Part shown: positions 1 through 64,000 of the stretch, piece after piece
Position numbering within the stretch: position 1 is the stretch's first letter
How the letters are laid out: every line of letters begins with the position of its first letter
Assembly (NCBI GenBank): GCA_002720855.1
Contig: PBIN01000009.1
Location: 153,222 to 217,221 of the forward strand
Direction: 5' to 3'
Length of the DNA stretch: 64,000 nt
Source: Rhodospirillaceae bacterium
GTDB taxonomy: Bacteria; Pseudomonadota; Alphaproteobacteria; MPNO01; UBA2964
Position numbers and translations under genes: made by a program
Notes under the pieces: generated by a model
Told to the model about the DNA's origin: nothing
Databases searched by the model: none
The model's input: the letters and a program-made list of their open reading frames with translations, nothing else

Positions 1-838
1 CAAGTCCGGTCGGGTTGCAGACACCGATCGTGGCTTTGTGTTCTTTAACCCAATCGAAGTAACGGCTCTGGGAAAATTTGCGCGCCAGTAGAATAGTCGC
101 GCCCTTTGAAAGTGGACTCAGTCCGCTCAGAACTTGCGCAGAAATCCAGTTAAAGGCTCGGAACTCGAGGATGCGGTCATCTTCGGTCAGTCCAAGCCCC
201 TCTGCGGTCGGTGGTGTATTTTCGATCAGCTCCCGAAAGCTGACGATGCAGCCCTTCGGTGCTGAAGCCGTTCCCGACGTGTAATAGATTGAGGCGTCGT
301 CTTCCCAATGGCTAACCGGCTCAACGCGGTCGGCGGGATGTTTCTCGATTTCGGCGTAAAGACCTTTAGAGTTGCCGTCAGCCTCCCAGCTGCCAAGATT
401 GAGCCAGTCGCCCGGTGTTTTGCCGCTCAAAACCTCAGAGTTGATTCTATCTTCTGAGTCTTCGTAAAGCGTGAGTTTTGGCTCAAGTGCATTGAGTATC
501 TGTTCAAAATAGACAGCGTTCATCTCAACATGGATGGTGCAAACCGTTGCACCGTAGGCCATGCCACCGATATAGACGCAAAGATGCTCAATGGAATTAT
601 TCGAGAGCATTGCGACCCGGTCATTGGCACCAATTTCTTTTGACTGCAGGTAGGTGGCCATTCGGTCGCAAACAGTTTTGAACTGGCTAAATGTAATGGA
701 TTTGTTTTGATCGACGCTATGAATAAAGATTTTGTCGGGGTGCTTTTCGGCATTCGCAGTGATCCAGTCGCGCAGGCTTGTTTCAGGCTTGCCTCTGCCT
801 GTTCCTACGTCCCCTGCCGATGAAGTGATGGAAGCCAT
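1..838 (-). CDS. AMP-dependent acyl-CoA synthetase/ligase. The N-terminal part lies in the window; the 3' end runs off the window edge.
   Basis: Reverse-strand ORF starts at the ATG at 838..836 and reads MASITSSAGD..., including YTSGTASAPKG, an AMP-binding P-loop variant. It is absent from the ORF track because it runs off the edge. Confidence 0.65.
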   Translation of the reverse strand, partial: MASITSSAGDVGTGRGKPETSLRDWITANAEKHPDKIFIHSVDQNKSITFSQFKTVCDRMATYLQSKEIGANDRVAMLSNNSIEHLCVYIGGMAYGATVCTIHVEMNAVYFEQILNALEPKLTLYEDSEDRINSEVLSGKTPGDWLNLGSWEADGNSKGLYAEIEKHPADRVEPVSHWEDDASIYYTSGTASAPKGCIVSFRELIENTPPTAEGLGLTEDDRILEFRAFNWISAQVLSGLSPLSKGATILLARKFSQSRYFDWVKEHKATIGVCNPTGL

Positions 839-1122
839 CTCTTATTCCGTCGCTTTATATTTTGCCGTCTTGACCTGATCGTTTGGCTGCTCAATATAGC
901 ACTCAAACGATACCGTCATTGACGGGATCGACCCTGTTGTTTAATATATACGTGACTAGTCAACAATTAGCAATCGAAGTTTTTTTACGCCTAGGAAAAC
1001 TGCGCTTTATCGCTATAGTGTTGATTTCTGAAGTAGGGCGATATTGGCCTTTTGAAGACAAATAGGGGCGACTCGGTTTACGCTTCGCCAATATTTGAAA
1101 GGTGTAACGAGGGAAATTCACA

Positions 1123-2832
1123 ATGGCGCCAGATGACGCTGCCGTAAAATCCGATGTCTCCGCCGATGGCGACGGTGAACCACGGGTCAATTTTGCTACC
1201 AGTCCTGATCAATACAAACACTGGAATTTGACGATTGACGGAAATGTCGCGCGGCTCGCGATGGCCGTCGATGAAAACGCGACCCTCAAACCGGGCTACG
1301 AATTGAAATTGAATTCCTATGACCTCGGTGTTGATATTGAACTCTATGATGCGATTCAACGTTTGCGGTTTGAGCACCCGGAGGTCGGTTGCGTTATCCT
1401 GTGTTCCGATCATCCGGCCGTATTCTGCGCCGGGGCGAACATTCGCATGCTTGGTATGTCTACACATGATCACAAGGTGAATTTTTGTAAATTTACCAAT
1501 GAGACCCGCAATGGGATCGAAGACGCCACCGAACATTCGCAACAGAAATATATATGCGCCATTAACGGCACGGCGGCGGGTGGCGGTTATGAGCTGGCGT
1601 TGGCGACGGATTACATCATGCTGATCGATGATGGGGCTTCCACAGTGTCATTGCCCGAATTGCCGTTGCTGGCCGTGTTGCCGGGCACGGGCGGGCTCAC
1701 CCGCCTCGTGGATAAACGCAAGGTTCGCCATGATCGCTCGGATGTATTTTGCACGACGACCGAAGGCATGCGCGGCAAGCGTGCCGTTGACTGGAATCTG
1801 ATCGATGAGATCGTCCCGCGCTCCAAATTCCATGACGCGGTAGCTGAGCGTGCAGCGGAGTTTGCTGCTCAATCGGACCGTCCAAAAGATGCCAAGGGTG
1901 TCGAGTTCACGCCGCTGAACGTCAAGGACGAAGGCGATAAAATTTCTTACGACCATCTATCTCTGGAGTTCGATCGCGGTCAGAACCTGGTGACCTTTAT
2001 CGTCAATGGGCCAAAGGACGCTCCGCCTGCCGATGCGGCTGGCGTTGCGGCGCAAGGCGTTGATTTCTGGCCACTGGCTTTGGCACGCGAGCTGGATGCC
2101 GCCATAGTGCATCTTCGCGTAAATGAGAATCAGATAGGCACCTGGGTGTTTCAGAGCGAAGGCGACAATGCGCTGGTTGAAGCGTATGACAATCTTCTCG
2201 AAGCCAATCAGGATGACTGGCTGGTTCGCGAAACGACACTCTATCTCAAACGCACACTCAAACGCGTCGACGTCTCGGCACGCAGCCTGATCGCGCTCGT
2301 TGAACCCGGCAGCTGTTTCTCCGGGACGCTGCTGGAATTTGTCTTGGTGGCCGACCGGTCCTACATGCTAGATGGGCAAATGGAAGGCAGCAATTTACCA
2401 GCGCCAACCATTCGGCTTACTGGCATGAACTTTGGACCGTACCCGATGTCAAACGGCTTAACGCGTCTCGAAACCCGCCTGTTTGGCGAACCGGATAAGG
2501 TTGACGCTGCAAAAGAACTAAAGGGTGAGGACCTTGAAGCCCTTGATGCGGATGATGCCGGTCTGGTGACATTTGCCCCTGACGATATCGATTGGGAAGA
2601 TGAAGTGCGACTCGCGATCGAAGAACGTGCTAGTTTCTCCCCAGATGGATTAACCGGGCTCGAAGCAAATCTCCGCTTCGCAGGACCGGAAACGATGGAA
2701 ACCAAGATTTTCGGGCGGTTAAGCGCCTGGCAAAACTGGATCTTCCAGCGACCAAATGCAGCCGGACCGGAGGGCGCGTTGAAGCTTTATGGTACCGGGC
2801 AACGTAGCGAATTCGACAAGAAGAGGGTTTAA
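1123..2832 (+). CDS. boxC: Benzoyl-CoA-dihydrodiol lyase (BoxC-like, enoyl-CoA hydratase/isomerase superfamily).
   Basis: 569 aa, matching BoxC length. It has a crotonase-like core (CAGANIRML, GGGYELAL) and an RBS GAGGGAA upstream. It sits immediately upstream of a BoxB homologue. Confidence 0.75.
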   Translation: MAPDDAAVKSDVSADGDGEPRVNFATSPDQYKHWNLTIDGNVARLAMAVDENATLKPGYELKLNSYDLGVDIELYDAIQRLRFEHPEVGCVILCSDHPAVFCAGANIRMLGMSTHDHKVNFCKFTNETRNGIEDATEHSQQKYICAINGTAAGGGYELALATDYIMLIDDGASTVSLPELPLLAVLPGTGGLTRLVDKRKVRHDRSDVFCTTTEGMRGKRAVDWNLIDEIVPRSKFHDAVAERAAEFAAQSDRPKDAKGVEFTPLNVKDEGDKISYDHLSLEFDRGQNLVTFIVNGPKDAPPADAAGVAAQGVDFWPLALARELDAAIVHLRVNENQIGTWVFQSEGDNALVEAYDNLLEANQDDWLVRETTLYLKRTLKRVDVSARSLIALVEPGSCFSGTLLEFVLVADRSYMLDGQMEGSNLPAPTIRLTGMNFGPYPMSNGLTRLETRLFGEPDKVDAAKELKGEDLEALDADDAGLVTFAPDDIDWEDEVRLAIEERASFSPDGLTGLEANLRFAGPETMETKIFGRLSAWQNWIFQRPNAAGPEGALKLYGTGQRSEFDKKRV

Positions 2833-2834
2833 CC

Positions 2835-4259
2835 ATGTCGATCGACCTAAATGCGAGAATTCCCAATAATGTGGACCTTGCTGAGGATCGCCGTCTTCAA
2901 CGTGCTCTGGAATCCTGGCAACCGAGCTTTATCAACTGGTGGAAAGAGCTCGGTCCCGAAGGAACGCTCAATTACGATGTGTATCTGCGAACGGCTGTAA
3001 GCGTCGAAGCCCAAGGCTGGGCGCATTTCGGTTATGTCAAAATGCCTGACTATCGCTGGGGTATTTTTGTTGCTCCGCCCGTTGAAGGGCGCACCATTCC
3101 GTTTGGTGAACACAAGGGCCAACCAGTATGGGACGAAGTGCCGGGCGAGTATCGCTCATCGCTGCGCCGGCTCATCGTGACGCAAGGCGATACTGAACCC
3201 GCATCTGTTGAGCAGCAGCGTTTGCTTGGTCTGACAGCACCGTCGCTGTACGACCTTCGAAATCTGTTCCAGGTCAATTGCGAAGAGGGGCGTCATCTCT
3301 GGGCAATGGTCTATCTGCTCCACGCTTATTTTGGACGCGATGGCCGCGAAGAGGCAGAGATGATGCTTGAACGGCATTCCGGCGATGTCGACAAGCCGCG
3401 CATTCTCGGCGCTTTCAATGAGGAAACACCCGATTGGTTGTCTTACTTCATGTTCACCTTCTTCACCGATCGCGATGGCAAGTATCAATTGTCATCGCTT
3501 GCTGAATCCGGCTTCGATCCGCTTGCTCGGACCTGTCAGTTTATGCTGACCGAGGAAGCGCATCACATGTTTATCGGTACAACCGGTATTATGCGGGTCG
3601 TGACACGAACCTGCGAAGTCATGGCTGAGTTAAAGACCGACGATCCGGAAAAGGTCCGGGCGGCGGGTGCCATCGATTTGCAGACATTGCAGAAGTATTT
3701 GAATTTTCATTACAGCGTGTCCCTTGATCTGTTCGGGCAGGAGGTCTCAACCAACGCCGCGAACTACTATACGGCTGGGCTTAAGGGCCGTTTCGAAGAG
3801 TCAAAGATTGAGGACGACCATGTGCTCAAAGATGATGTTGCACATCTCACAATGTTTGAAGATGGCGCTATCAAGGAAATCGAATACAACGCGCTGCTGG
3901 CTGTAAATGAACGGCTTCGGGACGACTACGTCACCGATTGTCAGCTTGGCGTCTCGCGCTGGAATAAAGTTATGAGGCGCCATAAGGTCGATTTCGAGCT
4001 GAAGCTGCCTCATCGTGGTTTTCACCGTTCGATAGGCACCTTTTCCGAAGGGAATATCACACCGGAAGGCGAGGTCATCAGCAAGGAAGAATGGAAGAAG
4101 AATGAGGATAAATGGCTGCCCTCACAGGCCGACCGTGAGTTCGTTATCTCGTTGCAAAGTGCCTGCATTGAGCCCGGCAAGATCGCCAGCTGGGTCGCAC
4201 CGCCAAGCCGCGGCATCGATGGTCATCCCTTCGATTACGAATACGTCCGGTTTGGTTGA
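2835..4259 (+). CDS. boxB: Benzoyl-CoA 2,3-epoxidase oxygenase component (BoxB-like diiron protein).
   Basis: 474 aa with a diiron-type E..H signature (EEGRHLWAMVYLLH, TEEAHHMF). Its start is 3 nt after the boxC stop, and it has an RBS AGAGGG. Confidence 0.75.
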   Translation: MSIDLNARIPNNVDLAEDRRLQRALESWQPSFINWWKELGPEGTLNYDVYLRTAVSVEAQGWAHFGYVKMPDYRWGIFVAPPVEGRTIPFGEHKGQPVWDEVPGEYRSSLRRLIVTQGDTEPASVEQQRLLGLTAPSLYDLRNLFQVNCEEGRHLWAMVYLLHAYFGRDGREEAEMMLERHSGDVDKPRILGAFNEETPDWLSYFMFTFFTDRDGKYQLSSLAESGFDPLARTCQFMLTEEAHHMFIGTTGIMRVVTRTCEVMAELKTDDPEKVRAAGAIDLQTLQKYLNFHYSVSLDLFGQEVSTNAANYYTAGLKGRFEESKIEDDHVLKDDVAHLTMFEDGAIKEIEYNALLAVNERLRDDYVTDCQLGVSRWNKVMRRHKVDFELKLPHRGFHRSIGTFSEGNITPEGEVISKEEWKKNEDKWLPSQADREFVISLQSACIEPGKIASWVAPPSRGIDGHPFDYEYVRFG

Positions 4260-4282
4260 TCTGAAATGAGTTTTTCATCATA

Positions 4283-4310
4283 ACCCCCGCCATCGAGCGG
4301 GGGTTTTTGT
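4283..4310 (+). terminator. Rho-independent terminator after boxB.
   Basis: Stem ACCCCCGC, loop catcga, stem GCGGGGGT, then TTTTTGTT. Confidence 0.6.
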
Positions 4311-5509
4311 TACGCTCCACCGGGCAGGCCGGTGTTTTTGCCATAAAGCCATTCAACACCGGCGTATGGATTGCCTTCCTTCTTACCACCCAGTAGCAGG
4401 TTGCGGAGCTCACGGGTGACGCCTTCGGCGTGATATATGTCGCCATAGAAACGAGCGGTGAGCTGCACGCGGCCGGTGCGCATGTAACGCTTGCCGGGAT
4501 AATCGGCGAAGGTCCTTTCGATGTCGCCGTCATATTCCTCGAGTAAGTCGACCAGGCAGACCGCATCCTCCATCGCCATTCCCGCACCTGCTGCGAGATA
4601 TTGCAGCATCGGGTGTGCTGCATCGCCGATCAGGGTAACCCGGCCCTTAGTCCATTCCTTCACTGGTATCCGGTCGCACAGCACCCACATTTTCCAGACA
4701 TCGATCTTGTTCAGGAGAGCCTGCACTTCGGGCCTGACATCCTTGAAATGCTCAAAGAGCTCTTTGGAGTCGCCATATTCGTCCCATCCTTCGACATATT
4801 TCTGGCTATGAAAGACGGCGACGATGTTGAACAGCTCGCCGCGCCGCAGCTTGTAGTGGACAAGGTGGTTGCGAGGCCCGGCCCATAGCACAACATCCTC
4901 CATCCAGTTTTCGAGTTCCGGGGGTACCTCATCGATTGGCAGTACTGCGCGATAGGCAATGTGGCCGGAGACGATGGGGTCGCCATCGCCGATTATGCTC
5001 TCTCGAATTTTCGACCAAAGCCCGTCAGCACCGATAAGCGAGGAGCCCTCAACCGTGTCACCGCTTTCAGTTTCAACAGAGACGCTATCGCCATTATCCG
5101 TATAGCCGGTAACACCCGAACTGGTGCGGAGGTCGATCTCCTCCATGCTCGCGCAGGCATCGTAAAGTACCTTGTGAAGATCAGCGCGATGAATAACGGC
5201 GTATGGTTTACCGAAATGTGATTCCAGCCGGCGACCAAGCTCCATGCGCAAGACCTCTTCGCCGGTAAGACTATCCATCATGATAATATGCTCAGGGAAA
5301 TGAGCGATCTCGTGCATCGCTTTGGTAACCTGCAACCTGTCAAACATGCGATGCGTATTGGGTCCCAACTGGATCCCTGCACCTATTTCCCCAAATTCAG
5401 GCGCCTGTTCCAAAACGATACTGCGGCGACCTTTTATCGCGAGCATTCTGGCGGCAGCCAATCCGCCGATACCGCCACCGGCAATTATGATGGGTTTCGC
5501 GTCGCTCAT
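4310..5509 (-). CDS. FAD-dependent aromatic monooxygenase (3-hydroxybenzoate 6-hydroxylase / salicylate hydroxylase family).
   Basis: N-terminal GGGIGG dinucleotide fold and C-terminal GDAAHPMLQYLAAGAGMAMEDA motif; 399 aa. Confidence 0.7.
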   Translation of the reverse strand: MSDAKPIIIAGGGIGGLAAARMLAIKGRRSIVLEQAPEFGEIGAGIQLGPNTHRMFDRLQVTKAMHEIAHFPEHIIMMDSLTGEEVLRMELGRRLESHFGKPYAVIHRADLHKVLYDACASMEEIDLRTSSGVTGYTDNGDSVSVETESGDTVEGSSLIGADGLWSKIRESIIGDGDPIVSGHIAYRAVLPIDEVPPELENWMEDVVLWAGPRNHLVHYKLRRGELFNIVAVFHSQKYVEGWDEYGDSKELFEHFKDVRPEVQALLNKIDVWKMWVLCDRIPVKEWTKGRVTLIGDAAHPMLQYLAAGAGMAMEDAVCLVDLLEEYDGDIERTFADYPGKRYMRTGRVQLTARFYGDIYHAEGVTRELRNLLLGGKKEGNPYAGVEWLYGKNTGLPGGA

Positions 5510-5573
5510 GCTTCTCTCTTTTGTCTCTTCTCACAGCGCTGTAGAATTCTGCCACTCAATAAGGACAGTAAAA

Positions 5574-7148
5574 ATGGCAAATAATCAAATCACCGTCGAT
5601 GACAGCCAAATACCGGCAAACATCTCCTTTTCCAAGAGTTTTAATGTCGCGGTGCCGTTTATCGACAGGCATCTAGAGGAAGGGCGTGAGAATAACATCG
5701 CAATTCAGGGTGATTTTGGCACGGTGAGCTATGCCGCTTTGGCGGAGAACGTCAATCGGTGTGGTAATGCATTGGCGGGCCTTGGGCTGTCCGGCAGCGA
5801 TCGAGTGTTGATGATGGTGAAGGATTGCCCTGAGTTCTTTTATATTTTCTGGGGCGCTATCAAGGCGGGCTTTGTGCCGGTGCCGCTCAATACGTTGCTT
5901 CGCTCAAATGACTACCAGTTCATGATCGAGGATTCCGAATGTGCGGCGGTAATTTATAGCGTTGAATTTGCAGCAGAAGTTGAAACCGCGCTGGCGGGCG
6001 CCGAACGCAAACCTGACCATGTGATGCTGACGGAGGGCGAAGAGTCGATTTCGGCCCTGATGGCGGATGCCGACACGGCGCTAGATGCTGCACCCGCGAC
6101 TGCGGAAGATGATTGCTTCTGGCTTTATTCTTCAGGTTCGACGGGGCGGCCAAAAGGCACAGTTCATGCCCATAAGGATATCCCTGTCACTTGTATTCAT
6201 TATGCGGTGGGAGTTCTCGGCATTCGTGAGGATGATGTTTGTTTTTCGGCGGCCAAGCTGTTCTTTGCGTATGGGCTCGGCAATGCCATGACGTTTCCGC
6301 TCTGGGTCGGCGCGACCGCTGTACTCTCCGGCTTGCCGCCGAGCCCAGCCATGACGTTTGAAGTGATCGAGCAAAACAAAGCTACAATTTATTACGGCGT
6401 GCCGACGCTCTATGCGGCTCAGCTGCAAGCAATGGAATCCAACATGCCCGACCTTTCTTCCGTTCGCGCGTGCGTTTCAGCGGGCGAAGCGTTGCCGGGC
6501 GACATTCTAAGGCGATGGAAGGATAAAACCGGCGACTCGATCCTTGACGGGATCGGTTCGACAGAAATTCTTCACATCTTTATTTCCAATTCGGAAGATG
6601 ACGTGAAACCAGGTGCGAGCGGACGCTTGGTGCCTGGCTATGAAGCGAAAATCGTTGGTGAGGAGAATGAAATTCTGCCGCAGGGAGAGAGCGGTGCCTT
6701 GTGGATCAAAGGTGGGTCGATTGCTAAATATTACTGGAACAATCCTGAAAAAACGGCTGCCACTATGCAGGACGAGTGGATCAATACAGGCGATACCTAT
6801 TATCAGGACGAGGACGGCTATTTCGTTTATTGCGGCCGCAATGATGACATGATGAAAGTTGGCGGCATTTGGTGTTCACCGTTTGAAATTGAAGCCAAGC
6901 TCATCGAGCATCCGGCGGTATTGGAGGCAGCAGTCGTGGCACGGGCGGACGATGACGAGCTGATCAAACCGGAAGCTTTCATTATCGTTGCCGAAGGGGC
7001 GACCGGCGGCGATGAGCTAGCCGCTGAATTGCTGGAGCATTGCAAGGACGGTCTTGCACGGTACAAATATCCGCGCTGGTTTAATTTTGTCGAAGAGCTG
7101 CCCAAGACCGCGACGGGCAAAATTCAGCGCTTCCGGCTGAGGAACTAG
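5574..7148 (+). CDS. Aromatic acid-CoA ligase (benzoate-CoA ligase family).
   Basis: The track ORF at 5322 is an N-terminal over-extension that overlaps the opposite-strand gene. The ATG at 5574 follows an AAGGA RBS. The product reads MANNQITVDD..., has YSSGSTGRPKG, and a C-terminal PKTATGKIQR. Confidence 0.7.
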   Translation: MANNQITVDDSQIPANISFSKSFNVAVPFIDRHLEEGRENNIAIQGDFGTVSYAALAENVNRCGNALAGLGLSGSDRVLMMVKDCPEFFYIFWGAIKAGFVPVPLNTLLRSNDYQFMIEDSECAAVIYSVEFAAEVETALAGAERKPDHVMLTEGEESISALMADADTALDAAPATAEDDCFWLYSSGSTGRPKGTVHAHKDIPVTCIHYAVGVLGIREDDVCFSAAKLFFAYGLGNAMTFPLWVGATAVLSGLPPSPAMTFEVIEQNKATIYYGVPTLYAAQLQAMESNMPDLSSVRACVSAGEALPGDILRRWKDKTGDSILDGIGSTEILHIFISNSEDDVKPGASGRLVPGYEAKIVGEENEILPQGESGALWIKGGSIAKYYWNNPEKTAATMQDEWINTGDTYYQDEDGYFVYCGRNDDMMKVGGIWCSPFEIEAKLIEHPAVLEAAVVARADDDELIKPEAFIIVAEGATGGDELAAELLEHCKDGLARYKYPRWFNFVEELPKTATGKIQRFRLRN

Positions 7149-7172
7149 GCTGCAAACTGATCGAGGGAAAAT

Positions 7173-8495
7173 ATGGTCGATCTTACAACAAAAGGACCGG
7201 TGGCCTTAAACGGGCTGACGGCATCTGAAGCCTCGGCGAAGCTAGAGGCAGGCGAAATCACCTCTGAAGCGCTGACCCGCGATTGTCTGGATCGCATTGC
7301 CGCTCGCGAGGGCGCAGTACAAGCTTGGGATTATATCGATCCGGACTATGCTCTATCTCAGGCAAAGGCGCTGGATAACGAACCCCGCCGAGGACCATTG
7401 CACGGCGTACCGGTCGGAATAAAAGACATCTTCGATACCAAGGACATGCCGACGGCCCATGGATTCGAGCCTTATCAGGGTAAGGAATTCGGTATCGACT
7501 CCGTTTGTGTGGAGCAGCTACGCGCCGCTGGCGTGGTAATCATGGGCAAGACGGTAACAACAGAATTTGCCTGTCCAAAGCCGCGCCATACGCTTAACCC
7601 GCATGATCCGACGCGGACACCTGGAGTTTCGTCCAGTGGTTCCGCGGCGGCTGTTGCGGATTTCATGATCCCTTTGGCAAACGGCACTCAAACCGGTGGC
7701 TCGGTAATTGGTCCGGCTGCCAACTGTGGTGTTTATGGCTACAAGGCGAGCCTCGATGGCATTGATCGCGGACGGTTCCGTCACTGCAAAAAATCGATCG
7801 ATACGATAGGCCTGTTTGCACGGTCAATCGCAGACCTTGTGCTGATGCGTCAGGTTCAAACCGGCACTGCACCCGGTGTCGCCGCTGCAAATCCGCGCAT
7901 CGCGTTTCTGCGGGCACCGAATTGGGAAGATGCCGAGCCGCCGATGCAGGCGGCCGTCGAACAGGTCGCTGAGATTCTGTCCGAAGCCGGTGCGTCTGTA
8001 AGTGACTTCAATCTGCCACAGGTTTTCACCGATATCATACCCGATGCCGCGGTCATCAATGCGTGGGAAGCAGCGGTTATGCTCGAAGAGGAAATTCGCG
8101 ACAATTATGACAGCTTCAACGATCACAATACCGAACGCATGGAGTGGGTAAAAACGATTGGCGAGGACGACTATCTTAATGCCGGCAAGGCGATGGACAA
8201 TGCGCGCGCTGAAATGGATTCAGTATTTGATGATTACGACCTGATCCTGTCGCCAAGCCTGCCCGGCGAAGCACCCGTCGGTCTCACTGAAGTCCGCACA
8301 GCAACCTTCGCACGGCTCTGGACACAGATGTATACGCCGTCAGTAAACTTCCCTCTATTTGAAGGCCCCGATGGATTGCCGGTCTGTTTTCAGCTGGTTG
8401 GTAAGCGCGATACCGATGATACGCACCTAGCGAATGCGCTTTGGGCGGACGAAAAGTTACGGGCAGCGCTGGGCAATATCCCGGTAAAAGTCTAA
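7173..8495 (+). CDS. Amidase (amidase-signature family).
   Basis: GVSSSGSAAAVA within a Gly/Ser-rich amidase-signature region. A GAGGGA RBS is present. Confidence 0.75.
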   Translation: MVDLTTKGPVALNGLTASEASAKLEAGEITSEALTRDCLDRIAAREGAVQAWDYIDPDYALSQAKALDNEPRRGPLHGVPVGIKDIFDTKDMPTAHGFEPYQGKEFGIDSVCVEQLRAAGVVIMGKTVTTEFACPKPRHTLNPHDPTRTPGVSSSGSAAAVADFMIPLANGTQTGGSVIGPAANCGVYGYKASLDGIDRGRFRHCKKSIDTIGLFARSIADLVLMRQVQTGTAPGVAAANPRIAFLRAPNWEDAEPPMQAAVEQVAEILSEAGASVSDFNLPQVFTDIIPDAAVINAWEAAVMLEEEIRDNYDSFNDHNTERMEWVKTIGEDDYLNAGKAMDNARAEMDSVFDDYDLILSPSLPGEAPVGLTEVRTATFARLWTQMYTPSVNFPLFEGPDGLPVCFQLVGKRDTDDTHLANALWADEKLRAALGNIPVKV

Positions 8496-9707
8496 CTATT
8501 CGAACAGCCAATAATACCCATAGGCCACAATGATGGCCGGTATCCCGCTATAAAGCGTCGCTATTAGGGCGGCTTTGGGCGCCATTGCGATTGCCGGGAA
8601 CAGGGCGTCACCGTCATTACTGATCGCGTTCCCTATTTCTGCAGAGAAGGGTACAAGGCCATTGAGATACATCGCGGCGACAACGACTTGAGGGCCGCAG
8701 CCCGGAATAAATCCAACTAAAATGGCAATCAAGGGGACGAGAGGCGCCCAGGTTTTGAACAATACCTGCAGGTCGACACCGGTGAAGTGCACGCCAAGCT
8801 CATAAATCAAATAGGCGAAGGCGACCCAGACGGTGACAAAGCAAGTGTCGCCGACGACGCGCGCAGGTGCGTCGCCCAGACGTCCTGTCCCCGCAGACGC
8901 CCAGCTCAGATTTGCATTGTCTTCGGAAATTGACTCAGGGCGGATAGGTGAGACCATGCCCCACAGCATTAACGAAACAACGGCGCCAATAAGCCCTACC
9001 CAAACAACTGTTTCAGTGCCCATGAATGTCCCAAAGATCGCTTCAGTGTCGGCCTGAAATGCAACAAATCCGCCAAAAAATAGGCCGGGCACCAGAAATA
9101 GGGTCCAGAGATACCGCCATGCCCGTGAGTCAACGCGCCGTATACAGGGGCTGCAGGTGGGTTCCGAACCATCGCCCTTGTAGCGAAGAAAATCAGTTCC
9201 ATGGATTGCATCAACGGCGTATCCCGATAGGACGCCGACAACGAAACCAATTGCGAAAATCGAAAGCCCTTCTCCAGGTGCCTGGGCCAACAGTAGAAAG
9301 GCCGCATCGCCCATTGTTGCCGTCAGAACGGAAACTACGGAACCAAAGCTAATCCCCCCGCGAATATATTGTGTGATGACCATAATGGCGCCGCCGCAAC
9401 CAGGCAGCGCACCCAAACCAGCGGCGATGGGAACCTGCCAGACATGGTGTTTCGCCAGGAGAGATGTGACGTCAATTTTGTACCAGGCTTCAAGCGAGTA
9501 AAAGATCGCCAGGGTTGCGGCAACAAAGACAGTTACCTGCAGAAACGCATCCGACAGGCTTTGCGCCATGATCTTTGCTGCATCAGTTGAAAGCGCGGCG
9601 AGCAACGCGAGTCCGAATAGCACGGCAAGCCGGATTGGACCAAAAGCGTTGGCCCACCTTGCTGTGCCTTCGAGGCTACGCCGCGCAACAATGCTAAGCG
9701 ATGTCAT
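8496..9707 (-). CDS. Polytopic inner-membrane protein with an internal duplication; candidate metal transporter.
   Basis: 403 aa, very hydrophobic. It carries two repeated units: PGCGGAIMV...GDAAF and PGCGPQVVV...GDALF. It is divergent from a DtxR/MntR regulator. Confidence 0.55.
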   Translation of the reverse strand: MTSLSIVARRSLEGTARWANAFGPIRLAVLFGLALLAALSTDAAKIMAQSLSDAFLQVTVFVAATLAIFYSLEAWYKIDVTSLLAKHHVWQVPIAAGLGALPGCGGAIMVITQYIRGGISFGSVVSVLTATMGDAAFLLLAQAPGEGLSIFAIGFVVGVLSGYAVDAIHGTDFLRYKGDGSEPTCSPCIRRVDSRAWRYLWTLFLVPGLFFGGFVAFQADTEAIFGTFMGTETVVWVGLIGAVVSLMLWGMVSPIRPESISEDNANLSWASAGTGRLGDAPARVVGDTCFVTVWVAFAYLIYELGVHFTGVDLQVLFKTWAPLVPLIAILVGFIPGCGPQVVVAAMYLNGLVPFSAEIGNAISNDGDALFPAIAMAPKAALIATLYSGIPAIIVAYGYYWLFE

Positions 9708-9769
9708 TGGAGGTTTTCCTCAGTTTTGCAGCCGCTCTTAGAGCCAAAGTGAACGGTTCTTTCCAAAAG

Positions 9770-9785
9770 TTTAGCCTTGGCTAAA
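9770..9785. promoter_or_regulatory. Palindromic operator-like site TTTAGCCttGGCTAAA in the divergent intergenic region.
   Basis: Perfect 7-2-7 inverted repeat. It is flanked by AAAATACTA direct repeats and lies between the membrane-protein gene and the MntR-like gene. Confidence 0.4.
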
Positions 9786-9843
9786 AATACTAGAAAATAC
9801 TAAAACATTGTCAAGACTCTAAACAATAACTTATGTTATTTTT

Positions 9844-10332
9844 ATGAAAAATAACGACAACACAGAGGAAGATATGAGTTCGGACCCAAAAGGGGGTGGC
9901 GCAGTTTCTGCGCACATGACACCAGACAAACAGGCGAGCCATTTTAAACGTGCCCGCGAGGCACGGGAGTCCGAGATAATCGAGGACTACGTCGAGCTTA
10001 TCGCTGATTTGATTGATGAGCATGGTGAAGCTCGTGCCGTCGATATTGGCAAACGTTTGGGCGTTACGGGCGCGACGGTCAACAAAATGATCGCACGGTT
10101 AAAAATGATGGATCTCGTCAATGCGGAACCTTATCGGTCAATATTTTTGACTGATGAAGGCCGTAAAATGGCCGAGGCATCCAGGGCCCGACACCATATT
10201 GTTGTAGCTCTCCTGAGAGCCGTCGGTGTGGATGAAGCGACGGCGTGGGCCGACGCAGAGGGGATGGAGCATTGCTGCAGTCCCGAAACCCTAGCGGCTT
10301 TTGCGGAATTCGTTAAGAAACAAGGCAGCTAG
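9844..10332 (+). CDS. mntR: DtxR/MntR-family metal-dependent transcriptional regulator.
   Basis: EDYVELIADLIDEHGEARAVDIGKRLGVTGATVNKMIARL matches the DtxR-type HTH and the metal-binding C-terminal half. The true start may be the internal Met at 9916. Confidence 0.7.
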   Translation: MKNNDNTEEDMSSDPKGGGAVSAHMTPDKQASHFKRAREARESEIIEDYVELIADLIDEHGEARAVDIGKRLGVTGATVNKMIARLKMMDLVNAEPYRSIFLTDEGRKMAEASRARHHIVVALLRAVGVDEATAWADAEGMEHCCSPETLAAFAEFVKKQGS

Positions 10333-10369
10333 TTGGTCGGTTGCCAGTATCCCTGCACGCCGATAGATT

Positions 10370-11248
10370 TTGGCTATGAGATATTGTCAGGGTCCTGACC
10401 CCCAAACCAAAACACCAAACTTTATCGCACCACCAAAAGCCTGCGATGCGCATTGCCATGTCTTTGGGCCGGAAGCGAAATTTCCGTTTGCTGAGGGCCG
10501 AACCTATACACCGCCTGATTCCCCGTTTGAAGCTATGCAGATATTGCAAAAGACACTGGGTATCGAGCGCGCCGTGATTGTACAAGCAACCTGCCATGGA
10601 ACCGACAACACGGCGGCACTGGATGCTATAGCGCGGTCCGAAGGCCGCTATCGCGGCGTTGCTATCGTTGATGACAGCTTTTCCGATGATGATTTTAAGC
10701 AGCTTGATGATGGCGGGATGCGGGGCATACGATTCTCGTTCGCACGCCATATAGGTAACGCGCCGGACTTTTCATTGGTTCGCCGCATAACGGAGCGCGT
10801 GGCACCCTTGGGCTGGCATGTTGTGATCTATATGGAAGCACCGGATATTGTTGAAAATGCTGACACATTGGCAGATCTTCCATTGCCGGTAGTGATAGAC
10901 CATATGGGGCGTGTAAAGACCAAAGACGGCGTCGAACAAGAGGCCTTTCAGCTTCTGCTTGGCCTCCTGCGTGACAAGGAAGATTTCTGGGTAAAGATTT
11001 GCGGTGCGGAACGAATTTCGTCGGGTGGTGCACCTTTTGAAGATGCCGTGCCGTTTGCGCAGGCCTGCATTGAAGCAGCGCCGGATCGTGTTTTATGGGG
11101 TACGGATTGGCCGCATCCCAATATTGAGGGGCTCATGCCCAATGACGGCGATTTAATGAATCTGCTGGCGCTTCACGCCCCGGATGAGGCCACACGCAAT
11201 CGTATTCTCGTTGACAACCCGGCAAGGCTATACGGTTTTCCAGACTAG
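10370..11248 (+). CDS. Amidohydrolase-2 family hydrolase, LigI-like (2-pyrone-4,6-dicarboxylate lactonase-like).
   Basis: 292 aa, matching LigI length. N-terminal CDAHCHVFGP and C-terminal WGTDWPHP are hallmarks of the metal-independent amidohydrolase-2 fold. Confidence 0.6.
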   Translation: MAMRYCQGPDPQTKTPNFIAPPKACDAHCHVFGPEAKFPFAEGRTYTPPDSPFEAMQILQKTLGIERAVIVQATCHGTDNTAALDAIARSEGRYRGVAIVDDSFSDDDFKQLDDGGMRGIRFSFARHIGNAPDFSLVRRITERVAPLGWHVVIYMEAPDIVENADTLADLPLPVVIDHMGRVKTKDGVEQEAFQLLLGLLRDKEDFWVKICGAERISSGGAPFEDAVPFAQACIEAAPDRVLWGTDWPHPNIEGLMPNDGDLMNLLALHAPDEATRNRILVDNPARLYGFPD

Positions 11249-12039
11249 CTCTTGAGGTCCTGACCGACGTCCCAGGTAACGACGAGCTTTTCCATTGCGA
11301 CAACGGCGGCATACAGGACAACACCAACGATGCTGAGGACGGTTAATGCCGCCATTAGGAGCGGTGTGTCGATATTGCCTTCGGCAAAAACGATGAGATA
11401 GCCCAACCCTCTTTGCGCAGTGACAAACTCTGCAACGATAATTCCGATGACAGCAAAGGTGATGCCGATCTTTAATCCACTGAAGATATAGGGCAGGGCG
11501 TTGGGAAACTCGATCTTACAGAAAACTGTCCAACGATTGGCGCTAAAGGAATGAGCCATGCGGACCATAAGCGGGTCGGTGCTAAGAATGCCAGCATATG
11601 TGTTCACAACCATCGGGAAAAAGGCGATGACGAAGGCCAGGAGCACCCGAGACAGTGTGCCCAAGCCGAACCAGACAATGAACAGTGGTGCGAGCGCAAC
11701 CTTGGGCACGACCTGAAACGCAACGACCAGCGGATAAACGCTATTGTGAAAGACCGGGAAAAAAGCCAGTAAAACGCCTAGACCCATTCCAACGATTACC
11801 GCAAGCGCAAACCCCAGCAGGCATTCGCTGGTCGTGGGCCAGGTATGAATGGCAAGCAATTCCCAATGTTTGAAAATTGTTTGAATAATTTTTACCGGCG
11901 TCGGCAAAATTGCTTCGGGTACGTTGAACGAAACCACCCAAACATGCCAAATGACGAGCATTAAGAGCGCTATCGCAGTTGGGCCTGCGATCTGCCCCGC
12001 CATTGAAAATAATTTGCTGTCCGAATTGTTGTTGGCCAT
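11245..12039 (-). CDS. ABC transporter permease (NitT/TauT family).
   Basis: Six hydrophobic segments and an EAA-like loop. It overlaps the stop of the upstream gene by 4 nt. Confidence 0.8.
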   Translation of the reverse strand: MANNNSDSKLFSMAGQIAGPTAIALLMLVIWHVWVVSFNVPEAILPTPVKIIQTIFKHWELLAIHTWPTTSECLLGFALAVIVGMGLGVLLAFFPVFHNSVYPLVVAFQVVPKVALAPLFIVWFGLGTLSRVLLAFVIAFFPMVVNTYAGILSTDPLMVRMAHSFSANRWTVFCKIEFPNALPYIFSGLKIGITFAVIGIIVAEFVTAQRGLGYLIVFAEGNIDTPLLMAALTVLSIVGVVLYAAVVAMEKLVVTWDVGQDLKS

Positions 12040-12057
12040 GGCTCTAACTTCCGGCGT

Positions 12058-12822
12058 CTAGTGTTCGATCAAGCCGCGCAAATGCGCGACATATTCGTTG
12101 AATTCAGGCGTTTCCTCGATAGAGAGTTCGCGTGGTCGCGGCAGGTCGATCGTTACGATTTCGCTGATCACCGCAGGGCGGGGTGACATCACGAAGACAC
12201 GGTCTGACAGGAACACGGCCTCGCGAATACTGTGCGTTACAAACAACACAGTCTTTTTATATTCTTCCCAGATCCGCAAAAGCTCCTGATTCATTAAATC
12301 ACGAGTCATTGCATCAAGAGCGCTGAACGGCTCATCCATAAGGAGAAGGTTCGGATTATGAATAAGCGCTCGGCAAATTGCGACACGTTGTTGCATCCCG
12401 CCAGAGAGTTCGCTCGGTACATTATCTGCAAACCCTGACAAACCTGTCATTTCGAGGAGTTCGTTCGCTCTCTCAATATAATCGTCGGTCTTCAACCCGA
12501 GACTCTCGATGGGGAACAGGACATTCTTCAGGATCGTCCGCCACGGCATTAGAACAGGTGCCTGGAAAACGACGCCTGTATCGCGGCGCGGCTTGGAGAC
12601 CGCCTCGCCACCCACCGACACGGTACCCGACGTTATCGGTAACAACCCGCCGACAATCATCAACAAGGTGCTTTTGCCGCATCCGCTGGGTCCAAGGATG
12701 GAAATAAATTCACCTTCCGCGACTTCCATCTGGACTTCGCGAATAGCCTCAATTTCGTCGCGACGCGTTTGGTATGTCTTGCGGAGATTTTCGACCCGAA
12801 CATGGGCGTTGGCTTCAGTCAT
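12058..12822 (-). CDS. ABC transporter ATP-binding protein.
   Basis: Walker A GPSGCGKST, signature LSGGMQQRVAICRAL and Walker B LLLMDEPFSALD. Confidence 0.85.
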   Translation of the reverse strand: MTEANAHVRVENLRKTYQTRRDEIEAIREVQMEVAEGEFISILGPSGCGKSTLLMIVGGLLPITSGTVSVGGEAVSKPRRDTGVVFQAPVLMPWRTILKNVLFPIESLGLKTDDYIERANELLEMTGLSGFADNVPSELSGGMQQRVAICRALIHNPNLLLMDEPFSALDAMTRDLMNQELLRIWEEYKKTVLFVTHSIREAVFLSDRVFVMSPRPAVISEIVTIDLPRPRELSIEETPEFNEYVAHLRGLIEH

Positions 12823-12908
12823 TTTAGGAGGTTACCAATCAAAACTAATTACGCAAACGACCCGTTTCCCCAATTTGGGGAAACGGGTGTCTGAGACAAA
12901 TGAAACGC

Positions 12909-14036
12909 TTACGATTTAGCCGGATCGTTGTTGGCCGAGAGCTTCTTGGCTTTCGCCCATTCGGCTTTAGACAGCTTGATGTTACCAGCAAATTTATTGG
13001 TAAATAGCTTGTCGATCGCCGGGACCTTCTTGGCATTCATGTACTTGATGACCACGTCGCGGGTCCGCGTCTGATCCTTTTCGTCCATCCAGCCAAGACC
13101 GTTCTTTTCTACAGCTGGGCCAATCGACAGGAAGTTGGTGTTGCCCGAATGGATCAATAGCAGTTCGCGCGACTTGGTTTTCAATTCAGGCCGTGCCGCA
13201 ATCATGTAATCCAAAGACTTGCCAGGATCGAGTAATTGCAGTTTCAGACCTTCCATGGCGCCGTCAACGATCGCCTGAACCAGGGCTGGCTCGTTCTTGA
13301 TCATGTCGGAACGCGTGATCAGTCCGAGGTCAAGCGTTTGCAATCCATAATCGGCATACATGAAATGAACAGCAGGTGTCTTGCTGGCGAGCGACGCTGC
13401 GTTACTGACATAGTAGGTGCCGGTGCAGTCGGCCTGCTTATTGAGAACTGAGCTGATGAGCTTACTCGGATGCACAAGATTGCGTTTGATCTTGCCAATA
13501 TCGACCCCTGCGGCCCGTGCAAAGCCAGGCATCATGAGTGTGTCGCCTGAAGCAGCGGCACCAACCAATGTAGCGCCTTCAAGGTCTTTGGGAGTTTTGA
13601 TCCCGCTATCCTTGCGGCAGGAGATCGCAATAGGACTCTTTTGCAGTTTCGCACCAATGGCGACGACATCGAGGCCTTTAGAAACGCCGTTAACCGCAAC
13701 GCCATAGCTGGCTTCCGCAAAATTAACAGTCTTCGAGGAAATTGCTTTGATCGCCGCGCCCGATCCGTATCCGCGTTGAATGGAAACGTCGAGACCGCGT
13801 TTTTTCCAATAATCTGCCGCAGCAGCAAACAGGAACGTATGTCCGCCAACGAAAAGCCAGGGCAGCATGAATTGAACTTTGCGCATTTTCGACGCACCGA
13901 CTTCGCTTACGATGGCGGGGGCAACGCCCGTCGCCAGCATAACGCCAAGACCAGTACCGCCTTTAACAATTGTCCGGCGCGTAACGTTTTTTGCAGCGCC
14001 CTTGTCAGTCTTCTTAGTCATCTGTCTCCCTCTCAA
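12909..14036 (-). CDS. ABC transporter periplasmic substrate-binding protein (NMT1/SsuA-like) with a Tat-type signal.
   Basis: N-terminal TRRTIVKGGTGLGVMLATG twin-arginine motif. It is first in the operon with the ATPase and permease. Confidence 0.7.
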   Translation of the reverse strand: MRGRQMTKKTDKGAAKNVTRRTIVKGGTGLGVMLATGVAPAIVSEVGASKMRKVQFMLPWLFVGGHTFLFAAAADYWKKRGLDVSIQRGYGSGAAIKAISSKTVNFAEASYGVAVNGVSKGLDVVAIGAKLQKSPIAISCRKDSGIKTPKDLEGATLVGAAASGDTLMMPGFARAAGVDIGKIKRNLVHPSKLISSVLNKQADCTGTYYVSNAASLASKTPAVHFMYADYGLQTLDLGLITRSDMIKNEPALVQAIVDGAMEGLKLQLLDPGKSLDYMIAARPELKTKSRELLLIHSGNTNFLSIGPAVEKNGLGWMDEKDQTRTRDVVIKYMNAKKVPAIDKLFTNKFAGNIKLSKAEWAKAKKLSANNDPAKS

Positions 14037-14093
14037 TAACGGTTTCTATCTTTATGAGCCCTAAGAAACTCGGACCACGAAGAAACTCTACGC

Positions 14094-14120
14094 TGATTCC
14101 CGCATAATGCGTAGGGGAAT
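14094..14120. promoter_or_regulatory. 27-bp nested inverted repeat GATTCCC-GCATAATGCG-TAGGGGAATC in the promoter region of the ABC operon.
   Basis: Outer arms GATTCCC/GGGAATC enclose an inner palindrome CGCATaATGCG. It lies 58 bp upstream of the binding-protein gene start. Confidence 0.35.
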
Positions 14121-14139
14121 CTACAAAAATAGAGCAGCC

Positions 14140-14724
14140 CTAACCGATAGGAATTTCCATTGATTTTTGGACGGCCGGCCGCTGGGTAAGGGCGTCCACC
14201 CATCGAACGAGATTGGGGTACTCATTGAGATCAATGAAATCGAAAGCGAATGCCGCAAATCTTCCGATCGCCATCATGTCAGCAACAGAATAGTTCCCCG
14301 CAAAATATTCGTTTTCTGCGAGGTGATGATTTATGGCTTCCAGAAGAGTACGACACTGTCCTTCCAGATCGCGTGCATGATTAAGGTTCGAAAAACTGAC
14401 CGAAACATTTGTGGCGAGATAGATAAGCCATTGTTTTACCTGCCATCTTTCTTCTTCGGTTTCGCCGATAAACTGGCCAGTTTTTCCGCCGATATATTCC
14501 AGGATAGCTGCGGACTCCATTAGATGAATCGGCTCGCCACCGGGTCCGTCTGGGTCAATCAGGCAGGGCACTTTGCCGCCCGGGCTGATTTTTAAATATT
14601 CCGGTTCTTTGTTTTTGCCGCTGTGCGGGTCAACCGCGATCAAATTATAGGGTGTGCCGGTTTCTTCTAAAATGATGATTGGCCGACGGCCGTTCGCAGA
14701 CTTCCAACAATAAAGATCGATCAT
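14140..14724 (-). CDS. Glutathione S-transferase.
   Basis: 194 aa with a thioredoxin-like N-domain (VPCLID, ESAAILEYI) and a helical C-domain. Confidence 0.75.
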   Translation of the reverse strand: MIDLYCWKSANGRRPIIILEETGTPYNLIAVDPHSGKNKEPEYLKISPGGKVPCLIDPDGPGGEPIHLMESAAILEYIGGKTGQFIGETEEERWQVKQWLIYLATNVSVSFSNLNHARDLEGQCRTLLEAINHHLAENEYFAGNYSVADMMAIGRFAAFAFDFIDLNEYPNLVRWVDALTQRPAVQKSMEIPIG

Positions 14725-14919
14725 GTCTTAAATTTCCAAAATGTTACGAGACCTGTTCGCTATACGATTTTGGCCGTTACGTTCTCATAAATGTTTAGGT
14801 CAGCTAAACCGGAATTCTTTTGCGGCGCAAGGCCGCTTGTCGGATTGTGCCTGCGGCGTTCGATCAGTACACTGCGGCCACCAAAACGAAATCTCCAGGG
14901 AATTCCTACAGGAAGTAAA

Positions 14920-15828
14920 ATGGCAGACATACCGAGACTCAATGGCGTGATTGGCGCACTCGCTGCTGGGAAGCCAGCCTTTACCGCTTTTTCGACACCC
15001 GATGTGACGTCAGCGCTCGCATACAGCACCAACACGGGCTATGACGGCATCGTGTTCGAAATGGAGCACAATCCGTGGGACGGACCGGTGCTGCGCGATT
15101 GCTTGCAGTACATGCTCAATCGCGGACAGATCGCAAAATCAGCTTCTCTCGCACCGACGGTGACCCCAATGGTTCGGGTGCCGCCCAACGGCAACGAGAT
15201 GGCGCAATGGCAGGCCAAGCAAGCACTGGACCTTGGCGTTTACGGCGTGGTCTGGCCGCATATCAGCTCGGTTGAAGAAGCTTATAACGCGGTGGCGGCC
15301 TGTCGGTATCCACGGATGAGCGACGCACCGCTTTATGAGCCTGCGGGTATTCGTGGGGATGGACCAACTGGCGCTGTGCGATATTGGGGTATCAGTCAGC
15401 AGGAATATTATCAGCGTGCCGATGTCTGGCCTCTGGCACCAGAAGGCGAAATTCTTGTCATTTTGATGATCGAAGATACCAAGGGGATGGCGGCATTGCC
15501 CGATATTCTCAAGGACGTGCCGGGCGTCGGTGCCGTTTTGATCGGCGAGGGAGACTTAAGTCAGGAACTCGGCTATCCCCGCCAATACGAGCATCCAGTC
15601 GTTCTCGAAGCAATGGCGGAGATCGTTGCGAATTGTAAGGAAAATAGCGTCGCTGTCGGGCACCCGCATGTGAACGCCGGAAATGTGGAGCGCATTTTGG
15701 AAGAGGGTTACACCTTCCTGATGGCTGCACCGGTCCGCTCGACGCCTGGGTTGGACAAAGGTCTGGAACTTTCGGGACGTGCGGATGGCGGTGGTGATAA
15801 ATCCACCGAACCCGCGCCGTCTTATTGA
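14920..15828 (+). CDS. HpcH/HpaI-family class II aldolase (4-hydroxy-2-oxo-acid aldolase).
   Basis: The track ORF at 14791 is over-extended. The ATG at 14920 follows an ACAGGAAG RBS. The product reads MADIPRLNG... and contains MIEDTKGMAALPDIL. Confidence 0.7.
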   Translation: MADIPRLNGVIGALAAGKPAFTAFSTPDVTSALAYSTNTGYDGIVFEMEHNPWDGPVLRDCLQYMLNRGQIAKSASLAPTVTPMVRVPPNGNEMAQWQAKQALDLGVYGVVWPHISSVEEAYNAVAACRYPRMSDAPLYEPAGIRGDGPTGAVRYWGISQQEYYQRADVWPLAPEGEILVILMIEDTKGMAALPDILKDVPGVGAVLIGEGDLSQELGYPRQYEHPVVLEAMAEIVANCKENSVAVGHPHVNAGNVERILEEGYTFLMAAPVRSTPGLDKGLELSGRADGGGDKSTEPAPSY

Positions 15829-15850
15829 TTAATTTAGGGAGTAACTTCAA

Positions 15851-16876
15851 ATGATTATCGATTGCCACGGCCACTATACAACCGAGCCGGAAGCGCTGAC
15901 CGATTACCGCAAAGAACAGTTAGCGGGTGTCGACAATGATCCCAACTTTGTGCCGTCCGAAGCGAGTTTTGAATGCAGCGACGATGAAATGCGCGAACGG
16001 CTTGAGCCAGCTCAAATCAAATTGCAACAGGACCGTGGTTCCGATTTAACAATCTTTTCGCCCCGTGCTGTTGGGATGGGCCATCATCTCGGTACTGCGA
16101 AAACCAGCGAATACTGGGCGACGATTTGTAACAATATGGTGCGCCGGGCCTGCGACCTTTATCCGGATAACTTCGTACCGGTATGCCAGTTGCCGCAATA
16201 TCCCGGCATTGAGCCCAGAAACTGCATTGCCGAGCTGGAACGCTGTGTCAATGAGATGGGTTTTATTGGGTTGAACCTGAATCCAGACCCTTCTGGAGCT
16301 ATGTGGACTGATCCACCGATCACAGACAAATGGTGGTATCCAATTTACGAGAAAATGGTCGAGCTTGACGTCCCCGCGATGTTGCATGTCAGCGGATCGT
16401 GCAATCCGAACTTCCATCATACCGGATCCCACTATCTCTGCGGTGACACGACAGTGTTTATGCAGTTGCTCATGTCAGACCTGTTTAAGGAATTCCCGAC
16501 ACTGAAATTCATTATTCCCCACGGTGGTGGTGCCGTGCCGTATCATTGGGGCCGCTTCCGGGGTCTTGCACAAGATATGGGCCGTCCGCCATTGGATGAA
16601 CTTTTGCTCAACAATGTGTTTTTCGACACTTGCGTTTATCACCAGGCGGGAATCGATTGCATGCTCAAAGTGATTCCCACGAAAAATATTTTGTTCGCTT
16701 CAGAAATGGTCGGTGCAGTGCGCGGTGTCGATCCCGAAACCGGATATAACTACGATGACACCAAACGTTACATCGATGCGGCCGATATTACAGACGCCGA
16801 AAGAGCGCAGATTTTCTCGGAAAATGCGTTCAATGTGTTCTCTCGTCTGGAAGGCGCAATCGGCGGCCGCAAATAG
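15851..16876 (+). CDS. Amidohydrolase-2 family hydratase/decarboxylase, LigJ-like (4-oxalomesaconate hydratase-like).
   Basis: 341 aa, N-terminal MIIDCHGHYT and C-terminal FASEMV. It sits 22 nt after the aldolase gene. Confidence 0.6.
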   Translation: MIIDCHGHYTTEPEALTDYRKEQLAGVDNDPNFVPSEASFECSDDEMRERLEPAQIKLQQDRGSDLTIFSPRAVGMGHHLGTAKTSEYWATICNNMVRRACDLYPDNFVPVCQLPQYPGIEPRNCIAELERCVNEMGFIGLNLNPDPSGAMWTDPPITDKWWYPIYEKMVELDVPAMLHVSGSCNPNFHHTGSHYLCGDTTVFMQLLMSDLFKEFPTLKFIIPHGGGAVPYHWGRFRGLAQDMGRPPLDELLLNNVFFDTCVYHQAGIDCMLKVIPTKNILFASEMVGAVRGVDPETGYNYDDTKRYIDAADITDAERAQIFSENAFNVFSRLEGAIGGRK

Positions 16877-16896
16877 CTGTTTATATTAAGGTAGAT

Positions 16897-16934
16897 GAAA
16901 CCGGTCGTAATTTTACGCGGCCGGTTTCTTTTTG
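16897..16934 (+). terminator. Rho-independent terminator.
   Basis: Stem GAAACCGG, 16-nt loop, stem CCGGTTTC, then TTTTTG. Confidence 0.6.
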
Positions 16935-16989
16935 AAATTCATCGATCCCGACAAAAAATTTCATCTATGTGAAATTTTTTTTCCACAGC

Positions 16990-17032
16990 TTTTCCACAGC
17001 GAAATCGGCAGTTTTCCACAGGCTATAAATAG
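16990..17032. promoter_or_regulatory. Three copies of TTTTCCACAG (DnaA-box-like, compare TTATCCACA) upstream of the RNR genes.
   Basis: Copies at 16990-16999, 17001-17010 and 17023-17032. Confidence 0.4.
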
Positions 17033-17062
17033 TTTCACCCCGTTGCATCCACCTAATTATGC

Positions 17063-17107
17063 ACAAAATATGGTATGTTGTAGGGGTCAAAACACTAATT
17101 CTTGTTG
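17063..17107. promoter_or_regulatory. Two imperfect NrdR-box-like 16-mers: ACAAAATATGGTATGT and ACACTAATTCTTGTTG.
   Basis: ACA-N10-TGT architecture, spaced about 29 bp apart, located about 240 bp upstream of the RNR start. Confidence 0.25.
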
Positions 17108-17342
17108 ACGGGACGATTCAGCTTCGGCAAACTTCACTCCGTTCCGTCATGTTGGGGGAAGGGAAGTTCAGCTTCACGCCTGCTCCAAATTGGGCCTGAA
17201 AAGGCCAAGCAGGTGCCGGGGTTTCGACTCCTCTGAAAACTCCTGACATTACGCGGATCCGGGGATTTGGTTGTCCCGGACGATTCATAAAGTGGGGGAT
17301 CTCCGGGATTATGTCGTTGTGTAGCGTAAAGGGAGTTTTGGG

Positions 17343-19253
17343 GTGCTAGATATCGTAAACGGAGACATTACACCTGAAGTCTTTCAGACCGAACGTGGTA
17401 TCCGCGTCATGGTCGATCACAGCCGTGATGAAAAGTTGACCGAATTCGGTAAAGAGACCCTGTCAGATCGATATTTAATGCCGGATGAAAGTTATCAGGA
17501 TCTCTTTGCACGTGTCGCGGCGCATTACGCGGACGATTCGGAGCACGCTCAGCGGCTTTACGATTACATCAGTAACCTATGGTTCATGCCCTCCACGCCG
17601 GTTCTTTCGAATGGCGGTACCAAGCGCGGATTGCCAATCTCGTGCTTTCTGAATGAGGCAAATGACAGCCTGAGCGGCATTGTGAATCTATGGAACGAGA
17701 ATGTCTGGCTCGCGGCAAAGGGCGGCGGCATTGGTAGCTATTGGGGCAATCTGCGTTCCATCGGCGAGAAAGTTGGCGCCAATGGCAAAACCTCGGGCAT
17801 TATTCCATTCATTCGCGTTATGGATTCGCTGACGCTGGCGATCAGTCAAGGCTCGTTGCGGCGTGGGTCTGCGGCAATCTATCTGCCAATTGACCATCCC
17901 GAAATTGAAGAATTTATCGAATTACGGCGTCCGACCGGTGGCGATCCCAACCGGAAAGCGCTCAACTTGCATCACGGGATTCTACTTACCGACGAGTTTA
18001 TGCGTTTGGTTGAGGAAGATGGCGAAATGCCGCTTCGCAGCCCGAAAGACCGTCACGTGGTACGGACTGTTTCCGCCCGCTCATTATGGATTCGCCTGCT
18101 GACGGCGCGCGTCGAGACCGGCGAGCCCTATTTCATCTATATCGACCATGTAAACAAGGCGATCCCGGAACATCACAAACTTGCTAATCTTGAAGTCAAA
18201 ATGTCCAACCTGTGCAGTGAGATTACGCTGCCGACGGGCACCGATAAGGATGGCAAGGAACGTACCGCCGTATGCTGCTTGTGCTCGCTCAATCTTGAAA
18301 CCTGGATGGAGTGGAACGAAGAACCGCAATTTATTCCTGATGTCATGCGGTTCCTCGACAATGTTCTGCAGGATTTCATCGATAATGCGCCCGATGAGAT
18401 GGACCGCGCCCGCTATTCGGCAATGCGCGAGCGTTCGGTTGGTCTTGGCGTGATGGGTCTGCACTCTTTCTACCAGCAGCAGAATATTCCGTTGGAATCG
18501 GTTATGGCGAAAGTGTGGAACAAGAAAATGTTCAAACACATCCGCGAACAGGCTGATGTGGCGTCAGTTGAGTTGGCACATGAACGTGGTGCCTGCCCGG
18601 ATGCCGCCGATTACGGCATCATGGAACGGTTCTCGAGCAAAATGGCGGTCGCCCCGACGGCATCAATTTCGATCATTTGTGGCGGTTCATCGCCTGGTAT
18701 CGAGCCGATTGCTGCGAATTCCTTTACGCACAAAACGCTGTCCGGCTCGTTTAGCGTCAAAAACAAGTATCTCAAGGAGCTGCTGGCCGAAAAAGGCAAG
18801 GATACCGACGAAATCTGGTCATCTATCACGACGCATGAAGGCTCGGTTCAGCATCTCGATTTCCTGACAGACGATGAAAAAGACGTGTTCAAGACGGCGT
18901 TTGAGCTTGATCAGCGCTGGATTATCGATCTTGCGGGCGATCGTTCCGAATTCATCTGTCAGTCGCAATCAATAAACGTATTCCTGCCGGCCGATGTCGA
19001 AAAGAAAGTGCTGCATCAAATCCATTGGCAGGCCTGGAAGAAAGGCGTCAAAAGCCTCTATTACTGCCGGTCCAAATCGATCCAGCGTGCCGAAGCAGTA
19101 TCGCAGAAGCAGGAAGTCACCGAGATTGCGGAGGACGGCATTATGCCGGTGCCGTCGCCGGATGCGATTGAGATCCCGCTGGCTGCTGCTGCTTCAAGCG
19201 AAGGCGGTTCGGAAAACGACAATGATTACGAGGAATGCCTCTCTTGTCAGTAA
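17343..19253 (+). CDS. nrdA: Class I ribonucleoside-diphosphate reductase large (alpha) subunit; short form without an ATP-cone.
   Basis: GTG start after an AAGGGAG RBS. An NrdA/E-type catalytic region (LCSEITLPT) is present. Confidence 0.75.
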   Translation: MLDIVNGDITPEVFQTERGIRVMVDHSRDEKLTEFGKETLSDRYLMPDESYQDLFARVAAHYADDSEHAQRLYDYISNLWFMPSTPVLSNGGTKRGLPISCFLNEANDSLSGIVNLWNENVWLAAKGGGIGSYWGNLRSIGEKVGANGKTSGIIPFIRVMDSLTLAISQGSLRRGSAAIYLPIDHPEIEEFIELRRPTGGDPNRKALNLHHGILLTDEFMRLVEEDGEMPLRSPKDRHVVRTVSARSLWIRLLTARVETGEPYFIYIDHVNKAIPEHHKLANLEVKMSNLCSEITLPTGTDKDGKERTAVCCLCSLNLETWMEWNEEPQFIPDVMRFLDNVLQDFIDNAPDEMDRARYSAMRERSVGLGVMGLHSFYQQQNIPLESVMAKVWNKKMFKHIREQADVASVELAHERGACPDAADYGIMERFSSKMAVAPTASISIICGGSSPGIEPIAANSFTHKTLSGSFSVKNKYLKELLAEKGKDTDEIWSSITTHEGSVQHLDFLTDDEKDVFKTAFELDQRWIIDLAGDRSEFICQSQSINVFLPADVEKKVLHQIHWQAWKKGVKSLYYCRSKSIQRAEAVSQKQEVTEIAEDGIMPVPSPDAIEIPLAAAASSEGGSENDNDYEECLSCQ

Positions 19254-19328
19254 GGAACAGATAATAGGAACTTTGGGGCCATCGGGGCCCCAATATTTTG
19301 GGAATTTGCGGGAAGGGAAGAATAGAAA

Positions 19329-20294
19329 ATGTCAGGGCTGTTGGAAGAAAAGATCGTCTATAAGCCGTTTCGCTATCCGTGGTGTTACGACGCTTGGCTG
19401 ACGCAGCAGCGTGTTCATTGGATTCCCGAAGAGGTGCCGTTGGCCGATGACGTCAAGGATTGGCACAACAAGCTAAATCCCGTGGAACGTCATACCCTGA
19501 CACAGATTTTCCGCTTCTTCACGCAGGCCGATATCGAGGTCAATAACTGCTATATGAAGCATTACTCGCAGGTCTTTAAACCGACCGAAGTGCAGATGAT
19601 GCTGGCGGCGTTCTCGAATATTGAGACCGTTCATATCGCAGCCTATTCCTATCTGCTCGATACTATCGGCATGCCCGAGACCGAGTATCAGGCTTTCCTC
19701 CGCTACAAGGAAATGAAGGACAAGTACGACTATATGCAGGGCTTCAACTGCAATAGTAAGGTGGATATCGCCAAGACGCTCGCAGTGTTCGCGGCCTTTA
19801 CTGAAGGGCTTCAGCTCTTTGCGTCATTTGCGATCCTGCTCAACTTCCCGCGTCACAACAAGATGAAGGGGATGGGCCAGATCGTTTCCTGGTCGGTGCG
19901 GGATGAGAGCCTGCATACTGAATCCATGATCAAGCTTTTCCGGACCTTTGTGTCGGAAAACCCTGAAATCTGGACAGCTGATTTACAGCGCGAAATCTAC
20001 AAAGCCTGCAATACAGTCGTGGATCACGAAGATGCCTTTATCAATTTGGCGTTTGAGTTGGGACCGGTTGAAGGGCTGACGGCGGGTGAGGTGAAGGATT
20101 ACATCCGTTATATCGCTGACCGGCGTTTGTCGCAGCTCGGCCTGCAGCCGATCTTCCGTATCGAAAGCAACCCGCTCCCCTGGCTGGATGAAATCCTCAA
20201 CGGGGTTGAGCATGCGAATTTCTTCGAAAACCGTGCGACCGAGTATTCCAAAGCGGCAACGCGAGGAGACTGGGACGAGGTATGGAACAGCTGA
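19329..20294 (+). CDS. nrdB: Class I ribonucleotide reductase small (beta) subunit.
   Basis: Ferritin-like R2 fold. IETVHIAAY carries the E-x-x-H ligands and a Tyr four residues after the His. An upstream Asp (QADIEV) is spaced 31 residues from that Glu, as in E. coli R2. Confidence 0.75.
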   Translation: MSGLLEEKIVYKPFRYPWCYDAWLTQQRVHWIPEEVPLADDVKDWHNKLNPVERHTLTQIFRFFTQADIEVNNCYMKHYSQVFKPTEVQMMLAAFSNIETVHIAAYSYLLDTIGMPETEYQAFLRYKEMKDKYDYMQGFNCNSKVDIAKTLAVFAAFTEGLQLFASFAILLNFPRHNKMKGMGQIVSWSVRDESLHTESMIKLFRTFVSENPEIWTADLQREIYKACNTVVDHEDAFINLAFELGPVEGLTAGEVKDYIRYIADRRLSQLGLQPIFRIESNPLPWLDEILNGVEHANFFENRATEYSKAATRGDWDEVWNS

Positions 20295-20338
20295 TTGCTT
20301 AGCGTAGTTTCTTAGAGTAGGCACCGGAGCAATTAGCC

Positions 20339-20374
20339 GGGCCGCCGTCCGCAAGGGCGGCGGCCCATTTCTTT
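20339..20374 (+). terminator. GC-rich hairpin terminator after nrdB.
   Basis: Stem GGGCCGCCG, 10-nt loop, stem CGGCGGCCC, then ATTTCTTT. Confidence 0.5.
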
Positions 20375-20395
20375 AGCCCACCAATGGATTTTGAT

Positions 20396-21313
20396 CTACG
20401 CGGATTCTTGCCCAAAGACACCAGAGGAAATCAGGGAGTTAATCTCCTTGCGGATGATCTCGCTTACGACCTCCGCGACCGGATCGCCCGCTAGGTCCTC
20501 CCGCATGATCAAGGTCCGTGTAATACCAATGCCATTCAACCGCGTGACATTAAATTTGTGATTCTTTAATTCTTCAAAAATCGAGGAATGCGGCAAAAGC
20601 GCATAGGCGAGGCCCCGTCTTACGAAGTCTTTAATTACATCGAGGCTTTCCAATTCGTAGGCAATATTGAGGGAGACACCGGCTTTTGCGGCGGCATGAT
20701 CAAATATTTTTTGTGGCCCACTTGCCCGGCCAAATGTTGCCAGCGGAAATGGTTGCAGTTCTGAAATCTCAATGTTTTCTGCAGAGAAACGTTCATCCGA
20801 ACGACCGCCGACAAGATAAACCGGTTCAGTGACAAGAGGTTCTAAAGTGAATCCTGTACGTGAGTCAGGATCTACCATTACTGCGATATCGACGCGTCGA
20901 GAATCAAGCGCTGCCAATAATGTATAGGCGCCACCCTCGACCACCCTAAGGGCTATTCTTGAAAAGTTTTTCTCAATCGAATTTGCTACACCGCCGAAAA
21001 GGTGTCTTCCCAATGAACCCGGTGCACCAATCGTGGCAATACCAGACGGGCTTTCGACATCTTCCGATACCAGCGATCGGATTTCGTTTAATTGGCGAAT
21101 GATTGCTGTCGCATGGTCGAGGAATCGCGTGCCGGCGGGCGTTAGGCGAATGCCTCTCGCATGCCTAGCACATAGTTCGACGCCAAGTTCCCCTTCCAAT
21201 GACCGGAGATGACGCGTTAGGGCTGGCTGGGCAACGTGAAGACGGTTTGACGCCTCTCTTAAACTGCCAGCGGCAGCAATTTCCACAAAATATCTGAGCT
21301 GGCGCAGTTCCAT
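20396..21313 (-). CDS. LysR-family transcriptional regulator.
   Basis: N-terminal HTH MELRQLRYFVEIAAAGSLREASNRLHVAQPALTRHLRSLE and a substrate-binding C-terminal domain. Confidence 0.85.
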   Translation of the reverse strand: MELRQLRYFVEIAAAGSLREASNRLHVAQPALTRHLRSLEGELGVELCARHARGIRLTPAGTRFLDHATAIIRQLNEIRSLVSEDVESPSGIATIGAPGSLGRHLFGGVANSIEKNFSRIALRVVEGGAYTLLAALDSRRVDIAVMVDPDSRTGFTLEPLVTEPVYLVGGRSDERFSAENIEISELQPFPLATFGRASGPQKIFDHAAAKAGVSLNIAYELESLDVIKDFVRRGLAYALLPHSSIFEELKNHKFNVTRLNGIGITRTLIMREDLAGDPVAEVVSEIIRKEINSLISSGVFGQESA

Positions 21314-21339
21314 ATCCGCTTCTTAATTGATCACAATTT

Positions 21340-21351
21340 GTTATCGATAAC
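21340..21351. promoter_or_regulatory. Perfect palindrome GTTATCGATAAC with two further TTATCG repeats; a likely LysR-type operator.
   Basis: It sits 27 bp upstream of the LysR gene start in the divergent intergenic region. Confidence 0.35.
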
Positions 21352-21451
21352 GAGACTAACACGATATTTATCGTTTCAAAATGTTATCGGTAGGTTGTCT
21401 ACAACAAAAATAAATTTTAAGACCAACAGGGTTCCGACGCAGTAAAACATC

Positions 21452-21985
21452 ATGTCATTGCCTATACCGAAAACGGCAGCAGAAGCGCTGCTCATGCGCA
21501 TGAAATTTTGCGGAATTGACTACGTCTTTTCCAACGGTGGGACTGATTTTGCTTCAATCATCGAAGCGTATGCACGCGGGGCGACCGCGGGGTTGCCAAT
21601 GCCGGAGCCCATCATCGTAGCGCATGAAACTGCAGCCGTCGCGATGGCGACAGCCGTGCAAGCGACCCGAATTGGCTTGGTTATCTTCGCGATCCCCTTC
21701 TTGTTTGCCTATAACCCGATAATGCTGATTGTCCCTGAAGGGGGTGCGGCCTGGGATACTGTTGCTTTCCTCTTCGTACTGATAAAGCTCGCGGCCATTG
21801 TTTACATGCTTTCAAGTGCCGCATCGGGTTTCGACAAGACGAAAATGCACGTGCTCGAATCCATTTTGCGTATCGCAATTGCCTTGATCATTATTCACCC
21901 TGATATGTTGATCAGCGGATGTGCGATTGGTGCCGCGATAGCGATTTTTGCCGGGCATCGAATGCTAAAGTTAAGTCGCACATGA
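21452..21985 (+). pseudogene. Chimeric ORF. About 70 aa of a thiamine-diphosphate enzyme N-terminal domain are fused to a hydrophobic C-terminal fragment of a membrane transporter.
   Basis: Residues 1-75 resemble a TPP-enzyme N-domain (AAEALLMRMKFCGIDYVFSNGGTDF...PIIVAHETAAVAMA). The sequence then switches abruptly, at about nt 21665, to transmembrane sequence (IGLVIFAIPFLFAYNPIML...). Confidence 0.4.
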
Positions 21986-22114
21986 ATTTGTAAATAAGCG
22001 CTGCTTTTGGTCCGGAAAAAGTCCTTTTCCATTGACAGGATATGGCTCTATGCGGATTCTGTCCGTCAGATTTATGGATGGAAAGTCATCTAGCGATTAA
22101 TAGGGAGATTTGGA

Positions 22115-23020
22115 ATGACGAATGAGACCCCCGTAAAGTTAGCGGTCATGAATGCTGTGCACGATTTGCCCGTGTTGGTGGCTCGCGACGAAGGGTTTTT
22201 TAAAGACGAAGGACTCGACATCGAGTTTGTGACGACGCCCGGCATGGCACAGGTCACAACTTCGCATACGGTTCAATTTGACTCTGTTTTCGAGCGCCCA
22301 CTCGACTCTGTCTATAACGATGGGGGCATAGATCAGTTCCGCATGTGCGAGTGGGGGATCGTCAAACGGGCTGTAGAAGCCGAGGCAAACGGATTGCGGT
22401 CGCGCAAAATTGTTTCTCTCGGTGCGTCCATGTCCAAATTCGCCATTGCCGTTAATCCCGACTCCGATATTTACGAGCCTGAAATGCTGAAGGGCAAGCC
22501 GATCGCGGTCACGCCGAATAACGGATCGCACTTCGTTACCCTGAAGATGATCGAAGGCTTTATTGCGAAGGAGCATGTAAAGGTCACTAATGCAGGCTCG
22601 ATGCCTAAACGGATCGATGCCCTCAAGAAGGGTGAGGTCGCTGGCGTCAGCTTGATGGAACCTTGGATTAGCGTCGCAGAAAAAGAAGGGCTTCGTATCC
22701 TGATGGAATCTCATTCAACCCGCGCGGAAGCGGCAGGTGATGACCTCGACGGGCCGACCCTTGCGGCAATGTTTCGGGCGCAGGCGCGGGCGTGCGAGGT
22801 TTTAGCCAATGATCCGACGCCTTATATCCACTATTTCATCAATGAAACCGGTGGACGGCTGGACGAGAAAGATTTCCGCCATGAGCGGTTGCTCCATGCG
22901 CCGCCGCAGCCTTATACGCGGGAACGTTGGGACGATACCTATAACTGGACGGTGAGCTGGAATATGACAGTGCCAGACGCCAGTTACGAACAAATCGTCG
23001 ATAACCGCGCGTTCGATTAA
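22115..23020 (+). CDS. NMT1/THI5-like periplasmic-binding-fold protein without a signal peptide.
   Basis: 301 aa. No N-terminal hydrophobic segment. A GGAG RBS is present. Confidence 0.55.
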   Translation: MTNETPVKLAVMNAVHDLPVLVARDEGFFKDEGLDIEFVTTPGMAQVTTSHTVQFDSVFERPLDSVYNDGGIDQFRMCEWGIVKRAVEAEANGLRSRKIVSLGASMSKFAIAVNPDSDIYEPEMLKGKPIAVTPNNGSHFVTLKMIEGFIAKEHVKVTNAGSMPKRIDALKKGEVAGVSLMEPWISVAEKEGLRILMESHSTRAEAAGDDLDGPTLAAMFRAQARACEVLANDPTPYIHYFINETGGRLDEKDFRHERLLHAPPQPYTRERWDDTYNWTVSWNMTVPDASYEQIVDNRAFD

Positions 23021-23033
23021 AGCAGTTTAATAA

Positions 23034-23078
23034 GCCACCACCAGTTGCCTTACGGGCGATTGGTGGTGGTTTTTTTTT
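23034..23078 (+). terminator. Rho-independent terminator between convergent genes.
   Basis: Stem GCCACCACCAG, loop, stem TTGGTGGTGG, then T9. Confidence 0.6.
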
Positions 23079-23092
23079 GTGAAATTGAACGC

Positions 23093-24118
23093 TTAGCTCG
23101 GCAGGAAAACGCCCTTGCCTGTCTTTTGCTGATCCAGCAATTTATAGGCCTCATCCGCCTGTTCGAGCTTGAACTGATGGGTGAAGACGCTATCGACGTC
23201 GATCTTGCGATCCGAGACAAATCGCGCACAATCGGCCTGTCCGTTCTTGGAAAATGTCCAATGGCCCACCAATGTCACCTGACGGAAAACAAGGTCTGGC
23301 CCAACCATGAAGGTAAGTTCGCCCCCACCCGCAATGAAACAGCAAGTGCCCCATTTACGGGTACCTTTGACCGCCGCTGTACGTGCCTGCGAGACGCCCG
23401 CCGTTTCAACAACTTTGTGGGCGCCCTCACCGTGCGTCAGCTCTTTGATGGCCTCGACTGGATCAACATCTGTTGGGTCAATAACAGCGTGCGCCCCTTT
23501 CTCAAGGGCAAGCTCTCGGCGTTCGGGAGATGTCTCAATAGCGATAACATGCGCGCCCATCTCCGCGCCGAATTGGGTTGTTGATAGTCCGACAGGACCC
23601 TGGCCATAAACAGCGAGCGTCTCGTCACCTTCAAGGCCTACTCTTTTAAGCGCGCCATACGCCGTCCCCGTGCCGCAGGAAATGGCAGCGCCGGTCATAA
23701 AGCTTAGATCCTCCGGCAACGGAACCAGCGTATGAGCCGCAGCGGCCATATAGCGTGCATGTGCGCCATGGCCTTGGCCAGAGCCATAAACCGTGGGGCC
23801 TTCATCGCAAAGTTGTGACCAGCCCGATTTACAGTGCCGGCAATTGCCACAGCCGTCATAGTGATGAACCATGACCCGGTCGCCGACCTTTGCTTCGCTC
23901 TCGGTAACATGTTCGCCGAGTGCCACGACGACGCCACATGGTTCGTGACCTGCAATAAAATGCTCGGTTCCTTTAAATTCACGACGATATGCATGTAAAT
24001 CGGTGCCGCACATACCGGACGCCTTGATTTCAAGAACAACGTCACGCGGGCTAGGCGTAGGGTCGGCAAACTCCCGCAATTCCAGTTCGCGGTTTCCGAG
24101 AAATGTAATGCCCAACAT
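23093..24118 (-). CDS. Zinc-dependent alcohol dehydrogenase (medium-chain dehydrogenase/reductase).
   Basis: Motif GHEPCGVVVALG. The start is at the internal Met (MLGITF...) rather than the track's 24187. Confidence 0.75.
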   Translation of the reverse strand: MLGITFLGNRELELREFADPTPSPRDVVLEIKASGMCGTDLHAYRREFKGTEHFIAGHEPCGVVVALGEHVTESEAKVGDRVMVHHYDGCGNCRHCKSGWSQLCDEGPTVYGSGQGHGAHARYMAAAAHTLVPLPEDLSFMTGAAISCGTGTAYGALKRVGLEGDETLAVYGQGPVGLSTTQFGAEMGAHVIAIETSPERRELALEKGAHAVIDPTDVDPVEAIKELTHGEGAHKVVETAGVSQARTAAVKGTRKWGTCCFIAGGGELTFMVGPDLVFRQVTLVGHWTFSKNGQADCARFVSDRKIDVDSVFTHQFKLEQADEAYKLLDQQKTGKGVFLPS

Positions 24119-24283
24119 ACTAATTTCGCCCCCAGATAATTCACATCGATTACAAATAGTAATAGCATTTTGCGAGTTGGGGGACACCTGACCGACTTTC
24201 TTTACTTGTCTCTCGTGACGTGGGCATTTGGGCTGGTATCATGAGCCATCATCAACGATCAGGCATTCGCCGGGGAGATCGAT

Positions 24284-24673
24284 ATGGCTCACAAATTTAC
24301 AAATCCGGATAGCGTAACGACGCCGCTAAATTATCATCAATCCGTAGAAGCAGAACCAGGTTGTCGATATCTGTTTGTCGCCGGACAGACGGGTATTGCG
24401 CTCGATGGTTCAATCCCGGATGGCATAGAGGCGCAGGCGGAGCTTGCCTTTGGTAATATGCAAAAAGTTCTCGCGGAATCGGGTTTTGGCCTTGAAGACG
24501 TCGTCTTTATGAAGTCATTTCTGACACGACGCGAGGATCGTGACGGATACCAAAAAGTTCGAGCCAGCGTCTGGGGAACAAACAAACCCGCCTCAACATT
24601 CTTGCTGGTTTCTGGACTAGCAAGGCCCCAATTTCTGGTCGAAGTCGAGTGTATCGCCGCAAAGAAAGATTGA
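24284..24673 (+). CDS. RidA/YjgF-family protein.
   Basis: 129 aa; YLFVAGQTG ... VEVECIA. Confidence 0.75.
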   Translation: MAHKFTNPDSVTTPLNYHQSVEAEPGCRYLFVAGQTGIALDGSIPDGIEAQAELAFGNMQKVLAESGFGLEDVVFMKSFLTRREDRDGYQKVRASVWGTNKPASTFLLVSGLARPQFLVEVECIAAKKD

Positions 24674-24674
24674 T

Positions 24675-25610
24675 ATGACGAACGTACCCGCCGATGCGCC
24701 CCAAACCCCGGGCGGTTCAGCCGTATTTCTTGACCATGTCGGATGGTTTGTACCCGATATGGATGCGCTTTCGGACACCATGGAAAAGCTGGGATTTGTT
24801 CTGACGCCCTTTGTTGCGCAGCACAATGCTGATCCAGATGGCGGAGCGCCTATACCGGCGGGGACCGGTAACCGCTGCGCGATGCTACAGCGTGGTTATC
24901 TTGAGTTTCTCGCGGCTGTTCCCGGTGTCGACACCCCTCTGGCGCAACAACTCAATGACGCGCTGGATCGCTATCATGGTTTGCATCTAATCGCTTTTAC
25001 CGTTGATGACAGTGAAGGAGCACATAAAAGGCTCCACGACGGTGGTTTTACACCGCTCGATCCGGTGCATCTGCGCCGGCCGCTGACGCTAGGCGACGGT
25101 AGTGAAGCCGAGGTCGCCTTTACGGTACTGCGTGTTCCGCCCGGCGTAATGGCGGAAGGCCGCATTCAAATGCTGCGTCAAGAAACGCCGGATCTGGTGT
25201 GGCAGGATCATTTGATTGCCCGCGAAAATGCCGTGGTGGCATTGGGTGGTGTGATTTTATGTGTTGATGACGTTGAGGAAGCATCTGAACGCTTTAGCCG
25301 GTTTGTCGGCGTACCGGTTGAGGGTGCTGGTGGTTATCGCTCTCTGCAGCTTGATCGTGGGAGACTGGGTTTTATGACGCCCGAAGAGATCAAGGGACGC
25401 ATATTTGCCATAGAAGTCCCGACGACACCGTTTATGGCAATCGTCTGCCTGCAATCAGAAGATCTTGGCAAAACCCAACATTTTTTATCAGACGCTGCTA
25501 TTTCGATCACGAAGCTTAGTGATCACGCCTTACTGGTAAATTCCCAGGATGCAGCTGGAGCTTCAATCATCATCTTCGATAAGGAAGAAGTGTGGCCGCC
25601 CGGAGATTAG
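24675..25610 (+). CDS. Two-domain VOC (glyoxalase/dioxygenase) family protein.
   Basis: Two glyoxalase-like halves (DHVGWFVPDMD..., VVALGGVILCVDD...). It begins 2 nt after the RidA stop. Confidence 0.5.
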   Translation: MTNVPADAPQTPGGSAVFLDHVGWFVPDMDALSDTMEKLGFVLTPFVAQHNADPDGGAPIPAGTGNRCAMLQRGYLEFLAAVPGVDTPLAQQLNDALDRYHGLHLIAFTVDDSEGAHKRLHDGGFTPLDPVHLRRPLTLGDGSEAEVAFTVLRVPPGVMAEGRIQMLRQETPDLVWQDHLIARENAVVALGGVILCVDDVEEASERFSRFVGVPVEGAGGYRSLQLDRGRLGFMTPEEIKGRIFAIEVPTTPFMAIVCLQSEDLGKTQHFLSDAAISITKLSDHALLVNSQDAAGASIIIFDKEEVWPPGD

Positions 25611-26719
25611 TCGTCGCTTTCTGAATAGTTGGTAATGTTCATGTCTGCATCGAATTCCAGCAGACCGTCCTGAAGCCACTGCGATGGTAGGACCTGCGGG
25701 CCGCGTTTTAAAGTCGGGAAAATCGCAGCGTCCTCCTTAGTTTGGGCTGGCCAGACATTGTTAGCGACAGCGGATTCGCGAACCAAAATGTCATCAGGGG
25801 TCACATTCCAAACCACCAGATCTTCCGCCAGAGTTAACGGGCCGTCATATATCGACCTGATTTCCTGCAGCACCTCGTATTTCGTGTCGAGGTCATTAAA
25901 AAAGTGGTAGGCGATGGCGAGCCGGGGTTTGACGACACTGAAGACCTTCCCAGCCTGCGCCGGGGATGTGTGATATTTGGTGGCAACCATCTCTGCGATT
26001 TCAGGTTTGAAGCCGCGGCGTCGAACCAGAGTGTCCGCCGTCATGAAAGATTCGTGAATTACCAGGTCGGCATTGCGGGCATATTCTAGGAACCACTTGT
26101 TGGGATTGGTGTCGGATGAATAGACAATGGTTCTACCATTCCATTCGAGCCGGAAGCTAACCGGGCCATCGGATATATGAACTGCGGGGAAAGAGGTGAT
26201 TTTGACGCCGTTCTCTTCATAGATCACAGCTGGTTCGGAAAAATCAAACTCATGCGCAATCAGATCGCCACCCCTTTCGGGTACGCTGCCTGTACGCGTC
26301 CGGTAATCCCAAGCCAGAGTTTTTTTGAGATTTTCAATGAAGGCGGCGGTCCCATATTCCGGTGCTTCACCTGAAGGTCCCCACACCTCTAGTGGCTCAG
26401 TTCTAGCGCCAAGCCACCCACCGATCCAAAGCTCGGCGAGATCGCCGACATGATCAACATGCAAATGTCCAAGAAAGACTTTCGTAAGCTGATTATAGGG
26501 AATTTCAAGCGAGGCAAGATTGGCAGCCGCTTGCGAGCCGATATCGAAAACAAAATTTTCACCGTTACCAAGTTGTACCAAGAACGATGCCGACGCCTGG
26601 CTTCGGCGGACCAAGGGCATGCCTGTGCCAAGCGCTATCACTCTTACCTCATCCTCGGCTAGCTCCTCTGTTCCGGGAAAATAATGGTCCCGATAATCGC
26701 GATTTTTTGTAGAGATCAT
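25607..26719 (-). CDS. MBL-fold metallo-hydrolase.
   Basis: HLHVDHVGDL metallo-beta-lactamase motif. The start is at MISTKN, 11 nt after the upstream stop; the track's extension overlaps the upstream gene. Confidence 0.65.
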   Translation of the reverse strand: MISTKNRDYRDHYFPGTEELAEDEVRVIALGTGMPLVRRSQASASFLVQLGNGENFVFDIGSQAAANLASLEIPYNQLTKVFLGHLHVDHVGDLAELWIGGWLGARTEPLEVWGPSGEAPEYGTAAFIENLKKTLAWDYRTRTGSVPERGGDLIAHEFDFSEPAVIYEENGVKITSFPAVHISDGPVSFRLEWNGRTIVYSSDTNPNKWFLEYARNADLVIHESFMTADTLVRRRGFKPEIAEMVATKYHTSPAQAGKVFSVVKPRLAIAYHFFNDLDTKYEVLQEIRSIYDGPLTLAEDLVVWNVTPDDILVRESAVANNVWPAQTKEDAAIFPTLKRGPQVLPSQWLQDGLLEFDADMNITNYSESDD

Positions 26720-26729
26720 GATTGTCGCC

Positions 26730-28430
26730 TCAATGCGTATCGAAGACTTTCTGATAGTCAGCGACCTTGGCATCGATAGCCTTAGCCTCTTCCTCAGTTG
26801 GGTTGTCGGGATCCCTCGCCGGCGGGATTGCACCAAACCGCATCAGGCATGCGATGAGTAATAGCCGCGCCTTTGTCGATGTCAGGTTGCTGCCGCCAAT
26901 AAAGCCACCGCCTCCAGATGAGAATCCTTCGTTATTTCCGCGTCCGACACGAACGACCGGCATTCCGCAGCGAATGGCACGGGCGAGCAGGCCCTCGCGG
27001 GGTTTATTGGTCATTGAGCCATAAGGTGACTGGCCCTCTATGACAAAGCCTGCCAGCGGATTATTCGCCAAATTATCCTCAATTTGCGCCAGCGTATCAA
27101 TTTCGCGCTCCGGTCCGCTGTCAAACGACTCTGCGGTGTAGTTCCCATCTTTTACGATAGAGACGTGCGGTACAGCGCTTTCCACCAGGTTCCCATCGCC
27201 ATCCTTCACGCGCACTTCGGTAGTAATGATCTGCGTCCCTTCCTGTGTAATACCATCCACGGTCTCCGGAATTTGGGTTCGGTTTACCGCTGATTGCCAG
27301 GTGTGTTTGGCTCCGGGCAAATAGGTGAGGATCGGCGGCAAATCGTGGCCACGGACCGCGCCAAGCAATCCGCCATGGCCGCCGGTTGCAACATAGCCAC
27401 CAGGACGCGCGTCTCCTTTCTGTACCTCTCGGGAGGCAAATACTTGCTGCTCCTGTATGACGACCGTACCAGCCTTGTTTCGGCCGTCGGCGTCCTCCCA
27501 AACCCGGGAGGTAATATACTCAACGGAATCTACGAGATTTTTAGGCCCATCATTGCTGATTTCACCATGAGGTCGCTGTGCCGCATTGCCGCAAACTGGC
27601 AAGGTGGTATCGAGAATGATGTTGAGCCAATAAAGAGTCTCTTCTACGCGCGGACTCCCTTGAGTCCAAATTGCTCCGAGATACTCGCCGGTATCCAGAA
27701 TCTTCTGCGCCTCATTGGCAATTCGCGCCAATGCGGGGCGAGGTGGTGAGACCGAAAGATGTCGTGGCCGGTAAACGAAATAGTCTTGACCTAGAGTTTC
27801 GGGCGCAATATCGCCGGACCCAACATCTGTTCGTTGATCGGCAGGCAGTCCCTTCGTGTAGCCGCTCGACGGTAGTATCCTGAAAAACTCCATGTCGGCG
27901 CGTGCGGATACAAGGTTACCCGTACCATTCTCTGCGATGCTGAGCCGGTCAATTTCCTCGAACATGCGTGAGCCGTCAGGGTAATAAGGCTGCCGACTTT
28001 TCTCCGCCGGCGCATTCGTGAAAGCGCAGTCATCCTCCCAGGCGCTACCATCTGCCTGTCGTGCCATATAGGGCAGGGGATAAAGCCCGTCCTCTGGCAC
28101 AAGTTCAACTTTGTACACAGGTGTATCATCGTCGTTTTGCTGCACTTCGTTAAATTCACCGTGAGTATCCAAATAGCCGTCGGGCGGGCCATATAGCTCC
28201 GCAGCATCAGCTTCCAGGGGGTGTGCACTAAATTGTTCAACATAAACGATCGCAGGGGCTGCCAACCGTTGCGGTCGCAAAACATCGAACCTCTGCGCGC
28301 TGCCGTCAAAATTAGTTCGCAGGGGTAGATCGTATTTCTGCCGCGCTTTGTTGCTCGTGACCAGCGGCGGACTATTGCTGATCGTTGCGTTTGACCCAGA
28401 TAAATGTGCAATTTTTGGTTTGTTGGCCAT
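26730..28430 (-). CDS. Asparaginase/glutaminase-superfamily protein with a ~200-aa insertion.
   Basis: Blocks IWTQGSPRVEETLYWLN, LPVCGNAAQRPHGEISNDGPKNL, VVRVGRGNNEG and KARLLLIACL track the AnsB motifs (HGTDTMEETAYFL, MRPSTSMSADGPFNL, GVGNGN). Residues 30-240 have no counterpart. Confidence 0.55.
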   Translation of the reverse strand: MANKPKIAHLSGSNATISNSPPLVTSNKARQKYDLPLRTNFDGSAQRFDVLRPQRLAAPAIVYVEQFSAHPLEADAAELYGPPDGYLDTHGEFNEVQQNDDDTPVYKVELVPEDGLYPLPYMARQADGSAWEDDCAFTNAPAEKSRQPYYPDGSRMFEEIDRLSIAENGTGNLVSARADMEFFRILPSSGYTKGLPADQRTDVGSGDIAPETLGQDYFVYRPRHLSVSPPRPALARIANEAQKILDTGEYLGAIWTQGSPRVEETLYWLNIILDTTLPVCGNAAQRPHGEISNDGPKNLVDSVEYITSRVWEDADGRNKAGTVVIQEQQVFASREVQKGDARPGGYVATGGHGGLLGAVRGHDLPPILTYLPGAKHTWQSAVNRTQIPETVDGITQEGTQIITTEVRVKDGDGNLVESAVPHVSIVKDGNYTAESFDSGPEREIDTLAQIEDNLANNPLAGFVIEGQSPYGSMTNKPREGLLARAIRCGMPVVRVGRGNNEGFSSGGGGFIGGSNLTSTKARLLLIACLMRFGAIPPARDPDNPTEEEAKAIDAKVADYQKVFDTH

Positions 28431-28530
28431 CGTGTCTCTCCCTGATCACTGCAAAAAGCGTAGCACGCCAATTTTGTGCCGTCTTGGGTTGGAGATTTTC
28501 GTTTTGCGATGGTTGCGTTAGAAAGAATGT

Positions 28531-29064
28531 ATGAGTGAAGACGTTTGGGTTTTTGGATATGGATCTCTCGTCTGGCGCCCCGATTTTAAATTCGCGGAGC
28601 GGCGACCGGCTACAATTGAGGGCTGGGTGAGGCGATTTTGGCAAGGGTCAACCGATCATCGGGGTGTCCCCGGAGCGCCTGGCCGTGTAGTCACGCTTGA
28701 AGCTGATGAAAAAGGGATCTGTTGGGGGATGGCCTATAGAATCGCGGCGGCGGATGTTGAACCAATTATGGTCGAACTCGATTACCGTGAAAAAGGCGGT
28801 TACAGCGTTAAAAACGTGGAGATGATCTTCCCAACTGACGATCACCCAAATGTGACGGGGCTTGCCTACATTGGTACTCCGGACAACCCCAACTACCTTG
28901 GTCCCGAAACTGAGGAAAGAATCGCTGCTCAAGTCGTCGCATCTACTGGCCCTAGCGGTCCGAATGACGAATACGTGCTGCGATTGGCAGAAGCACTGCG
29001 TGAACTTGGAGCAGATGACCCGCATGTCTTTGAGCTAGAAAGACAAGTTCGAAAGCTGATTTGA
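28531..29064 (+). CDS. ChaC-like gamma-glutamylcyclotransferase.
   Basis: VWVFGYGSLVW N-terminal motif and YREKGGY. Confidence 0.7.
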   Translation: MSEDVWVFGYGSLVWRPDFKFAERRPATIEGWVRRFWQGSTDHRGVPGAPGRVVTLEADEKGICWGMAYRIAAADVEPIMVELDYREKGGYSVKNVEMIFPTDDHPNVTGLAYIGTPDNPNYLGPETEERIAAQVVASTGPSGPNDEYVLRLAEALRELGADDPHVFELERQVRKLI

Positions 29065-29212
29065 TATTGTTCAAGAAACCTTTTTCGAGATTGTCCCATA
29101 AATCGGAATTAAATTTCGAACTTTGATCATTGATTAAAATTGTATCCCGCCTAAAATGTCGTTTACCAAAATTTAGAATTACATAACTAATGTAGTTCTG
29201 CAGGAGTTTTCG

Positions 29213-29788
29213 ATGCTTGATCTGGTCGATCTTGAAGATCATAGGAAGGCAGCGGCGGTGGGCCCGGATGCCGTAATTCCTGCTTTTTGTAAAACGGTAG
29301 GCAGGCTTCTGGCAGATCATCCATTGACTGAAGTACCAGAGCGTATTGCCGGTTACATGCCGACGCTCCTTTCGGTTCCTGATCTTCTGAAACCGGAACA
29401 AAAAACCCTTAGCGGCGAAAACTACGAAAAACATGAAGTTTTTCTTTGTCCCCATGATGAGTTTTCCGTCCTTGCCGTTGTCTGGCCCGCTGGAATTCAC
29501 TCGCCTATCCACGATCATTTGACGTGGTGTACCTTTGGTATTTTTGAGGGGGAAATTCAGGAGACGGTCTATGAAGCAGCCGATGTATCAGCGGATTGCT
29601 GTGATGCAATAGCGATCAACCGTACACACCATGTTGAAGGATCGGTCGCCCACTTGCCGGTCAATGCATCAAATATTCACTGCATGCACAATCCCGGAAA
29701 GACTCCGGCTGTTTCTATTCACGTTTATGGTGGCAATTCCTCGAAACTCGGGGCAAATGTCGAAAAAATCTATACTGCCCGGTCTTGA
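29213..29788 (+). CDS. Cupin thiol dioxygenase (cysteine dioxygenase type I / 3-mercaptopropionate dioxygenase family).
   Basis: 191 aa. It has H-x-H (HSPIHDH) and a downstream His (HCMHNPG), giving a 3-His cupin. Confidence 0.6.
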   Translation: MLDLVDLEDHRKAAAVGPDAVIPAFCKTVGRLLADHPLTEVPERIAGYMPTLLSVPDLLKPEQKTLSGENYEKHEVFLCPHDEFSVLAVVWPAGIHSPIHDHLTWCTFGIFEGEIQETVYEAADVSADCCDAIAINRTHHVEGSVAHLPVNASNIHCMHNPGKTPAVSIHVYGGNSSKLGANVEKIYTARS

Positions 29789-29869
29789 CGTAGCCTGTAC
29801 GATCAGGCACATCGCCTTCAGGACATAAGGGTCGTTACCACCCCTAAAGAAGTTCAACAGGAGAGATAA

Positions 29870-30883
29870 ATGCGCGCTGTATGCCTTCACGAACAAGGCG
29901 GAATTGAAAACCTTGTTTTGGAAGAAAATTATGACGATCCGAAAGCCGGAGAAGGACAAGTTGTCATCCGGGTAAAAGCAACGTCGCTCAATTACCACGA
30001 TGTGTTCACCTGCCGCGGCATGCCGGGGATCAAGATTCCAATGCCGATGATCATCGGCCTCGATGTTGCGGGAGAAATTACTGAAGTCGGCAGCGGTGTG
30101 GAAAATTGGAGCGCCGGTGATCGGGTGCTCGTTAATCCCCTTGATCCCACAGACCCAACAAAGGGCCTAATGGGGGAAATGCTGCCCGGTGGTACGGCTG
30201 AGTACTGTCTTGTTGACGCGACGCGGCTCATCACCATCCCCGAGGGATGTTCCTACGAGCAGGCGGCAGCACTTCCCGTCGCCTACGGCACCGCACATCG
30301 CATGATGATCGCCAATGGCGGACTTCAGGGCGGTGAACGCGTGCTTATTTTGGGGGCGAGCGGTGGTGTCGGTTCATGCTGTGTGCTGCTGGCAAAGGCT
30401 ATGGGCTGTGAGGTTGTCGCCTGTGGCAGTACCGAGGACAAGCTTAAGGCACTGACAGAGTGGGGCGCCGATCACGTTATCAATTACAAGGAAGAGGATT
30501 TCGTCAAAGCGATCTGGTCGAAGTTTGAAAAGCCTCACCGCCGCAAATTCGAGGGTGGTGTCGATGTTGTGATCAACTTTACCGGCGGTGATACCTGGGT
30601 GCCGTCGTTTAAGGTTACGCGCCGCGGCGGAAAAATTCTTACCTGTGGTGCGACAGCCGGTTTCGATCCAAAGACTGATTTGCGGTACGTCTGGACATTT
30701 GAACTCAAAATTCTCGGTTCAAACAGCTGGCTGCCCGAAGATCTCGAAACCCTGATGAAGATGATTGCCGAAGACAAGCTTAAACCCATCATCGACACCG
30801 TATTGCCTTTGGAAGATACAGCGAAGGGTGTAAAGCTGCTCGAGGATCGTGAAGTCATCGGAAAAATTATAATTACGCCTTGA
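29870..30883 (+). CDS. Quinone oxidoreductase-like medium-chain dehydrogenase/reductase.
   Basis: GASGGVGS NAD(P) motif. Confidence 0.75.
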   Translation: MRAVCLHEQGGIENLVLEENYDDPKAGEGQVVIRVKATSLNYHDVFTCRGMPGIKIPMPMIIGLDVAGEITEVGSGVENWSAGDRVLVNPLDPTDPTKGLMGEMLPGGTAEYCLVDATRLITIPEGCSYEQAAALPVAYGTAHRMMIANGGLQGGERVLILGASGGVGSCCVLLAKAMGCEVVACGSTEDKLKALTEWGADHVINYKEEDFVKAIWSKFEKPHRRKFEGGVDVVINFTGGDTWVPSFKVTRRGGKILTCGATAGFDPKTDLRYVWTFELKILGSNSWLPEDLETLMKMIAEDKLKPIIDTVLPLEDTAKGVKLLEDREVIGKIIITP

Positions 30884-30895
30884 AGACCATCTAAA

Positions 30896-32407
30896 ATGCG
30901 TCCCGACACTGGAAATTTGGGAGACGTTTTTGCGGCCTATAGCGACAGCGAGTCGACGGCCGTAATCGATCTTCGTTTTCCGGATGCGCCAAAGGAAATA
31001 TCGCATCGCGCTCTGAATGATGCAGTTGATGGTTTGGCGCGTGGGCTGGTTCGTGCGGGGTTTAATCCCGGTGACAGGGTCGGGATTCTATCTCTAAATC
31101 GCGTCGAGTTTTTAGAGGTTCTGTTTGGCGCGATGCGTGCCGGCTGCGTTCCGGTAATGATCAATGCAAAATTACCGGCCGATCAGGTGCGCTACATTGT
31201 CAAAGATGCTGGCGCAAATATCGTATTTTGCGAGGAGGACCTTTCTCCCCTTTGCGATCCCGGCACCCGAACGATTAACTTTGACGATGATGAGTACCGT
31301 GATTTTGTCGATGCGGGGGTCTTTGAATCTTTTGTCCCTGGTCCTACGGATATCGCGGAGCAGCCTTATACGTCGGGATCGACCGGAAGACCCAAGGGCG
31401 TTTTGTTGCATCATGTGGGTCAGCGCTGGATGATCGGGCAACTTATTGACAGCCGCTCCATCACCGAAAATGACCGCAGCATCATTTCTGCGCCGCTGTA
31501 TCACAAGAATGCTCTGCTTGCGATTAAATCAGCCTTGGGGGCTGGCGGCAGCGTGGTTCTCATGGCCCGATTTGATGTGAACGATTATATCCGCTGCATT
31601 GGCGATTACGGCCTGACCATGATGACGGGTGTTCCGACAATGTATGCCCTTTTGCTTCAACAGGAAGAGCTGCTGGAGCAGACCGAATTAAGCTCTGTCA
31701 GAACGCTCAGTATGGGCTCCGCACCTGCCTCGGAGGTTCTTCTCGATAATTTGCAGGAGGTCTTCCCCAAGGCCACGATTAATTTGAACTATGGAATAAC
31801 CGAAGGCGGACCGGTTCTCTTGTCCTGGCAGCACGCGGACGGGCTGCCGAAACCGAGATCAAGTGTTGGATATCCGCTGCCCGATTGTGAGATTAAATTG
31901 GTGGATGGGCCGGACGAGAATGAAGGGGTTCTGCACACACGTAATCCCGGGGTGATGATCGGATACCACAATCTGCCCGACGAAACCGCGCGGGTGCTGG
32001 AAGATGGCTGGCTGGATACCGGCGATATTTTGCGGCGGGACGATGACGGATGGTTTTATTTTGTCGGACGTGCCGACGATATGTTCGTCACTGGCGGTGA
32101 AAACATCTACCCGGGTGACGTTGAAACCATGCTCGAACGCCATGATGATGTAATGCAAGCCGTTGTTGTCCCAGCACCGAATGCGCTCAAGGCGCACGTA
32201 CCTCATGCTTTTGTCGTGCCCCGCGCAGGGAGTGACTTGACGGAAGATGAAGTAAAACAGCATGCACTTGCCAACGCACCCGCCTATGCTCATCCGCGAC
32301 GGGTTTATTTGGTTGAGGAACTGCCACTTGCTGGTACCAACAAAATTGATCTCAAGGTTCTTAAACAGCGAGCCGCTGAAGCTGCGGAGGCGGATGGCAC
32401 TGCCTAG
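30896..32407 (+). CDS. AMP-dependent acyl-CoA synthetase.
   Basis: YTSGSTGRPKG and the AMP-binding core. Confidence 0.8.
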   Translation: MRPDTGNLGDVFAAYSDSESTAVIDLRFPDAPKEISHRALNDAVDGLARGLVRAGFNPGDRVGILSLNRVEFLEVLFGAMRAGCVPVMINAKLPADQVRYIVKDAGANIVFCEEDLSPLCDPGTRTINFDDDEYRDFVDAGVFESFVPGPTDIAEQPYTSGSTGRPKGVLLHHVGQRWMIGQLIDSRSITENDRSIISAPLYHKNALLAIKSALGAGGSVVLMARFDVNDYIRCIGDYGLTMMTGVPTMYALLLQQEELLEQTELSSVRTLSMGSAPASEVLLDNLQEVFPKATINLNYGITEGGPVLLSWQHADGLPKPRSSVGYPLPDCEIKLVDGPDENEGVLHTRNPGVMIGYHNLPDETARVLEDGWLDTGDILRRDDDGWFYFVGRADDMFVTGGENIYPGDVETMLERHDDVMQAVVVPAPNALKAHVPHAFVVPRAGSDLTEDEVKQHALANAPAYAHPRRVYLVEELPLAGTNKIDLKVLKQRAAEAAEADGTA

Positions 32408-32897
32408 GCTATTTTCAATCGCCTTTTTCGTTCTTGGTGTGGCCTGTACGCCCGCCGCTATCGAACCGGTTTCCGCCGATGATCATGTCTCTGTTGGTCC
32501 GGTTCTTGCCACAATCAACAAATTTCGGTCCGCAAATGGGTTATCAACCCTCACCATCGATAAAAGATTGATGCAGGCAGCGGATCGTCATGCGAGATCT
32601 ATGGCAAAAGATGACTTTTTCAGCCATGTCGGTGCAAACGGGTCCCGCATAGGCCAACGCGTTTCGGATGCGGGATATCCCTGGCGACTTGTTGCAGAGA
32701 ACATTGCGGCCGGAATGGCGGATGGGATTGAAGCCGTTGGGGTTTGGATCGATAGCCCCGGTCATCGCAAGAATATGCTTACGGATGGCCATAAGCATGC
32801 AGGCATCGGTTATGCAAGAATTAGCCCTGATCCAGGTAAGGTCGTTTACAAGCAATACTGGGTTCTGGTGCTTGGAGCGCCACTAAAAAATTGGTGA
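32394..32897 (+). CDS. Secreted CAP/SCP (PR-1-like) domain protein.
   Basis: Signal peptide MALPRLFSIAFFVLGVA. CAP motifs HVGANG and the C-terminal YWVLVLG. The start is taken at the Met 44 codons into the track ORF. Confidence 0.65.
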   Translation: MALPRLFSIAFFVLGVACTPAAIEPVSADDHVSVGPVLATINKFRSANGLSTLTIDKRLMQAADRHARSMAKDDFFSHVGANGSRIGQRVSDAGYPWRLVAENIAAGMADGIEAVGVWIDSPGHRKNMLTDGHKHAGIGYARISPDPGKVVYKQYWVLVLGAPLKNW

Positions 32898-32965
32898 CCT
32901 TGTCTTTTCCAATTTATCGAATGCCCCTAAATTGGCGCTATAAATTTTGAAGGAGACCCCGCGCA

Positions 32966-34135
32966 ATGAGACGGAGCACTGATAGAATTTTGGTTACACA
33001 TGTTGGTAGCTTGCCACGTCCCCAGGAGTTGATTGACGTCATGATCGCCGAAGATTCAGGCGATCCCGTGCCCCCTGCGGAACATGCTCAGAAACTTAGT
33101 GATGCCGTAAACAACATTGTCGCAAAACAACTTGAACTCGGAATCGATGTCGTCGATGACGGTGAGTTTTCGAAACGCGGTTTTGCCGTCTATGCGCATG
33201 AACGTCTCGGTGGGCTAACCCCTACCGGTGGCAAACGACCTTCGCCTTGGGCGCATTCACGCGAGTCTCAGGAGTTTCCTGAATTTTATGAACCTATCAC
33301 GCAAGATGCCACGGGTGAGCCGACGCCGAGCAATGCGCAAATGGCGTGCACTGAACCCCTGACCTACAAAGGGAATGAACTTCTCGAACGCGATCTTGCC
33401 AACCTGACCAAAGCGGTTGAGGCCAATAAGGCTGAAGAAGCATTCGTCCCTGCGATTTCCCCCTGCGATATTGCCGGTAATGTCCTGAACGATCACTACG
33501 AGGACGATGAGGCATTTCTATTCGCCATCGCCGATGCGATGAATGTCGAGTACAAGGCGATCGTTGATGCAGGATTTTTGTTGCAGATCGATGACCCGCG
33601 CCTGATCAATTACTACGTCAAAAACCCTGACAAATCGGTCGAAGAATGTAGGGCTTGGGCTGAGCAACAGGTCGAAGGCATCAACCATGCCTTAAAGGGC
33701 ATTCCTTCAGATCGCGTGCGATATCATACCTGTTACGGCATCAATATGGGCCCGCGGGTTCATGATATGGAAATGAAGGATTTCATCGATATTATCCTGA
33801 AAATCAATGCGGATGCTGTTTCATTTGAGGCGGCTAACCCGCGTCATGAACATGAATGGAAACTGTGGGACGATATCAACCTTGCGGAAGGCAAAACGAT
33901 TATTCCCGGTGTGATTACGCATTCCTCCTTGCTTGTCGAACATCCGGAACTCGTTGCTGAAAGGCTTATGCGGTATGCATCAGTTGTCGGCAAGGAGAAC
34001 GTGATGGCTGGTGGCGACTGTGGCTTCGGCACACAGGCTTTGGCCGAGCCCGAAGTTCATCCGACGATTGTCTGGGCGAAATTTGCGGCGATGGCGGAAG
34101 GCGCCCAAATCGCGAGCATGGAACTCTGGGGATAG
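32966..34135 (+). CDS. Cobalamin-independent methionine synthase (MetE) C-terminal-domain-like protein, short form.
   Basis: ILVTHVGSLPRP N-terminal hallmark of MetE catalytic-domain homologues. Confidence 0.6.
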   Translation: MRRSTDRILVTHVGSLPRPQELIDVMIAEDSGDPVPPAEHAQKLSDAVNNIVAKQLELGIDVVDDGEFSKRGFAVYAHERLGGLTPTGGKRPSPWAHSRESQEFPEFYEPITQDATGEPTPSNAQMACTEPLTYKGNELLERDLANLTKAVEANKAEEAFVPAISPCDIAGNVLNDHYEDDEAFLFAIADAMNVEYKAIVDAGFLLQIDDPRLINYYVKNPDKSVEECRAWAEQQVEGINHALKGIPSDRVRYHTCYGINMGPRVHDMEMKDFIDIILKINADAVSFEAANPRHEHEWKLWDDINLAEGKTIIPGVITHSSLLVEHPELVAERLMRYASVVGKENVMAGGDCGFGTQALAEPEVHPTIVWAKFAAMAEGAQIASMELWG

Positions 34136-34140
34136 AGGTT

Positions 34141-34989
34141 CTAATTCTTCAGCGCTTCTATGTAATTAGGTAGCGCAAAACTCGCCACATGGGTTGCCGC
34201 TGAATAATATCTTAGGTTCAGATCGAGTGTCGTCAGTCGTTTCTCTATGTCTTCCAGAGACGTTTGACGTGGTTCAACGCTATGACATCCCCACCCAAAC
34301 GTCATAAATCCGGCGCTATATGTTGGCACCTGAGTAATATAGAGCGCTGAGTCCTCAAATAATTTTCTCATTCGCTCATAAGTACCGCGCGCTTCGTCGC
34401 TCTGCATATAGGTGACGCCGCTCTGGGTAACCAAGATACCGCGTTCGGTAAGACAATTTGCGCAATCGCTGTAGAAATCGTCCGTGAACAAGACTTCGCC
34501 GGGACCAATAGGGTCTGTTGAATCGACGATTATAACGTCGAATTTTTCGGCGGTTTCTTTTACGAATTTGATTCCATCCATGAATTGGACATCGGCACGG
34601 TCATTCTCAAAGGCGCCGTCGCTGAGACTTGGCAAATGCTCACGACATATATCCACGACAGTCCGGTCGAGTTCGATCATCGTTGGCTGCACATTGGGGT
34701 GCTTAAGCGCTTCTCGTAGAATGCCGCCGTCGCCACCGCCGATGATAAGAAGTTTTTTGACGTCGCCATGCGCGATCATTGGCACATGCACCATCATCTC
34801 GTGATAACAAAATTCATCGCGCTCTGTGGTTTGAATAACACCATCCAGCGTTAAAACCTTACCGAAGCGCGGGTTTTGGAAAATTAAGACATCCTGGAAA
34901 TTTGTGCGGCCTTCGAACAGAACTTCTTCGATCAGAAGCGATTGCTGAAAATCGGCATACAATGTCTCAGAAAACCAGCGTTCACTCAC
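34141..34989 (-). CDS. speE: Spermidine synthase (polyamine aminopropyltransferase).
   Basis: IIGGGDGG and VDSTDP motifs. Confidence 0.85.
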   Translation of the reverse strand: MSERWFSETLYADFQQSLLIEEVLFEGRTNFQDVLIFQNPRFGKVLTLDGVIQTTERDEFCYHEMMVHVPMIAHGDVKKLLIIGGGDGGILREALKHPNVQPTMIELDRTVVDICREHLPSLSDGAFENDRADVQFMDGIKFVKETAEKFDVIIVDSTDPIGPGEVLFTDDFYSDCANCLTERGILVTQSGVTYMQSDEARGTYERMRKLFEDSALYITQVPTYSAGFMTFGWGCHSVEPRQTSLEDIEKRLTTLDLNLRYYSAATHVASFALPNYIEALKN

Positions 34990-35429
34990 CCGATGAGACC
35001 TCGTTTTACAAGGTCATTTGTCATTCTTTTCGGTTTGAAGTGTTTCTGTAAAACGGGAAGCGCCAATTCAGGAACGCAGGCGCCACACATAAAGATATCG
35101 AATGCAGCGAAACCCCGCTCCGGCCAAGTGTGAACACTTATGTGCGATTCAGCGAGGACTGCGACGCCTGAAATACCGCCACCCGTCGAGAAACGATGTA
35201 GATGAATGTGCAAAAGCGTTGCATCGCAAGCGTCAATGGCTTTCCGAAGGCCCTCTTCGATATAATCAATGTCATCCAGACGGTCAGCGCCCCACAGATC
35301 GACCAAAATGTGAGCACCAGCGAAAACTTCACCATCGCGCTCCTTGAAGTAATCTTTCGATCGCGGCTCCGATAGGGTTGGGTCCACGAGCGTTGTAGAT
35401 TTTTCTGCACTGGGTGGGTTTTGATCCAT
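34986..35429 (-). CDS. speH: S-adenosylmethionine decarboxylase proenzyme (small, pyruvoyl-dependent form).
   Basis: ESHISVHTWPE processing-site motif. The start is at the Met preceded by AGGACAGAGG. It overlaps speE by 4 nt. Confidence 0.7.
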   Translation of the reverse strand: MDQNPPSAEKSTTLVDPTLSEPRSKDYFKERDGEVFAGAHILVDLWGADRLDDIDYIEEGLRKAIDACDATLLHIHLHRFSTGGGISGVAVLAESHISVHTWPERGFAAFDIFMCGACVPELALPVLQKHFKPKRMTNDLVKRGLIG

Positions 35430-35542
35430 CCGCCTCTGTCCTTCAATCGAGCTAACCGCGCATTTATTTATCGATTCCAACGTCGAAAACAAGGGCCAAA
35501 ACACTCGAAATATACAACGAAAGCGCTCGTTGCCGGAGGGTG

Positions 35543-37327
35543 TTAAAAGGCTTCCGGTTGCATATGGGAAACTGTTGCCGCGCCGCTTGTCGCTGCGAGC
35601 GCCAACCCCGCCGATCTGGGCAATATACTTTCGGCATAAAACAAGGCAGTAGCGAGCTTTGATCGATAAAATGCCGCGTTTTCGTCGCCCGCCGAAATAC
35701 GGTTCTCCGCAATGAGGGCGGAACGCGCCATATAATACCCACCGAGTACGGTGCCGGCGAGGTCCAGATATGGAACAGCCGCTGCGTCCGCTGTTTCGGG
35801 GTCATCTTCAAGCGCGCCGAGCAACGTATGTGTCGTTCTGGCAAGGGCAGAACCCGCCTCAGCGAAGCGGCCGCGAATGGCCACAATCGCACCGTCTTCA
35901 GTTGCTGAAAGCGCCGCATCGAACTGACGCATTTCTTCAATCAGCGACTTCATTGCGAGACCCTTATCGCCACCCAGTTTTCGACGGACGAGATCAAGCG
36001 CCTGAATGCCGTTGGTCCCTTCATAAATCGGTGTAACACGTGCATCCCGGAGAAGCTGCGCCGCACCGGTCTCTTCTATATATCCTGCGCCACCGTGAAT
36101 TTGGATGTTGGTCGTAGTGACATCAACCGCGCCGTCGGTGCACCACGCTTTGACAATGGGCGTTAACAACGCAACACGGTCATCATGCAGCACACGGACG
36201 GCTTGATCTGGATGATGCGCCGATAAGTCCGCCGAAAGTGCGGCATCATAACAAAGTGCCCGCATGGCTTCGGATCTTGCCTTCATTGAAAGCAGCATGC
36301 GGCGGACGTCGGGGTAAGCGATTATCGGTATTCCATCTCCATCGCAGTTTTTTCCCTGGAGACGTTCCTTTGCGTATGAGTTTGCTTGCTGATAGGCACG
36401 CTCAGCGATGCCAAGCCCTTCATGACCAACAGCAAGCCGCGCTGTATTCATCATTGTGAACATAGCCGCCAGCCCGCGATTTGGTTCGCCGACCAACCAA
36501 CCGATGGCACCGTCTTTTTCGCCGAACTCCATTACGCAGGTTGGGCTGGCGTGAATACCGAGTTTTTTCTCCAAAGCGATGCAACGCACGTCGTTTCGGG
36601 TGCCTGGCTCACCAGATTCATCGGGGATGAATTTGGGGACAACAAACAGCGAGATTCCATGCGAGCCCTCTGGTGCGTCGGGCAGGCGCGCCAGAACGAG
36701 GTATATAATGTTGCTGGTAAGATCGTGATCACCCCAACTGATGAAGATCTTTTGACCCTTAAGACGGTAGGCATCATCCTTGGGCTCGGCCCTGCAGGAA
36801 AGCGCACCGACATCGGAACCAGCCTGCGGCTCCGTCATTGCCATCGCACCAGTCCATTCACCGCTTACAAGTTTGGGAAGAAACTGTTTCCTTTGGAATT
36901 CCGTACCATGCAGCTGAAGAAGCTGTATCGCGCTATCAGTTAAGGTATTGCACAGGCTGAATGATATATTCGCGGCATTCCAAACATCATAGAGTGCTGT
37001 GTTGATTAGCCTGGGAAGGCCTTGTCCGCCATAGGTCGTCTCAGCTGCACTGGCACACCAGCCAGCCGAGCAAAATTCCCCGTAGGCCTCGCGAAATCCC
37101 GTTGCCGTACGCACCTCACCATTCGCAAGCGTTGCGCCTTCGAGGTCGCCGACGCGATTAAGGGGCGCGAGTGTCTCTGAGGCAAAACGCCCGGCCTGAT
37201 CCAGTATCGAGGTGACATCTTCTAAGGTCGTGTGGGTAAGGCCAGCCAGTTCAGCGACGGCCTCAAGTCCGATAAGTTCACTGAGAACAAATAAAATTTC
37301 ATCTTGCGGCAGCCGGTATTCCGACAT
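35543..37327 (-). CDS. Large acyl-CoA dehydrogenase (~594 aa).
   Basis: ACAD N-terminal, middle and C-terminal domains plus a C-terminal extension. Confidence 0.8.
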   Translation of the reverse strand: MSEYRLPQDEILFVLSELIGLEAVAELAGLTHTTLEDVTSILDQAGRFASETLAPLNRVGDLEGATLANGEVRTATGFREAYGEFCSAGWCASAAETTYGGQGLPRLINTALYDVWNAANISFSLCNTLTDSAIQLLQLHGTEFQRKQFLPKLVSGEWTGAMAMTEPQAGSDVGALSCRAEPKDDAYRLKGQKIFISWGDHDLTSNIIYLVLARLPDAPEGSHGISLFVVPKFIPDESGEPGTRNDVRCIALEKKLGIHASPTCVMEFGEKDGAIGWLVGEPNRGLAAMFTMMNTARLAVGHEGLGIAERAYQQANSYAKERLQGKNCDGDGIPIIAYPDVRRMLLSMKARSEAMRALCYDAALSADLSAHHPDQAVRVLHDDRVALLTPIVKAWCTDGAVDVTTTNIQIHGGAGYIEETGAAQLLRDARVTPIYEGTNGIQALDLVRRKLGGDKGLAMKSLIEEMRQFDAALSATEDGAIVAIRGRFAEAGSALARTTHTLLGALEDDPETADAAAVPYLDLAGTVLGGYYMARSALIAENRISAGDENAAFYRSKLATALFYAESILPRSAGLALAATSGAATVSHMQPEAF

Positions 37328-37334
37328 TAACGAC

Positions 37335-38765
37335 CTACAGGACTTTGCCCGGATTCATGATCTGCTTGGGATCAATTGCAGCCTTAATACTACGCATAAC
37401 ATCGAGCGCTATCGGTGATTTGTAATGGATCAACTCTTCGCGCTTCAGACGGCCGATCCCATGTTCCGCGCTAATGCTGCCACGCAAATCAGTTGCGATG
37501 TCATGGACAATCCGGTTGAGCTCATCCTTGTGTTTTAGAAATTCCTCGCCTGAAATATTGTCAGGCTGATTGAGATTGTAGTGGGCATTGCCGTCCCCGA
37601 TGTGGCCGAACGCACAAATCTGCACACCCTTAACAGCTTTCGCGACTTCCACGTTCGCCCGTTCTAGGAACGCCGGCATACTGGATACCGGGACGGAAAT
37701 GTCATGTTTGACGCCTGCACCCTCAATCGCTTGTGCTTCAGGAATTGTTTCGCGCAGTTTCCATAAATCCGCTGCCTGCTGACGACTGTCTGCAAGGGTG
37801 GCATCAAATACCTCGCCTCGTTCCATCGCATCGCCAAGGATTTCCTCGAGTGTTTCGCGGAGGCCGGCATCTTCATGACCGGAGGTCAGCTCAATGAGCA
37901 AATACTCTTCATAGGGTTGTGAAAGGGGGTCGCGGGCGCCCGGAATATTCTTAAACACCAGGTCCAGGCCTTTGCGTGCCATCCACTCGAAAGCCGTGAC
38001 ACGATCATCGCTGGCGGCGCGTGCCCTTGCCAAAATCTCGATCGCGGCATTTACGTCGCGCACGGCCGCAAATCCAGTTTGGACATCGCGCGGTTTGGGA
38101 AACAGCTTGAGAACAGCCGCCGTGATAATGCCGAGCGTGCCCTCCGAGCCGATAAATAGCTGTTTCAGGTCATAGCCCGTATTGTCTTTGCGCAGGGCAG
38201 AGAGCCCATCCCAAATCTGGCCGTCAGGCAATACAACTTCGATACCGACAACGAGTTCACGGGCATTGCCGTAGCGCAGCACACCGGTACCTCCGGCGTT
38301 GGTCGCAAGATTGCCGCCAATTCGTGCTGTCCCTTCGGCGCCAAGACTTAGCGGGAACAGCCGGTCATGATCGTCGGCCGCTTTTTGAATCTCTGTCAGA
38401 ATAACGCCGGCTTCAGCCGTTAAAGTGTAGTTTAGAGGGTCGATGTCGCGAACTTTATTCATTCTTGTAAGGCTAAGCAGCAGCTGATCACCGGCTTCAC
38501 TGGGGGTGGCGCCACCGCATAAGCCCGTATTGCCACCTTGCGGCACAATCGGCGTTTCGCTTTCTGCGCAGAGTGAAACGACTTTTGCGACCTCTTCCGT
38601 AGAGGCTGGACGGACGACCATTGGCGTCGCGCCCTCATAGGCCTTTCGTTGATCGATCACGTAGGGCGCGATATCGGCCTGATCCCGGATCAAACCTTTG
38701 TCGCCTACAATATCTGCGATGCGGTCTAACACCTCCGATGATACGGGGTGAGTGCTCCCGTCCAC
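37335..38765 (-). CDS. FAD-linked oxidase (GlcD / D-2-hydroxyacid dehydrogenase family).
   Basis: FAD-binding PCMH domain (PQGGNTGLCGGA). Confidence 0.75.
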   Translation of the reverse strand: MDGSTHPVSSEVLDRIADIVGDKGLIRDQADIAPYVIDQRKAYEGATPMVVRPASTEEVAKVVSLCAESETPIVPQGGNTGLCGGATPSEAGDQLLLSLTRMNKVRDIDPLNYTLTAEAGVILTEIQKAADDHDRLFPLSLGAEGTARIGGNLATNAGGTGVLRYGNARELVVGIEVVLPDGQIWDGLSALRKDNTGYDLKQLFIGSEGTLGIITAAVLKLFPKPRDVQTGFAAVRDVNAAIEILARARAASDDRVTAFEWMARKGLDLVFKNIPGARDPLSQPYEEYLLIELTSGHEDAGLRETLEEILGDAMERGEVFDATLADSRQQAADLWKLRETIPEAQAIEGAGVKHDISVPVSSMPAFLERANVEVAKAVKGVQICAFGHIGDGNAHYNLNQPDNISGEEFLKHKDELNRIVHDIATDLRGSISAEHGIGRLKREELIHYKSPIALDVMRSIKAAIDPKQIMNPGKVL

Positions 38766-38834
38766 GGCTTATCCTCTTGTTTGAAAATCCTGTGTCCAGC
38801 TTTAGCGGAACATTACGAAGTGGGCAAGCGGGCG

Positions 38835-39800
38835 CTAGCGACTGGCGCGTCGCAACCGGTCATTTATGGCCCGACCCAGACCGGTTTTGGGAATCTCCAT
38901 AACGGCAATTCCCTTGAGGTCTGGTCGGTCCAGTTTGCGCATCATATCGAACAGGTTGGCGGCGGCTTCGTTCAGGTCGCCCGCGCGGCTGAGATTGCAA
39001 ACCGCAGGGGCGGGGCCTAGCGTGCGGCCGCCAAACGCCAATAGCGCTTCTCCCTCTTCAAGCTCCGTAGCGTTCATTCTGAGTGGGATCGAGGTAGCGT
39101 AGTGGCGAGATAACATGCCGGGTGCTTTGGGCGCTGAATTGTCGTCGACCGCCGCCTGAATCGAACCGATCTGGCGTTCAAGCATTTCTATCGTTACACC
39201 ACCAGAACGCAGTAACACCGGCACGTCGTCTGTCAGGTCTATAATTGTCGACTCCAATCCGATCTGACAGGGACCATCATCCAGGATCAGGTCTACGACA
39301 TCGCCCAGTGATTCACGGACATGGTCCGCTGTCGTTGGGCTAACGGAACCGGATTTATTTGCACTCGGTGCGGCAATTGGAACATCCACTCGTGATAGAA
39401 ATTTCCGGGCGTAGCTGTTTTCTGGAACACGTATTGCCAACGTCTCCAATCCAGCGCCCGCAAGGAGCGCTACCGGACAATCATCTTTGCGAGGCAAAAC
39501 GATGGTCAACGGGCCAGGCCAATTTGTTTCGGCGAGTAATTTTGCATGGTCATTAAATTCGACCAGCTGTACCGCCTTCTCCATTGAAGCGACGTGTATA
39601 ATTAGCGGGTTAAATGCCGGGCGCCCTTTGGCGGCAAAAATAGAAGCTACCGCATCCGCATTGGTTGCGTCGGCGCCAAGCCCATAGACTGTTTCTGTAG
39701 GGAAGGCGACCAGTTTCCCAGCCCGAATAGCTTCGACCGCCTTTTCCAATTGCGCGCTTGCCAATGGATCGCCATTGGGGTCTACCACCGTACGCTTCAC
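38835..39800 (-). CDS. L-threonylcarbamoyladenylate synthase (Sua5/YwlC/YrdC family, long form).
   Basis: YrdC domain (VAFPTETVYGLGADA) plus a Sua5 C-terminal domain. Confidence 0.7.
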   Translation of the reverse strand: MKRTVVDPNGDPLASAQLEKAVEAIRAGKLVAFPTETVYGLGADATNADAVASIFAAKGRPAFNPLIIHVASMEKAVQLVEFNDHAKLLAETNWPGPLTIVLPRKDDCPVALLAGAGLETLAIRVPENSYARKFLSRVDVPIAAPSANKSGSVSPTTADHVRESLGDVVDLILDDGPCQIGLESTIIDLTDDVPVLLRSGGVTIEMLERQIGSIQAAVDDNSAPKAPGMLSRHYATSIPLRMNATELEEGEALLAFGGRTLGPAPAVCNLSRAGDLNEAAANLFDMMRKLDRPDLKGIAVMEIPKTGLGRAINDRLRRASR

Positions 39801-40579
39801 TCCCCTCTGCCGCCATAGGCGATAAATTCGGAGTTACGAAACCTTGGTTTCCCATATTGCATTTCACTGCCATCAAGTGTGCAAACGCTGCCACCCGCTG
39901 CCGTCAAAATCGCGTGACCTGCAGCAATATCCCATTCACTGGTGGGGCCATAGCGCGGATAAATATCTGCTTCGCCGCACGCGACTATACAGAACTTTAT
40001 GGAACTGCCCGAAACAACGACATCAGCAATATCATAGTCAGTTAGAAGCTTCTGCATTTGTGTTTTATCGCCATGCGAACGGCTGGCGGTTGCAATAACC
40101 CCTGTGGTTGGAATAGGACGCACGGTAATCGATTGTGGCGCGTTATCACCGATACGCTTCTTCGCTGTCCCCGGACCGTCAGCCGCATAGGATACGCCCT
40201 GAGCGGGAGCGAGCAAGACACCCATTGTTGGGCATGAGTTCTCAATAAGAGCGATATTGACAGTGAATTCATCGCGATGGGCGATAAACTCCTTTGTTCC
40301 ATCGAGTGGATCAACCAGCCAAAATGGTTTTGAACCAACGTCAACTATTTTACCGGCAGCGGCTTCTTCTTCTGCGACGACCGGAATGTTGGGGGTCAAT
40401 TTTCGCAAGCCAGAAAGGATAATCTTTTCTGCGGCCTCATCAGCTGCTGTAACCGGTGATTCATCGGCTTTTTGGCGAATTTGCATATCGCCACGATAAA
40501 TTTTCATTATTTCCGCACCTGCCAAATCAGCAAGGTCAATAATTTCGGACAAAATTTCGGCACGATCAGACAAGGTCAT
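39797..40579 (-). CDS. cysQ: 3'(2'),5'-bisphosphate nucleotidase (inositol monophosphatase family).
   Basis: WLVDPLDGT motif. Confidence 0.75.
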   Translation of the reverse strand: MTLSDRAEILSEIIDLADLAGAEIMKIYRGDMQIRQKADESPVTAADEAAEKIILSGLRKLTPNIPVVAEEEAAAGKIVDVGSKPFWLVDPLDGTKEFIAHRDEFTVNIALIENSCPTMGVLLAPAQGVSYAADGPGTAKKRIGDNAPQSITVRPIPTTGVIATASRSHGDKTQMQKLLTDYDIADVVVSGSSIKFCIVACGEADIYPRYGPTSEWDIAAGHAILTAAGGSVCTLDGSEMQYGKPRFRNSEFIAYGGRGE

Positions 40580-40694
40580 TTCAGATGTTTAGCTCGCAGG
40601 TCACTATTTTTCTTGTGCGAAAGCCGCCACCGATTTTGATGACGGCTTTTTAACGAAACGCGTTTCAGCCAGGTACTTAATTCGCAAGCGAAAT

Positions 40695-41555
40695 CTACCG
40701 GGGAATATCTTTTCCATGGCTGGTTACCGGCTGGCCCACAGAGGCAGCGTCGGCAAGCTCTGGCCAGGCGGCTGGCGCGCCAGCGGACTTTATGTTGTCT
40801 TCATCAGAAGCGTCCGGATCCCAATTACGGGCAAGGAAGCGCATGGAATTAATTCCATCGGAATCCTCTGAAGCAAGCCAACAAGCTGGCGGACCCATAA
40901 CAACAGGTTGCACAAGATTTTCCCGCGCATATGGAGATTCATTTGGCACCATCGGCGTGTCAGCGGCACCGCCTGGTACCAACACATTGCAGGTTACGCC
41001 CGTGTCTTGGAGGTCGTCTGCCCAGGCATTGCTTGCGGCTTCAAGCGACGCTTTAGATTGGCCATAGGGCATATTCCCTCCACGAATCATCGTGTTCATG
41101 CTGGTTGTAACATTAACGATCCGGCCCCATTTTTGTTCAACGAGGTGAGGAGCTGCGGCACGCCCCATCAGGAAAGCACCGCGGACGTTAACGTCCATAA
41201 GGCGTTGCCATTTATCGGGATCTGCTTCCCAGAAAAAGAGTCGGTTGTCCCAATAATCAACGCGCAATGTCGGCATTCCGAGTCCAGCGCAATTGATAAG
41301 AACATGAAGACCACCAAGATCATTTAATGCCGTGGAAATAGCCGTATCTACCTCATCGACACTCGTGATATCTGTTTTGATAGGCGTAAAGCTGCCACTA
41401 GCCATATCGCCGGTTTCGTTCATGCCGTCTACATTGACATCAACGCCCGCGACCGTGGCACCGGATTCTGCCAACGCTAAAGCCATGGCGCGGCCCAATC
41501 CGCTTCCCGCACCTGTGACCATCACGACTTTTCCACTTAAATCTCTATTTGGCAT
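40695..41555 (-). CDS. SDR-family oxidoreductase.
   Basis: TGAGSGLGRA Rossmann motif. The start is taken at MPNRDL rather than the track's upstream Met. Confidence 0.75.
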   Translation of the reverse strand: MPNRDLSGKVVMVTGAGSGLGRAMALALAESGATVAGVDVNVDGMNETGDMASGSFTPIKTDITSVDEVDTAISTALNDLGGLHVLINCAGLGMPTLRVDYWDNRLFFWEADPDKWQRLMDVNVRGAFLMGRAAAPHLVEQKWGRIVNVTTSMNTMIRGGNMPYGQSKASLEAASNAWADDLQDTGVTCNVLVPGGAADTPMVPNESPYARENLVQPVVMGPPACWLASEDSDGINSMRFLARNWDPDASDEDNIKSAGAPAAWPELADAASVGQPVTSHGKDIPR

Positions 41556-41663
41556 TTTGCTCTCCCAGTTGAGTAGTTGGCGCGAGGATAGTCCCCGTGA
41601 TGCCACGCTACAACCCGCAGACCGAAGCTTCTTACGAATCTTCGATATCGTTACTCTCGCTGT

Positions 41664-42353
41664 ATGTGCGGCAGGTTTTCTATTACGACGGCGCCCGAGG
41701 CAATGCGGGCCATATTCGACTACGAGAATATCCCCAATCTCGAGCCGCGATTTAATGTTGCGCCAACGCAGCCGATTATAACAATCCGACTGGCGGACAG
41801 CGGTGCGCGCACACTTGATATGAAGAGGTGGGGCCTTATTCCTTCCTGGTCGAAGGACGGAACGTCAGCTGCCCGCATGATAAATGCACGCGCAGAAACG
41901 CTAACAGAAAAGCCCAGTTTTAAAGAAGCATTTGAAAAGCGTCGTTGCCTTGTTCCGGCGGATGGATTTTACGAGTGGCGTATGGAAGACGGTAAGAAGC
42001 AACCGTTCAGAATTGGAATGAAAGGCGGAGATGTCTTTGCCTTCGCGGCCCTATGGGAGAGCTGGAAAGCAAGACAGGACGGTTACGGATATGAAGAAGG
42101 TGACATAGTTGAAACCGTCACCATCATAACCACGGATGCCAATGACAAACTGAGGCCAATCCATCACAGGATGCCCGTAATTTTGCCATCTGAGGAATAT
42201 GCTGCCTGGCTCGACCCTGCGAATGACACTTCGAAATGTCAAAAATTGTTGAAACCTTACCCGGTCGAACCAATGGCATTTTATCGGGTCGGGACCCATG
42301 TAAACAATGCGCGGAATGATGACAAACGATGCATCGAACCGTTGCGCGCATGA
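41664..42353 (+). CDS. SOS-response-associated peptidase (SRAP/YedK family).
   Basis: MCGRF N-terminus (catalytic Cys2) and PADGFYEW. Confidence 0.8.
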   Translation: MCGRFSITTAPEAMRAIFDYENIPNLEPRFNVAPTQPIITIRLADSGARTLDMKRWGLIPSWSKDGTSAARMINARAETLTEKPSFKEAFEKRRCLVPADGFYEWRMEDGKKQPFRIGMKGGDVFAFAALWESWKARQDGYGYEEGDIVETVTIITTDANDKLRPIHHRMPVILPSEEYAAWLDPANDTSKCQKLLKPYPVEPMAFYRVGTHVNNARNDDKRCIEPLRA

Positions 42354-42404
42354 AATATTGTGAAAAATCGAAAAACCGTCCCGAAACAGTCCAAAAAACG
42401 CCAG

Positions 42405-42414
42405 TTTTCCACAG
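42405..42414. promoter_or_regulatory. TTTTCCACAG DnaA-box-like motif upstream of gcrA.
   Basis: The same 10-mer appears three times upstream of nrdA. Confidence 0.3.
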
Positions 42415-42520
42415 AAACCTTGGAATTGAGCCAAAAATCAGTTTGCAACGGCAATACGACTATATATAGTAGCCTTGCTGTCATGGGGACACGATATATA
42501 GCAATAGAAGGACGGCAAAA

Positions 42521-42886
42521 ATGCAATGGACACCGGAACGCGTTGAGGTTCTAACCCGCCTGTGGGCCGAAGGCCTATCGGCCAGGCAGATAGCCGCAAA
42601 ACTAGGGGGTGTTACGCGCAACGCCGTAATTGGCAAGGCGCATCGGCTGAATTTACAGCGTGGTGCGCCCGTTCCAGAGCCGCCACCACCACCGGAACCT
42701 GTCATTCAGGAGGAACCGCCGGTTGCTCTTGGCCCGGACGTAAAGTCATGGATGTGCCGTTGGCAGACCGAAGATCCGGGGCGCCACGGTCTCTTTATTT
42801 GTGGAAAGACGGCTCAGCCGGGGCGTCCGTACTGCGCTGAACACATTACGGCGTCATATCTGCAGAGAAAACGCAGCGCCGCCTGA
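42521..42886 (+). CDS. gcrA: GcrA cell-cycle regulator (short form, 121 aa).
   Basis: MQWTPERVEVLTRLWAEGLSARQIAAKLGGVTRNAVIGKAHRL matches the conserved GcrA N-terminal domain. A proline-rich linker follows. Confidence 0.8.
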   Translation: MQWTPERVEVLTRLWAEGLSARQIAAKLGGVTRNAVIGKAHRLNLQRGAPVPEPPPPPEPVIQEEPPVALGPDVKSWMCRWQTEDPGRHGLFICGKTAQPGRPYCAEHITASYLQRKRSAA

Positions 42887-42908
42887 TCGGGAAATGATAA
42901 CACGAGTT

Positions 42909-42939
42909 ACGGCGGTGCAATGCACCGCCGTTTCTATTT
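42909..42939 (+). terminator. Rho-independent terminator after gcrA.
   Basis: Stem ACGGCGGT, loop GCAATGC, stem ACCGCCGT, then TTCTATTT. Confidence 0.6.
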
Positions 42940-42990
42940 GGGCTGAACAGATCTACAAGTAGTAAGCGGCATTGTGTTTTGACTTCCTGA

Positions 42991-43953
42991 ATGAGACCGC
43001 CTTTGTTGCCATCAGAAAATAAGCCTCAGCAATCGGAAACCGTGCCGGATAACGAATCGGTCTGGAAACGCGTCCTCTTAAATCCTTATCTCGCAGTTTC
43101 ATTTGCGATGTTTTGTTGGGCAACGACGACAATCCTGGTGCGATATCTTCGCGATGATGCCCCGCCGATGGGACTTTCGTTCTGGCGGCTTGTTTGTGCA
43201 TTTTTGATTTTACTACCCATTACCTATCCAAAAATTCGCAGCCAGATGGGGATTATCAAGGAACATTGGAAGACGCTTGCTCTGTTGTCGCTGCTGCTTT
43301 GGTTTGGTGGAAATTCGCTACTGTTTTTGTCGCTTCAATTCACCATCGCGATCAATGCGGCGGTGATCAACTCAGTTGAGCCCATTATCATAGTCTTTCT
43401 CGCGTGGCTCCTGTTCAGAGATCAATTTACCGGCAAGCAGGCCGTTGGTGCCGTACTGTCGCTTGGTGGCGTATTAGTATTGATCGCCGCAGGGTCTTTG
43501 GAACGGCTCTTGGCGCTCGATTTTAATCTCGGAGATATTATCGTGTTTTGCGCCTATATCTCGTGGGGACTTTACGCGGTGCTGCTGAGAAAATTGCCGC
43601 GTGACTTGGATCCAATCGTCATCGTCACCATGTTGCTCGGGTTCGGTATTCCGATGCTGTTCATACCCTATCTGATTGAAAGCGCTTTCTTCCAGGCGAC
43701 GCAATTTAACGCGCTTACAATCGGGACGATTATCTATCTTGGAATTTTTTCCGGTGCCATATCGATGGTCGGATGGAACCACGGCATCAAAACACTCGGC
43801 CCAATTCGCGCCGGGCAATTTCTCCACCTCATTCCCGCCTTTACGGTTGTACTGGCAATCTTGCTCCTGGGCGAAACGCTAAAGGGATACCATTTTGCCG
43901 GAATAGCGCTGATTGTCATAGGTATTTTTCTCGCGTCGCACGTTAAAAAGTAG
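42991..43953 (+). CDS. DMT-superfamily (EamA-like) transporter.
   Basis: Ten hydrophobic segments forming two EamA-like halves. Confidence 0.7.
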   Translation: MRPPLLPSENKPQQSETVPDNESVWKRVLLNPYLAVSFAMFCWATTTILVRYLRDDAPPMGLSFWRLVCAFLILLPITYPKIRSQMGIIKEHWKTLALLSLLLWFGGNSLLFLSLQFTIAINAAVINSVEPIIIVFLAWLLFRDQFTGKQAVGAVLSLGGVLVLIAAGSLERLLALDFNLGDIIVFCAYISWGLYAVLLRKLPRDLDPIVIVTMLLGFGIPMLFIPYLIESAFFQATQFNALTIGTIIYLGIFSGAISMVGWNHGIKTLGPIRAGQFLHLIPAFTVVLAILLLGETLKGYHFAGIALIVIGIFLASHVKK

Positions 43954-44040
43954 ACGTTTTCCGGGGGTGACCGGATACAGCCGTTGCGCTACAAACGCCT
44001 TTATATTTAGAAAAGTAATTCTCAGGGAGTTCGGCAAAAT

Positions 44041-46134
44041 ATGAGTGGAAATGCCCGCTTTCGCCTCGGCGTTGATGTCGGCGGTACCCATACAGATTTG
44101 GTCTTGCTCGATGTCGAGTCGGGAGAAATTGCTGTCGAAAAGGTCTCAAGCACACCGCACAATCCGGCGATCGGCGTCTTGAACGGTGTGAACAATTTTG
44201 TGGCGAAGGGTACACCTCCGGAAGAAATTGAATTCTTTTCCCACGGGACAACAATTACGACCAATGCGTTGCTTGAAATGCGTGGTGCAAAAGTCGGCCT
44301 CATGATTACTGATGGGTATCGGGCTGTTCAGGAAATTCAAAGTCAGGGTCGGGACGGCAATCCATTTGACTATTTCTATGACAAACCGGTTCATCTTGCA
44401 CCGCAGAGTATGACGCGCGAGATACCAGGGCGTGTCGATTGGGAAGGTACTGAACTCACGCCTTTGGATGAAAGCGCCGTGCAGGAACATGCCCGCTCAT
44501 TAATGGCATCTGGCGCAACGTCGATTGCGGTTTGTTATCTGTTTTCTTATGCGAATTCGGCGCATGAAGAGAGAACTCGCGATCTTATCCTCGAAGAATT
44601 TCCGGAGGCACATGTATCTCTCTCTTCGGAAGTTTTGCCCCGTATCCGTGAATGGCCACGCCTGTCGACGACTTTATTGAATGCCTATCTCGGTCCGGTT
44701 CTCGTCAATTACATCGGTGACCTGAACAAGGGTCTCAATGATGGTGGTGTAACCACTCAGCAACGTTTCCTCATGCAGTCGAACGGCGGCGTGATGCCGT
44801 TTACCGCTGCAGTGCAGGGCGGAAAAACCGTATACACCTTGTTTTCGGGTCCGGCAGCGGGTGCCCAGGCGGGTGCCTATCTCTCCGGCGATGATGCCAT
44901 GAAGGGCATTGTTACGCTCGATATGGGAGGCACATCAGCCGATATCGCTTTTATCGAAGGCGGTGAACCATTGGAGGTCACGGAAGTTGTCGTTGCCCGG
45001 AGACCAATGGGCGTTCCGGCCCTCGATTTGACGACGATTTCCGCCGGGGGAGGGTCGATCGCCTGGATAGACCGTGGTGGATTCCTCTGTGTTGGGCCAC
45101 AAAGTGCAGGCGCGGATCCCGGTCCGGCCTGTTACGGCAAAGGTGGAGAAGACCCTGCGGTCACGGATGCTGATATCGCGCTGGGATATCTGAATCCCGG
45201 CTATTTCCTGGGTGGCTCACAAAACCTGGATATAGAGGCTTCGGAAAAAGCGCTTGAAACGAAGATCGCCAAACCTCTCGGAATGACAGTGCGTCAGGCG
45301 GCGGCCGGAATTCGGCGGATCGTCGATCTCCGAATGGCCGATGAAGTCAAGGTGTTTGGGGCAAAACGGGGCGTCGATCCACAGGATTTCTGCTTGTTGC
45401 CGTTTGGTGGCGCCGGGGCAGTCCATGCGGCGTCCGTTGCTGAAGAGTTAGGTATTACCCGTATTTTTGTGCCTCCACGACCGGGGGCTTTTTCAGCGCT
45501 AGGGCTTCTTTGTACAGACATCGTTCACGATTACGTTCGGTCAGAACTGCGTCCCATGGAACTGGTGACACCGGAACATGCTGAAGAAGTCTTTCAGGAG
45601 TTAGAAGCGCGCGGAATTTCAGAATTGAAAGAAGAAGGCATTGAACCCGAAGGTGCACGGTTTGAACGTGAGCTTGACGTCCGGTACACGGGCCAGGGCT
45701 ATGAATTGCGGGTGTCTTTGGATGGTCTCGGCGGTGAAGGCGGACTTGCGAGTGACGATATGGCATCAGCGCGAGATCGGTTTGATGACCGTCATGCTCA
45801 AATTCATGGTCATGCGGCGAAGGACCGCCCTGTTGAAATTGTCAGCTATCGTGTTCGGCTGCGTGTCGCGGTTCCAAAATACGAACCCGTACCCGCGGAT
45901 GAGGTGAAAGAAATCGATGCACCGGCAGACGCCGTAAAGGGGACACGGATGGTTTTCTTTGATGCTGAGGAAGCAACAGAGACGACACTATTCGAGCGAG
46001 ACGGGTTACCCATCGGTGCCCGCATTGATGGCCCGGCAATCGTCGAACAGTTTGATTCGACCATCGTTGTCCCGCAAAGCTGGGTTGGGCGGATAGATGG
46101 TTTTGGCAACCTCATCCTGAGTAGGGAGAAGTAA
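44041..46134 (+). CDS. hyuA: Hydantoinase/oxoprolinase A-type subunit (HyuA-like).
   Basis: 697 aa. N-terminal LGVDVGGTHTD hydantoinase-A fold. Confidence 0.8.
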   Translation: MSGNARFRLGVDVGGTHTDLVLLDVESGEIAVEKVSSTPHNPAIGVLNGVNNFVAKGTPPEEIEFFSHGTTITTNALLEMRGAKVGLMITDGYRAVQEIQSQGRDGNPFDYFYDKPVHLAPQSMTREIPGRVDWEGTELTPLDESAVQEHARSLMASGATSIAVCYLFSYANSAHEERTRDLILEEFPEAHVSLSSEVLPRIREWPRLSTTLLNAYLGPVLVNYIGDLNKGLNDGGVTTQQRFLMQSNGGVMPFTAAVQGGKTVYTLFSGPAAGAQAGAYLSGDDAMKGIVTLDMGGTSADIAFIEGGEPLEVTEVVVARRPMGVPALDLTTISAGGGSIAWIDRGGFLCVGPQSAGADPGPACYGKGGEDPAVTDADIALGYLNPGYFLGGSQNLDIEASEKALETKIAKPLGMTVRQAAAGIRRIVDLRMADEVKVFGAKRGVDPQDFCLLPFGGAGAVHAASVAEELGITRIFVPPRPGAFSALGLLCTDIVHDYVRSELRPMELVTPEHAEEVFQELEARGISELKEEGIEPEGARFERELDVRYTGQGYELRVSLDGLGGEGGLASDDMASARDRFDDRHAQIHGHAAKDRPVEIVSYRVRLRVAVPKYEPVPADEVKEIDAPADAVKGTRMVFFDAEEATETTLFERDGLPIGARIDGPAIVEQFDSTIVVPQSWVGRIDGFGNLILSREK

Positions 46135-46135
46135 G

Positions 46136-47797
46136 ATGGATCCGGTAACCGTACAAATTCTCCGGAACAAGGTTTCAAGCCTCGTCGATGAAATGCACTA
46201 TCATTTCTACCGCTCAGGTTATTCAACGATTATTCGTGAATCTCGGGATTTCAGCTGCGTCATTCTGGATCCAAGAGGACGTCTCATCATCCCGCCGCCG
46301 ATGTTCTTTCACGGCATTGCCTACAGAACTTTTGTCGAAAATCTTTTTAAAAACTATGATTTAGAAGAGATTGAAGACGGCGACGTTTTTGTATCCAACC
46401 ATCCCTATGAAGCGGGCATGCCGCATGTCTCTGATATGGGGTTTGTCGCGCCGATTTTCGCAGATAGCAAACTCGTCGGATTCTCGGCCTCAATTGCCCA
46501 TAAAGCCGATATCGGAGGTACCAATCCAGGCAGCACCTCTGCCAATTCGACTGAGCTTTATCATGAGGGTCTTTTGTTGCCACCGATCAAGTTTCATCGC
46601 GCCGGTGTGCCCGATCCAGACATCGAACGCGTAATCCTCGGTAATAGCCGTCACCCCGATTTGGTGCGTGGCGATATTCATGCTCAGGTCGCCGCGACCA
46701 AAATGGGTGTCGAACGGATGAAGGAAAACGCTGAACGGTTTGGTGCGGATACCGTTATCGGTGCGTTCAACGCTATACTTGATGGCGCGGCCGAAGAATT
46801 GAAGAAAGCAATCGCCGCATTGCCCGACGGTACGTCATCTGCCGAAGGCTATATGGATGACGATGGTGTCGATCGGGATACACCGGTCAAGTTTGCAGTC
46901 ACTATCACCATAGACGGCGACAATGCCATTTTCGATTATTCGAACAGCGGACCGCAGGCGAAAGGTCCGGTCAATTTGCGCCCTGCTATGGTCGAAGCTT
47001 GCACTTTCTATTGCCTTGTTGGCGCTCTAGGGCCCCATGAGCTGCATTACAATGGCGGCATGGGTGATGTCGTCGAGTTGCGGTTCGCACCCAATACCGT
47101 AACCAATGCGAGCCCTCCGGCACCGGTGTCGTCCTATCAGAAGGCAAACCTGCGTCTCGTCGATGTCATTCTCGATGCGATGTCCAAATTTACCCCGACG
47201 CGCGCTATTGCCGGTTCAGGTTCCTCTGGTTCACTTCTCATTTCATGGCAGGGAGGTGGACGACCAGGACACTCCACGATGCAGTATGAAATTATGGGCT
47301 CTGCATATGGCGGCGGTTATGGTCACGACGGCTGTTCGATGACGGCGACGCATCTGTCGAATCTGCATATCACACCAATCGAAATTCTTGAATCGGAATA
47401 CCCCTGTCGTGTTACCGAAATGTCGGTGATTCCAGATTCTGCGGGGGCAGGGGAGTTCCGTGGTGGCGTTGTGTTCCGCCGACGCTATGAATTGTTGCAG
47501 GACGCCATAGTCGTGCGGCGCTACGAACGCGCCAAATTTCCTGCCAGCGGCGTCGGTGGCGGACAGGATGGCCAGGCGAGCAAGTTTATAAAAATTAATC
47601 ACAATGGCTCGGAAATTGAACTCGAAGCCGCCGGCAAGTATGAAATGACGGCTGGCGAGGGGTTTTATATGGAAAAGGCCGGCGGTGCCGGCTTTGGCGA
47701 TCCAAAAAAACGTGACCCTGAAGCGATCAAGCGAGACATCGCCGAAGGTTATATTACGCCCGAGGGGGCAAAGCGTGATTACGGCTATGACGGCTGA
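46136..47797 (+). CDS. hyuB: Hydantoinase B / oxoprolinase subunit (HyuB-like).
   Basis: 553 aa. Its start is 2 nt after the hyuA stop. Confidence 0.8.
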   Translation: MDPVTVQILRNKVSSLVDEMHYHFYRSGYSTIIRESRDFSCVILDPRGRLIIPPPMFFHGIAYRTFVENLFKNYDLEEIEDGDVFVSNHPYEAGMPHVSDMGFVAPIFADSKLVGFSASIAHKADIGGTNPGSTSANSTELYHEGLLLPPIKFHRAGVPDPDIERVILGNSRHPDLVRGDIHAQVAATKMGVERMKENAERFGADTVIGAFNAILDGAAEELKKAIAALPDGTSSAEGYMDDDGVDRDTPVKFAVTITIDGDNAIFDYSNSGPQAKGPVNLRPAMVEACTFYCLVGALGPHELHYNGGMGDVVELRFAPNTVTNASPPAPVSSYQKANLRLVDVILDAMSKFTPTRAIAGSGSSGSLLISWQGGGRPGHSTMQYEIMGSAYGGGYGHDGCSMTATHLSNLHITPIEILESEYPCRVTEMSVIPDSAGAGEFRGGVVFRRRYELLQDAIVVRRYERAKFPASGVGGGQDGQASKFIKINHNGSEIELEAAGKYEMTAGEGFYMEKAGGAGFGDPKKRDPEAIKRDIAEGYITPEGAKRDYGYDG

Positions 47798-47812
47798 AGA
47801 AAGAGTTGAATA

Positions 47813-47855
47813 AAAAAAGGGCCGGGAAATTCCCGGCCCTTTCTATTTTTGTTTG
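47813..47855. terminator. Bidirectional rho-independent terminator.
   Basis: A7, stem GGGCCGGGAA, a, stem TTCCCGGCCC, then TTTCTATTTTTGTTT. It lies between convergent genes. Confidence 0.7.
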
Positions 47856-47861
47856 GCGAGA

Positions 47862-48896
47862 TTAGCTCTTCTTACCAAAGATAATTCCACGGGCCCGTTT
47901 AACGATGGGCGTAGGAATATTCATCAGATCATTAACAACTTTCTGAATGTCCTTCCCGGAAATAGGATTGACTTGGAGGCCACGCTTATAGGCATCCTTG
48001 ATGAAAGCCTTGTCTTTGGTGATCTTGGCAAACGACGCGCGAAGCGGGGCTACGAGGCCTTTAGGAGCGCCCGGCGGCAATACGAGACCACGCCCGATAA
48101 CCGACGCTGAAGCCAACATTCGTGCGACAGCTTTGTCCTCGTCGTTCTTAAGCAATGACTTTACCATAGGAATGTTTTCGATACCCTTTTGCGGTGCGTA
48201 ACCACTCTGAACGAGAGCATAAGCAAATTGTTTCTTGCCCTTGAACCAATCTCCTTTGGCGGAGTCCCAAGCGGTCCAGCCAAGAGCGAGGCCTTGCACT
48301 TCGCCCTGTTCCATCGCCAGCTGCATCTTACGGGAACCACGGTAACCGGTAACGATCTTCAGTTTACTACCGGTCAACGCATTCAACATTGCGGGAATCA
48401 GGAATGTCGGTGAACCCTTTCCGCTTGACCCGACGATGACCTCTTTACCTTTCAGATCACTGAAAGTCTTGACTCCGCTATCAGCACGAACGGCCAATGT
48501 ACTATTCTGTCCGAAAACCCGACCAAGCCAAGTGAACTTTTTGACATCATATTTGACTTTTTTGGGCCGCAGTAGCTTTGAGGCGACAATCATCTCCGGA
48601 GGCATCAAGAAGTTTTTGCCGCGTTTCGGCATGACGTTATAGGCGTAGGAAGTTGCTTTAAGTCCGCCAGCGCCCGGCATATGTTGAACAACGATGTTCG
48701 GATTACCAGGAATAACCTTGCTCAAATGTGCGCCAAGCAAGAGTGATGTACGGCCATAAGTACCACCTGCGCCATAGCCGACGAGGATAGTAACAGTCCG
48801 GTCTTTATAAAGCTTATTAAGGTCCTGGGCGCTAACGCTTGCACCCATCGCCATCACAGCTGTTGCTGAAATGGCTCCCATCAATAGTTTTTTCAT
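47862..48896 (-). CDS. Tripartite tricarboxylate transporter substrate-binding protein (TctC/Bug family), orphan.
   Basis: Signal peptide MKKLLMGAISATAVMAMGASVSA. Bug-family fold. No tctAB genes are adjacent. Confidence 0.7.
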   Translation of the reverse strand: MKKLLMGAISATAVMAMGASVSAQDLNKLYKDRTVTILVGYGAGGTYGRTSLLLGAHLSKVIPGNPNIVVQHMPGAGGLKATSYAYNVMPKRGKNFLMPPEMIVASKLLRPKKVKYDVKKFTWLGRVFGQNSTLAVRADSGVKTFSDLKGKEVIVGSSGKGSPTFLIPAMLNALTGSKLKIVTGYRGSRKMQLAMEQGEVQGLALGWTAWDSAKGDWFKGKKQFAYALVQSGYAPQKGIENIPMVKSLLKNDEDKAVARMLASASVIGRGLVLPPGAPKGLVAPLRASFAKITKDKAFIKDAYKRGLQVNPISGKDIQKVVNDLMNIPTPIVKRARGIIFGKKS

Positions 48897-49033
48897 ATAT
48901 ACCTCCTGTGAAACTAATAACTTCTGCAAACGTTTGTTAATGCATGGGGCCAAGATAAGCAGACTACGCCTAACTTTTCCAGCCGAAATCGTCTAAGTGA
49001 AATCTGGCAAGATCAAGGCAAAACGGTTCACGA

Positions 49034-50083
49034 TTAGTTTAATCCGTAAAGCCGTTTCGCATTGTCGTCCAAAATCTTATCCGCGGACTTCTCAGGAACC
49101 TTTCCATCGCTCCGCAGCTTCCGTAGTGCCTCAATTTCTGTTGAAGTATCGCTGTGTCCATAATCCGTACCGACGACGATATTATCATCGCCTACTGTGT
49201 CCAGAATATAATCGAGGTCGTCGGTCACCTGGCACGCGATAAACATATTGTTGTCGCCAAGTGGGTCCTCTGAAAGCTCGCGACCGTGACGATTTATTCT
49301 TAGTTCCAAATCATTTAGCGCGTAGGGCACCCATTGCGCGCTCAGTTCCACAAACCCCCACCGCACTTTCGGGAATTTGCCTGGAATGTCATTAAAGAGA
49401 AGATCGTGAAAACTGCCTACGCCGGAAAGTTTGAAACGATTAAACCCCGGATCGGAGCGGTAAGCTTCGTGAATGGCGAAACTCGCAATGCCCGAATGCA
49501 GGCAAATCGGCAAATCAAACTCCGCCGACATTTCATATAGCGGGTAGAAGTAGGGATCTGATGGTAAACGGTCGGTTTCCATGGCGCGAACAAAAATACC
49601 GCAAGCGCCGTTATCCTTGCCGAACTTAAGCTCTTCGCGGACCTTATCCATTGCGTAAAGTGGCGGGCAAACCACCCAGCGTAACTCTTCCGGAGCGGCT
49701 TTATTAATTTCGGCGAGCCAGCGGTTATAGCCCTTGCACAGCGCATAATCGATTTCCGCATTTGTTGTTAGCGGCCGTAGAAATAGCGTCGGATAAAGAA
49801 CCTGAACGTCGACTTCTAGTTCATGCATGTGGTCAATGCGCGCCTGAACATCTCGCATTTCGCGAGACTCGGCTGCTGTATCAAGACCGACATTGAATTG
49901 TTTGTTGTGGATACGGCCGTCGACGACCCAAAACTCTTTTTGAACGTTGCCACTGGATCCGCGCAGTTCCTCTCCCGTGGACTGGGTAACGACCATCGGT
50001 GTGTATTTTTTATGGTCGGGATCCATGTGTTCCCAGGTAAGTGGAGTTTCGAGTACGTGGGCATCAGCATCTATCGTAGCCAT
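49034..50083 (-). CDS. Amidohydrolase-2 family enzyme (ACMSD/LigW-like decarboxylase or hydratase).
   Basis: IDADAHVLE N-terminal motif and C-terminal VVGTDYGHSD. Confidence 0.65.
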   Translation of the reverse strand: MATIDADAHVLETPLTWEHMDPDHKKYTPMVVTQSTGEELRGSSGNVQKEFWVVDGRIHNKQFNVGLDTAAESREMRDVQARIDHMHELEVDVQVLYPTLFLRPLTTNAEIDYALCKGYNRWLAEINKAAPEELRWVVCPPLYAMDKVREELKFGKDNGACGIFVRAMETDRLPSDPYFYPLYEMSAEFDLPICLHSGIASFAIHEAYRSDPGFNRFKLSGVGSFHDLLFNDIPGKFPKVRWGFVELSAQWVPYALNDLELRINRHGRELSEDPLGDNNMFIACQVTDDLDYILDTVGDDNIVVGTDYGHSDTSTEIEALRKLRSDGKVPEKSADKILDDNAKRLYGLN

Positions 50084-50403
50084 CTCTGTCTCCCTGAAAT
50101 GTCTCTAAGCGGACGTTAGGTTATTCACGCGCAAGCATACTCATTTTGGGCCAATATCCAAGCTGGTCGGCGCAAAAATTCCCAGCAGGAATGCGGTCAA
50201 ATTGCGACTAGATTGCTGTCGCTACCTTTCGGGACATAAAGAGGAATCAATGGTTTGTATCGGAACCGTCACGTTCTTATGACATGAAAGGCGTGAGATA
50301 AATAACGCCTTTGTTGGACATTTTACGTGGTTAACAGAACGTTTACGAAAACGGTCACATTATGTCTAAATATTTACCATGATTAGTTGGTGTTATTACT
50401 TAT

Positions 50404-51024
50404 ATGAAAATTCTTACAACGGCCGAAGCTGCCGATCTTCTAAAAATTAAGTCTGATACGCTCTATTCACTCGTTGAAAAAGAAGGTCTTCCAGGTGCAA
50501 AGGTAGGCAATCAATGGCGGTTTATCGAAGAAGATATCGTTAACTGGCTCTCTAGCAAACGGGATCGCAGGTCGGAGAACGCAGATTCCGTGTCGAAAAG
50601 CGAGTTCGAGTGGGTGTATCGCAGCCTGGTGGAAGCGACTTTCGACGCAGTTCTGGTTTCTGAAAATAATATCATCGCCGATTGCAACGACGCAGCGCCA
50701 TTGTTTTATGGATATCCAAAACAGGAATTAATCGGAAAATCTTTACACGACGTCATGGTTCCCGAGTTTCATGAGGAGTTGAATGAAACTTTGCGCCTTA
50801 GGCGAACTGGGATAATTCAACGCATTCATCGCCGAAGTGATGGAATAGTTATTCCGGTGGAGGTCTCTATAAAGTCCTTCGATCGCGATGGGGATATCGT
50901 CAGATTAGGGGCCATTAGAAGACTGACGCATCTAGACCCGGCGCTGTTATCTCCAAAGGTCCGGGAGGTTTTGGCCGGTTACGATGTGCAATCTATCACG
51001 CCTGGCAAGCTCTCCATTTCCTGA
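50404..51024 (+). CDS. Excisionase/MerR-type HTH domain fused to a PAS domain.
   Basis: The N-terminal 50 aa form a helix-turn-helix (AEAADLLKIKSDTLYSLVEKEGLPGAKVGNQWRF). A PAS-like core follows. Confidence 0.55.
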   Translation: MKILTTAEAADLLKIKSDTLYSLVEKEGLPGAKVGNQWRFIEEDIVNWLSSKRDRRSENADSVSKSEFEWVYRSLVEATFDAVLVSENNIIADCNDAAPLFYGYPKQELIGKSLHDVMVPEFHEELNETLRLRRTGIIQRIHRRSDGIVIPVEVSIKSFDRDGDIVRLGAIRRLTHLDPALLSPKVREVLAGYDVQSITPGKLSIS

Positions 51025-51038
51025 AGGTTTTCACTTTG

Positions 51039-52286
51039 CTATTCCCCGGCGACGGCAAGAGAAGCTTCATTTGAAGCGCGAGTAGCGGGCAACTTTATCG
51101 TAACCGTTGTTCCGACACCGAGTTCACTCTGAAGGTCAAGGGTTCCGTTGTGCAGCTCGACCAATGATTTTGTTAGCGGGAGCCCGAGCCCGGTCCCTTC
51201 GCGCTGTTTGCCATAGGTGCTATCTACCTGTTGAAAGCGGGCCAGCGCTTTGGGAATGTCATCTGCAGCAATTCCAATACCATTGTCACGTACCTGGACA
51301 ACGAATCCGGTCTCGGTGTCGAAGCGGGCTTTGACCGTTATTGTCCCTCCTGGGTCGGTGAATTTAACGGCATTGGAAAGGAGATTGATCAAAATTTGTT
51401 TTAGCCGTCTCTGATCAGCATAAACTAGCGGCAGTGATTGGTCTGAAAAGTCGTTGGAAAGGTTTACGTCTGTAGCCTCGGCACGTTCCTTGATAAACGT
51501 AATGCAGCTTGTAACTATCTCCTTAAAATCTAAATATTCTTCGGAAAATTCGACGTGGCCTGCCTCAAGTTTTGAAATATCAAGGACGTCGTTGATGAGG
51601 GCGAGGAGATGTTTTCCCGACAGCATGATATCGCCAGCATACTCTCGGTAATTAGAAGTGCCGACGGGACCAAGCGTCTCTCCGTTTATAATCTCGGAAA
51701 ATCCAATTATGGCATTTAGCGGCGTTCTAAGCTCATGGCTCATATTCGCAAGGAATTCTGTTTTTGCGCGATTGGCAAGTTCCGCTTCTTCTTTTGCGCT
51801 AACGAGTTCTTGTTCTGCTTTTTTGCGATCGGTTATGTCGCGACATACCACCTGAATGGCTTTCTCTCCTTTCCAATATAGCGGTGCAGCGGCGATCTCT
51901 CCAAAGTATATGCTGCCATCCAGGCGGACGCGCTTTACCTCATACAGATCGTCCTGACGGTGGCCCGCTCGAAGGTTCTCACGAAAACCGACCATCAATT
52001 TTTGACTGTCGGGATGTATGAAGTCGTCTGATGGTTTTCCCAAAATCTCCTCAAGGGATTTAGCGCCTACCTGTTTCAGAAAGGCATCGTTTGCGAATAC
52101 AAGCAGACGATCGACGTATATGATGATCGCTTCGGGGCATAATTCGAAAATCGTTCGAAATCTGTCCTCACTTTGGCGCAGCGTTGTTTCCTGCTGACGA
52201 AGTTTCCGGCGAAGCGACAGGTTCCAGATTAACGTTCCGCATATACCCAAAACGACAACAACACACACTATTAAAAAACTGGTCAT
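51039..52286 (-). CDS. PAS-domain sensor histidine kinase.
   Basis: N-terminal transmembrane segment, a PAS domain, an H-box [14 protein letters not shown] and HATPase motifs. Confidence 0.8.
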
Positions 52287-52502
52287 GAGTGTTCCGGATT
52301 TCAGAATGCTGGCTTCACGACCAGCGTTTGGTTCAAATGCAATTTAGGGCAAGAAAAGTGCTAAACCGAAGGACCTGTTTCAGAAACCTATTCCCCGTAT
52401 TAAGCGGGGAAGCGAGATTAATTGTTCACAGCACCCAAGATTGCACACCTCAATACCTGTTCCCCAAGAAAATTGGGGTTACCCTAGAGTGGGATTTCAC
52501 TG

Positions 52503-52517
52503 GTTAATATTTTGTTA
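52503..52517. promoter_or_regulatory. TTAA-N7-TTAA CtrA-box-like sequence.
   Basis: ttaaTATTTTGttaa sits within an AT-rich divergent region. Confidence 0.2.
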
Positions 52518-52623
52518 ATATTTGGCCAGCACGGATCGGTTCCCCAGCGTATTGGTCAAGAATATTCTTCCTGTTACGATTACCGAACTAAATATTGACA
52601 CGAAGAGTGCAAACACGCGCGCG

Positions 52624-53673
52624 ATGGCAGATCAAACGAAACCAAAAAAGATACCGCGTCGTTGGCTCAAGAATCTGTGGAGCCAAATCGCAATTGTTGG
52701 CCCTGCATTGGCTTTGGTTGTTGCAGGTTTCATTTTTGCAGGCCAGTTCGTTGGCCCCGCACCGCCCGATCGTATTCTCATGGCAACGGGGTCTTCCTCG
52801 GGTGCGTATCAAGCTTTCGCGCAAAAATATGCAGAACGGTTTAAAAGTGAAGGAATTGAGCTGGTCCTAAAAAACAGTGCGGGGTCGGCAGAAAACCTTA
52901 ATAGCCTCACAGCCACAAATTCGGATGTGCCGGTTGCCTTCCTGCAAGGGGGGATCGGGAGTCCACAAGAATATCCAGAACTTCGATCGCTCGGCAGTGT
53001 GTATTACGAACCCCTGTGGGTTTTCGTACGCGGCGACAAGCCCATTGAATTTTTAACCTCGCTCGCCGGCCGCCGAATCGCAGTTGGTGCCAAGGGTAGC
53101 GGTACGCGTGCTATTGCGCTCCGTCTTTTGCGAGAGAACGGTGTCACCGCGGAGCAGGCAACATTAATCGAAATTGGTGGGTTAAAGTCGGCGCAGGCAT
53201 TGAAGGCAGGAGAAATTGACGCGGCTATTTTTGTAACGTCAGCGACGTCGAACACTGTCCGGGGATTGCTGGCGACACCGGGCATCACCCTAATGAATTT
53301 CGATAGGGCCGATGCGTATATTCGGCTCAATCGATTTCTCTCAAAGCTCGTTTTACCGAAAGGCGCCGTCGATCTTGTAGCAAACCTGCCAGAGAAGGAC
53401 GTTACGCTTTTGGCGCCCACCGCAACTGTTGTGGCATCGCCCGAGCTACATCCGGCACTCATCGATCTTCTGCTCCTGACAATGAAAGATGTACATCGCC
53501 CGGGCGGGCTCCTGGAAGAACCAGACGAATTTCCTTCGGGTCGTTACATCACCTATCCGCTAAATGATGCTGCGCAACGCTTCTACGACAAGGGCCCGCC
53601 ATTTCTGCAACGTTTTTTGCCTTTTTGGGCGGCCAATCTAATCGACCGCCTCAAGGTGATGATCCTGCCATAA
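52624..53673 (+). CDS. TAXI-family TRAP transporter solute-binding protein.
   Basis: The start is taken at MADQTKPKK. A signal/anchor segment IAIVGPALALVVAGFIFA is present. No permease gene follows. Confidence 0.65.
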   Translation: MADQTKPKKIPRRWLKNLWSQIAIVGPALALVVAGFIFAGQFVGPAPPDRILMATGSSSGAYQAFAQKYAERFKSEGIELVLKNSAGSAENLNSLTATNSDVPVAFLQGGIGSPQEYPELRSLGSVYYEPLWVFVRGDKPIEFLTSLAGRRIAVGAKGSGTRAIALRLLRENGVTAEQATLIEIGGLKSAQALKAGEIDAAIFVTSATSNTVRGLLATPGITLMNFDRADAYIRLNRFLSKLVLPKGAVDLVANLPEKDVTLLAPTATVVASPELHPALIDLLLLTMKDVHRPGGLLEEPDEFPSGRYITYPLNDAAQRFYDKGPPFLQRFLPFWAANLIDRLKVMILP

Positions 53674-53956
53674 CTCACCTTGCTGTACCCGCTTTTCAAG
53701 GTTCTGCCGCCCGCTTATAGCTGGCGCATGAGGACCAAAGTCAATCGTTGGTACAAGGATGTCCAGAAACTGGATGATAGAGTGAGAAGCCAGACGATCT
53801 CCCGAGCTGATGCCACCGTTGAACTGGATCGTATTGAACATGCCGTTGAAGAGGTTTCCGTCCCCGCTGCCTTTGCTGCCAGTGCGTATACGCTGCGGCT
53901 GCATATTGATTTTCTTCGGCGTCGAATCGAGGTCGGTGGCGTAGATCCAGGCGGGC

Positions 53957-54274
53957 CTATTGCGGCGGGCGATTAGGAAACTTGATTACGCTCCCCTGTT
54001 TGCGCGCAATCTGTAAAGGGCCATCGATATCGGCGTCCGCTCCGGTTGCAACGGCATAAGAAAGACTGTCAAGAATATTGACGGTTCTGTCCCGACCTTC
54101 TTTTGTCAAAAGGCGTATCACCGCCACATTGAGGAGTGCGTTGGGCATATAACGCCGCAAATCCAGCGACAGATCCTGCTCAACAAATTCGACAGTATTT
54201 TCAACGAAATCCGTTGCTTCCTGAATAACAGCGGTTTCGTTCCGATCCTTGCCCGCACCCATTAATTTTCCCAC
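53957..54274 (-). CDS. Hypothetical protein (105 aa).
   Basis: This ORF is divergent from the Fur-box-like site. It has no recognisable motif. Confidence 0.3.
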   Translation of the reverse strand: MGKLMGAGKDRNETAVIQEATDFVENTVEFVEQDLSLDLRRYMPNALLNVAVIRLLTKEGRDRTVNILDSLSYAVATGADADIDGPLQIARKQGSVIKFPNRPPQ

Positions 54275-54314
54275 TTGTTAAGAATGATTCTTATTTGCAA
54301 AAGAAATTATTACT

Positions 54315-54330
54315 GATAATAATAATCATT
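54315..54330. promoter_or_regulatory. Fur/Mur-box-like site GATAATAATAATCATT.
   Basis: 15 of 16 positions match the Fur consensus GATAATGATAATCATT. The site is embedded in a longer AT-rich inverted repeat (AATGATT...AATCATT). Confidence 0.45.
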
Positions 54331-54367
54331 CGCAATACAAAATGGCTTATTTAGGCGGTTTACGGGA

Positions 54368-54868
54368 ATGAAACGAACATTTTTAGAAAAAATCGGATTC
54401 TCGGAAACGGCGCCACCGCAAGACAAATGTGATCAGGTATTACACCTTAGTTTTGAAAATCAAATAGCGTTGTGGAGTCTCCGCGCTGTTCTCAAAGGAC
54501 CTGATTATTCCGAGCGCGTTCACAGACAATTTCACAAAACCCTTCCTACAGCGGCAGCGCGACTTGCTTTCGAGTCGATTGATACGGTTGTTCAAACAGT
54601 TTGTGATTACGGAATTCGGTCATTGCGTTTCAACTGTCTCTGTCAGTCTGCGCTCACAGAGGACGAACAAAAACTGATAGAGTTTTTTCAGATCGCTCAA
54701 ACCGATACGCTATTTGAAATTCGGGAAGCTGCCCGGGCATTCGTAAATCCACCGGGTATTGATGCGTGGGTCAATGCTACGCTGACGTTCTTTGCGGCAC
54801 TCGAAACACGGCACAGTGAATCCGCACAAGGCATGACGGCGCTCACGCTTTCGACGACAATTCACTAA
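54368..54868 (+). CDS. Hypothetical protein (166 aa).
   Basis: The ORF lies directly downstream of the Fur-box-like site. No known motif was recognised. Confidence 0.4.
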   Translation: MKRTFLEKIGFSETAPPQDKCDQVLHLSFENQIALWSLRAVLKGPDYSERVHRQFHKTLPTAAARLAFESIDTVVQTVCDYGIRSLRFNCLCQSALTEDEQKLIEFFQIAQTDTLFEIREAARAFVNPPGIDAWVNATLTFFAALETRHSESAQGMTALTLSTTIH

Positions 54869-54883
54869 AAAGCGGGAAGCTTT

Positions 54884-55354
54884 TTAAAACGGTATTGCCA
54901 ACGGCTCGAAAACACCGTCGCAATTAATCAAATCGACCCGTTTCCAGGCAAGTTCAAAACCGCCGTCTTTTTCACGTAATAAATGCTGAGCCCGGCCGCC
55001 ATAGCTGGTTTGTTTGTCGAGTCGGAATTCCATCATCTGTAAGGTCGAATATACGAGGATTTCACCCTCTACGTCGTGCTCATTGCTGATTTCAATATTT
55101 GAGACCACATGCAGCGTTCGGCTTGCTGGCTTTTGGGCATGGATATCAGGATGATTGAGCCTGTTAAGGCGGGTTGTCATGAGTTCCTTATCGTCAAAAA
55201 AGATAGAAACGTTTTTATAAGGATCCTCCTGATCGGGGTAGGCTGGCACCCAATAATAACCATCATCGGCAAACAGGTTTATCCAATCCTCCCAGCGGCG
55301 TTCATCGAGTAGCCGGGCTTCCCGGTACAGAAATTGTTCGATTTCCGAAAGCAC
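54884..55354 (-). CDS. Aromatic ring-hydroxylating dioxygenase beta subunit.
   Basis: 156 aa with an NTF2-like fold. Confidence 0.75.
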   Translation of the reverse strand: MLSEIEQFLYREARLLDERRWEDWINLFADDGYYWVPAYPDQEDPYKNVSIFFDDKELMTTRLNRLNHPDIHAQKPASRTLHVVSNIEISNEHDVEGEILVYSTLQMMEFRLDKQTSYGGRAQHLLREKDGGFELAWKRVDLINCDGVFEPLAIPF

Positions 55355-55370
55355 GTAGGATTATCTCTTG

Positions 55371-56675
55371 TTAGCTCTCGCCGCACATTAAATCGACCCA
55401 GGCGAGTTGCTGGTTGCGGGCACCCGATTCCGAAGTACCCTTCGAGTCATATGATCCCTGATTGTCACCGCTGTACTTTTCATCCATGCCGCGTGCCAGG
55501 ACAACCCAGTCGGTGCTTTGCGTTTTGAGGCCTTCGTGACAGCGGACCCAGACTTCCATGTCATCCGACATCACCATGCCCGATGGTGAGTGACTGTTAT
55601 TGTTACTGCGTAGTGACGCTTGCCACATCTCCTCGGGGGCACCCTTGAGTTTCAGCGGAATGATGACATTCTCCGTGCAGTCGACGGAAATCGGGTTCAT
55701 GACCCGAATATGCTGCGTTAGATGCTGGATCGACCAGTGTGGATAGAAAATGCTGTTATGCGTTCTGACGGTCATGTTCTCTTCCGCCTGATCGCCATAG
55801 GACTCTTCCATCGCCGCCTTGTAGCGGTCATAAACCGGCCCTTGATTGGCCTTGTCCATCGCGAAACGTCCCATGAAAACGTGACCATGCCGATGGCCGC
55901 CGAGTGGAAGCTCTTCCCACTGCTCACTCAGAGACTGGTTGTCGGCCAGGACCTTTACCTTACCTGCCTCATCTTCCTCGGCGCCTTCGCGGCGAAACTG
56001 TTTGCCATCGTCGTCGGTCGTCGACACATGGGTGAACATGATGTGATAAACGTCGGTCTGGTTTTCCATCTGGAGTTTCCAGTTCCCGGCATATCGATAA
56101 CGGAACATCCCGGCACAGGCCTCGACCTCACCATCCGGAGCGCGGTCACAGAAAGCATCGATATGATCTTTCATCGGACCGAGAAATTCATCGACTTCTG
56201 GTCCGTCGGTACTCAGGCTGGAAAAGACAAATCCGCGATAGATTTCAGTACGCGGAAGCTTCACAAGATCGAGTTTCTCTTTTTTCAAAAACCCGTCTTC
56301 ATACCCTTTGGGGTAGGGCGCGCCTGCAAATCGGCCGTCTGTGTGGAACACCCACGCGTGATACGGACATTCGAACCGTTTGGTATTGCCAAACTGTTCC
56401 AGGCAAACCTGTGCGCCGCGATGGGTACAACGATTAAACATGACATGGACTTCGCCGTCCCGATGGCGACTCATTATCACCGGCTGGCGTGCGACGGTCG
56501 TCGTTATATAGTCGCCTGGATTAGGTACCTGGCTGGTATGACCAACGAACAGCCAGATTTTGCCGAAAATACGATCCATCTCGAGATCGAATACATCTGG
56601 GTCAATATAAAAGTCACGATGGACACGGTCCGGCTGGACGAGTGTACGTAAATGTTCGTTGCTTAATGACGTCAT
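55371..56675 (-). CDS. Rieske-type aromatic ring-hydroxylating oxygenase alpha subunit.
   Basis: Rieske motif CTHRG...CPYHAW and a mononuclear-iron catalytic domain. Confidence 0.85.
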   Translation of the reverse strand: MTSLSNEHLRTLVQPDRVHRDFYIDPDVFDLEMDRIFGKIWLFVGHTSQVPNPGDYITTTVARQPVIMSRHRDGEVHVMFNRCTHRGAQVCLEQFGNTKRFECPYHAWVFHTDGRFAGAPYPKGYEDGFLKKEKLDLVKLPRTEIYRGFVFSSLSTDGPEVDEFLGPMKDHIDAFCDRAPDGEVEACAGMFRYRYAGNWKLQMENQTDVYHIMFTHVSTTDDDGKQFRREGAEEDEAGKVKVLADNQSLSEQWEELPLGGHRHGHVFMGRFAMDKANQGPVYDRYKAAMEESYGDQAEENMTVRTHNSIFYPHWSIQHLTQHIRVMNPISVDCTENVIIPLKLKGAPEEMWQASLRSNNNSHSPSGMVMSDDMEVWVRCHEGLKTQSTDWVVLARGMDEKYSGDNQGSYDSKGTSESGARNQQLAWVDLMCGES

Positions 56676-56784
56676 GATGGCGGCCTAAATCGATTATTCG
56701 GTCCGTTATGTGTTTGTATACTTGATGTTATTGTAAATCGCCAATTAGCTTTGTCTCAACCCTCGAAAGCGAAAGACCGACAAG

Positions 56785-57978
56785 ATGGCGGAAAGCAAGC
56801 TGAAACTTGGAATTGCCGGGCTTGGGCGGGGTTTCACCGTCATGCTGCCGATGATCGCGTTTCATCCGCGTCTTGAAGTCGTGGCCGCTGCCGATACTCG
56901 GCAATCGGCGCGTGATCAATTTGAGAAAGATTTTGACGGCATCTCCTTTGAAAGCGTCGAAGCGATGTGCGCTGAGAGTGATGCCCACGCGATCTATATC
57001 GCAACGCCGCATCACTTCCATGCCGATCATACCGTCGCGGCGGCACAGGCAGGCAAACACATTTTGGTCGAGAAACCAATGGCGCTGACCGTAGAGGACT
57101 GCACGCGGATGATTGATGCCGCTGCTGACAATGGTGTGCATCTGTTGGTTGGTCACAGCCATAGCTATGACGCGCCCATCGTCAAAGCGAGGCAAATAAT
57201 TGAGAGCGGTGAATATGGACCGCTGCAAATGATCGCCGGGCTAAACTATACGGACTTTATATACAGGCCACGCCGTCCCGATGAACTTGATAGCACTCAA
57301 GGTGGCGGTGTGGTGTACAGCCAGGCGGCACATCAGCTGGATATCGCCCGGTTCCTTGCCGGTGGGGTGATCGAAACCGTCTATGCGACAACCGGCAACT
57401 ATGATCCTCAACGGCCGACGGAAGGTGCGTATAGCGCGATGCTGAAGTTCGCCAGCGGCGTTGTCGCCAATTTGACATTCTCGGGCTATGGCCATTTTGA
57501 CTCAGATGAGTTCTGCGACTGGCGTGGCGAAACCGGTGGTCAGAAAGACCCGGCAAATTATGGCGCGGCGCGGCGGGTTATCGCTGAGCTCGGCAGTATG
57601 GAAGAAGAAGGAAAATTCAAAGCGGATCGCGGCTACGGCGGAGCATCCGCAGCCCCATTCCCGGCGGAACCACCAAAAGGATTGTCGCATGAACATTTCG
57701 GCTTGTTTGTCTTGAGTTGCCGTGATGCCGATATCAGGCCTCTACCGCAAAGCGTTCGGGTCTATGCCGATGACGAGGTGATTGAGCACCCGCTTGACCC
57801 ACCTTCAGTGCCACGCGGCGAGGTGATAGACGAACTTGCGGCCGCTATACTTGACGGTGTCGCGCCGGTTCATACCGGCGAGTGGGGCCGGGCGACATTC
57901 GAAGCTTGCGCGGCGGTGTATCGGTCAGCGGAAGAGGGTGGCGAGGTAAAACTCAGCTATCAGTTGAAGGCTCGCTAA
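56785..57978 (+). CDS. Gfo/Idh/MocA-family oxidoreductase.
   Basis: N-terminal LGIAGLGRG Rossmann motif and EKP. Confidence 0.8.
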   Translation: MAESKLKLGIAGLGRGFTVMLPMIAFHPRLEVVAAADTRQSARDQFEKDFDGISFESVEAMCAESDAHAIYIATPHHFHADHTVAAAQAGKHILVEKPMALTVEDCTRMIDAAADNGVHLLVGHSHSYDAPIVKARQIIESGEYGPLQMIAGLNYTDFIYRPRRPDELDSTQGGGVVYSQAAHQLDIARFLAGGVIETVYATTGNYDPQRPTEGAYSAMLKFASGVVANLTFSGYGHFDSDEFCDWRGETGGQKDPANYGAARRVIAELGSMEEEGKFKADRGYGGASAAPFPAEPPKGLSHEHFGLFVLSCRDADIRPLPQSVRVYADDEVIEHPLDPPSVPRGEVIDELAAAILDGVAPVHTGEWGRATFEACAAVYRSAEEGGEVKLSYQLKAR

Positions 57979-59746
57979 ACCCAAGTGCCCGGAGCCCATC
58001 GGCTCGAATTCCAAAATCAGAAATATTTCGGAACGGCAAAACCTGTTTCTTGCGATCCAACGAAAATCCAGGGTCGATCTTCAGCAACGAGGCAAGGGCC
58101 TCTTTGCCTTCATCTAATTTTCCCAAATTTCCATAACATGATGCCAGCAAGGCAATTGCTGATTCAGAGTTGGGATTGCGATCAAGCCTTTGTCGGAGGA
58201 CCTCGACGGCTTTTTCGAATTGTTTGAGCGAGATCCGAGCCTCGGCGAGAAAATGAAGCATCAGATCGGGGAATAGCGGATCGAGGTCAATATAGGTTTC
58301 GATACGGTCTATCGCCGCTTCGGGTTCGCCATTAAAAATGAGCGCATGTGCAAGGGCCAGATAGCCGTCGGCCGAATTGGGCTCCAGTTCCAGACAGCGA
58401 GACGACTCCGCCATCGATCTGTCGAGCTGCTTACTCCACATGTAACCGACACCGAGAGCAAAATGTGCCAATGGTTCCTTGTCGTCCATATCCGCTGAAC
58501 GTTGCGCGAGTTCGAGGCCTGATTTTAGTGCGCTTTCCGGTTCTTCAGACCAGCCATTTGCGTAATCCATTACATGCGAAAATGCGATTGAGGCATGGGC
58601 AGCGGCATAGTCGGGCGCAAGCTCAATCGCGCGATCCAGAAGCTTTCGGCCCTCGATATTTCCACTTTTGGTATGGAGGCGGGTTTGTTCTCGTCCCCGT
58701 AGGTAAAAGTTGTAGGCGTCGATATCGATTTCGCGTTTGTGCGCCAAACGTTCCTGGTCATCCGGTGTCAGGGTAAGTTTGAGTGCCGAGACGATTTCCT
58801 GCGTCAGCTCATCCTGCACGGCAAATATATCTGAAAGGTCGCGATCATATCGATCAGCCCAAACGTGACCGCCGGAAGTGGAATCGATAAGTTGTGCGGT
58901 GACTCTCACCCGGTTTCCGGCTTTCCGGACGCTGCCCTCAAGGACGTACCGAACACCTAATTCTTTCGCGACATCGGGAATCGAGACGGCGCCGCCCTTG
59001 TAAACAAAGGACGAGTTTCGGGCGATGACATGCAGGTTCGCCAGTTTCGAAAGGTCGGTGATAATATCTTCGCTAATGCCGTCAGAAAAATATTCCTGAT
59101 CCGCATCGTCGCTCATATTGTTGAAGGCAAGAACAGCAATTGAGTTGCTTGTTGTCTCAGAAGATTCCACCCGCGTTTCTGTATCGGCATCATCACTGGT
59201 CTGGATTTCCGCGTCGCCATCCATGACGACGCTGTATACGCGAACGGGATTGGCAATGTTTTTTACGTTTTGCTCGCCTCTGTCTTCTATCCGGATCGGA
59301 ATCTTGTCATGGACCTGGTCATGGGCGGTGCGCGGAATATAGATACCACCAGGGTCAGCCAGTCCTTCAACACGGGCGGCCACATTGACACCGTCGCCAT
59401 AAATATCGTCGCCATCGACGATAATGTCGCCGACATTTATGCCAATTCTGAACTGGACTTTCTGATCATCGGGAATAGACGAATTTTGTTCCGCCATTTC
59501 CTTTTGGATATCGATTGCGCAGGTCACCGCGTCCACGGCGCTGGCAAACTCTACAAGCTGACCGTCACCCATGAGTTTGACCACACGCCCATCGTGCTGG
59601 GTTATCTTTGGATCAAAGACTTCCATTCTAATTTTCTGTAATTGCGCGAGGGTGCCAACCTCGTCATTGCCCATTAACCGGGAATAACCGACAACATCGG
59701 CGGCAAGAATGGCGGCAAGCCGTCTTTGAACCCGTTCTTCTGCCAT
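57953..59746 (-). CDS. Class III adenylate/guanylate cyclase with C-terminal TPR repeats.
   Basis: N-terminal CHD (LAAILAADVVGYSRLM...KLMGDG) and TPR-like repeats in the C-terminal half. Confidence 0.75.
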   Translation of the reverse strand: MAEERVQRRLAAILAADVVGYSRLMGNDEVGTLAQLQKIRMEVFDPKITQHDGRVVKLMGDGQLVEFASAVDAVTCAIDIQKEMAEQNSSIPDDQKVQFRIGINVGDIIVDGDDIYGDGVNVAARVEGLADPGGIYIPRTAHDQVHDKIPIRIEDRGEQNVKNIANPVRVYSVVMDGDAEIQTSDDADTETRVESSETTSNSIAVLAFNNMSDDADQEYFSDGISEDIITDLSKLANLHVIARNSSFVYKGGAVSIPDVAKELGVRYVLEGSVRKAGNRVRVTAQLIDSTSGGHVWADRYDRDLSDIFAVQDELTQEIVSALKLTLTPDDQERLAHKREIDIDAYNFYLRGREQTRLHTKSGNIEGRKLLDRAIELAPDYAAAHASIAFSHVMDYANGWSEEPESALKSGLELAQRSADMDDKEPLAHFALGVGYMWSKQLDRSMAESSRCLELEPNSADGYLALAHALIFNGEPEAAIDRIETYIDLDPLFPDLMLHFLAEARISLKQFEKAVEVLRQRLDRNPNSESAIALLASCYGNLGKLDEGKEALASLLKIDPGFSLDRKKQVLPFRNISDFGIRADGLRALGFSEPSTDS

Positions 59747-59983
59747 GATGTCCCCGCCAAGTCTTTTCTTGCGGGAAGTTTAGGCGGAGGAAAATCGCGT
59801 GTCTATTGCTCAGAAATTAAGGGAAGTGACCTTTGCCAGTCGTTTGCCATGTTCCCATTCTATGGTTTTGGGCGTTTTAATTGGGTTTCAGACACCAAAT
59901 TGTTTCGGGTCAATTTGCAAATCGATACCCGGTACGGCATACCGATAATGTTTGCTGAATAAAAACTTACCCTGAGACGCGCA

Positions 59984-61030
59984 TTGGAAATCCCTAAATC
60001 CCTCCGACTCTGGTTTGCAGTAATCGCCGCATCGGCGGTCTTTGGGTATTTGTTGCACCTTGCAGGGTTTCCAGCAGCTTTTCTGGTGGGCCCGATGCTT
60101 GTGGGCATGGTTTTTTCCGTGCGTGGCGCCAAATTACATGTGCCGCGGGTTTATCTGGTTGGATCACAAGCCGTTGTCGGCGTGCTCGTCGCAAGCTCGC
60201 TCGACCCCGCCGTTCTCGGGGCAATCTCGAATGAATGGGCCGCGATCTTACTGGTTGTGGCGACGACAGTGGCATTCAGCACCTTTGCCGGTTGGCTGAT
60301 TGCGCGGACGGGGCTTTTGCCGGGAACCACCGCGGCCTGGGGCTGCTCCCCTGGAGCAGCAACCGGTATGATTGCGATGGCTGAATCGTTTGGGGCCGAT
60401 CCCAGACTCGTCGCTTTCATGCAGTTTCTGCGCGTCACGATGGTGATGATTGTGGCAACGCTGGTATCGCGTTTTATTTTCGATGTGACGGCAGCGGAAC
60501 ACGGATCGGGAGCCGTTCAATCTTTAGCTGAAACCTTGCCGGACTTTCTGAAAACGCTTGGCGTTATTGCTGCGGGCGCGGTCGGTGCCCGCCTGTTGAA
60601 GGTGCCGTCGGGCGCTGTATTTGTGCCGTTGATTTTTGCCGGACTGCTTCAGGGGTTTGGTTTTCTGACAATTGTTCTGCCGCCGTGGCTGCTGATAGGC
60701 GCCTTCGCCCTTATCGGTTTGTGGGTCGGTCTGCGTTTCACGCAAGAAACCGTAATGTATGCCCTACGTGCGCTGCCAATCATGCTCGTCGGAACGCTGG
60801 CGCTTATCGCTCTATGCGGTATTTCGGCGATGCTACTTGTGTGGTTGGTTGATACAGATCCGTTGACCGCTTTTCTTGCGACTGTACCGGGTGCCCTGGA
60901 AGCTGTTGCCATTATTGCTGTTGCAAGCAGCGCAGATGTCTCCTTCATTCTGGCGCTGCAGACAGTGCGGCTGTTTGTCGTCATCGTGACAGGACCATTT
61001 CTGGCTAAAATGATCTGCAAATTGCTCTGA
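59984..61030 (+). CDS. AbrB-family duplicated membrane protein.
   Basis: 348 aa, highly hydrophobic, with two repeated halves. Confidence 0.6.
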   Translation: MEIPKSLRLWFAVIAASAVFGYLLHLAGFPAAFLVGPMLVGMVFSVRGAKLHVPRVYLVGSQAVVGVLVASSLDPAVLGAISNEWAAILLVVATTVAFSTFAGWLIARTGLLPGTTAAWGCSPGAATGMIAMAESFGADPRLVAFMQFLRVTMVMIVATLVSRFIFDVTAAEHGSGAVQSLAETLPDFLKTLGVIAAGAVGARLLKVPSGAVFVPLIFAGLLQGFGFLTIVLPPWLLIGAFALIGLWVGLRFTQETVMYALRALPIMLVGTLALIALCGISAMLLVWLVDTDPLTAFLATVPGALEAVAIIAVASSADVSFILALQTVRLFVVIVTGPFLAKMICKLL

Positions 61031-61091
61031 CGGTTGATCAATTGCGTCTGCGGCGAGACAATCCCTCAATATAAGAAATTCGGGAGGTGTT

Positions 61092-63413
61092 GTGGGACAA
61101 TTCGCGATGGGGCAGTCGGTGCCGCGCACCGAAGACCCCAGACTGCTGACCGGGGGCGGGCAGTATGTCGATGACATCAGATTACTCAACGAGTGCCACG
61201 CCTACATGCTGCGCTCACCTTATGCGCATGCGCGTATCGTAAGCATCGATTTCGATGCGGCGGGAGCAATGCCGGGGGTAATTGCCATATTTACCGGGGC
61301 CGACTGGTTGGCCGACGGGCATGGCCAGCATTCTTTCATAATTCCGCGGGCGCAGCGCAATGGCGAGCCGCAATTTTGCCCGACGCGACACGCTATCGAA
61401 CCCAACGTCGTCAAAGTCACTGGCGATATCGTTGCCATGGTCATCGCGGAATCAGTCGATCAAGGCAAGGATGCCGCTGAACAGATTGAGGTCGAATACG
61501 AACCGCTGCCGGTCATCGTCGACGGCAGAGACGCGCGCGTTGAAGGTGCTGTCGTCCTGCACGAAGGTTGCCCCACCAATGAGAGTTATTACTATGAAGC
61601 GGGCGACAAGGAGGCTGTAGAGGCAGCGATAGCGTCCGCCCATCACGTCACAAAATTTACATCCAAGATAAATCGCATTACCGCCAATACAATGGAGCCG
61701 CGCTGCTGTATCGGTGACTACGATCAAAGATTTGGTCGCTACACTCTCTATAGCGGCGCGCAGTTGCCGCACATGATCCGCAAGACTTTGGCCAATGATA
61801 TTTTGGGCGTGCCGGAAACGGCGGTGAGTATCGTCTCGCCTGATGTTGGCGGCAGTTTCGGCATGAAGCAATCGCACGCACCGGAGAACCATGCCTGTCT
61901 CTGGGCAGCGAGGAAAGTCGGTCGCCCTGTCCGCTGGATCGGCGAGCGCAGTGAAGGCCACATGACTGATTATCACGACCGTGATCAATATACCGAAGCC
62001 GAGCTCGCACTTGCGGAGGACGGCGAGTTTCTTGCGGTGAAGGTCGACAATGTGTGCAGCATCGGCGCCTGGCTTGATCCGTTTGGCACGATTTCGCCGG
62101 TCAGCCATCTTGGCGGTTTGGCGGCGACCTACAAGACGCCATTGATCTATGCGCAATCTTCTGCGGTCTTTACCAATACCAGCCCCAATGGACCGTTCAG
62201 AGGGTCGGGCCGTCCGGAAGCCGCTTATGTTATCGAGCGGCTGATCGACATGGCAGCCAAGGAGATGGATATAGACCGGGCGGAAATCAGACGGCGCAAT
62301 ATGGTTCTCTCAGAGGATATGCCGTTTAAGACCGGGCTGATCTATACATTCGATTGTGGAGATTTTGGCGGCAACATGGAAATCACGCTTGATGCCGCCG
62401 ATTATGACGGCTTCGAGGCGCGCCGCGAGGCGGCGAGCAAGTGTGGCAAGCTACGTGGTCTCGGCATTGCCAATTTCATCGAGCAGACAGCGCAGATGTT
62501 TGGCGAAACCGTCACCATACAGTTCGATCAGTCGGGCACTGTAACGTTGATGGCCGGTTCCGCAGATCAGGGGCAGGGCCATGACACGATGTACAAGATA
62601 TTGGTCTCCGATTTGTTGGGTATCGACACTGATGATATCCGTGTCTCAACGGGCAATACGGATGAAATGCCATTTGGCGGTGGGTCATATGCTTCACGAA
62701 CCGCCATTCTCGGCGGATCGGCAACTGCGCGGGCAGCCGATAAAATCCTGGAGAAAGGAACATTAATTGCAGCACATTTTCTGGAAGCCGCTGAAGCCGA
62801 TATCGAGTTCTCCAATGGTGCGTTTCAGGTCGTTGGCACGGACCGGCAGGTTGACATTCAAGAGGTGGCGCGCGCTTCCTATCGCAGCGACCTGATGCCG
62901 GAAGGCATGGAACGTGGCCTATTTGCAACCGATACATTCGAGCCGGGTACACCGACATTTCCAAACGGGTGTCATGTTGTTGAAGTTGAGATCGATCCGG
63001 AAACCGGTGTGACCGAGGTCGTAAAATACTCAGTCACCGACGATGTCGGGACGGTGATCAACGAGCTTACCCTCGACGGGCAAGTTCATGGCGGAATTGG
63101 TCAGGGTATCGGTCAGGCCTTTAGCGAGCAGATTGTCTATGACGACGATGGTCAGCTGGTGACGGGGTCTTTTCTCGATTACGGCATGCCGCGCGCCGAC
63201 GATATGTGCAGCTTCGATCTGTCGAACAACCCGGTGCCGACAAAGCTCAATCCCATTGGGGCGAAAGGCGCGGGCGAGGCCGGCAATGTTGGTGCGCTGG
63301 CAGCCATCATGAATGCTGTTGTCGATGCGCTGTCGCCGCTCGGTATTACAACACTGGATATGCCCGCGACACCCAATAAAGTTTGGCAGGCGATTCATGA
63401 GGCGCGGTCTTAG
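61092..63413 (+). CDS. Xanthine dehydrogenase/aldehyde oxidase-family molybdopterin-binding large subunit.
   Basis: 773 aa. N-terminal VPRTEDPRLLTG and molybdopterin-binding domain blocks. Confidence 0.8.
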   Translation: MGQFAMGQSVPRTEDPRLLTGGGQYVDDIRLLNECHAYMLRSPYAHARIVSIDFDAAGAMPGVIAIFTGADWLADGHGQHSFIIPRAQRNGEPQFCPTRHAIEPNVVKVTGDIVAMVIAESVDQGKDAAEQIEVEYEPLPVIVDGRDARVEGAVVLHEGCPTNESYYYEAGDKEAVEAAIASAHHVTKFTSKINRITANTMEPRCCIGDYDQRFGRYTLYSGAQLPHMIRKTLANDILGVPETAVSIVSPDVGGSFGMKQSHAPENHACLWAARKVGRPVRWIGERSEGHMTDYHDRDQYTEAELALAEDGEFLAVKVDNVCSIGAWLDPFGTISPVSHLGGLAATYKTPLIYAQSSAVFTNTSPNGPFRGSGRPEAAYVIERLIDMAAKEMDIDRAEIRRRNMVLSEDMPFKTGLIYTFDCGDFGGNMEITLDAADYDGFEARREAASKCGKLRGLGIANFIEQTAQMFGETVTIQFDQSGTVTLMAGSADQGQGHDTMYKILVSDLLGIDTDDIRVSTGNTDEMPFGGGSYASRTAILGGSATARAADKILEKGTLIAAHFLEAAEADIEFSNGAFQVVGTDRQVDIQEVARASYRSDLMPEGMERGLFATDTFEPGTPTFPNGCHVVEVEIDPETGVTEVVKYSVTDDVGTVINELTLDGQVHGGIGQGIGQAFSEQIVYDDDGQLVTGSFLDYGMPRADDMCSFDLSNNPVPTKLNPIGAKGAGEAGNVGALAAIMNAVVDALSPLGITTLDMPATPNKVWQAIHEARS

Positions 63414-63492
63414 ATCTCGAAAACCTTTTGTGCCGCGTTGTTCGCATCACCGTTCTCTGTAATAGTTTCCGCCAAATTTCGAGGATGAAAAA

Positions 63493-64000
63493 ATGAAATG
63501 TTACTACACGACAAATTCACCTTACGCCCGCAAAGTGCGCGTTGCCGCGCATGAGAAAGGCGTTAGCGATCAGGTGGAATGGCAGGCGATTACCCGCGAA
63601 GAACGGGCCGAGATCGTGCCGGGTATAAACCCGCTGGTTAAGGTTCCTTCCGCGGTTCTCGACTCCGGCGCTCCTTTGCTCGATTCCCCCGTGATTTGCG
63701 CCTATGTCGACTCTTTGAGCAACGACCGCAAATTAATTCCGGATGAGGGCGATGAACGCTGGGCGGTTCTTACCCTGGAAGCCTTGGGAGATGGGCTTGG
63801 CGAGGCGGTGATTGCGGCGTCGCAGGAAGACCAGAGACCGGATGGTGAGCGATCGCAAGCGGTGGTCGATCGGCAAAAAGGCAAGGCCGAGAACGCGTTG
63901 GCCACATTGGACAAACAGGCCGGGGATTTTAACGACCGGCCCTTAATGGGAGAGATCGCGGTTGCCTGTGCGCTCGGCTATATGGAATTCCGTGATGTCA
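63493..64000 (+). CDS. Glutathione S-transferase-like protein; N-terminal part only, as the 3' end runs off the window edge.
   Basis: MKCYYTTNSPYARKVRVAAHEKG is a thioredoxin-fold GST N-terminus. Confidence 0.6.
   Translation, partial: MKCYYTTNSPYARKVRVAAHEKGVSDQVEWQAITREERAEIVPGINPLVKVPSAVLDSGAPLLDSPVICAYVDSLSNDRKLIPDEGDERWAVLTLEALGDGLGEAVIAASQEDQRPDGERSQAVVDRQKGKAENALATLDKQAGDFNDRPLMGEIAVACALGYMEFRDV

Follow-up and report, generated by a model that had tools for sequence, protein, structure and literature searches.

When a gene labelled 'hypothetical protein' in the MAG of an uncultured marine Rhodospirillaceae encodes a membrane protein and stands divergently beside a metalloregulator gene, it must be asked what the protein transports, in which direction, and whether the neighbouring regulator controls it. 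The locus considered here lies within a 64-kb stretch of DNA (the window), and a sequence-only reading had proposed that it encodes an MntR-controlled Mn(II) importer or exporter. Transport of Mn(II) under MntR control is supported by the PF11449 family of the membrane protein, by the Mn ligands of the regulator and by an mntR-linked promoter box, while the geometry of the predicted operator favours import over export. We interpret this as an ordinary Mn-uptake locus of a marine Rhodospirillaceae, in which an MntX importer would be repressed by a divergent MntR, and assign this interpretation a probability of about 0.8.

The putative transporter gene, mntX (8496..9707, minus strand), encodes a 403-aa polytopic membrane protein, and direct reading of the sequence places a Shine-Dalgarno motif, GAGGA (9717..9721, minus strand), 9 nt 5' of its ATG. 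In a Pfam profile search the protein matched PF11449 (ArsP_2), the domain of the marine MntX family, over its full length (432.6 bits against a curated cut-off of 32.5 bits; E 1.6e-129; profile positions 3-359 of 359), and PF11449 was the sole Pfam domain matched. Neither an Nramp domain nor the substrate-binding, permease and ATPase set of an ABC system (SitABCD) was matched in Pfam, in agreement with the initial impression that the transporter is not of the MntH/Nramp or SitABCD type. The protein is internally duplicated. PGCGG (residues 102-106) and GDAAF (133-137) in the first half recur as PGCGP (335-339) and GDALF (366-370) in the second, and the two halves share 35% identity across 55 residues (E 2e-8); the repeated PGCG(G/P)...GDA(A/L)F pattern that had been noticed by eye is thus present as described, and its PGCG and GDA motifs show no variation across 14 homologues. 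In the AF2 model these motifs coincide with helix breaks; a PDB sequence search found no related solved structure.

A protein identical (100%) to the window MntX is encoded by a marine Rhodospirillaceae MAG, and homologues with 43-50% identity occur in Rhodospirillales, SAR116, Pelagibacteraceae and Vibrionaceae; for the loci of Pelagibacteraceae, Puniceispirillaceae and Photobacterium the identity is 47-51%. The database label of these relatives is 'putative manganese transporter', and other sources use 'MntX'. Homologues in a plasmid collection belong to Photobacterium and to haloarchaea; on the Photobacterium plasmid pPHDD1 the mntX homologue has no adjoining mntR. For Vibrio the comparison runs through the 'putative manganese transporter' of Vibrio owensii (43% identity, E 1e-101), and a search from the Photobacterium homologue returned other Vibrio species, not VC1688 or VP1164. 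A marine MntX was reportedly shown experimentally to be a Mn importer by Green, Todd and Johnston in 2013 (ISME J 7:581). The taxa said to be named in the title of that article (Vibrionales, SAR11 and SAR116) match those in which homologues of the window MntX are found.

The window protein shares with the marine MntX proteins (Roseovarius nubinhibens ISM_02005, Vibrio cholerae VC1688 and the SAR11/SAR116 homologues) a full-length PF11449 domain, a length of about 400 aa, the invariant motifs and a marine range, a relation that for ISM_02005 and VC1688 is judged through the Vibrionaceae, SAR116 and Pelagibacteraceae homologues and not through direct identity. No Roseovarius locus is among the 80 mntX loci listed, and the named MntX proteins have 36-63% identity among themselves (PMC13274385). 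The early suggestion that the protein might be MntX-like, from a poorly characterised family, holds in its first part only, since mntX was already predicted to encode a Mn2+ transporter in 2006 by Rodionov et al., who described a Mur box in two Rhodobacterales without MntH and SitABCD (PMC1698941), and in passages of PMC13274385 and PMC3798386 Green et al. 2013 is the source cited for MntX as an importer of Mn. MntX goes unmentioned in Hogle et al. 2016. It should be noted that MntX of Neisseria meningitidis (YebN/MntP, DUF204) shares only the name and the metal with the window protein. The Neisseria protein has 6 TMS and two DUF204 repeats and is a proven exporter (PMC3182930; PMC9936198). 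Assignment of the window protein to this type, of about 190 aa, was rejected, as it has 403 aa and PF11449 only, with no Pfam match to DUF204; the profile search that had been suggested for separating MntX, MntP and ArsP places it with marine MntX.

The divergent gene, mntR (9844..10332, plus strand), encodes a 162-aa DtxR-family regulator predicted to respond to Mn(II). Its product scores 199.4 bits against the NCBIfam MntR equivalog NF008273 (cut-off 153), contains the Pfam domains Fe_dep_repress and Fe_dep_repr_C, and has E. coli MntR (2H09) as its closest solved relative (E 1.3e-35), which confirms the DtxR/MntR-family gene first called from its reading frame. In an ungapped alignment to 1ON1, residues D48, E51, H117, E139, E142 and H143 correspond to D8, E11, H77, E99, E102 and H103 of Bacillus subtilis MntR, which we take from the 1ON1 structure papers to be its six Mn ligands. 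DtxR carries M and C at the ligand positions where MntR has D and E. Judged by profile and ligands, the 162-aa regulator is MntR. Its predicted promoter (9808..9837, plus strand; 9/12 matches in the scan) consists of a -35 element TTGTCA (9808..9813), back-to-back with the -35 of mntX, and a -10 element TATGTT (9832..9837). The mntR start codon is kept in 10 aligned loci, and on reading the sequence no Shine-Dalgarno motif was seen before 9844. Because 6 nt separate the predicted -10 from the ATG, a gap that is maintained in relatives, the mntR mRNA is probably leaderless.

Whether the regulator acts on mntX depends on the region between the two genes. The perfect 7-2-7 palindrome TTTAGCCttGGCTAAA, which had been pointed out in this shared promoter region, is located exactly at 9770..9785. 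Taken alone, this palindrome is weak and not beyond chance, because 7.5% of shuffles of the 136-nt AT-rich spacer hold one as good (perfect 7-nt arms). The window contains a single exact copy, 3-mismatch copies are no more frequent in it than in shuffles, and 64 kb is too short a stretch for defining a regulon. Comparison with related loci is more informative. When 10 intergenic regions that have otherwise diverged are aligned, no more than four blocks stay conserved: the mntR ATG, TTGACAA, a hexamer that resembles a -10 and is spaced by 16-17 nt, and, directly downstream, the box, as TTAGCCAAGGCTAA. Together, 29 sites give the consensus AATnTAGCCAwrGCTAnATT. Its core, TAGC-N4-GCTA, is present 5' of mntX in 27 of the 31 relatives with an adjoining mntR as against 3 of the 42 without (Fisher p 1.3e-12, a value that overstates independence given the close kinship among many of the 31 mntR-linked loci). 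The same core arises in 0.23% of shuffles, and the other 478 kb of the loci contain it once. In the loci without mntR, an inspection of the upstream reading frames as such shows no apparent regulator adjoining mntX. The layout also agrees with that of the enterobacterial MntR box AACATAGCnnnnGCTATGTT quoted in PMC1698941, so that the likeness to enterobacterial palindromes proposed at the outset is borne out, and in silico a box of the AACATAGC-N4-GCTATGTT type is present near the target gene at the window locus. It is conservation in related loci together with linkage to mntR that appears convincing here. On this comparative evidence, the palindrome at 9770..9785 forms the core of an MntR box of 20 bp that is conserved in relatives and predicted at 9768..9787 (no strand assigned; AGTTTAGCCTTGGCTAAAAA on the plus strand), with TAGC-N4-GCTA as its invariant part.

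The position of this box relative to the mntX promoter bears on both the mode of regulation and the direction of transport. The predicted sigma-70 promoter of mntX (9787..9814, minus strand) has a -35 element TTGACA (9814..9809), a 16-nt spacer and a -10 element TAGTAT (9792..9787), with 10/12 matches in a scan that yields a consensus prediction. TTGACA is invariant in 10/10 aligned loci, as is the 7-nt TTGACAA, and a TAnnAT-like hexamer follows 16-17 nt away. The first base of the MntR box is the final one of the -10, and the box spans the expected start site, near 9780. Because the 20-bp box abuts this conserved near-consensus promoter, we infer repression of mntX by Mn-bound MntR, as would suit an importer. 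A promoter with 10/12 matches would need no activator, and a box at -10/+1 stands where a repressor acts. A close parallel is offered by E. coli MntR, which in its Mn-bound form represses mntH, an importer gene (PMC4361602). The E. coli/Salmonella MntR-mntH system and the window locus have in common the NF008273 equivalog family, TAGC-N4-GCTA within a 20-bp AT-rich palindrome and, on the proposed reading of the window locus, the logic by which holo-MntR represses a Mn importer gene (PMC4361602). The enterobacterial target is the Nramp protein MntH, whereas that of the window is MntX, and only in the window do regulator and target adjoin divergently with back-to-back -35s.

These features can be assembled into a model in which mntX and mntR would form a two-gene Mn-acquisition module, with MntX as an inner-membrane secondary transporter that most likely imports Mn2+. 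As long as the cytoplasm holds enough Mn2+, MntR dimers loaded with the metal would occupy the box at 9768..9787; since this box adjoins the -10 of a strong sigma-70 promoter and overlies its start site, RNA polymerase would be blocked and mntX switched off. When Mn2+ is scarce, apo-MntR would be off the box and the transporter would be made. The duplicated PGCG/GDA motifs at the helix breaks of each repeat would probably form a central cation site. In this model we infer that MntR binds, that its effect is repressive and not activating, in which direction transport runs, and what the motifs do.

Three other interpretations were weighed against import under MntR repression. MntX could instead be a Mn2+ exporter, its gene activated by Mn-bound MntR to relieve Mn overload, as is E. 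coli mntP. We consider this unlikely, although the Pfam entry for PF11449 reads 'putative 10TM heavy-metal exporter' and, besides repressing importers, MntR with bound Mn is known to induce efflux pumps (PMC4361602). In addition, the V. parahaemolyticus MntX homologue VP1164 is up about 12-fold with added Mn, and the authors of that study raise the possibility of export (PMC13274385). However, the position of the box, at -10/+1 of a promoter that is conserved and matches at 10/12 positions, is not the upstream one expected of an activator site, and the literature, in the passages noted above, cites the tested member of the family as an importer. An Rfam scan of the 64-kb window, moreover, found no Mn riboswitch, with neither a yybP-ykoY nor any other Rfam element present; in V. 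parahaemolyticus, riboswitches of the yybP-ykoY type accompany the exporter genes mneA and terC (PMC13274385). The VP1164 response is also not directly transferable to the window locus, since Vibrio mntX loci have no adjoining mntR and carry a Fur-box-like site upstream. In V. cholerae the vib and hut genes are co-expressed with mntX. Control of mntX in Vibrio appears to be of the Fur type, again the logic of an importer. On the question of import versus export by MntX, which was raised in 2026 for V. parahaemolyticus, the repressor-type geometry of the MntR box and the apparent Vibrio Fur box thus offer comparative evidence that points to import.

Still less probable, in our judgement, is transport of a substrate other than Mn2+ (an organoarsenical, Fe2+, Zn2+ or Cd2+), with the MntR link being incidental or a case of cross-metal control. 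Such a substrate is suggested by a second profile match, to the NCBIfam 'arsenic efflux protein' NF037962 (219 bits against a cut-off of 100), by TCDB-based work that puts PF11449 in ArsP family 2.A.119 (PMC7176098), by the cysteines of the invariant PGCG motifs, which are soft ligands and unusual for Mn2+, and by the response of VP1164 to Cu excess and Zn limitation as well (PMC13274385). Besides the NF037962 match, the window MntX resembles the ArsP organoarsenical efflux permease (TC 2.A.119; PF03773) in its two homologous repeat units, which in some members are separated by extra TMSs. Unlike ArsP, it has no match to PF03773 at E <= 0.01 in the Pfam search, its gene adjoins an amidase gene and mntR, then an amidohydrolase gene, with no ArsR-type regulator among the immediately adjoining genes, and the divergent regulator carries the D and E ligands of the MntR type. 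Arsenical efflux of the ArsP kind was rejected on these grounds of domain, gene context and regulator. The mntR-mntX pairing with its box, which also argues against another substrate, recurs in at least two distant clades, and synteny of the cassette is maintained through the clade. Finally, the palindrome could be a chance product of the AT-rich spacer, or the site of another protein, with mntX outside MntR control. The frequency of equally good palindromes among spacer shuffles and the lack of a second site in the window from which to define a regulon would allow this reading, but the invariance of the block in 10 otherwise diverged regions, the association of its core with adjoining mntR and the layout shared with known MntR boxes make it scarcely credible.

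The locus can also be compared with other regulatory arrangements of mntX. The characterised gene of R. nubinhibens has a Mur (Fur-family) MRS box (PMC1698941), whereas the mntX of the window has an adjoining divergent MntR and an MntR box. We tentatively suggest, while regarding it as rather doubtful, that mntX is wired to a divergent MntR, and not to Mur or Fur, in the Rhodospirillales clade of the window and likewise in another clade, represented by single-cell genomes that carry the label uncultured Alphaproteobacteria or Pelagibacteraceae, by way of a compact bidirectional promoter with shared back-to-back -35s and an mntR that is probably leaderless. One and the same importer would, in that case, have come under three different metalloregulators across marine lineages. 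The discovery value of the locus is small, as the two proteins and the type of operator all fall within families already described, and databases have names for the transporter homologues. Its use lies rather in annotation, where it would supply a function and a regulator for the gene labelled 'hypothetical protein', and in the 20-bp MntR-box consensus for marine Alphaproteobacteria, with which MAGs could be searched for Mn regulons.

In addition to the main box, a possible second, degenerate MntR box (TTAG-N6-CTAg, 9790..9803, no strand assigned) falls within the spacer and -10 of the mntX promoter and produces the direct repeat AAAATACTAG / AAAATACTAA at 9784..9803. It is a weak and unproven candidate; TTAG-N6-CTA is present at the corresponding position in 7 of the 10 aligned loci.

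The locus is a predicted MntR-controlled mntX gene, the product of which is most likely a Mn2+ importer that is repressed when manganese is sufficient. The sequence-only reading had proposed a candidate manganese transporter under MntR control, encoded by a 403-aa open reading frame at 8496..9707 (minus strand) divergent from a 162-aa regulator gene at 9844..10332 (plus strand). Both reading frames were found at these positions, and the proposal is supported by PF11449/MntX family membership, an MntR equivalog match and a conserved operator box. In a Pfam search, PF11449 (ArsP_2) spans its entire profile on the membrane protein (E 1.6e-129) and no other family matched; the broad NCBIfam subfamily model NF037962 ("arsenic efflux protein") also matches. 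An identical protein is listed as hypothetical protein CMM52_07315 from a marine Rhodospirillaceae MAG, with "tara" among the listed sources, and several relatives with 60-86% identity carry the name "putative manganese transporter".

The earlier suggestion of a poorly characterised, possibly MntX-like family holds as to marine MntX membership, but the family had already been described. The name mntX dates from 2006, when a conserved gene for a membrane protein, preceded by a Mur box, was so named in two species without MntH and SitABCD, Roseovarius nubinhibens (ISM_02005) and Oceanicola granulosus (PMC1698941). For Mn import by MntX proteins, the citing passages refer to Green, Todd and Johnston (2013, ISME J 7:581), whose title lists Roseobacters, Vibrios, Alteromonadales, SAR11 and SAR116 (PMC13274385; PMC3798386). 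Named MntX proteins share 36-63% identity among themselves (PMC13274385), and since the identities of the window protein to Pelagibacteraceae, SAR116/Puniceispirillaceae and Photobacterium homologues (47-51%) and to a Vibrio owensii "putative manganese transporter" (43%, E 1e-101) fall in this range, it is placed inside the marine family. Neisseria MntX was rejected as a relative, being a homonym for YebN/MntP, an exporter with two DUF204 repeats and six TMS. A TCDB-based grouping places PF11449 with the ArsP organoarsenical exporters, TC 2.A.119 (PMC7176098). A homologue with 42% identity and no adjacent mntR is also found on the Photobacterium damselae conjugative plasmid pPHDD1 (locus L001, 3878..5089), and haloarchaeal megaplasmids bear more distant homologues.

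The motifs reported to repeat in both halves of the protein are real. PGCGG (residues 102-106) and GDAAF (133-137) in the first half correspond to PGCGP (335-339) and GDALF (366-370) in the second, the PGCG and GDA residues are unchanged across 14 homologues with identity down to 50%, and an alignment of one half to the other gives 35% identity across 55 residues (E 2e-8). A PDB sequence search found no solved structure among MntX relatives. An AlphaFold2 model built from a 14-sequence homologue alignment is of moderate confidence (mean pLDDT 73, pTM 0.74), and its helix breaks coincide with the conserved motifs (101-104 and 131-134; 334-337 and 363-365). The fold is possibly elevator-like, a minor point that may be undescribed.

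The regulator, previously assigned to the DtxR/MntR family, can be specified as MntR. It scores 199.4 bits against the NCBI equivalog model of enterobacterial-type MntR (cut-off 153), and E. coli MntR (2H09) is the closest protein of known structure (E 1.3e-35). When the regulator is aligned without gaps to B. subtilis MntR (1ON1), D48, E51, H117, E139, E142 and H143 fall on D8, E11, H77, E99, E102 and H103, the six Mn ligands of that protein, all of which are kept.

The 136-nt mntX-mntR spacer contains the reported palindrome TTTAGCCttGGCTAAA at exactly 9770..9785. It is repeated exactly nowhere else in the window, and near-copies with three mismatches at most show no excess there (3 found, 2.2 expected from shuffles). 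Shuffling this AT-rich spacer yields a perfect palindrome with 7-nt arms in 7.5% of cases, so the palindrome alone is not beyond chance. Conservation was examined in 80 loci encoding MntX relatives, drawn from species-representative genomes, among which 32 have an MntR homologue immediately upstream of mntX, divergent in all but one (L020). Within 260 nt upstream of mntX, the core TAGC-N4-GCTA occurs in 27 of the 31 mntR-linked loci with enough upstream sequence versus 3/42 unlinked loci (Fisher's exact p = 1.3e-12, which overstates independence since the linked loci include close relatives). Its background is 0.23% of shuffled upstream regions and a single occurrence in 478 kb elsewhere in the loci. 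Core sites span at least two clades that lie well apart: Rhodospirillales related to the window, and a group of single-cell genomes that carry the label uncultured Alphaproteobacteria or Pelagibacteraceae. The 20-bp consensus AATnTAGCCAwrGCTAnATT, from 29 exact sites (28 related loci and the window), is laid out like the enterobacterial MntR box AACATAGCnnnnGCTATGTT given in PMC1698941. The likening of the palindrome to MntR sites is thus borne out by its conservation, its association with mntR and its layout, and it is a predicted, conserved MntR box.

Other arrangements were also observed. In the co-directional locus of a Rhodothalassiaceae MAG (L020, 2445..4161), mntR lies upstream of mntX, possibly in an operon. 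A TAGCCAGGGCTA core precedes the estimated mntX start by 97 nt, a position that, judged by tblastn coordinates, would be inside mntR or at its end. Seven further loci (L027, L028, L037, L062, L067, L076 and L081) carry TTAG-N6-CTAA palindromes upstream of mntX (e.g., TTAGTCTTGACTAA) at about 2870-2990, or about 695 in L067. Among them, the SAR116/Puniceispirillaceae genomes and the unclassified alphaproteobacterial MAGs lack mntR within 3 kb; control there may fall to an MntR encoded elsewhere or to another protein.

A consensus scan predicts an mntX promoter matching 10/12 consensus positions, with a -35 TTGACA at 9814..9809 and, after a 16-nt spacer, a -10 TAGTAT at 9792..9787 (minus strand). 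When the intergenic region was aligned with those of nine relatives (70-90% protein identity), only four blocks were conserved: the mntR start codon, an invariant TTGACAA, a TAnnAT-like hexamer 16-17 nt downstream, and TTAGCCAAGGCTAA directly after it. The MntR box (9768..9787) has its final base in common with the mntX -10 and extends over the expected start site, a predicted repressor position on a promoter that appears strong enough without an activator. This is in line with E. coli, where Mn-bound MntR represses the importer gene mntH (PMC4361602); mntX would likewise be MntR-controlled and repressed while Mn is sufficient. A direct repeat, AAAATACTAG / AAAATACTAA (9784..9803), forms a second, degenerate TTAG-N6-CTAg element that lies in the spacer and -10 of the mntX promoter. 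This element, present as TTAG-N6-CTA in 7/10 aligned loci, may be a further MntR site, spaced about two helical turns from the box. On the plus strand, the predicted mntR -35 TTGTCA (9808..9813) overlaps the mntX -35 back-to-back, and the -10 TATGTT (9832..9837) ends 6 nt ahead of the ATG at 9844. This gap is retained in relatives and no Shine-Dalgarno precedes the ATG, so the mntR mRNA is probably leaderless.

We put the probability that the window protein imports Mn2+ at roughly 0.75-0.8, on the basis of the family literature, the repressor geometry at mntX and observations in Vibrio. The V. owensii mntX (L082) has no adjacent mntR and is preceded by TATAATGAGAATCATTCCT, which overlaps a TATAAT and matches the classical Fur box consensus at 14/19 positions. 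In an iurV mutant of V. cholerae, expression of VC1688, a gene annotated mntX, goes up along with that of the iron-uptake genes vib, hut and tonB1 (PMC7600106). Export would instead fit V. parahaemolyticus VP1164: added Mn raises its expression about 12-fold, and its authors raise this function; Cu excess and Zn limitation induce it too (PMC13274385). The one-line Pfam description of PF11449 likewise says "exporter". The V. parahaemolyticus Mn exporter genes mneA and terC sit downstream of a Mn-sensing riboswitch (PMC13274385); an Rfam scan found no riboswitch or other Rfam family anywhere in the window.

While the transporter family, the regulator and the operator type are already known, the wiring of mntX to MntR, not Mur or Fur, in these marine Alphaproteobacteria may be undescribed, as may the compact bidirectional promoter, both minor points. 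Relatives down to about 55% amidase identity retain the gene order ligase - amidase - mntX - mntR - amidohydrolase, which argues that the cassette is a stable, vertically inherited part of the chromosome in this clade rather than a recent insertion. Pfam/NCBIfam profiles gave no evident metal link among neighbouring genes. In V. owensii, the gene divergent from mntX (L082, 2888..4000) encodes a 301-aa protein with DHH and DHHA2 domains, the combination found in inorganic pyrophosphatases of family II, which are Mn-dependent. In the window, the amidase gene (7173..8495, plus strand) converges with mntX with zero bases between the stop codons; a scan covering 9600..9950 showed no hairpin resembling a terminator. 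The 608-aa reading frame at 5322..7148 (TTG start), a putative AMP-dependent ligase, has no counterpart for its first 60-75 residues or so, the tblastn alignments of relatives starting at residue 62-76, and its true start is probably further downstream.

Follow-up and report, generated by a model that had tools for sequence, protein, structure and literature searches.

A candidate variant of the lower protocatechuate-4,5-cleavage or gallate pathway, with an HpcH/HpaI-type aldolase next to ligJ, in a marine alphaproteobacterium

The closest described systems to the locus reported here are the LigI-LigU-LigJ-LigK pathway of Sphingobium sp. SYK-6 and of the Comamonas pmd genes, and the GalA-GalD-GalB-GalC gallate pathway of Pseudomonas putida KT2440. 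To our knowledge, cleavage of CHA is carried out by the RraA-fold enzyme LigK/GalC in all characterised systems; GalB and LigJ are not homologues. In the Ralstonia gallate cluster (L096), LigJ and LigK occur together with a gallate dioxygenase, and two further clusters (L012 and L094) served as our canonical LigK-type references. Outside these pathways, the HpaI/HpcH 4-hydroxy-2-oxoheptanedioate aldolase of the homoprotocatechuate pathway, GarL and RhmA/YfaU are pyruvate-forming retro-aldolases that likewise end catabolic routes. The same order of pyrone hydrolysis, hydration and retro-aldol cleavage is followed by LumW, LumY and LumX in lumichrome catabolism, on the 4-methyl analogue of PDC/KCH/CHA, but with a Co-dependent hydrolase and a cupin hydratase and with pyruvate and acetoacetate as the products (PMC12746152).

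We analysed a 64-kb stretch of DNA (the window) and find it probable, at roughly 60%, that it encodes a lower protocatechuate-4,5-cleavage or gallate-type pathway in a variant form that uses an HpcH/HpaI aldolase for LigK. The first-pass annotation had listed a LigI-like protein, an ABC importer, a glutathione transferase, an HpcH/HpaI aldolase and a LigJ-like protein, and all seven genes were found, with intact open reading frames. The features are as follows.

10370-11248, plus strand: LigI-like lactonase, putative 2-pyrone-4,6-dicarboxylate (PDC) hydrolase; 292-aa Amidohydro_2 protein with a CDAHCHVF motif
11245-12039, minus strand: ABC importer permease, NitT/TauT-type (Pfam BPD_transp_1)
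12058-12822, minus strand: ABC importer ATPase (Pfam ABC_tran)
12909-14036, minus strand: periplasmic substrate-binding protein, NMT1/THI5-SsuA type (Pfam NMT1, 103 bits)
14140-14724, minus strand: YfcG-like (Nu-class) glutathione transferase, GST (Pfam GST_N and GST_C)
14766-14792, no strand: deletion scar at the site of a LigB-family gene of about 1 kb in six relatives (from alignment to L014)
14791-15828 (ORF) and 14920-15828 (gene), plus strand: HpcH_HpaI aldolase (Pfam HpcH_HpaI, 84 bits)
15851-16876, plus strand: predicted LigJ, 341-aa Amidohydro_2 protein beginning MIIDCHGHYT
16897-16938, plus strand: intrinsic terminator closing the aldolase-ligJ operon (12-pair stem with 7 G-C pairs, then TTTTT)

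The true start of the LigI-like gene is likely the ATG at 10376, which gives 290 aa and matches the calls in other assemblies; its stop is overlapped by that of the convergent permease gene. For the aldolase the real start is the ATG at 14920, which is preceded by AGGAAG and gives 302 aa, a length that agrees with all homologues. The ligJ gene begins 22 bp past the aldolase stop, with GGGAG 9 nt before its ATG, and the terminator lies 20 nt 3' of the ligJ stop. From this spacing, the ribosome-binding site and the terminator, aldolase and ligJ are predicted to be co-transcribed. The genes of the window stand in precisely this order on 23 contigs of independent assemblies.

In the proposed scheme, the LigI-like lactonase would open PDC to 4-oxalomesaconate (OMA), LigJ would hydrate KCH to (S)-CHA, and the metal-dependent TIM-barrel HpcH/HpaI aldolase would cleave CHA to pyruvate and oxaloacetate, taking the job of the unrelated RraA-fold LigK/GalC; between the first two of these reactions OMA would presumably be isomerised without a local LigU. 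The scheme shares with the LigI-LigU-LigJ-LigK pathway its LigJ hydratase, a homologous lactonase and the proposed end products; it differs in having a lactonase from a sister clade of LigI, no LigU, LigAB or LigC, and, in place of LigK, a TIM-barrel aldolase that shares an operon with ligJ. With the KT2440 gallate pathway it would have in common the chemistry from OMA on, where CHMS dehydrogenase is unneeded, whereas GalC, like LigK, is RraA-like. A tblastn search of the whole 64 kb gave no homologue of LigA, LigB, LigC, LigK or LigU. The OMA-to-KCH isomerase LigU/GalD is accordingly missing from the window pathway, and the related locus L030 encodes LigU beside its LigI-like gene.

In a search of the PDB the 341-aa protein matches 2gwg (E 1e-147) and SYK-6 LigJ 6dxq (E 7e-140), and the next family, that of the LigY-type hydrolase, follows only at 1e-57. 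With LigJ proteins encoded next to LigK it shares 58-62% identity, and it contains the motifs DCHGH, AMLHVSGS, IIPHGGG and FASEMVG. The Zn ligands and catalytic Glu of LigJ, which we take to be H8, H10, H178, H223 and E284 in SYK-6 numbering (a set reportedly from Hogancamp et al. 2018), all have kept equivalents. This close relationship and the kept catalytic residues clearly point to LigJ.

The 292-aa protein appears to belong to a sister clade of LigI. Its Pfam Amidohydro_2 score is 208 bits and its best PDB match is SYK-6 LigI 4d8l (E 9e-72; next match 6e-30), with identities of 41% to SYK-6 LigI and 44% to Acidovorax LigI, while canonical LigI proteins are 53-56% identical among themselves. 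The metal-independent catalytic set of LigI, presumably His31/His33/His180/Asp248 (reportedly from Hobbs et al. 2012), is retained, as are Y49, R124, Y156, R217 and H251. Most positions in contact with the substrate are kept, and R130 of LigI is replaced by His. The 4-sulfomuconolactone hydrolase model gives the protein 295 bits and canonical LigI 187-217 bits, against a cut-off of 500, and in L030 a member of its clade adjoins an equivalog-level OMA tautomerase (LigU, 533 bits vs a cut-off of 440). Its assignment as a PDC hydrolase is putative. The first-pass annotation had taken the two amidohydrolases as relatives of LigI and LigJ. The matches above agree with this, and neither protein is ACMSD-type.

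The aldolase is less close to anything described. It scores 84.3 bits against PF03328 (gathering cut-off 25) but its identity to characterised enzymes reaches only 24-29%. Assignment as an HpaI, GarL or RhmA equivalog was rejected, as the NCBIfam scores of 74, 73 and 46 bits fall far under the respective cut-offs of 369, 407 and 441; membership of the LigK family was likewise rejected, the protein belonging to PF03328 and not to the RraA-like PF03737/TIGR02798, so that it is LigK-like only in possible function. With HpaI/HpcH, GarL and RhmA/YfaU it shares the Pfam family, the fold and a His/Arg plus Glu/Asp metal site: catalytic His45 and Arg70 and metal ligands Glu149 and Asp175 of HpaI align with H50, R86, E185 and D212, which are invariant across 34 subfamily homologues. 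It differs from them in a subfamily-specific insertion at about residues 128-149, where model confidence is low. The AF2 model (pLDDT 82.5, pTM 0.85) predicts a TIM barrel, and Foldseek places this nearer the pyruvate-aldolase branch (HpaI, HpcH, GarL, YfaU and SwHKA, TM about 0.8) than the CoA-lyase branch (about 0.5). By its residues and family scores, then, the protein represents a distinct subfamily of HpcH/HpaI and is predicted to be a metal-dependent (class II) pyruvate aldolase. We propose CHA, a tertiary-alcohol tricarboxylate, as its substrate and the enzyme as a stand-in for LigK; its genomic partner is LigJ, unlike HpaI/HpcH, whose partners are HpaH/HpcG. Formation and cleavage of tertiary-alcohol aldols by PF03328 aldolases is established, with pyruvate self-addition and ketone electrophiles among the examples (PMC7610986).

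The chief new finding comes from a comparison of gene neighbourhoods. The aldolase has relatives in 580 or more species genomes, most of them from uncultured marine and soil Alphaproteobacteria. Among the 80 best-matching species-representative genomes, 71 have a LigJ gene within about 2 kb of the aldolase (aldolase then ligJ in 21, divergent in 47, ligJ then aldolase in 3), and no LigK match was found within 10 kb at any of the 80 loci. The genes that flank the pair are unrelated between genomes, and the pair is a conserved core that is widespread in Alphaproteobacteria and beyond. Given this adjacency and the 23 contigs with identical gene order, the arrangement in the window is more than chance. 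The first-pass annotation had suggested that an HpcH-family aldolase replaces LigK; the partnership with LigJ and the local absence of LigK bear out the genomic side of that suggestion, and replacement of the activity itself is what we propose here. The linkage supports a non-orthologous CHA aldolase, with a LigK elsewhere in the genome as a possibility to be weighed.

That possibility, an ordinary LigK that cleaves CHA from another part of the genome while the HpcH-type protein serves an accessory function (decarboxylating oxaloacetate, say, or cleaving a different 4-hydroxy-2-oxoacid), strikes us as quite improbable. In its favour, the sequence in view covers 64 kb of the genome, canonical ligJ and ligK can lie at distant sites (Sphaerotilus and Cupriavidus records are examples), and oxaloacetate decarboxylation is common among class II pyruvate aldolases (PMC5065237). 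The L030 cluster also includes an RraA-family gene, beside its LigI-like gene, but the product falls under both LigK cut-offs (70 bits vs 304.5 and 83 vs 179). Against an accessory role, it is LigJ that the aldolase adjoins, with LigK near none of the 80 loci, and in many soil MAGs the aldolase-ligJ pair stands alone among housekeeping genes, as would a self-contained two-step unit.

A second alternative, that the LigJ-like hydratase and HpcH-type aldolase form a paralogous module for a ring-fission product other than KCH/CHA, we regard as rather unlikely. Such a product could be a differently substituted 2-oxo-hex-3-enedioate of an uncharacterised aromatic or heteroaromatic pathway, and the LumW/LumY/LumX route on a 4-methyl analogue is a chemical precedent; a Microbacterium aldolase that matches ours (38% identity) lies in a gene cluster that is not lum-like. 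In some Burkholderiaceae a LigK system coexists with an aldolase/LigJ-like one encoded on another replicon, which suggests that the two are not simply interchangeable. The contexts of the module also vary: a VOC dioxygenase, SDR and FAH in L011; a LigB-like gene, a ThDP enzyme and orphan binding proteins in L008 and L010; LLM and flavin reductase genes in L007. The variant-pathway reading also has against it the betaproteobacterial clusters, where a ThDP enzyme is present and the amidohydrolase next to the pair does not resemble LigI (23% identity, D248N), as well as the aldolase's distance from characterised enzymes, the missing LigU and the His in place of R130 in the LigI-like protein. Comparison of the hydratases themselves argues the other way. 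Identity between aldolase-linked and bona fide LigJ is 58-68%, comparable to the 62-88% seen within canonical LigJ, and when 77 aldolase-linked sequences were aligned with four LigK-linked references, SYK-6 LigJ included, the columns conserved at 90% or more never contradicted residues invariant in the references. No residue in the alignment of both groups separates them consistently; there are tendencies only, at position 113 (Gln in aldolase-linked, Met in LigK-linked LigJ) and at position 151 (Tyr or Met vs His), and these partial differences speak for the paralogous module. In the lineage of the window, moreover, the partners of the pair are a LigI-like lactonase and, in L030, the OMA tautomerase.

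The importer and GST genes lie between the lactonase and the aldolase, and the first-pass annotation had listed them with the enzymes of one possible lower pathway. They are arranged otherwise: the NMT1, BPD_transp_1 and ABC_tran genes are together in one minus-strand operon, of which the GST is the first gene in the window. In the close relative L004, MntR, LigI, aldolase and LigJ are contiguous with neither transporter nor dioxygenase, and so importer and GST were not an original part of the LigI-to-LigJ unit; we propose that they are a separate, divergent operon inserted in the lineage of the window. The permease is below all NCBIfam equivalog cut-offs (best SaoP, 122 bits vs 295), as are the ATPase for SaoA (241 vs 360) and the GST for the YfcG type (99 vs 332), the last matching 4mf7, 3gx0 and 5hfk in the PDB at E 1e-26 to 1e-31. 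The binding protein has a Tat-like TRRTIVK motif at its N-terminus, is 370 aa long in other assemblies, and has ThiY 3ix1 as its nearest solved structure at only E 5e-8.

Six relatives possess the transporter operon (L014, L015, L020, L098, L099 and L104), and in every one of them it is headed by a LigB-family dioxygenase-like gene. Window positions 14700-14765 align with L014 8807-8872 and those from 14793 onward with L014 from 9887 onward; the 1014 bp missing from the window correspond to the ORF at L014 8860-9870 on the minus strand. The LigB-family gene has thus been cleanly lost in the window population, the layout without it being that of the 23 contigs, and the absent ring-cleavage gene is a secondary deletion. 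The relatives' LigB-like protein has weak PF02900 and NCBIfam matches and is only distantly similar to gallate dioxygenase (E 7e-9). Taking the Fe ligands of LigB to be His12, His61 and Glu242 and the catalytic residue His195 (LigB numbering), the proteins of L014, L010 and L008 keep the equivalents of His12, His195 and Glu242 and have Gln at the second iron-ligand position, that of His61.

The first-pass annotation had also argued that a pyrone might be imported directly because no dioxygenase is present. That reasoning falls away, since a gene lost by secondary deletion is no evidence for pyrone import by the transporter. As the operon is headed by a LigB-family gene in the relatives, it most likely imports and processes the aromatic substrate; the window population has deleted that gene. 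The precise loss of this gene raises the question of whether the rest of the cluster is a decaying remnant with no working pathway, and the GST of the window has diverged slightly further (79-81% identity, vs 82-86% between relatives in which the dioxygenase-like gene is retained). We consider decay very improbable, as none of the seven ORFs is disrupted, the transporter proteins match those of the relatives as well as the relatives match one another, the identical layout recurs on 23 contigs from independent samples, L004 retains LigI, aldolase and LigJ with neither transporter nor dioxygenase, and many genomes retain the pair alone. A further reading, decidedly unlikely in our judgement, is that the LigJ/HpcH-aldolase pair is a self-contained, widespread salvage module for the ring-fission tricarboxylates (PDC/OMA-type) of other organisms. 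The window population would then be a cross-feeding scavenger that deleted its ring-cleavage gene and kept importer, lactonase, hydratase and aldolase, with the ABC system now importing such products.

We found no earlier description of a LigJ/HpcH-type aldolase pairing in the literature. The pathway itself, a route for the breakdown of lignin-type aromatic acids, is known; what seems to be new, judging from gene content, is the variant with an HpcH-type aldolase next to ligJ in this marine alphaproteobacterium. Should the HpcH-type enzyme indeed be the CHA aldolase, the protocatechuate-4,5/gallate route would have two evolutionarily unrelated ways of completing its last step, the second of them common. 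Annotation based on LigK (KEGG/TIGR02798-style) would then score the pathway of such organisms as incomplete, and assessments of which organisms mineralise carbon from lignin and polyphenols in the oceans and soils would be biased. The enzyme would also be a new TIM-barrel aldolase for tertiary-alcohol tricarboxylates, of interest for biocatalysis and for the engineering of PDC-accumulating strains. Finally, one population's clean loss of its ring-cleavage gene offers a tractable natural example of pathway truncation.

The genes that the first-pass annotation had read as a possible lower pathway for protocatechuate 4,5-cleavage or gallate were all confirmed in the window by ORF calling and profile searches:

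10370-11248, + strand: LigI-like Amidohydro_2 protein, 292 aa, motif CDAHCHVF; likely start ATG 10376
11245-14036, - strand: ABC importer operon (permease, ATPase, NMT1/THI5-type binding protein)
14140-14724, - strand: YfcG-like GST; related structures matched at E 1e-26 to 1e-31
14791-15828, + strand: HpcH_HpaI aldolase ORF; real start ATG 14920, AGGAAG ribosome-binding site, 302 aa
15851-16876, + strand: LigJ-like Amidohydro_2 protein, 341 aa, N-terminus MIIDCHGHYT
16897-16928 and T-run: strong intrinsic terminator 3′ of the LigJ gene

The 302 aa from ATG 14920 are the length common to all homologues of the aldolase. The 22-bp gap between the aldolase and LigJ genes, the GGGAG ribosome-binding site ahead of the latter and the terminator downstream indicate that the two form a bicistronic operon. 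The convergent LigI-like (+) and permease (-) genes overlap by 4 bp at their stop codons (window 11245-11248), and in L014, a homologous locus from another genome, the LigI-like ORF reaches into the permease gene by about 30 bp. Searches with tblastn found no LigAB, LigC, LigK or LigU gene elsewhere in the 64-kb window. The window proteins match MBK18635-MBK18639 of a marine MAG exactly, and a Tara Oceans scaffold of 610,777 bp is a further match to the window.

The 341-aa protein is securely assigned as a LigJ by its resemblance to the solved 4-oxalomesaconate hydratases (2gwg, E 1e-147; SYK-6 LigJ, 7e-140), the next family following at E 1e-57 and the ACMSD, LigW and gamma-resorcylate-type decarboxylases at 1e-13 at best. 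Identity to the LigJ proteins adjoining LigK is 58-62%, and the Zn-ligand and catalytic Glu positions of LigJ are all conserved. The ranking of PDB matches rules out an ACMSD-type or other decarboxylase identity for either amidohydrolase; the two do not fall into unrelated subfamilies, the outcome that the first-pass annotation had named as fatal to its proposal.

The 292-aa protein is probably LigI-like: its best match among solved structures is SYK-6 LigI (E 9e-72), followed by one at 6e-30. It aligns with 41% identity to SYK-6 LigI and 44% to a Comamonadaceae LigI, whereas canonical LigI proteins share 53-56% with one another, and so belongs to a sister clade. The LigI catalytic residues His31, His33, His180 and Asp248 are conserved, as are Tyr49, Arg124, Tyr156 and Arg217; a His occupies the Arg130 position, with an Arg one position earlier. 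The NCBI model for 4-sulfomuconolactone hydrolase gives this protein 295 bits (canonical LigI, 187-217) against a cut-off of 500. That identity is disfavoured by the sub-cut-off score and by a context that points to 2-pyrone-4,6-dicarboxylate (PDC), but the higher score makes another lactone a possible substrate.

The aldolase is a PF03328 protein that scores far under the HpaI, GarL and RhmA equivalog cut-offs and is 24-29% identical to its solved relatives. Its H50, R86, E185 and D212, invariant in the subfamily, align with the HpaI catalytic residues His45, Arg70, Glu149 and Asp175. An AlphaFold2 model (pLDDT 82.5, pTM 0.85) lies closest to HpaI, HpcH, GarL, YfaU and SwHKA (TM about 0.8; CoA-ester lyase branch about 0.5), and a subfamily-specific insertion at about residues 128-149 is modelled with low confidence. 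In a search of 1.84 billion representatives, 187 clusters (50% identity) fall within the subfamily at E 1e-30 or better; no Rosetta-stone fusion with LigJ was found there. One long match, P0167 (598 aa, 45% identity), has two tandem aldolase domains and appears secreted, and the other long matches are apparently frameshifted calls.

When one genome per species was searched with the aldolase alignment, at least 580 genomes proved to hold relatives, and the best 80 loci were fetched with 10-kb flanks. Their aldolases are 67-96% identical to that of the window, and their sources include marine and soil Alphaproteobacteria, Xanthobacteraceae, Stellaceae, some Acidobacteriota and others. In 71 of these 80 loci, tblastn with a panel of reference sequences places a LigJ homologue (57-94% identity) no more than about 2 kb from the aldolase, with the genes divergent in 47, aldolase first in 21 and ligJ first in three; of the nine others, at least four stop at a contig edge. 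The 80 loci gave no match to the RraA-like LigK down to E 1e-5, except that L030, a marine contig of 4.6 kb, has a weak match of the RraA family. The usual LigJ-LigK pairing is seen in the canonical clusters of Acidovorax carolinensis (L012), Novosphingobium KA1 (L094) and Ralstonia (L096). In many soil MAGs the aldolase-ligJ pair stands alone amid housekeeping genes (ubiB, ubiE, coaBC, mutM, addB), and on plasmids or chromids of Paracoccus, Diaphorobacter, Acidovorax and Caballeronia the aldolase and LigJ-like genes lie in catabolic clusters. The linkage is established for the subfamily core at 54% identity or more, since members at 41-50% are mostly on too-short contigs or in other contexts. 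The conserved neighbourhood is strong support for a functional link between the HpcH-type aldolase and LigJ.

A neighbour-joining tree separates the LigK-linked LigJ proteins, including SYK-6 LigJ and R. palustris 2gwg, from 77 aldolase-linked ones. 2gwg had been considered as a possible aldolase-linked type, which this grouping led us to drop. The split is shallow (mean distance 0.36 between groups against 0.29 within the LigK-linked group), and no residue consistently separates the two. There are tendencies only at positions 113 and 151 (window numbering), where Gln113 and Tyr/Met151 predominate in aldolase-linked proteins and Met113 and His151 occur in all five LigK-type references compared, 2gwg among them. 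The simplest reading of these sequences is that both groups carry out the same reaction and that an HpcH-type enzyme would take the product. We favour, at a probability of roughly 0.6, the explanation that this enzyme is a non-orthologous aldolase for CHA (4-carboxy-4-hydroxy-2-oxoadipate), standing in for LigK.

Characterised CHA aldolases are RraA-fold enzymes, reported to be convergent with HpaI (PMC5065237), and full-text literature searches found no description of an HpcH-type one. The proposed chemistry is feasible, as PF03328 aldolases catalyze pyruvate self-addition and accept ketone electrophiles to give tertiary alcohols (PMC7610986). Work on lumichrome catabolism in 2025 reconstituted an analogous three-step series, pyrone hydrolase, then hydratase, then retro-aldolase, on 4-methyl analogues, with enzyme families that differ from those of the window (PMC12746152). 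A link to the lumichrome (Lum) cluster through a Microbacterium plasmid match was rejected: the context is unrelated and the supplement names no LumX family. A 2026 preprint on SAR116 and polyphenols uses ligABCIJK to score lig pathways and discusses how genes are lost or substituted, but does not mention the LigJ-linked aldolase.

The assignments of LigJ (secure) and the LigI-like protein (probable) and the aldolase-LigJ coupling leave that much of the first-pass interpretation standing; its reading of the transporter and GST needs revision. In L004, whose aldolase is 89% identical to that of the window, MntR, LigI, aldolase, LigJ and RNR genes are contiguous, without transporter or GST, so the LigI-like, aldolase and LigJ genes are the local core and the minus-strand block is an insertion. 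The block is present in six relatives (L014, L015 and L020 from genomes; L098, L099 and L104 from metagenomes), and in all six a 336-aa LigB-family gene lies between GST and aldolase, heading the minus-strand operon. The window lacks exactly this gene, with 14766-14792 in place of L014 8873-9886 and no detectable remnant. An identical junction of GST and aldolase is found on 23 independently assembled contigs; this rules out an assembly artefact and makes the truncated layout a real genotype. The remaining genes are intact, and their conservation is about that seen in the relatives, the GST being slightly more diverged.

In the relatives, the LigB-like protein is similar to LigB (E 7e-13) and to gallate dioxygenase (7e-9). 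It retains three of the four key residues of LigB, with Gln at the second iron-ligand position; this NDQ/KDQ motif (NDH in LigB) is found at L014:8860-9870(-) and, on plasmids or chromids, at L010:10989-11987 and L008:10826-11812, the other key residues being retained. Because the loci have a lactonase and no CHMS dehydrogenase, a substrate giving PDC or 4-oxalomesaconate (OMA) without LigC would fit, and 3-O-methylgallate or gallate are candidates. Such a LigC-independent route has been described for Novosphingobium (PMC12710314).

The first-pass annotation had argued that the ABC system may import a pyrone or tricarboxylate directly because no dioxygenase is present, an argument undercut by the dioxygenase-like gene that ancestrally headed the same operon. 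Scavenging of ring-fission products after loss of that gene is possible but unsupported, and a GST that isomerises a ring-fission product, though conceivable, is pure speculation. The binding protein has remote likeness to solved structures only (ThiY, E 5e-8), and none of the importer components attains an equivalog cut-off.

An MntR regulator and an ArsP_2-type 10-TM exporter (window 8496-10332) lie directly upstream of the LigI-like gene on the same strand, after a 37-bp gap; MntR-LigI synteny recurs in L004, L014, L015, L018 and L020, and in L001 an MntR gene is about 7 kb from the aldolase. The window has two further catabolic gene sets, an aerobic benzoyl-CoA (box)-type set upstream (1123-8495) and a second aromatic-acid-type set (49034-57978):

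1123-2832: BoxC-like ECH protein
2835-4259: BoxB-like PaaA_PaaC protein
4310-5509, - strand: FAD monooxygenase
5574-7148: aryl-CoA ligase
7173-8495: amidase
49034-50083, - strand: Amidohydro_2 protein, 25% identical to LigJ
52522-53673: NMT1_3 binding protein
55371-56675, - strand: Rieske ring-hydroxylating oxygenase alpha subunit, with a small ORF alongside (54884-55354)
56785-57978: Gfo/Idh/MocA oxidoreductase

Genes for hydantoinase/oxoprolinase A and B subunits and a molybdenum hydroxylase large subunit (44041-47797 and 61092-63413) suggest further N-heterocycle or lactam catabolism in this region. A resemblance of ORF 21452-21985 to ThDP enzymes was not significant (E 0.39).

In the characterised pathway LigU/GalD converts OMA to KCH, the hydratase substrate, ahead of LigJ, and a gene of this type is annotated in L094 and L096. 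In L030 the aldolase-LigJ pair adjoins LigU, LigI-like and RraA-like genes. The LigU there scores 533 bits (equivalog cut-off 440), and its presence connects both the LigI-like clade and the aldolase-LigJ pair with OMA chemistry. The RraA-family protein (L030:1883-2542(-), 219 aa, R-D-x-x-E motif) is far under the LigK cut-offs; its gene, directly after those for LigU and the LigI-like protein, converges on the aldolase-LigJ pair, so such a protein and the pair can occur together. In some Burkholderiaceae, a LigK system and one of the aldolase/LigJ-like type reside on separate replicons. The second amidohydrolase of the betaproteobacterial clusters is not of the LigI-like type (23% identity, Asp248 to Asn), and these clusters include a ThDP enzyme. 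Among the betaproteobacterial and Paracoccus plasmid or chromid loci L007-L011, the aldolase and LigJ-like genes recurrently occur with orphan NMT1-like and PhnD-like binding proteins (32% mutual identity, no permease alongside), a non-LigI amidohydrolase (again Asp248 to Asn) and an acetolactate-synthase-like ThDP enzyme. These dual systems and betaproteobacterial partner genes indicate that, in at least some organisms, the module may be fed by a different upstream pathway.

Follow-up and report, generated by a model that had tools for sequence, protein, structure and literature searches.

A predicted DnaA- and NrdR-box control region and a conserved structured leader upstream of a ribonucleotide reductase operon in marine Alphaproteobacteria

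The nrd intergenic gap and its conserved boxes

The window analysed here, a stretch of 64,000 nt, carries the genes of a class I ribonucleotide reductase (RNR) on its forward strand: a large subunit at 17343-19253 (+; 636 aa, GTG start; Pfam Ribonuc_red_lgN and lgC, with an NCBIfam match) and a small subunit at 19329-20294 (+; Pfam and NCBIfam matches), the NCBIfam entries for the two reading frames being NF006577 (large subunit) and NF007186. A Pfam and NCBIfam search returned no match to an ATP-cone in the large subunit (17343-19253). The upstream gene, an amidohydrolase (Amidohydro_2), stops at 16876 and leaves an intergenic gap of 466 nt (16877-17342). Its end is followed by an intrinsic-terminator-like hairpin and T-run at 16897..16928 (+; a 12-bp stem with 7 GC pairs, then TTTTTGAAAT), which, judged from its sequence, would insulate the nrd promoter from amidohydrolase read-through.

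For comparison, 80 related nrdA loci were drawn from species-representative genomes, nearly all of them marine alphaproteobacterial MAGs labelled Rhodospirillaceae or Rhodospirillales. The nearest of these shares 96% NrdA protein identity with the window, and the 15 nearest (L001-L015) span 79-96% identity over the full protein length; box statistics were taken over 88 related nrdA loci, in the region up to 600 nt upstream of nrdA. Searches of the 64-kb window and of the fetched loci gave neither nrdR nor dnaA domain IV, and the interval 16800-17400 contained neither CtrA boxes (TTAA-N7-TTAA) nor alphaproteobacterial LexA boxes (GTTC-N7-GTTC).

An earlier note on this DNA had pointed to three DnaA-box-like repeats ahead of the RNR genes, and the count is exact: TTTTCCACAG occurs three times there, at 16979-16988, 16990-16999 and 17012-17021, always on the + strand. 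The window as a whole holds four copies against 0.20 expected, a number reached by 0/100 shuffles, and five copies of TTWTCCACA against 0.77 expected. Read as the 11-mer TTTTCCACAG[C/G], the three boxes start 11 and 22 bp apart, a spacing that would place them on one face of the helix. The array (16979..17021, +; three copies of TTTTCCACA(G) in the same orientation) is built on a 9-mer, TTTTCCACA, that lies within one mismatch of the canonical TTATCCACA and so qualifies as a DnaA box, and the close spacing of three such sites is that of a DnaA cluster, in which cooperative binding is possible. E. coli DnaA is reported to prefer closely spaced box pairs (PMC11317965). The array is conserved in L001-L008, and the canonical TTATCCACA stands at the positions of the window's TTTTCCACA in L006, L009, L013 and L015, an interchange of the kind that a DnaA box would be expected to show. 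Within 600 nt upstream of nrdA, 65/88 related loci have one or more exact copies of TTWTCCACA. A fifth TTTTCCACA in the window, at 30097 (-), falls within a coding region and was treated as chance.

Two degenerate DnaA-box-like 9-mers, read directly from the sequence and of presumed role, follow at 17045..17065 (+): GCATCCACC at 17045-17053 (6/9) and TTATGCACA at 17057-17065 (8/9), the latter sharing 5 bp with the first NrdR box described below. The block CATCCACC...TTATGCACA is conserved among the 15 nearest loci, and the equivalent site reads as an exact TTTTCCACA in L014 and as TTCTCCACA in L010 and L011.

In a NrdR site, two 16-bp boxes with conserved C4, A6, A8, T9, T11 and G13 stand on either side of a 15-16-bp linker whose sequence is not conserved, and a box middle other than AT is tolerated where AT content is high (PMC13584703, a 2026 mutational study). 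The predicted NrdR operator at 17061..17107 (+) agrees with this description at 11/12 defining positions and is conserved as a pair: box 1 (17061-17076, GCACAAAATATGGTAT) has 6/6 and box 2 (17092-17107, ACACTAATTCTTGTTG) has 5/6, with T at position 8 and a TT middle, across a linker of 15 bp. Both boxes carry C4 and G13; the positions A6/A8/T9/T11 are matched 4/4 in box 1 and 3/4 in box 2 (T8), which we counted as agreement, and each box has A/T at 7/8 positions between C4 and G13. A shuffled window yields 0.38 pairs of 11/12 or better on average. Among the 15 nearest loci both boxes are invariant and the linker columns vary freely, and 84/88 loci have, within 600 nt upstream of nrdA, a pair that scores 10/12 or better and includes C4 and G13 of each box. 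The NrdR boxes of the earlier note are therefore present, with its box 1 shifted by 2 bp from the register given here, and the comparison of orthologous upstream regions that it proposed came out in favour of both motifs. A second NrdR-like pair over the start codon, at 17312-17358, scores 10/12 in the window and only 5-9/12 in relatives, and probably reflects chance together with coding constraint.

That all of these repeats are chance or low-complexity features without function is hardly credible. The AT-rich stretch just upstream, around 16930-16980, might invite such a reading, which is contradicted by the enrichment statistics and by position-specific conservation over dozens of species-level relatives.

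Predicted promoter and start of the leader

The only conserved promoter-like pair in the gap is TTGACG / CAAACT, a predicted sigma-70 promoter at 17105..17133 (+) with its -35 at 17105-17110, a 17-bp spacer and its -10 at 17128-17133. In an alignment of 15-16 relatives TTGAC never changes, nor do the C, A and T of the -10, at a -35/-10 distance of 17-18 bp; the -10 takes the forms CAAACT, CACACT, CATGAT and CAGTAT, always as CAnnnT. CAAACT agrees with TATAAT at 2/6 positions (A2, T6), and a consensus promoter scan did not list TTGACG-17-CAAACT. Transcription would most likely start near 17140-17141, and a start at about 17140 implies a leader of ~203 nt. Relative to this predicted start, the DnaA sites lie at about -161 to -120 and the NrdR sites at about -80 to -34. 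Because the conserved predicted promoter lies downstream of the DnaA and NrdR boxes, we take the boxes to be operator DNA. At -120 to -160, the strong DnaA boxes are at an unusual distance from the promoter, which makes direct contact with RNA polymerase unlikely. An inverted repeat around the -10, TGACGGGACG / CGTTCCGTCA, was set aside, its left arm being unconserved among relatives.

NrdR box 2 overlaps the conserved predicted -35 by 3 bp, and overlap of the repressor with the promoter is the usual NrdR operator geometry in the literature. The site resembles the NrdR operators of Streptomyces coelicolor, Listeria and Pseudomonas in its two partially palindromic 16-bp boxes with six defining positions, its non-conserved linker of 15-16 bp and its promoter overlap, and differs from them in the middle of box 2, which is TT rather than AT.

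The earlier note had treated nearly the whole gap as a leader of ~460 nt. This did not hold up: the gap includes the terminator of the upstream gene, and the conserved predicted promoter at 17105-17133 implies ~203 nt instead. For the boxes to lie in a leader, as the earlier note has it, transcription would have to begin upstream of the DnaA boxes, at a promoter near 16932-16959 or at a DnaA-dependent promoter using TATAAA at 17024-17029; the boxes would then sit as roadblocks within a leader of more than 300 nt. A promoter-like TTGAAA-16-AAAAAT does occur at 16932-16959, CTATAAAT directly after box 3 is conserved within L003-L008, and more distant loci (L016-L024 and others) have their DnaA boxes downstream of the NrdR boxes. 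However, a single promoter-like match equals the shuffle expectation (1.0), the sequence upstream of DnaA box 1 is unconserved, and CTATAAAT lacks a -35 and is missing in short-leader relatives. With the invariant TTGAC/CAnnnT at 17105-17133, NrdR box 2 on its -35 and a conserved RNA helix that begins at the predicted +1, we consider an upstream start unlikely. A start downstream of the boxes would undo the word "leader" alone, not the regulation.

The structured leader

The predicted transcript opens with a rod hairpin of ~118 nt at 17141..17258 (+; predicted +1 to about +118), whose helix P1 begins exactly at the predicted +1. The rod is made up of P1 (UCCGU 17143-17147 with GCGGA 17253-17257), P2 (AUGUUGGGGG 17149-17158 with CUCCUGACAU 17240-17249), P3 (AGGG 17160-17163 with CUCU 17231-17234), an apical stem (CGCCUGCU 17177-17184 with AGCAGGUG 17208-17215) and a tip (GGCCU 17193-17197 with AGGCC 17202-17206). 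The segment 17141-17258 folds at -48.2 kcal/mol (z = -3.2), 12 relatives adopt the same shape, and independent folding recovered the same rod in all 23 distinct leaders, namely those of the window, of L001-L015 and of seven metagenome contigs from a pattern scan. That scan returned 37 matching stretches, 9 of them upstream of nrdA; the true matches all precede nrdA, and the remaining stretches are chance matches for ~20 specified bases.

Pair counts were taken from a covariance model built on the rod structure, with a model-fitted alignment of the 23 related sequences. In this alignment 75.5% of rod cells are paired, as against 36-45% with slid partners, and 21/32 pairs have changed on both sides; the covariation score is 0.278, compared with ~0.1 for slid partners and 0.20 for shuffled ones, and 0/500 shuffles reached 0.278. 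The apical stem is the best-supported rod helix (91% paired). Compensation in P1 is visible in single relatives: one base is absent from each strand in L011 (GUUCC-UCAGC with GCUGAAGAAC), GGUUUGU pairs with GCGAAUC in L012, and GUUCC pairs with GGAAC in L014. The leader thus shows what is generally expected of a cis-regulatory RNA, a fold shared among relatives with compensatory changes, over 23 related sequences in a model-fitted alignment. Neither the rest of the window nor the 65 more distantly related nrdA loci L016-L080 gave a match to the rod covariance model, whose matches are restricted to this clade; the leaders of L016-L080 differ, often with inverted DnaA-box pairs.

The earlier note had also drawn attention to repeated elements near the end of the leader, and two CCGGGGATT-like elements (GGATC(T)CCGGG(G)ATT) are present as it claimed: GGATCCGGGGATT at 17255-17267, overlapping the 3' strand of rod P1, and GGATCTCCGGGATT at 17297-17310. 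They flank GTCCCGGA (17273-17280), and a third CCGGGGTTT copy lies at 17216-17224. The downstream repeat GGATCTCCGGGATT forms the 3' arm of a second predicted hairpin at 17273..17310 (+; GUCCCGGA 17273-17280 with UCCGGGAU 17303-17310, and an inner GAUUC/GGAUC helix), which is predicted in 9/13 long leaders from differing sequences (arms such as TCCCGGA/TCCGGGA, GCCCUG/CAGGGU and AUCCCAUC/GAUGGGAU), with a covariation of 0.345 against 0.20 for shuffles (0/500). Short-leader relatives lack this hairpin and keep the CGGGG(A/U)U core of the upstream repeat. Pairing of GTCCCGGA with the upstream repeat is possible in 78% of cells, but 296/500 shuffles reach the observed value, and we rejected it as a conserved alternative helix for want of covariation. 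Folding and covariation analysis, which the earlier note had suggested, thus supports the rod and one half of the alternative pairing that the note had proposed, that with the downstream repeat, and not the other half.

Two other modes of leader control were considered and set aside. No intrinsic terminator or attenuator was found in the leader: the sole terminator-like site in 16700-17500 is that of the upstream gene, and relatives have no U-rich tail behind the hairpin at 17273-17310. Leader-peptide control was rejected because the 16-codon reading frame at 17150 occurs in just 11/23 leaders, ~10 nt from the predicted 5' end.

The ribosome-binding site, with Shine-Dalgarno AGGGAG (17330-17335) and the GTG of the RNR large subunit at 17343 (17330..17345, +), is conserved as GGGAGG plus a start codon, the codon being ATG in L006, L013 and L112. 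An anti-Shine-Dalgarno stretch, AAAACUCC (17236..17243, +), is complementary at 8/8 positions to GGAGUUUU at 17332-17339, and the rod 5' strand resembles the Shine-Dalgarno region (70% over 20 nt). In the full-length minimum-energy fold of the window's leader, the rod gives way and the Shine-Dalgarno is sequestered by the rod 3' strand, with which it pairs at probability 1.0 and an opening cost of 5.2 kcal/mol. Across the 23 leaders this cost ranges from 0 to 7.5 kcal/mol, with partners that are mostly rod elements, and predicted accessibility ranges from 0 in the window to ~0.9 unpaired in L010 and L011; because accessibility varies in this way among relatives, a uniform switch is not demonstrated. 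A G-rich Shine-Dalgarno also finds C/U-rich partners easily.

5'-terminal stabilising hairpins and three-element translational leaders (anti-anti-Shine-Dalgarno, anti-Shine-Dalgarno, Shine-Dalgarno) are general classes, and folding models suggest that a three-element translational switch may fit the leader and its function. As in such leaders, the first bases of the transcript close a helix, the rod 5' strand is Shine-Dalgarno-like, and the rod 3' strand is complementary both to the rod 5' strand and to the Shine-Dalgarno region; unlike in them, the predicted equilibrium differs among relatives.

RNR genes are also known under riboswitches, the cobalamin riboswitch in nrd operons and the 2'-deoxyguanosine riboswitch in Mesoplasma. 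The present leader resembles these in being a conserved structured 5' UTR before RNR genes with possible occlusion of the ribosome-binding site, and departs from them in being a simple rod without an Rfam match even at E <=10. Rfam searches gave no hit in the leader at E <=1 over 7 kb or at E <=10 on the leader alone, and at gathering score over the whole window, with cobalamin and purine/2'-dG riboswitches included, none fell in the leader; on these searches a cobalamin or other Rfam riboswitch was rejected. The rod could still be the aptamer of a new metabolite riboswitch, for a (deoxy)nucleotide for example, that controls RNR translation. Its conserved sequence and covarying structure occur only upstream of nrdA, no Rfam family matches it, two near-isoenergetic folds differ in Shine-Dalgarno access, and added feedback would be useful to an enzyme without an ATP-cone. 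Against this stand a single irregular rod with neither a multi-helix junction nor a pseudoknot, few conserved unpaired bases (the conserved bases being mainly helical), internal segments that are very different among relatives, and a very narrow phylogenetic range (0 among L016-L080). We regard a new aptamer as improbable, slightly more so than an upstream start; as modelled, the rod is best described as a previously undescribed, Rfam-unmatched RNA structure.

One segment of the rod 3' strand may be conserved as DNA rather than as RNA. A near-invariant GACTC (in CGACTCC) at 17226..17230 (+) is a GANTC, or CcrM-type, site; it reads GAGTC in L005, L007, L106 and L117, and this interchange preserves GANTC in 20/23 leaders, so that the conservation could be that of a DNA methylation site. 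Further GANTC sites lie at 17115-17119, in the promoter spacer, and at 17282-17286. These three sites, 17115, 17226 and 17282, could be CcrM sites read by GcrA and RNA polymerase, an epigenetic cell-cycle layer that would be compatible with NrdR and DnaA control as an addition to it. In favour, gcrA is encoded in the window, where GANTC is depleted (154 observed against 249 expected) with 3 copies inside the 466-nt gap; depletion with intergenic copies is the pattern reported for CcrM-bearing Alphaproteobacteria, and Caulobacter nrdA, with a conserved GANTC in its promoter, is expressed at a lower level in a ccrM mutant (PMC3973325). On the other hand, 3 sites against ~1.1 expected do not make a significant excess, the site that is conserved best, at +86, falls in an RNA helix region and is missing in L008 and L014, the promoter-spacer site occurs only in the window, L001, L005, L007 and L106, and ccrM was not seen in the window. 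We therefore hold methylation control to be rather doubtful, though clearly more plausible than a new aptamer.

The gcrA site and a model of control

The fourth TTTTCCACAG of the window, at 42405-42414, lies ~50 nt upstream of a further NrdR box pair, and this pair matches at 12/12 positions: CGACTATATATAGTAG at 42457-42472, a 16-bp linker, and ACACGATATATAGCAA at 42489-42504. It stops 16 nt short of the ATG of a GcrA-family gene at 42521-42886, so that a DnaA box and a NrdR box pair together precede gcrA at 42405-42504. Nine further gcrA lineages (48-83% protein identity) were fetched, and 7/9 carry an 11/12 or 12/12 pair at the equivalent site (8/10 with the window), and in none of those seven does the 2.7-kb locus have another such pair; in the sampled lineages the pair is usually preceded by a (T/G)TCCACAG motif. 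Part of the conservation of gcrA box 1 is owed to its overlap with a conserved -10 (TATAGT); box 2, near the start, is independent evidence. Caulobacter gcrA is a documented DnaA target. The searchable literature held no link between NrdR and gcrA: it describes NrdR as RNR-specific, and one proposed non-RNR target was questioned because it had a single box. A second canonical pair at a non-RNR gene, gcrA, is a further difference from the operators of Streptomyces coelicolor, Listeria and Pseudomonas, NrdR being described as RNR-specific.

Together, these observations make it likely that the region is the control region of a class I RNR operon, composed of a sigma-70 promoter, a NrdR operator, DnaA boxes and a structured leader. 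Transcription would proceed from the conserved promoter TTGACG-17-CAAACT, starting near 17140, and NrdR would bind the two-box operator over the -35, by a mechanism that is established for NrdR elsewhere. A DnaA oligomer may nucleate on the three phased, high-affinity boxes that lie ~120-160 bp ahead of the start and spread over the two weaker 9-mers, the second of them in overlap with NrdR box 1; RNR transcription would thereby be tied to the state of replication initiation, possibly through competition between DnaA and NrdR. The rod, closing at the very 5' end, probably protects the transcript and would keep two CUCC-containing anti-Shine-Dalgarno stretches paired. Opening of the rod might then free these stretches for the ribosome-binding site and add a translational layer, the least certain step of the scheme. 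Layered control of the RNR operon by DnaA and NrdR, which the earlier note had proposed in connection with the cell cycle, is well supported by the comparative evidence of sites conserved in place; its placing of the boxes within the leader gives way to operators that lie upstream of the predicted -35 and reach into it. The link to the cell cycle gains support because an identical TTTTCCACAG and a 12/12 NrdR pair also precede gcrA. Tentatively, and with rather less than even confidence, we propose that in this alphaproteobacterial group the RNR operon and gcrA, the gene of a cell-cycle master regulator, are under one shared module, in which one or more DnaA boxes are followed by a canonical NrdR pair on the promoter, and that the leader switches ribosome access.

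Control by both DnaA and NrdR is established for E. coli nrdAB, where, as here, several DnaA boxes lie upstream of the promoter and a NrdR box pair lies at the polymerase site. The present region differs from nrdAB in that its three DnaA boxes are identical, co-oriented, phased by 11 and 22 bp and placed 120-160 bp upstream, that a DnaA-like 9-mer runs over NrdR box 1, that the enzyme is without an ATP-cone, and that a conserved, predicted structured leader of 203 nt follows. DnaA control of RNR genes has been proposed in Caulobacter, and the present locus shares with the DnaA regulon of Caulobacter crescentus (gcrA, ftsZ, podJ) an alphaproteobacterial host and DnaA boxes before gcrA and the RNR genes, as well as an RNR locus with GANTC sites, Caulobacter nrdA being linked to GANTC methylation. 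The literature consulted reports neither NrdR boxes at gcrA nor a structured nrd leader for Caulobacter, and the host here belongs to an uncultured marine Rhodospirillales-like lineage.

Dual control of RNR by DnaA and NrdR is textbook knowledge in E. coli, and in Alphaproteobacteria it had so far only the standing of a proposal; phylogenetic footprints in ~90 species-level genomes from uncultured marine lineages now document it. The control logic is of a known kind, and the new elements are the structured leader and the module shared with gcrA. As modelled, a conserved 5'-UTR structure without an Rfam match could add translational or stability control. An ATP-cone normally gives RNR its dATP feedback, and NrdR itself bears one; as the RNR here is without an ATP-cone, NrdR may be the main route of dNTP feedback. 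A canonical NrdR pair at the gcrA promoter would carry the NrdR regulon beyond RNR genes into the cell-cycle circuit and, if the shared module is real, NrdR, as a sensor of ATP and dATP, would feed the status of the deoxynucleotide pool directly into that circuit.

NrdR and DnaA boxes upstream of gcrA

The gene for the GcrA cell-cycle regulator (42521-42886, forward strand) is preceded by a region (42405-42520) that opens with an exact DnaA box, TTTTCCACAG (42405-42414), followed downstream by an NrdR box pair with a 16-bp linker (42457-42472 and 42489-42504). This pair scores 12/12 at the defining positions of the two boxes, and it overlaps both a predicted -10 element, TATAGT (42465-42470), and the gcrA start region. 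NrdR box pairs scoring 11-12/12 occupy the equivalent position in seven of nine other gcrA lineages; no NrdR-gcrA connection was found in the literature searched. The DnaA/NrdR-boxed gcrA and nrdAB loci lie 25 kb apart in the window. Because a relative carries both genes on a single 44-kb contig (Ga0181587_10000237, the source of related loci L092 and L119), linkage of the two boxed loci may be conserved.

DnaA-like and GANTC elements at the RNR promoter and leader

Upstream of the RNR genes, the DnaA-box-like 9-mer TTATGCACA (17057-17065) extends into NrdR box 1 on its left side, within the left half of the box. The equivalent position holds an exact TTTTCCACA in one close relative (L014) and TTCTCCACA in two others (L010 and L011), and this overlap of sites suggests that DnaA and NrdR could compete here. 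An exact 10-mer containing a GANTC (CcrM-type methylation) site, GGACGATTCA, is present in two copies, at 17111-17120 within the promoter spacer and at 17278-17287 within the second hairpin of the leader, and close relatives L005 and L007 likewise carry GANTC at both positions (GAGTC and GAATC). The closest relative, L001 (OX638326.1), has an extra insertion of ~30 nt that separates NrdR box 2 from the -35 element; at its nrdA 5′ end (2935-3030), the sequence GGGGTGCCAGATAGCGTAAACGTA, which covers the ribosome-binding site and the start, is tandemly repeated in three full copies and one partial copy, a duplication that may be real or an assembly artefact.

More distant nrdA loci (L016-L024, L023, L028-L030 and others) have a different architecture, with inverted DnaA-box pairs, such as GGATATCCACAACATGTTGTGGATAT and GTTATCCACAG...CTTGTGGATA, on either side of the NrdR-boxed promoter. 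In these lineages, DnaA boxes do fall within the long leader.

The RNR coding region and feedback control

The Rfam family ctRNA_p42d matches a stretch shortly past the RNR small-subunit gene (20335-20377) below threshold, at 28 bits against a gathering score of 50, and this stretch resembles a typical GC-rich terminator hairpin carrying a T-run. Domain matches in the large subunit (17343-19253) comprise only lgN and lgC, together with NF006577 (a 604-position model), and no ATP-cone domain was matched, so the enzyme may lack the usual inhibition by dATP. If so, NrdR transcriptional control would be the feedback route left.

Follow-up and report, generated by a model that had tools for sequence, protein, structure and literature searches.

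Directly beside a divergent LysR-type regulator gene, an ORF of 177 aa with an ATG start is present at 21452..21985 on the + strand of the window (the whole stretch of DNA that we analysed, 64,000 nucleotides). Its first part resembles a ThDP enzyme and its last part resembles a transporter. The question raised by this locus is whether the ORF is the scar of a deletion, as the original prediction had it, or whether it is a protein that is still expressed and selected, the outcome of several rearrangements, or an error of assembly. We consider, with a probability of roughly 90%, that the ORF is a non-functional fusion scar (pseudogene) left by a single short-repeat deletion of about 4.3 kb. We infer the loss of function, the recent date of the deletion, and its molecular mechanism. 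The features of the locus are as follows.

20396..21313, - strand: LysR-type transcriptional regulator, 305 aa, full length, with HTH_1 and LysR_substrate over the full length
21314..21451, no strand: divergent control region of LysR and the operon (putative promoter-operator), 138 bp; the counterpart in the relative L010 has 144 bp
21452..21649, + strand: remnant of a ThDP-enzyme gene (TPP), codons 1-66, the start of the PYR domain including His58-Glu59
21640..21649, + strand: putative deletion junction, CGCGATGGCG, of which ATGGCG (21644-21649) is common to both parental alignments
21650..21985, + strand: remnant of a TAXI-TRAP fused permease gene, the last 111 codons and the stop, about four terminal hydrophobic helices
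22115-23020, + strand: NMT1/THI5- or SsuA-like "binding protein", 301 aa

The two halves of the ORF and their parental genes

In the NCBIfam profile search, residues 7-69 of the chimera corresponded to positions 9-71 of the 571 positions of NF006203 (PRK08327, thiamine pyrophosphate-requiring protein; E=6e-18), and residues 62-171 corresponded to positions 505-610 of the 615 positions of TIGR02123 (TRAP transporter fused permease; E=1.3e-11). The head of the chimera also matched positions 2-61 of Pfam TPP_enzyme_N (PF02776) with E=6.5e-5; this match is under the gathering score because only half of the domain (61 of 119 positions) remains. Hydropathy showed about four hydrophobic segments in the tail. 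That is, the ORF consists of codons 1-66 of a PRK08327-type ThDP-enzyme gene, followed by the last 111 codons of a TAXI-type TRAP fused permease gene.

The enzyme remnant aligned ungapped with the initial 198 nt of its orthologues at 69-76% identity, and its protein was 76-82% identical to the first 66 residues of the intact orthologues. The permease remnant was 69-75% identical to the orthologous tails, and its first 28 residues were identical in all of them. The predicted enzyme N-terminus is thus borne out by the NF006203 and Pfam profiles and by the identity to the orthologues, and the predicted transporter-permease C-terminus by the TIGR02123 match and the hydrophobic segments. The start of the chimera is called differently by gene callers, either at ATG 21452 (177 aa) or at ATG 21494 (163 aa). 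The orthologous TPP genes align from 21452, and this position is therefore the native start. The deposited NCBI label of the chimera is "hypothetical protein" (MBK18641.1).

Neither half reaches the level of its family. The chimera scored 64.6 bits against the 456-bit curated cutoff of NF006203, and 43.9 bits against the cutoff of 320.65 of TIGR02123, of which only the C-terminal model positions given above were matched. The Pfam search returned only the partial PF02776 and no match to PF00205 or PF02775, so that the three-domain ThDP architecture is absent from the chimera, and it gave no match to the DctM core (PF06808). Compared with the NF006203/PRK08327 enzymes, the chimera retains the conserved His-Glu of the PYR domain, but it keeps only 66 of about 564 residues and lacks the rest of PYR, the middle domain, and the PP (diphosphate-binding) domain. 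It cannot act as a ThDP enzyme. Compared with the TIGR02123 permeases, which are DctQM fusions of TAXI-type TRAP transporters, both the DctQ-like part and the DctM core are gone. Furthermore, tblastn found no homologue of the TAXI solute-binding partner gene anywhere in the 64-kb window, whereas all six relatives described below have one. No other TPP, TAXI, or TRAP copy was found in the 64-kb window.

The intact form of the cassette was found in six relatives, L007-L012. L007 and L008 are metagenome contigs that were found through the best one-sided matches to the chimera. L009-L012 are alphaproteobacterial reference MAGs, one of them named Defluviicoccus, and were obtained by a LysR-anchored scan of one genome per GTDB species. 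The cassette consists of a LysR gene divergent from the TPP gene (564 aa), a TAXI binding-protein gene (337 aa), and a fused permease gene (651 aa); the genes for TPP, TAXI, and TRAP are in the same order and on one strand in all six (6/6). The cassette proteins of L010 are full members of their families, with 636.6 bits against a cutoff of 456 for NF006203, 134.6 against 84 for TIGR02122, and 442.6 against 321 for TIGR02123. The genomic context of the cassette differs in each genome.

Alignment to these syntenic loci revealed the segment that is missing from the window, namely the remainder of the TPP gene, the TAXI gene, and most of the TRAP gene. The original prediction had described the enzyme gene as fused to a downstream transporter. 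The transporter was correctly recognized, yet it is the last gene of the same operon, and the whole TAXI binding-protein gene between them has been lost too.

In L009-L012, the LysR gene is directly divergent from the TPP gene at a distance of about 145 bp. In L007 (4118-6001) and L008 (626-2063), genes for an alpha/beta-hydrolase (PcaD-like), LigA, and a LigB-type class III extradiol dioxygenase lie between LysR and TPP. A second deletion between LysR and the start of TPP in the window was considered and rejected, since the four reference MAGs have LysR directly divergent from TPP as the window does. The arrangement of the window is therefore the common one, and the hydrolase-LigAB block represents a variant confined to the lineage of L007 and L008. 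The TPP gene of L008 is split into 202 + 363 aa, and the TRAP permease gene of L007 into 345 + 305 aa. Both contigs are low-coverage long-read "2x" ENA contigs, and these splits probably reflect indel errors of sequencing and not true pseudogenes. The ORFs flanking the cassette in the GC-rich L010 had no Pfam or NCBIfam match and are probably spurious ORF choices.

We searched for proteins that share the two-part architecture. A word-indexed search of 5.8 billion protein clusters returned a single cluster that spans both halves, and this cluster is the chimera itself; it has two members (163 and 177 aa), and the start codon that was called is the only difference between them. The remaining cluster matches covered at most 64% of the query, and one half only. 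With an exhaustive phmmer run against 1.84 billion representative proteins, 581 matches were obtained at E<=1e-3, and again only the chimera spanned both halves. The other matches either stopped near residue 66-72 (a few extended weakly to 77-90) or started after about residue 40-70. Widespread homologues of the two-part kind, which the original prediction had named as evidence that would count against it, were found in neither collection.

The junction and the direct repeat

The base-by-base comparison with the six orthologous loci placed the joint at 21644..21649 (ATGGCG; codons Ala64-Met65-Ala66). The window aligned without gaps both to the 5' 198 nt of TPP and to the 3' end of TRAP, and the overlap of the two alignments was ATGGCG. 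At the protein level, the enzyme reads HETAAVAMA/HGYY at this point, the permease reads ISGAGAMA/TAVQATRIGL, and the chimera reads HETAAVAMA/TAVQATRIGL. The switch had been expected near nt ~21665; it is indeed abrupt, but the joint is located about 16-21 nt upstream of that position.

In each of the six relatives, both breakpoints carry GCS-ATG-GCN (Ala-Met-Ala) in the same codon phase. An exact direct repeat of 9 nt, CGCCATGGC, is present at both breakpoints in L009-L012 and is the counterpart of the ATGGCG of the window; the exact-match run in L007 and L008 is 5 nt (ATGGC). When random breakpoint pairs were drawn in the same operons as a null, the probability of such a length was about 1e-4 for the former and about 0.006 for the latter. 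The DNA that lies between the breakpoints and is missing from the window amounts to 4246-4329 bp across the six relatives. In some loci the deletion length modulo 3 is off by one base, a value to be read with the indel errors of L007 and L008 in mind. The closest intact relatives, which stand in for the true ancestral sequence, reach only about 70-82% identity; judging from them, the ancestral repeat would have been 5 to 10 nt long. An exact repeat at the breakpoints is the signature of a deletion mediated by short direct repeats (microhomology).

Considering these data together, we propose the following course of events. The ancestor would have carried a LysR gene divergent from genes for a PRK08327-type ThDP enzyme, a TAXI solute-binding protein, and a fused DctQM-type TRAP permease. 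One deletion of about 4.3 kb may then have occurred between short direct repeats (approximately CGCSATGGC, Ala-Met-Ala, in the same phase), of which one would have covered codons 64-66 of the enzyme gene and the other would have preceded the end of the permease gene by 111 codons. RecA-independent short-homology (illegitimate) recombination or replication slippage is the likely mechanism. The deletion would have taken away the binding-protein gene entirely, together with 88% of the enzyme gene and 83% of the permease gene. The frame would have been kept automatically, so that an ORF of 177 codons came to stand behind the intact LysR-controlled promoter.

Both repeats encode Ala-Met-Ala in the same phase, and recombination inside the repeat therefore keeps the frame automatically. 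The preservation of the frame is an automatic outcome of the same-phase repeats and not a sign of selection.

Deletions between short direct repeats (microhomology) create bacterial pseudogenes, as is familiar from the classic lacI deletion spectra and from reductive genome evolution. The window shares with these known deletions a repeat of 5-9 nt, the keeping of one copy, a span of a few kb, and a fusion ORF that is left behind. The sole nicety of the present case is that the Ala-Met-Ala repeats are in the same phase and keep the scar an open frame. Three marks of a deletion-derived fusion pseudogene were found here: separate full-length parents that are collinear, a junction that is independent of the assembly (see below), and a short repeat at both breakpoints. 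The collinear intact relatives and the repeat thus support the original prediction that the enzyme gene was truncated by a deletion and fused in-frame to a transporter fragment.

The regulator, the downstream gene, and rival explanations

The LysR protein of the window matched Pfam HTH_1 (PF00126) with E=3e-20 and LysR_substrate (PF03466) with E=1e-28, and belongs to the LysR-type regulators. With its full length and both domains, the gene is intact, as had been predicted. It was 70-72% identical to the cassette LysR of L009-L012 and 63% identical to that of L007. About 90 nt of the control region adjoining LysR aligned across all seven loci, and GTTATC (21340-21345), GAG, TATT, and a second TATC (21385-21388) were invariant in 7/7. 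A 12-bp palindrome, GTTATCGATAAC, is located at 21340..21351. An intact operator palindrome had been proposed for this region; its GTTATC half is conserved in the seven loci, but the GATAAC half is specific to the window. A consensus scan of the control region for promoters and terminators gave nothing informative. The 138-bp region is the putative LysR operator region, in which the invariant motifs may be LysR sites.

LysR-type regulators are known whose genes diverge from the catabolic or transport operon under their control. The window shares with these systems the HTH_1 and LysR_substrate domains, the divergent orientation, and the shared control region with its conserved GTTATC and TATC motifs, but its operon has been cut to a remnant. 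Unless it acts on the downstream gene, the LysR of the window is in effect an orphan regulator.

No terminator-like site was found between the stop of the chimera and the gene at 22115, and LysR-controlled transcription could therefore run into this NMT1/THI5-like gene. The spacer 21975-22120 folded no better than shuffled sequences (z=-1.0), and Rfam gave no match in the whole window. The protein encoded at 22115-23020 is without an evident signal peptide, and there are no adjacent transporter genes. Its only sequence match in the PDB was a weak one to 3qsl, a "putative exported protein". The gene is absent from the neighbourhood of the cassette in all six relatives. A GC-rich hairpin with a T-run and a 12-bp stem is present at 20339-20366 between the convergent nrdB and lysR genes. 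Another hairpin with a T-run, with a 19-bp stem, is present at 23032-23072 between the convergent genes for the NMT1-like protein and a dehydrogenase, and it is the first terminator-like hairpin on the + strand past the chimera. These two hairpins are likely to be terminators that bound the transcription units around the scar.

We then compared the divergence of the remnants with that of an intact operon. Positions invariant in the other five orthologues were taken, and the departures of the focal sequence were counted; L007, which has an equally long branch and an intact operon, served as the comparison. The numbers of lineage-specific changes were as follows.

TPP remnant: window 5/48, L007 5/48
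TRAP remnant: window 4/71, L007 5/72
LysR: window 22/178, L007 25/181

No excess divergence (relaxation) was seen in the remnants in comparison with the L007 branch, and the ORF is intact, so that the loss of function is not borne out by decay. The remnants are without excess divergence, and the deletion is therefore probably recent relative to the divergence from the known relatives. The same counts are also compatible with constraint on the fusion. The GC3 of the two remnants was 0.59 and 0.56, which is similar to that of the neighbouring genes (0.45-0.68) and not to that of the GC-rich orthologues (0.74-0.91). The cassette has therefore long been resident in this genome and is not a recently imported fragment.

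A rival to the deletion scar is an expressed and selected membrane protein, with a soluble head of 66 residues and a four-helix anchor under the control of LysR, or a promoter that has been usefully rewired to the NMT1/THI5-like gene. Such a reading can appeal to the intact ORF with its native start, to the intact regulator and regulatory region, to the absence of excess divergence, and to the absence of a terminator-like site or significant RNA structure before 22115..23020. However, a recent deletion predicts the absence of decay equally well, and the same-phase repeat accounts for the preserved frame. The architecture is limited to one near-clonal population. In addition, 66 residues are about half of a PYR domain, which normally works only in a dimeric three-domain enzyme, and the last four helices of the permease are present without the DctM core. 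We regard a maintained protein or a useful rewiring as improbable. We give equally little weight to an active scar in which the LysR promoter would respond to the substrate of the lost transporter and would either produce a 177-residue membrane fusion with a new role or drive 22115..23020. If true, an active scar would be an example of regulatory rewiring or of gene birth by deletion.

It is hardly credible that two or more events produced the chimera, either with a TRAP gene of another locus or by stepwise deletions. The differing context of the cassette in each genome and the hydrolase-LigAB insert of L007 and L008 do point to a rearrangement-prone locus. However, the two remnants and LysR lie at much the same distance from one and the same set of cassettes (76-82%, 69-75%, and 63-71% identity, respectively), 6/6 relatives have the parental genes collinear on one strand, and one repeat pair suffices for the junction.

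The identical junction was found in six contigs that came from different Tara Oceans samples, pipelines, and assemblers (a 610-kb ENA Tara scaffold, two MEGAHIT (k127) contigs, a JGI contig, a Logan contig, and a SPAdes node) and were 99.98-99.99% identical to the window over 6-12 kb. The junction is common to six independent assemblies and is therefore not an assembly artefact. In the protein and contig collections searched, no intact allele of this species was present, nor any intact allele exceeding 82% identity. When metagenome contigs were scanned for a closer intact allele, the only matches were three TRAP tails that are more distant, with 49-66% identity; the genome scan, with its one genome per GTDB species, was without this species. 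The sources are metagenome assemblies and the joint is on a short repeat, but an erroneous joining of two separate regions there, in assembly or in binning, is extremely unlikely, given the same junction in six contigs with flanks identical over 6-12 kb, a 9-nt repeat far shorter than any assembly k-mer, and no intact allele of the species in those collections.

Only 1-2 SNPs per 6-12 kb separate the six assemblies, none of them in the ORF, so that a selection test on them is without power. The population is near clonal across the Tara samples. The only recurrent polymorphism was at window position 23477, which is G in the window and A in four of the six other contigs and lies within a Zn-dehydrogenase gene (23093-24187, - strand). 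Single differences among the assemblies were found at 17966, 20087, and 22015.

Possible function of the lost cassette

The lost genes encode a binding-protein-dependent secondary uptake system (TAXI-TRAP) and a ThDP enzyme. The nearest solved structures to the ThDP enzyme of L010 were benzoylformate decarboxylases and 2-hydroxyacyl-CoA lyase (E ~1e-25 to 1e-23). Among the ThDP enzymes, the NF006203/PRK08327 proteins are relatives of benzoylformate decarboxylase, 2-hydroxyacyl-CoA lyase, and acetolactate synthase. In L007 and L008, the hydrolase-LigAB block is joined to the cassette, and a substrate related to aromatic ring cleavage is therefore suggested. The gene content hints that the cassette serves the uptake of an aromatic-derived 2-oxo acid and its decarboxylation or cleavage. 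In a literature search, we found no characterised TPP-TAXI-TRAP-LysR cassette.

The scar is an ordinary gene-loss deletion of a known and common kind in a marine "Rhodospirillaceae bacterium" MAG. For annotation, the ORF is best labelled a pseudogene remnant, so that the organism is not assigned a ThDP enzyme or a TRAP transporter on its account. The locus also offers a clean, nucleotide-resolved case in which an abundant alphaproteobacterium of the open ocean lost an operon through a short same-phase repeat, and it is consistent with ongoing gene loss. We think that the substrate of the intact PRK08327-TAXI-TRAP cassette in the relatives is a more interesting problem than the scar.

Elsewhere in the window, a cluster at 10370-16876 contains genes for an Amidohydro_2 protein, an ABC permease, an ABC ATPase, an NMT1-type binding protein (375 aa), a GST, an HpcH/HpaI-type aldolase, and a second Amidohydro_2 protein. 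This cluster, which lies just upstream of nrdAB, may be an organic-acid or aromatic catabolic island.
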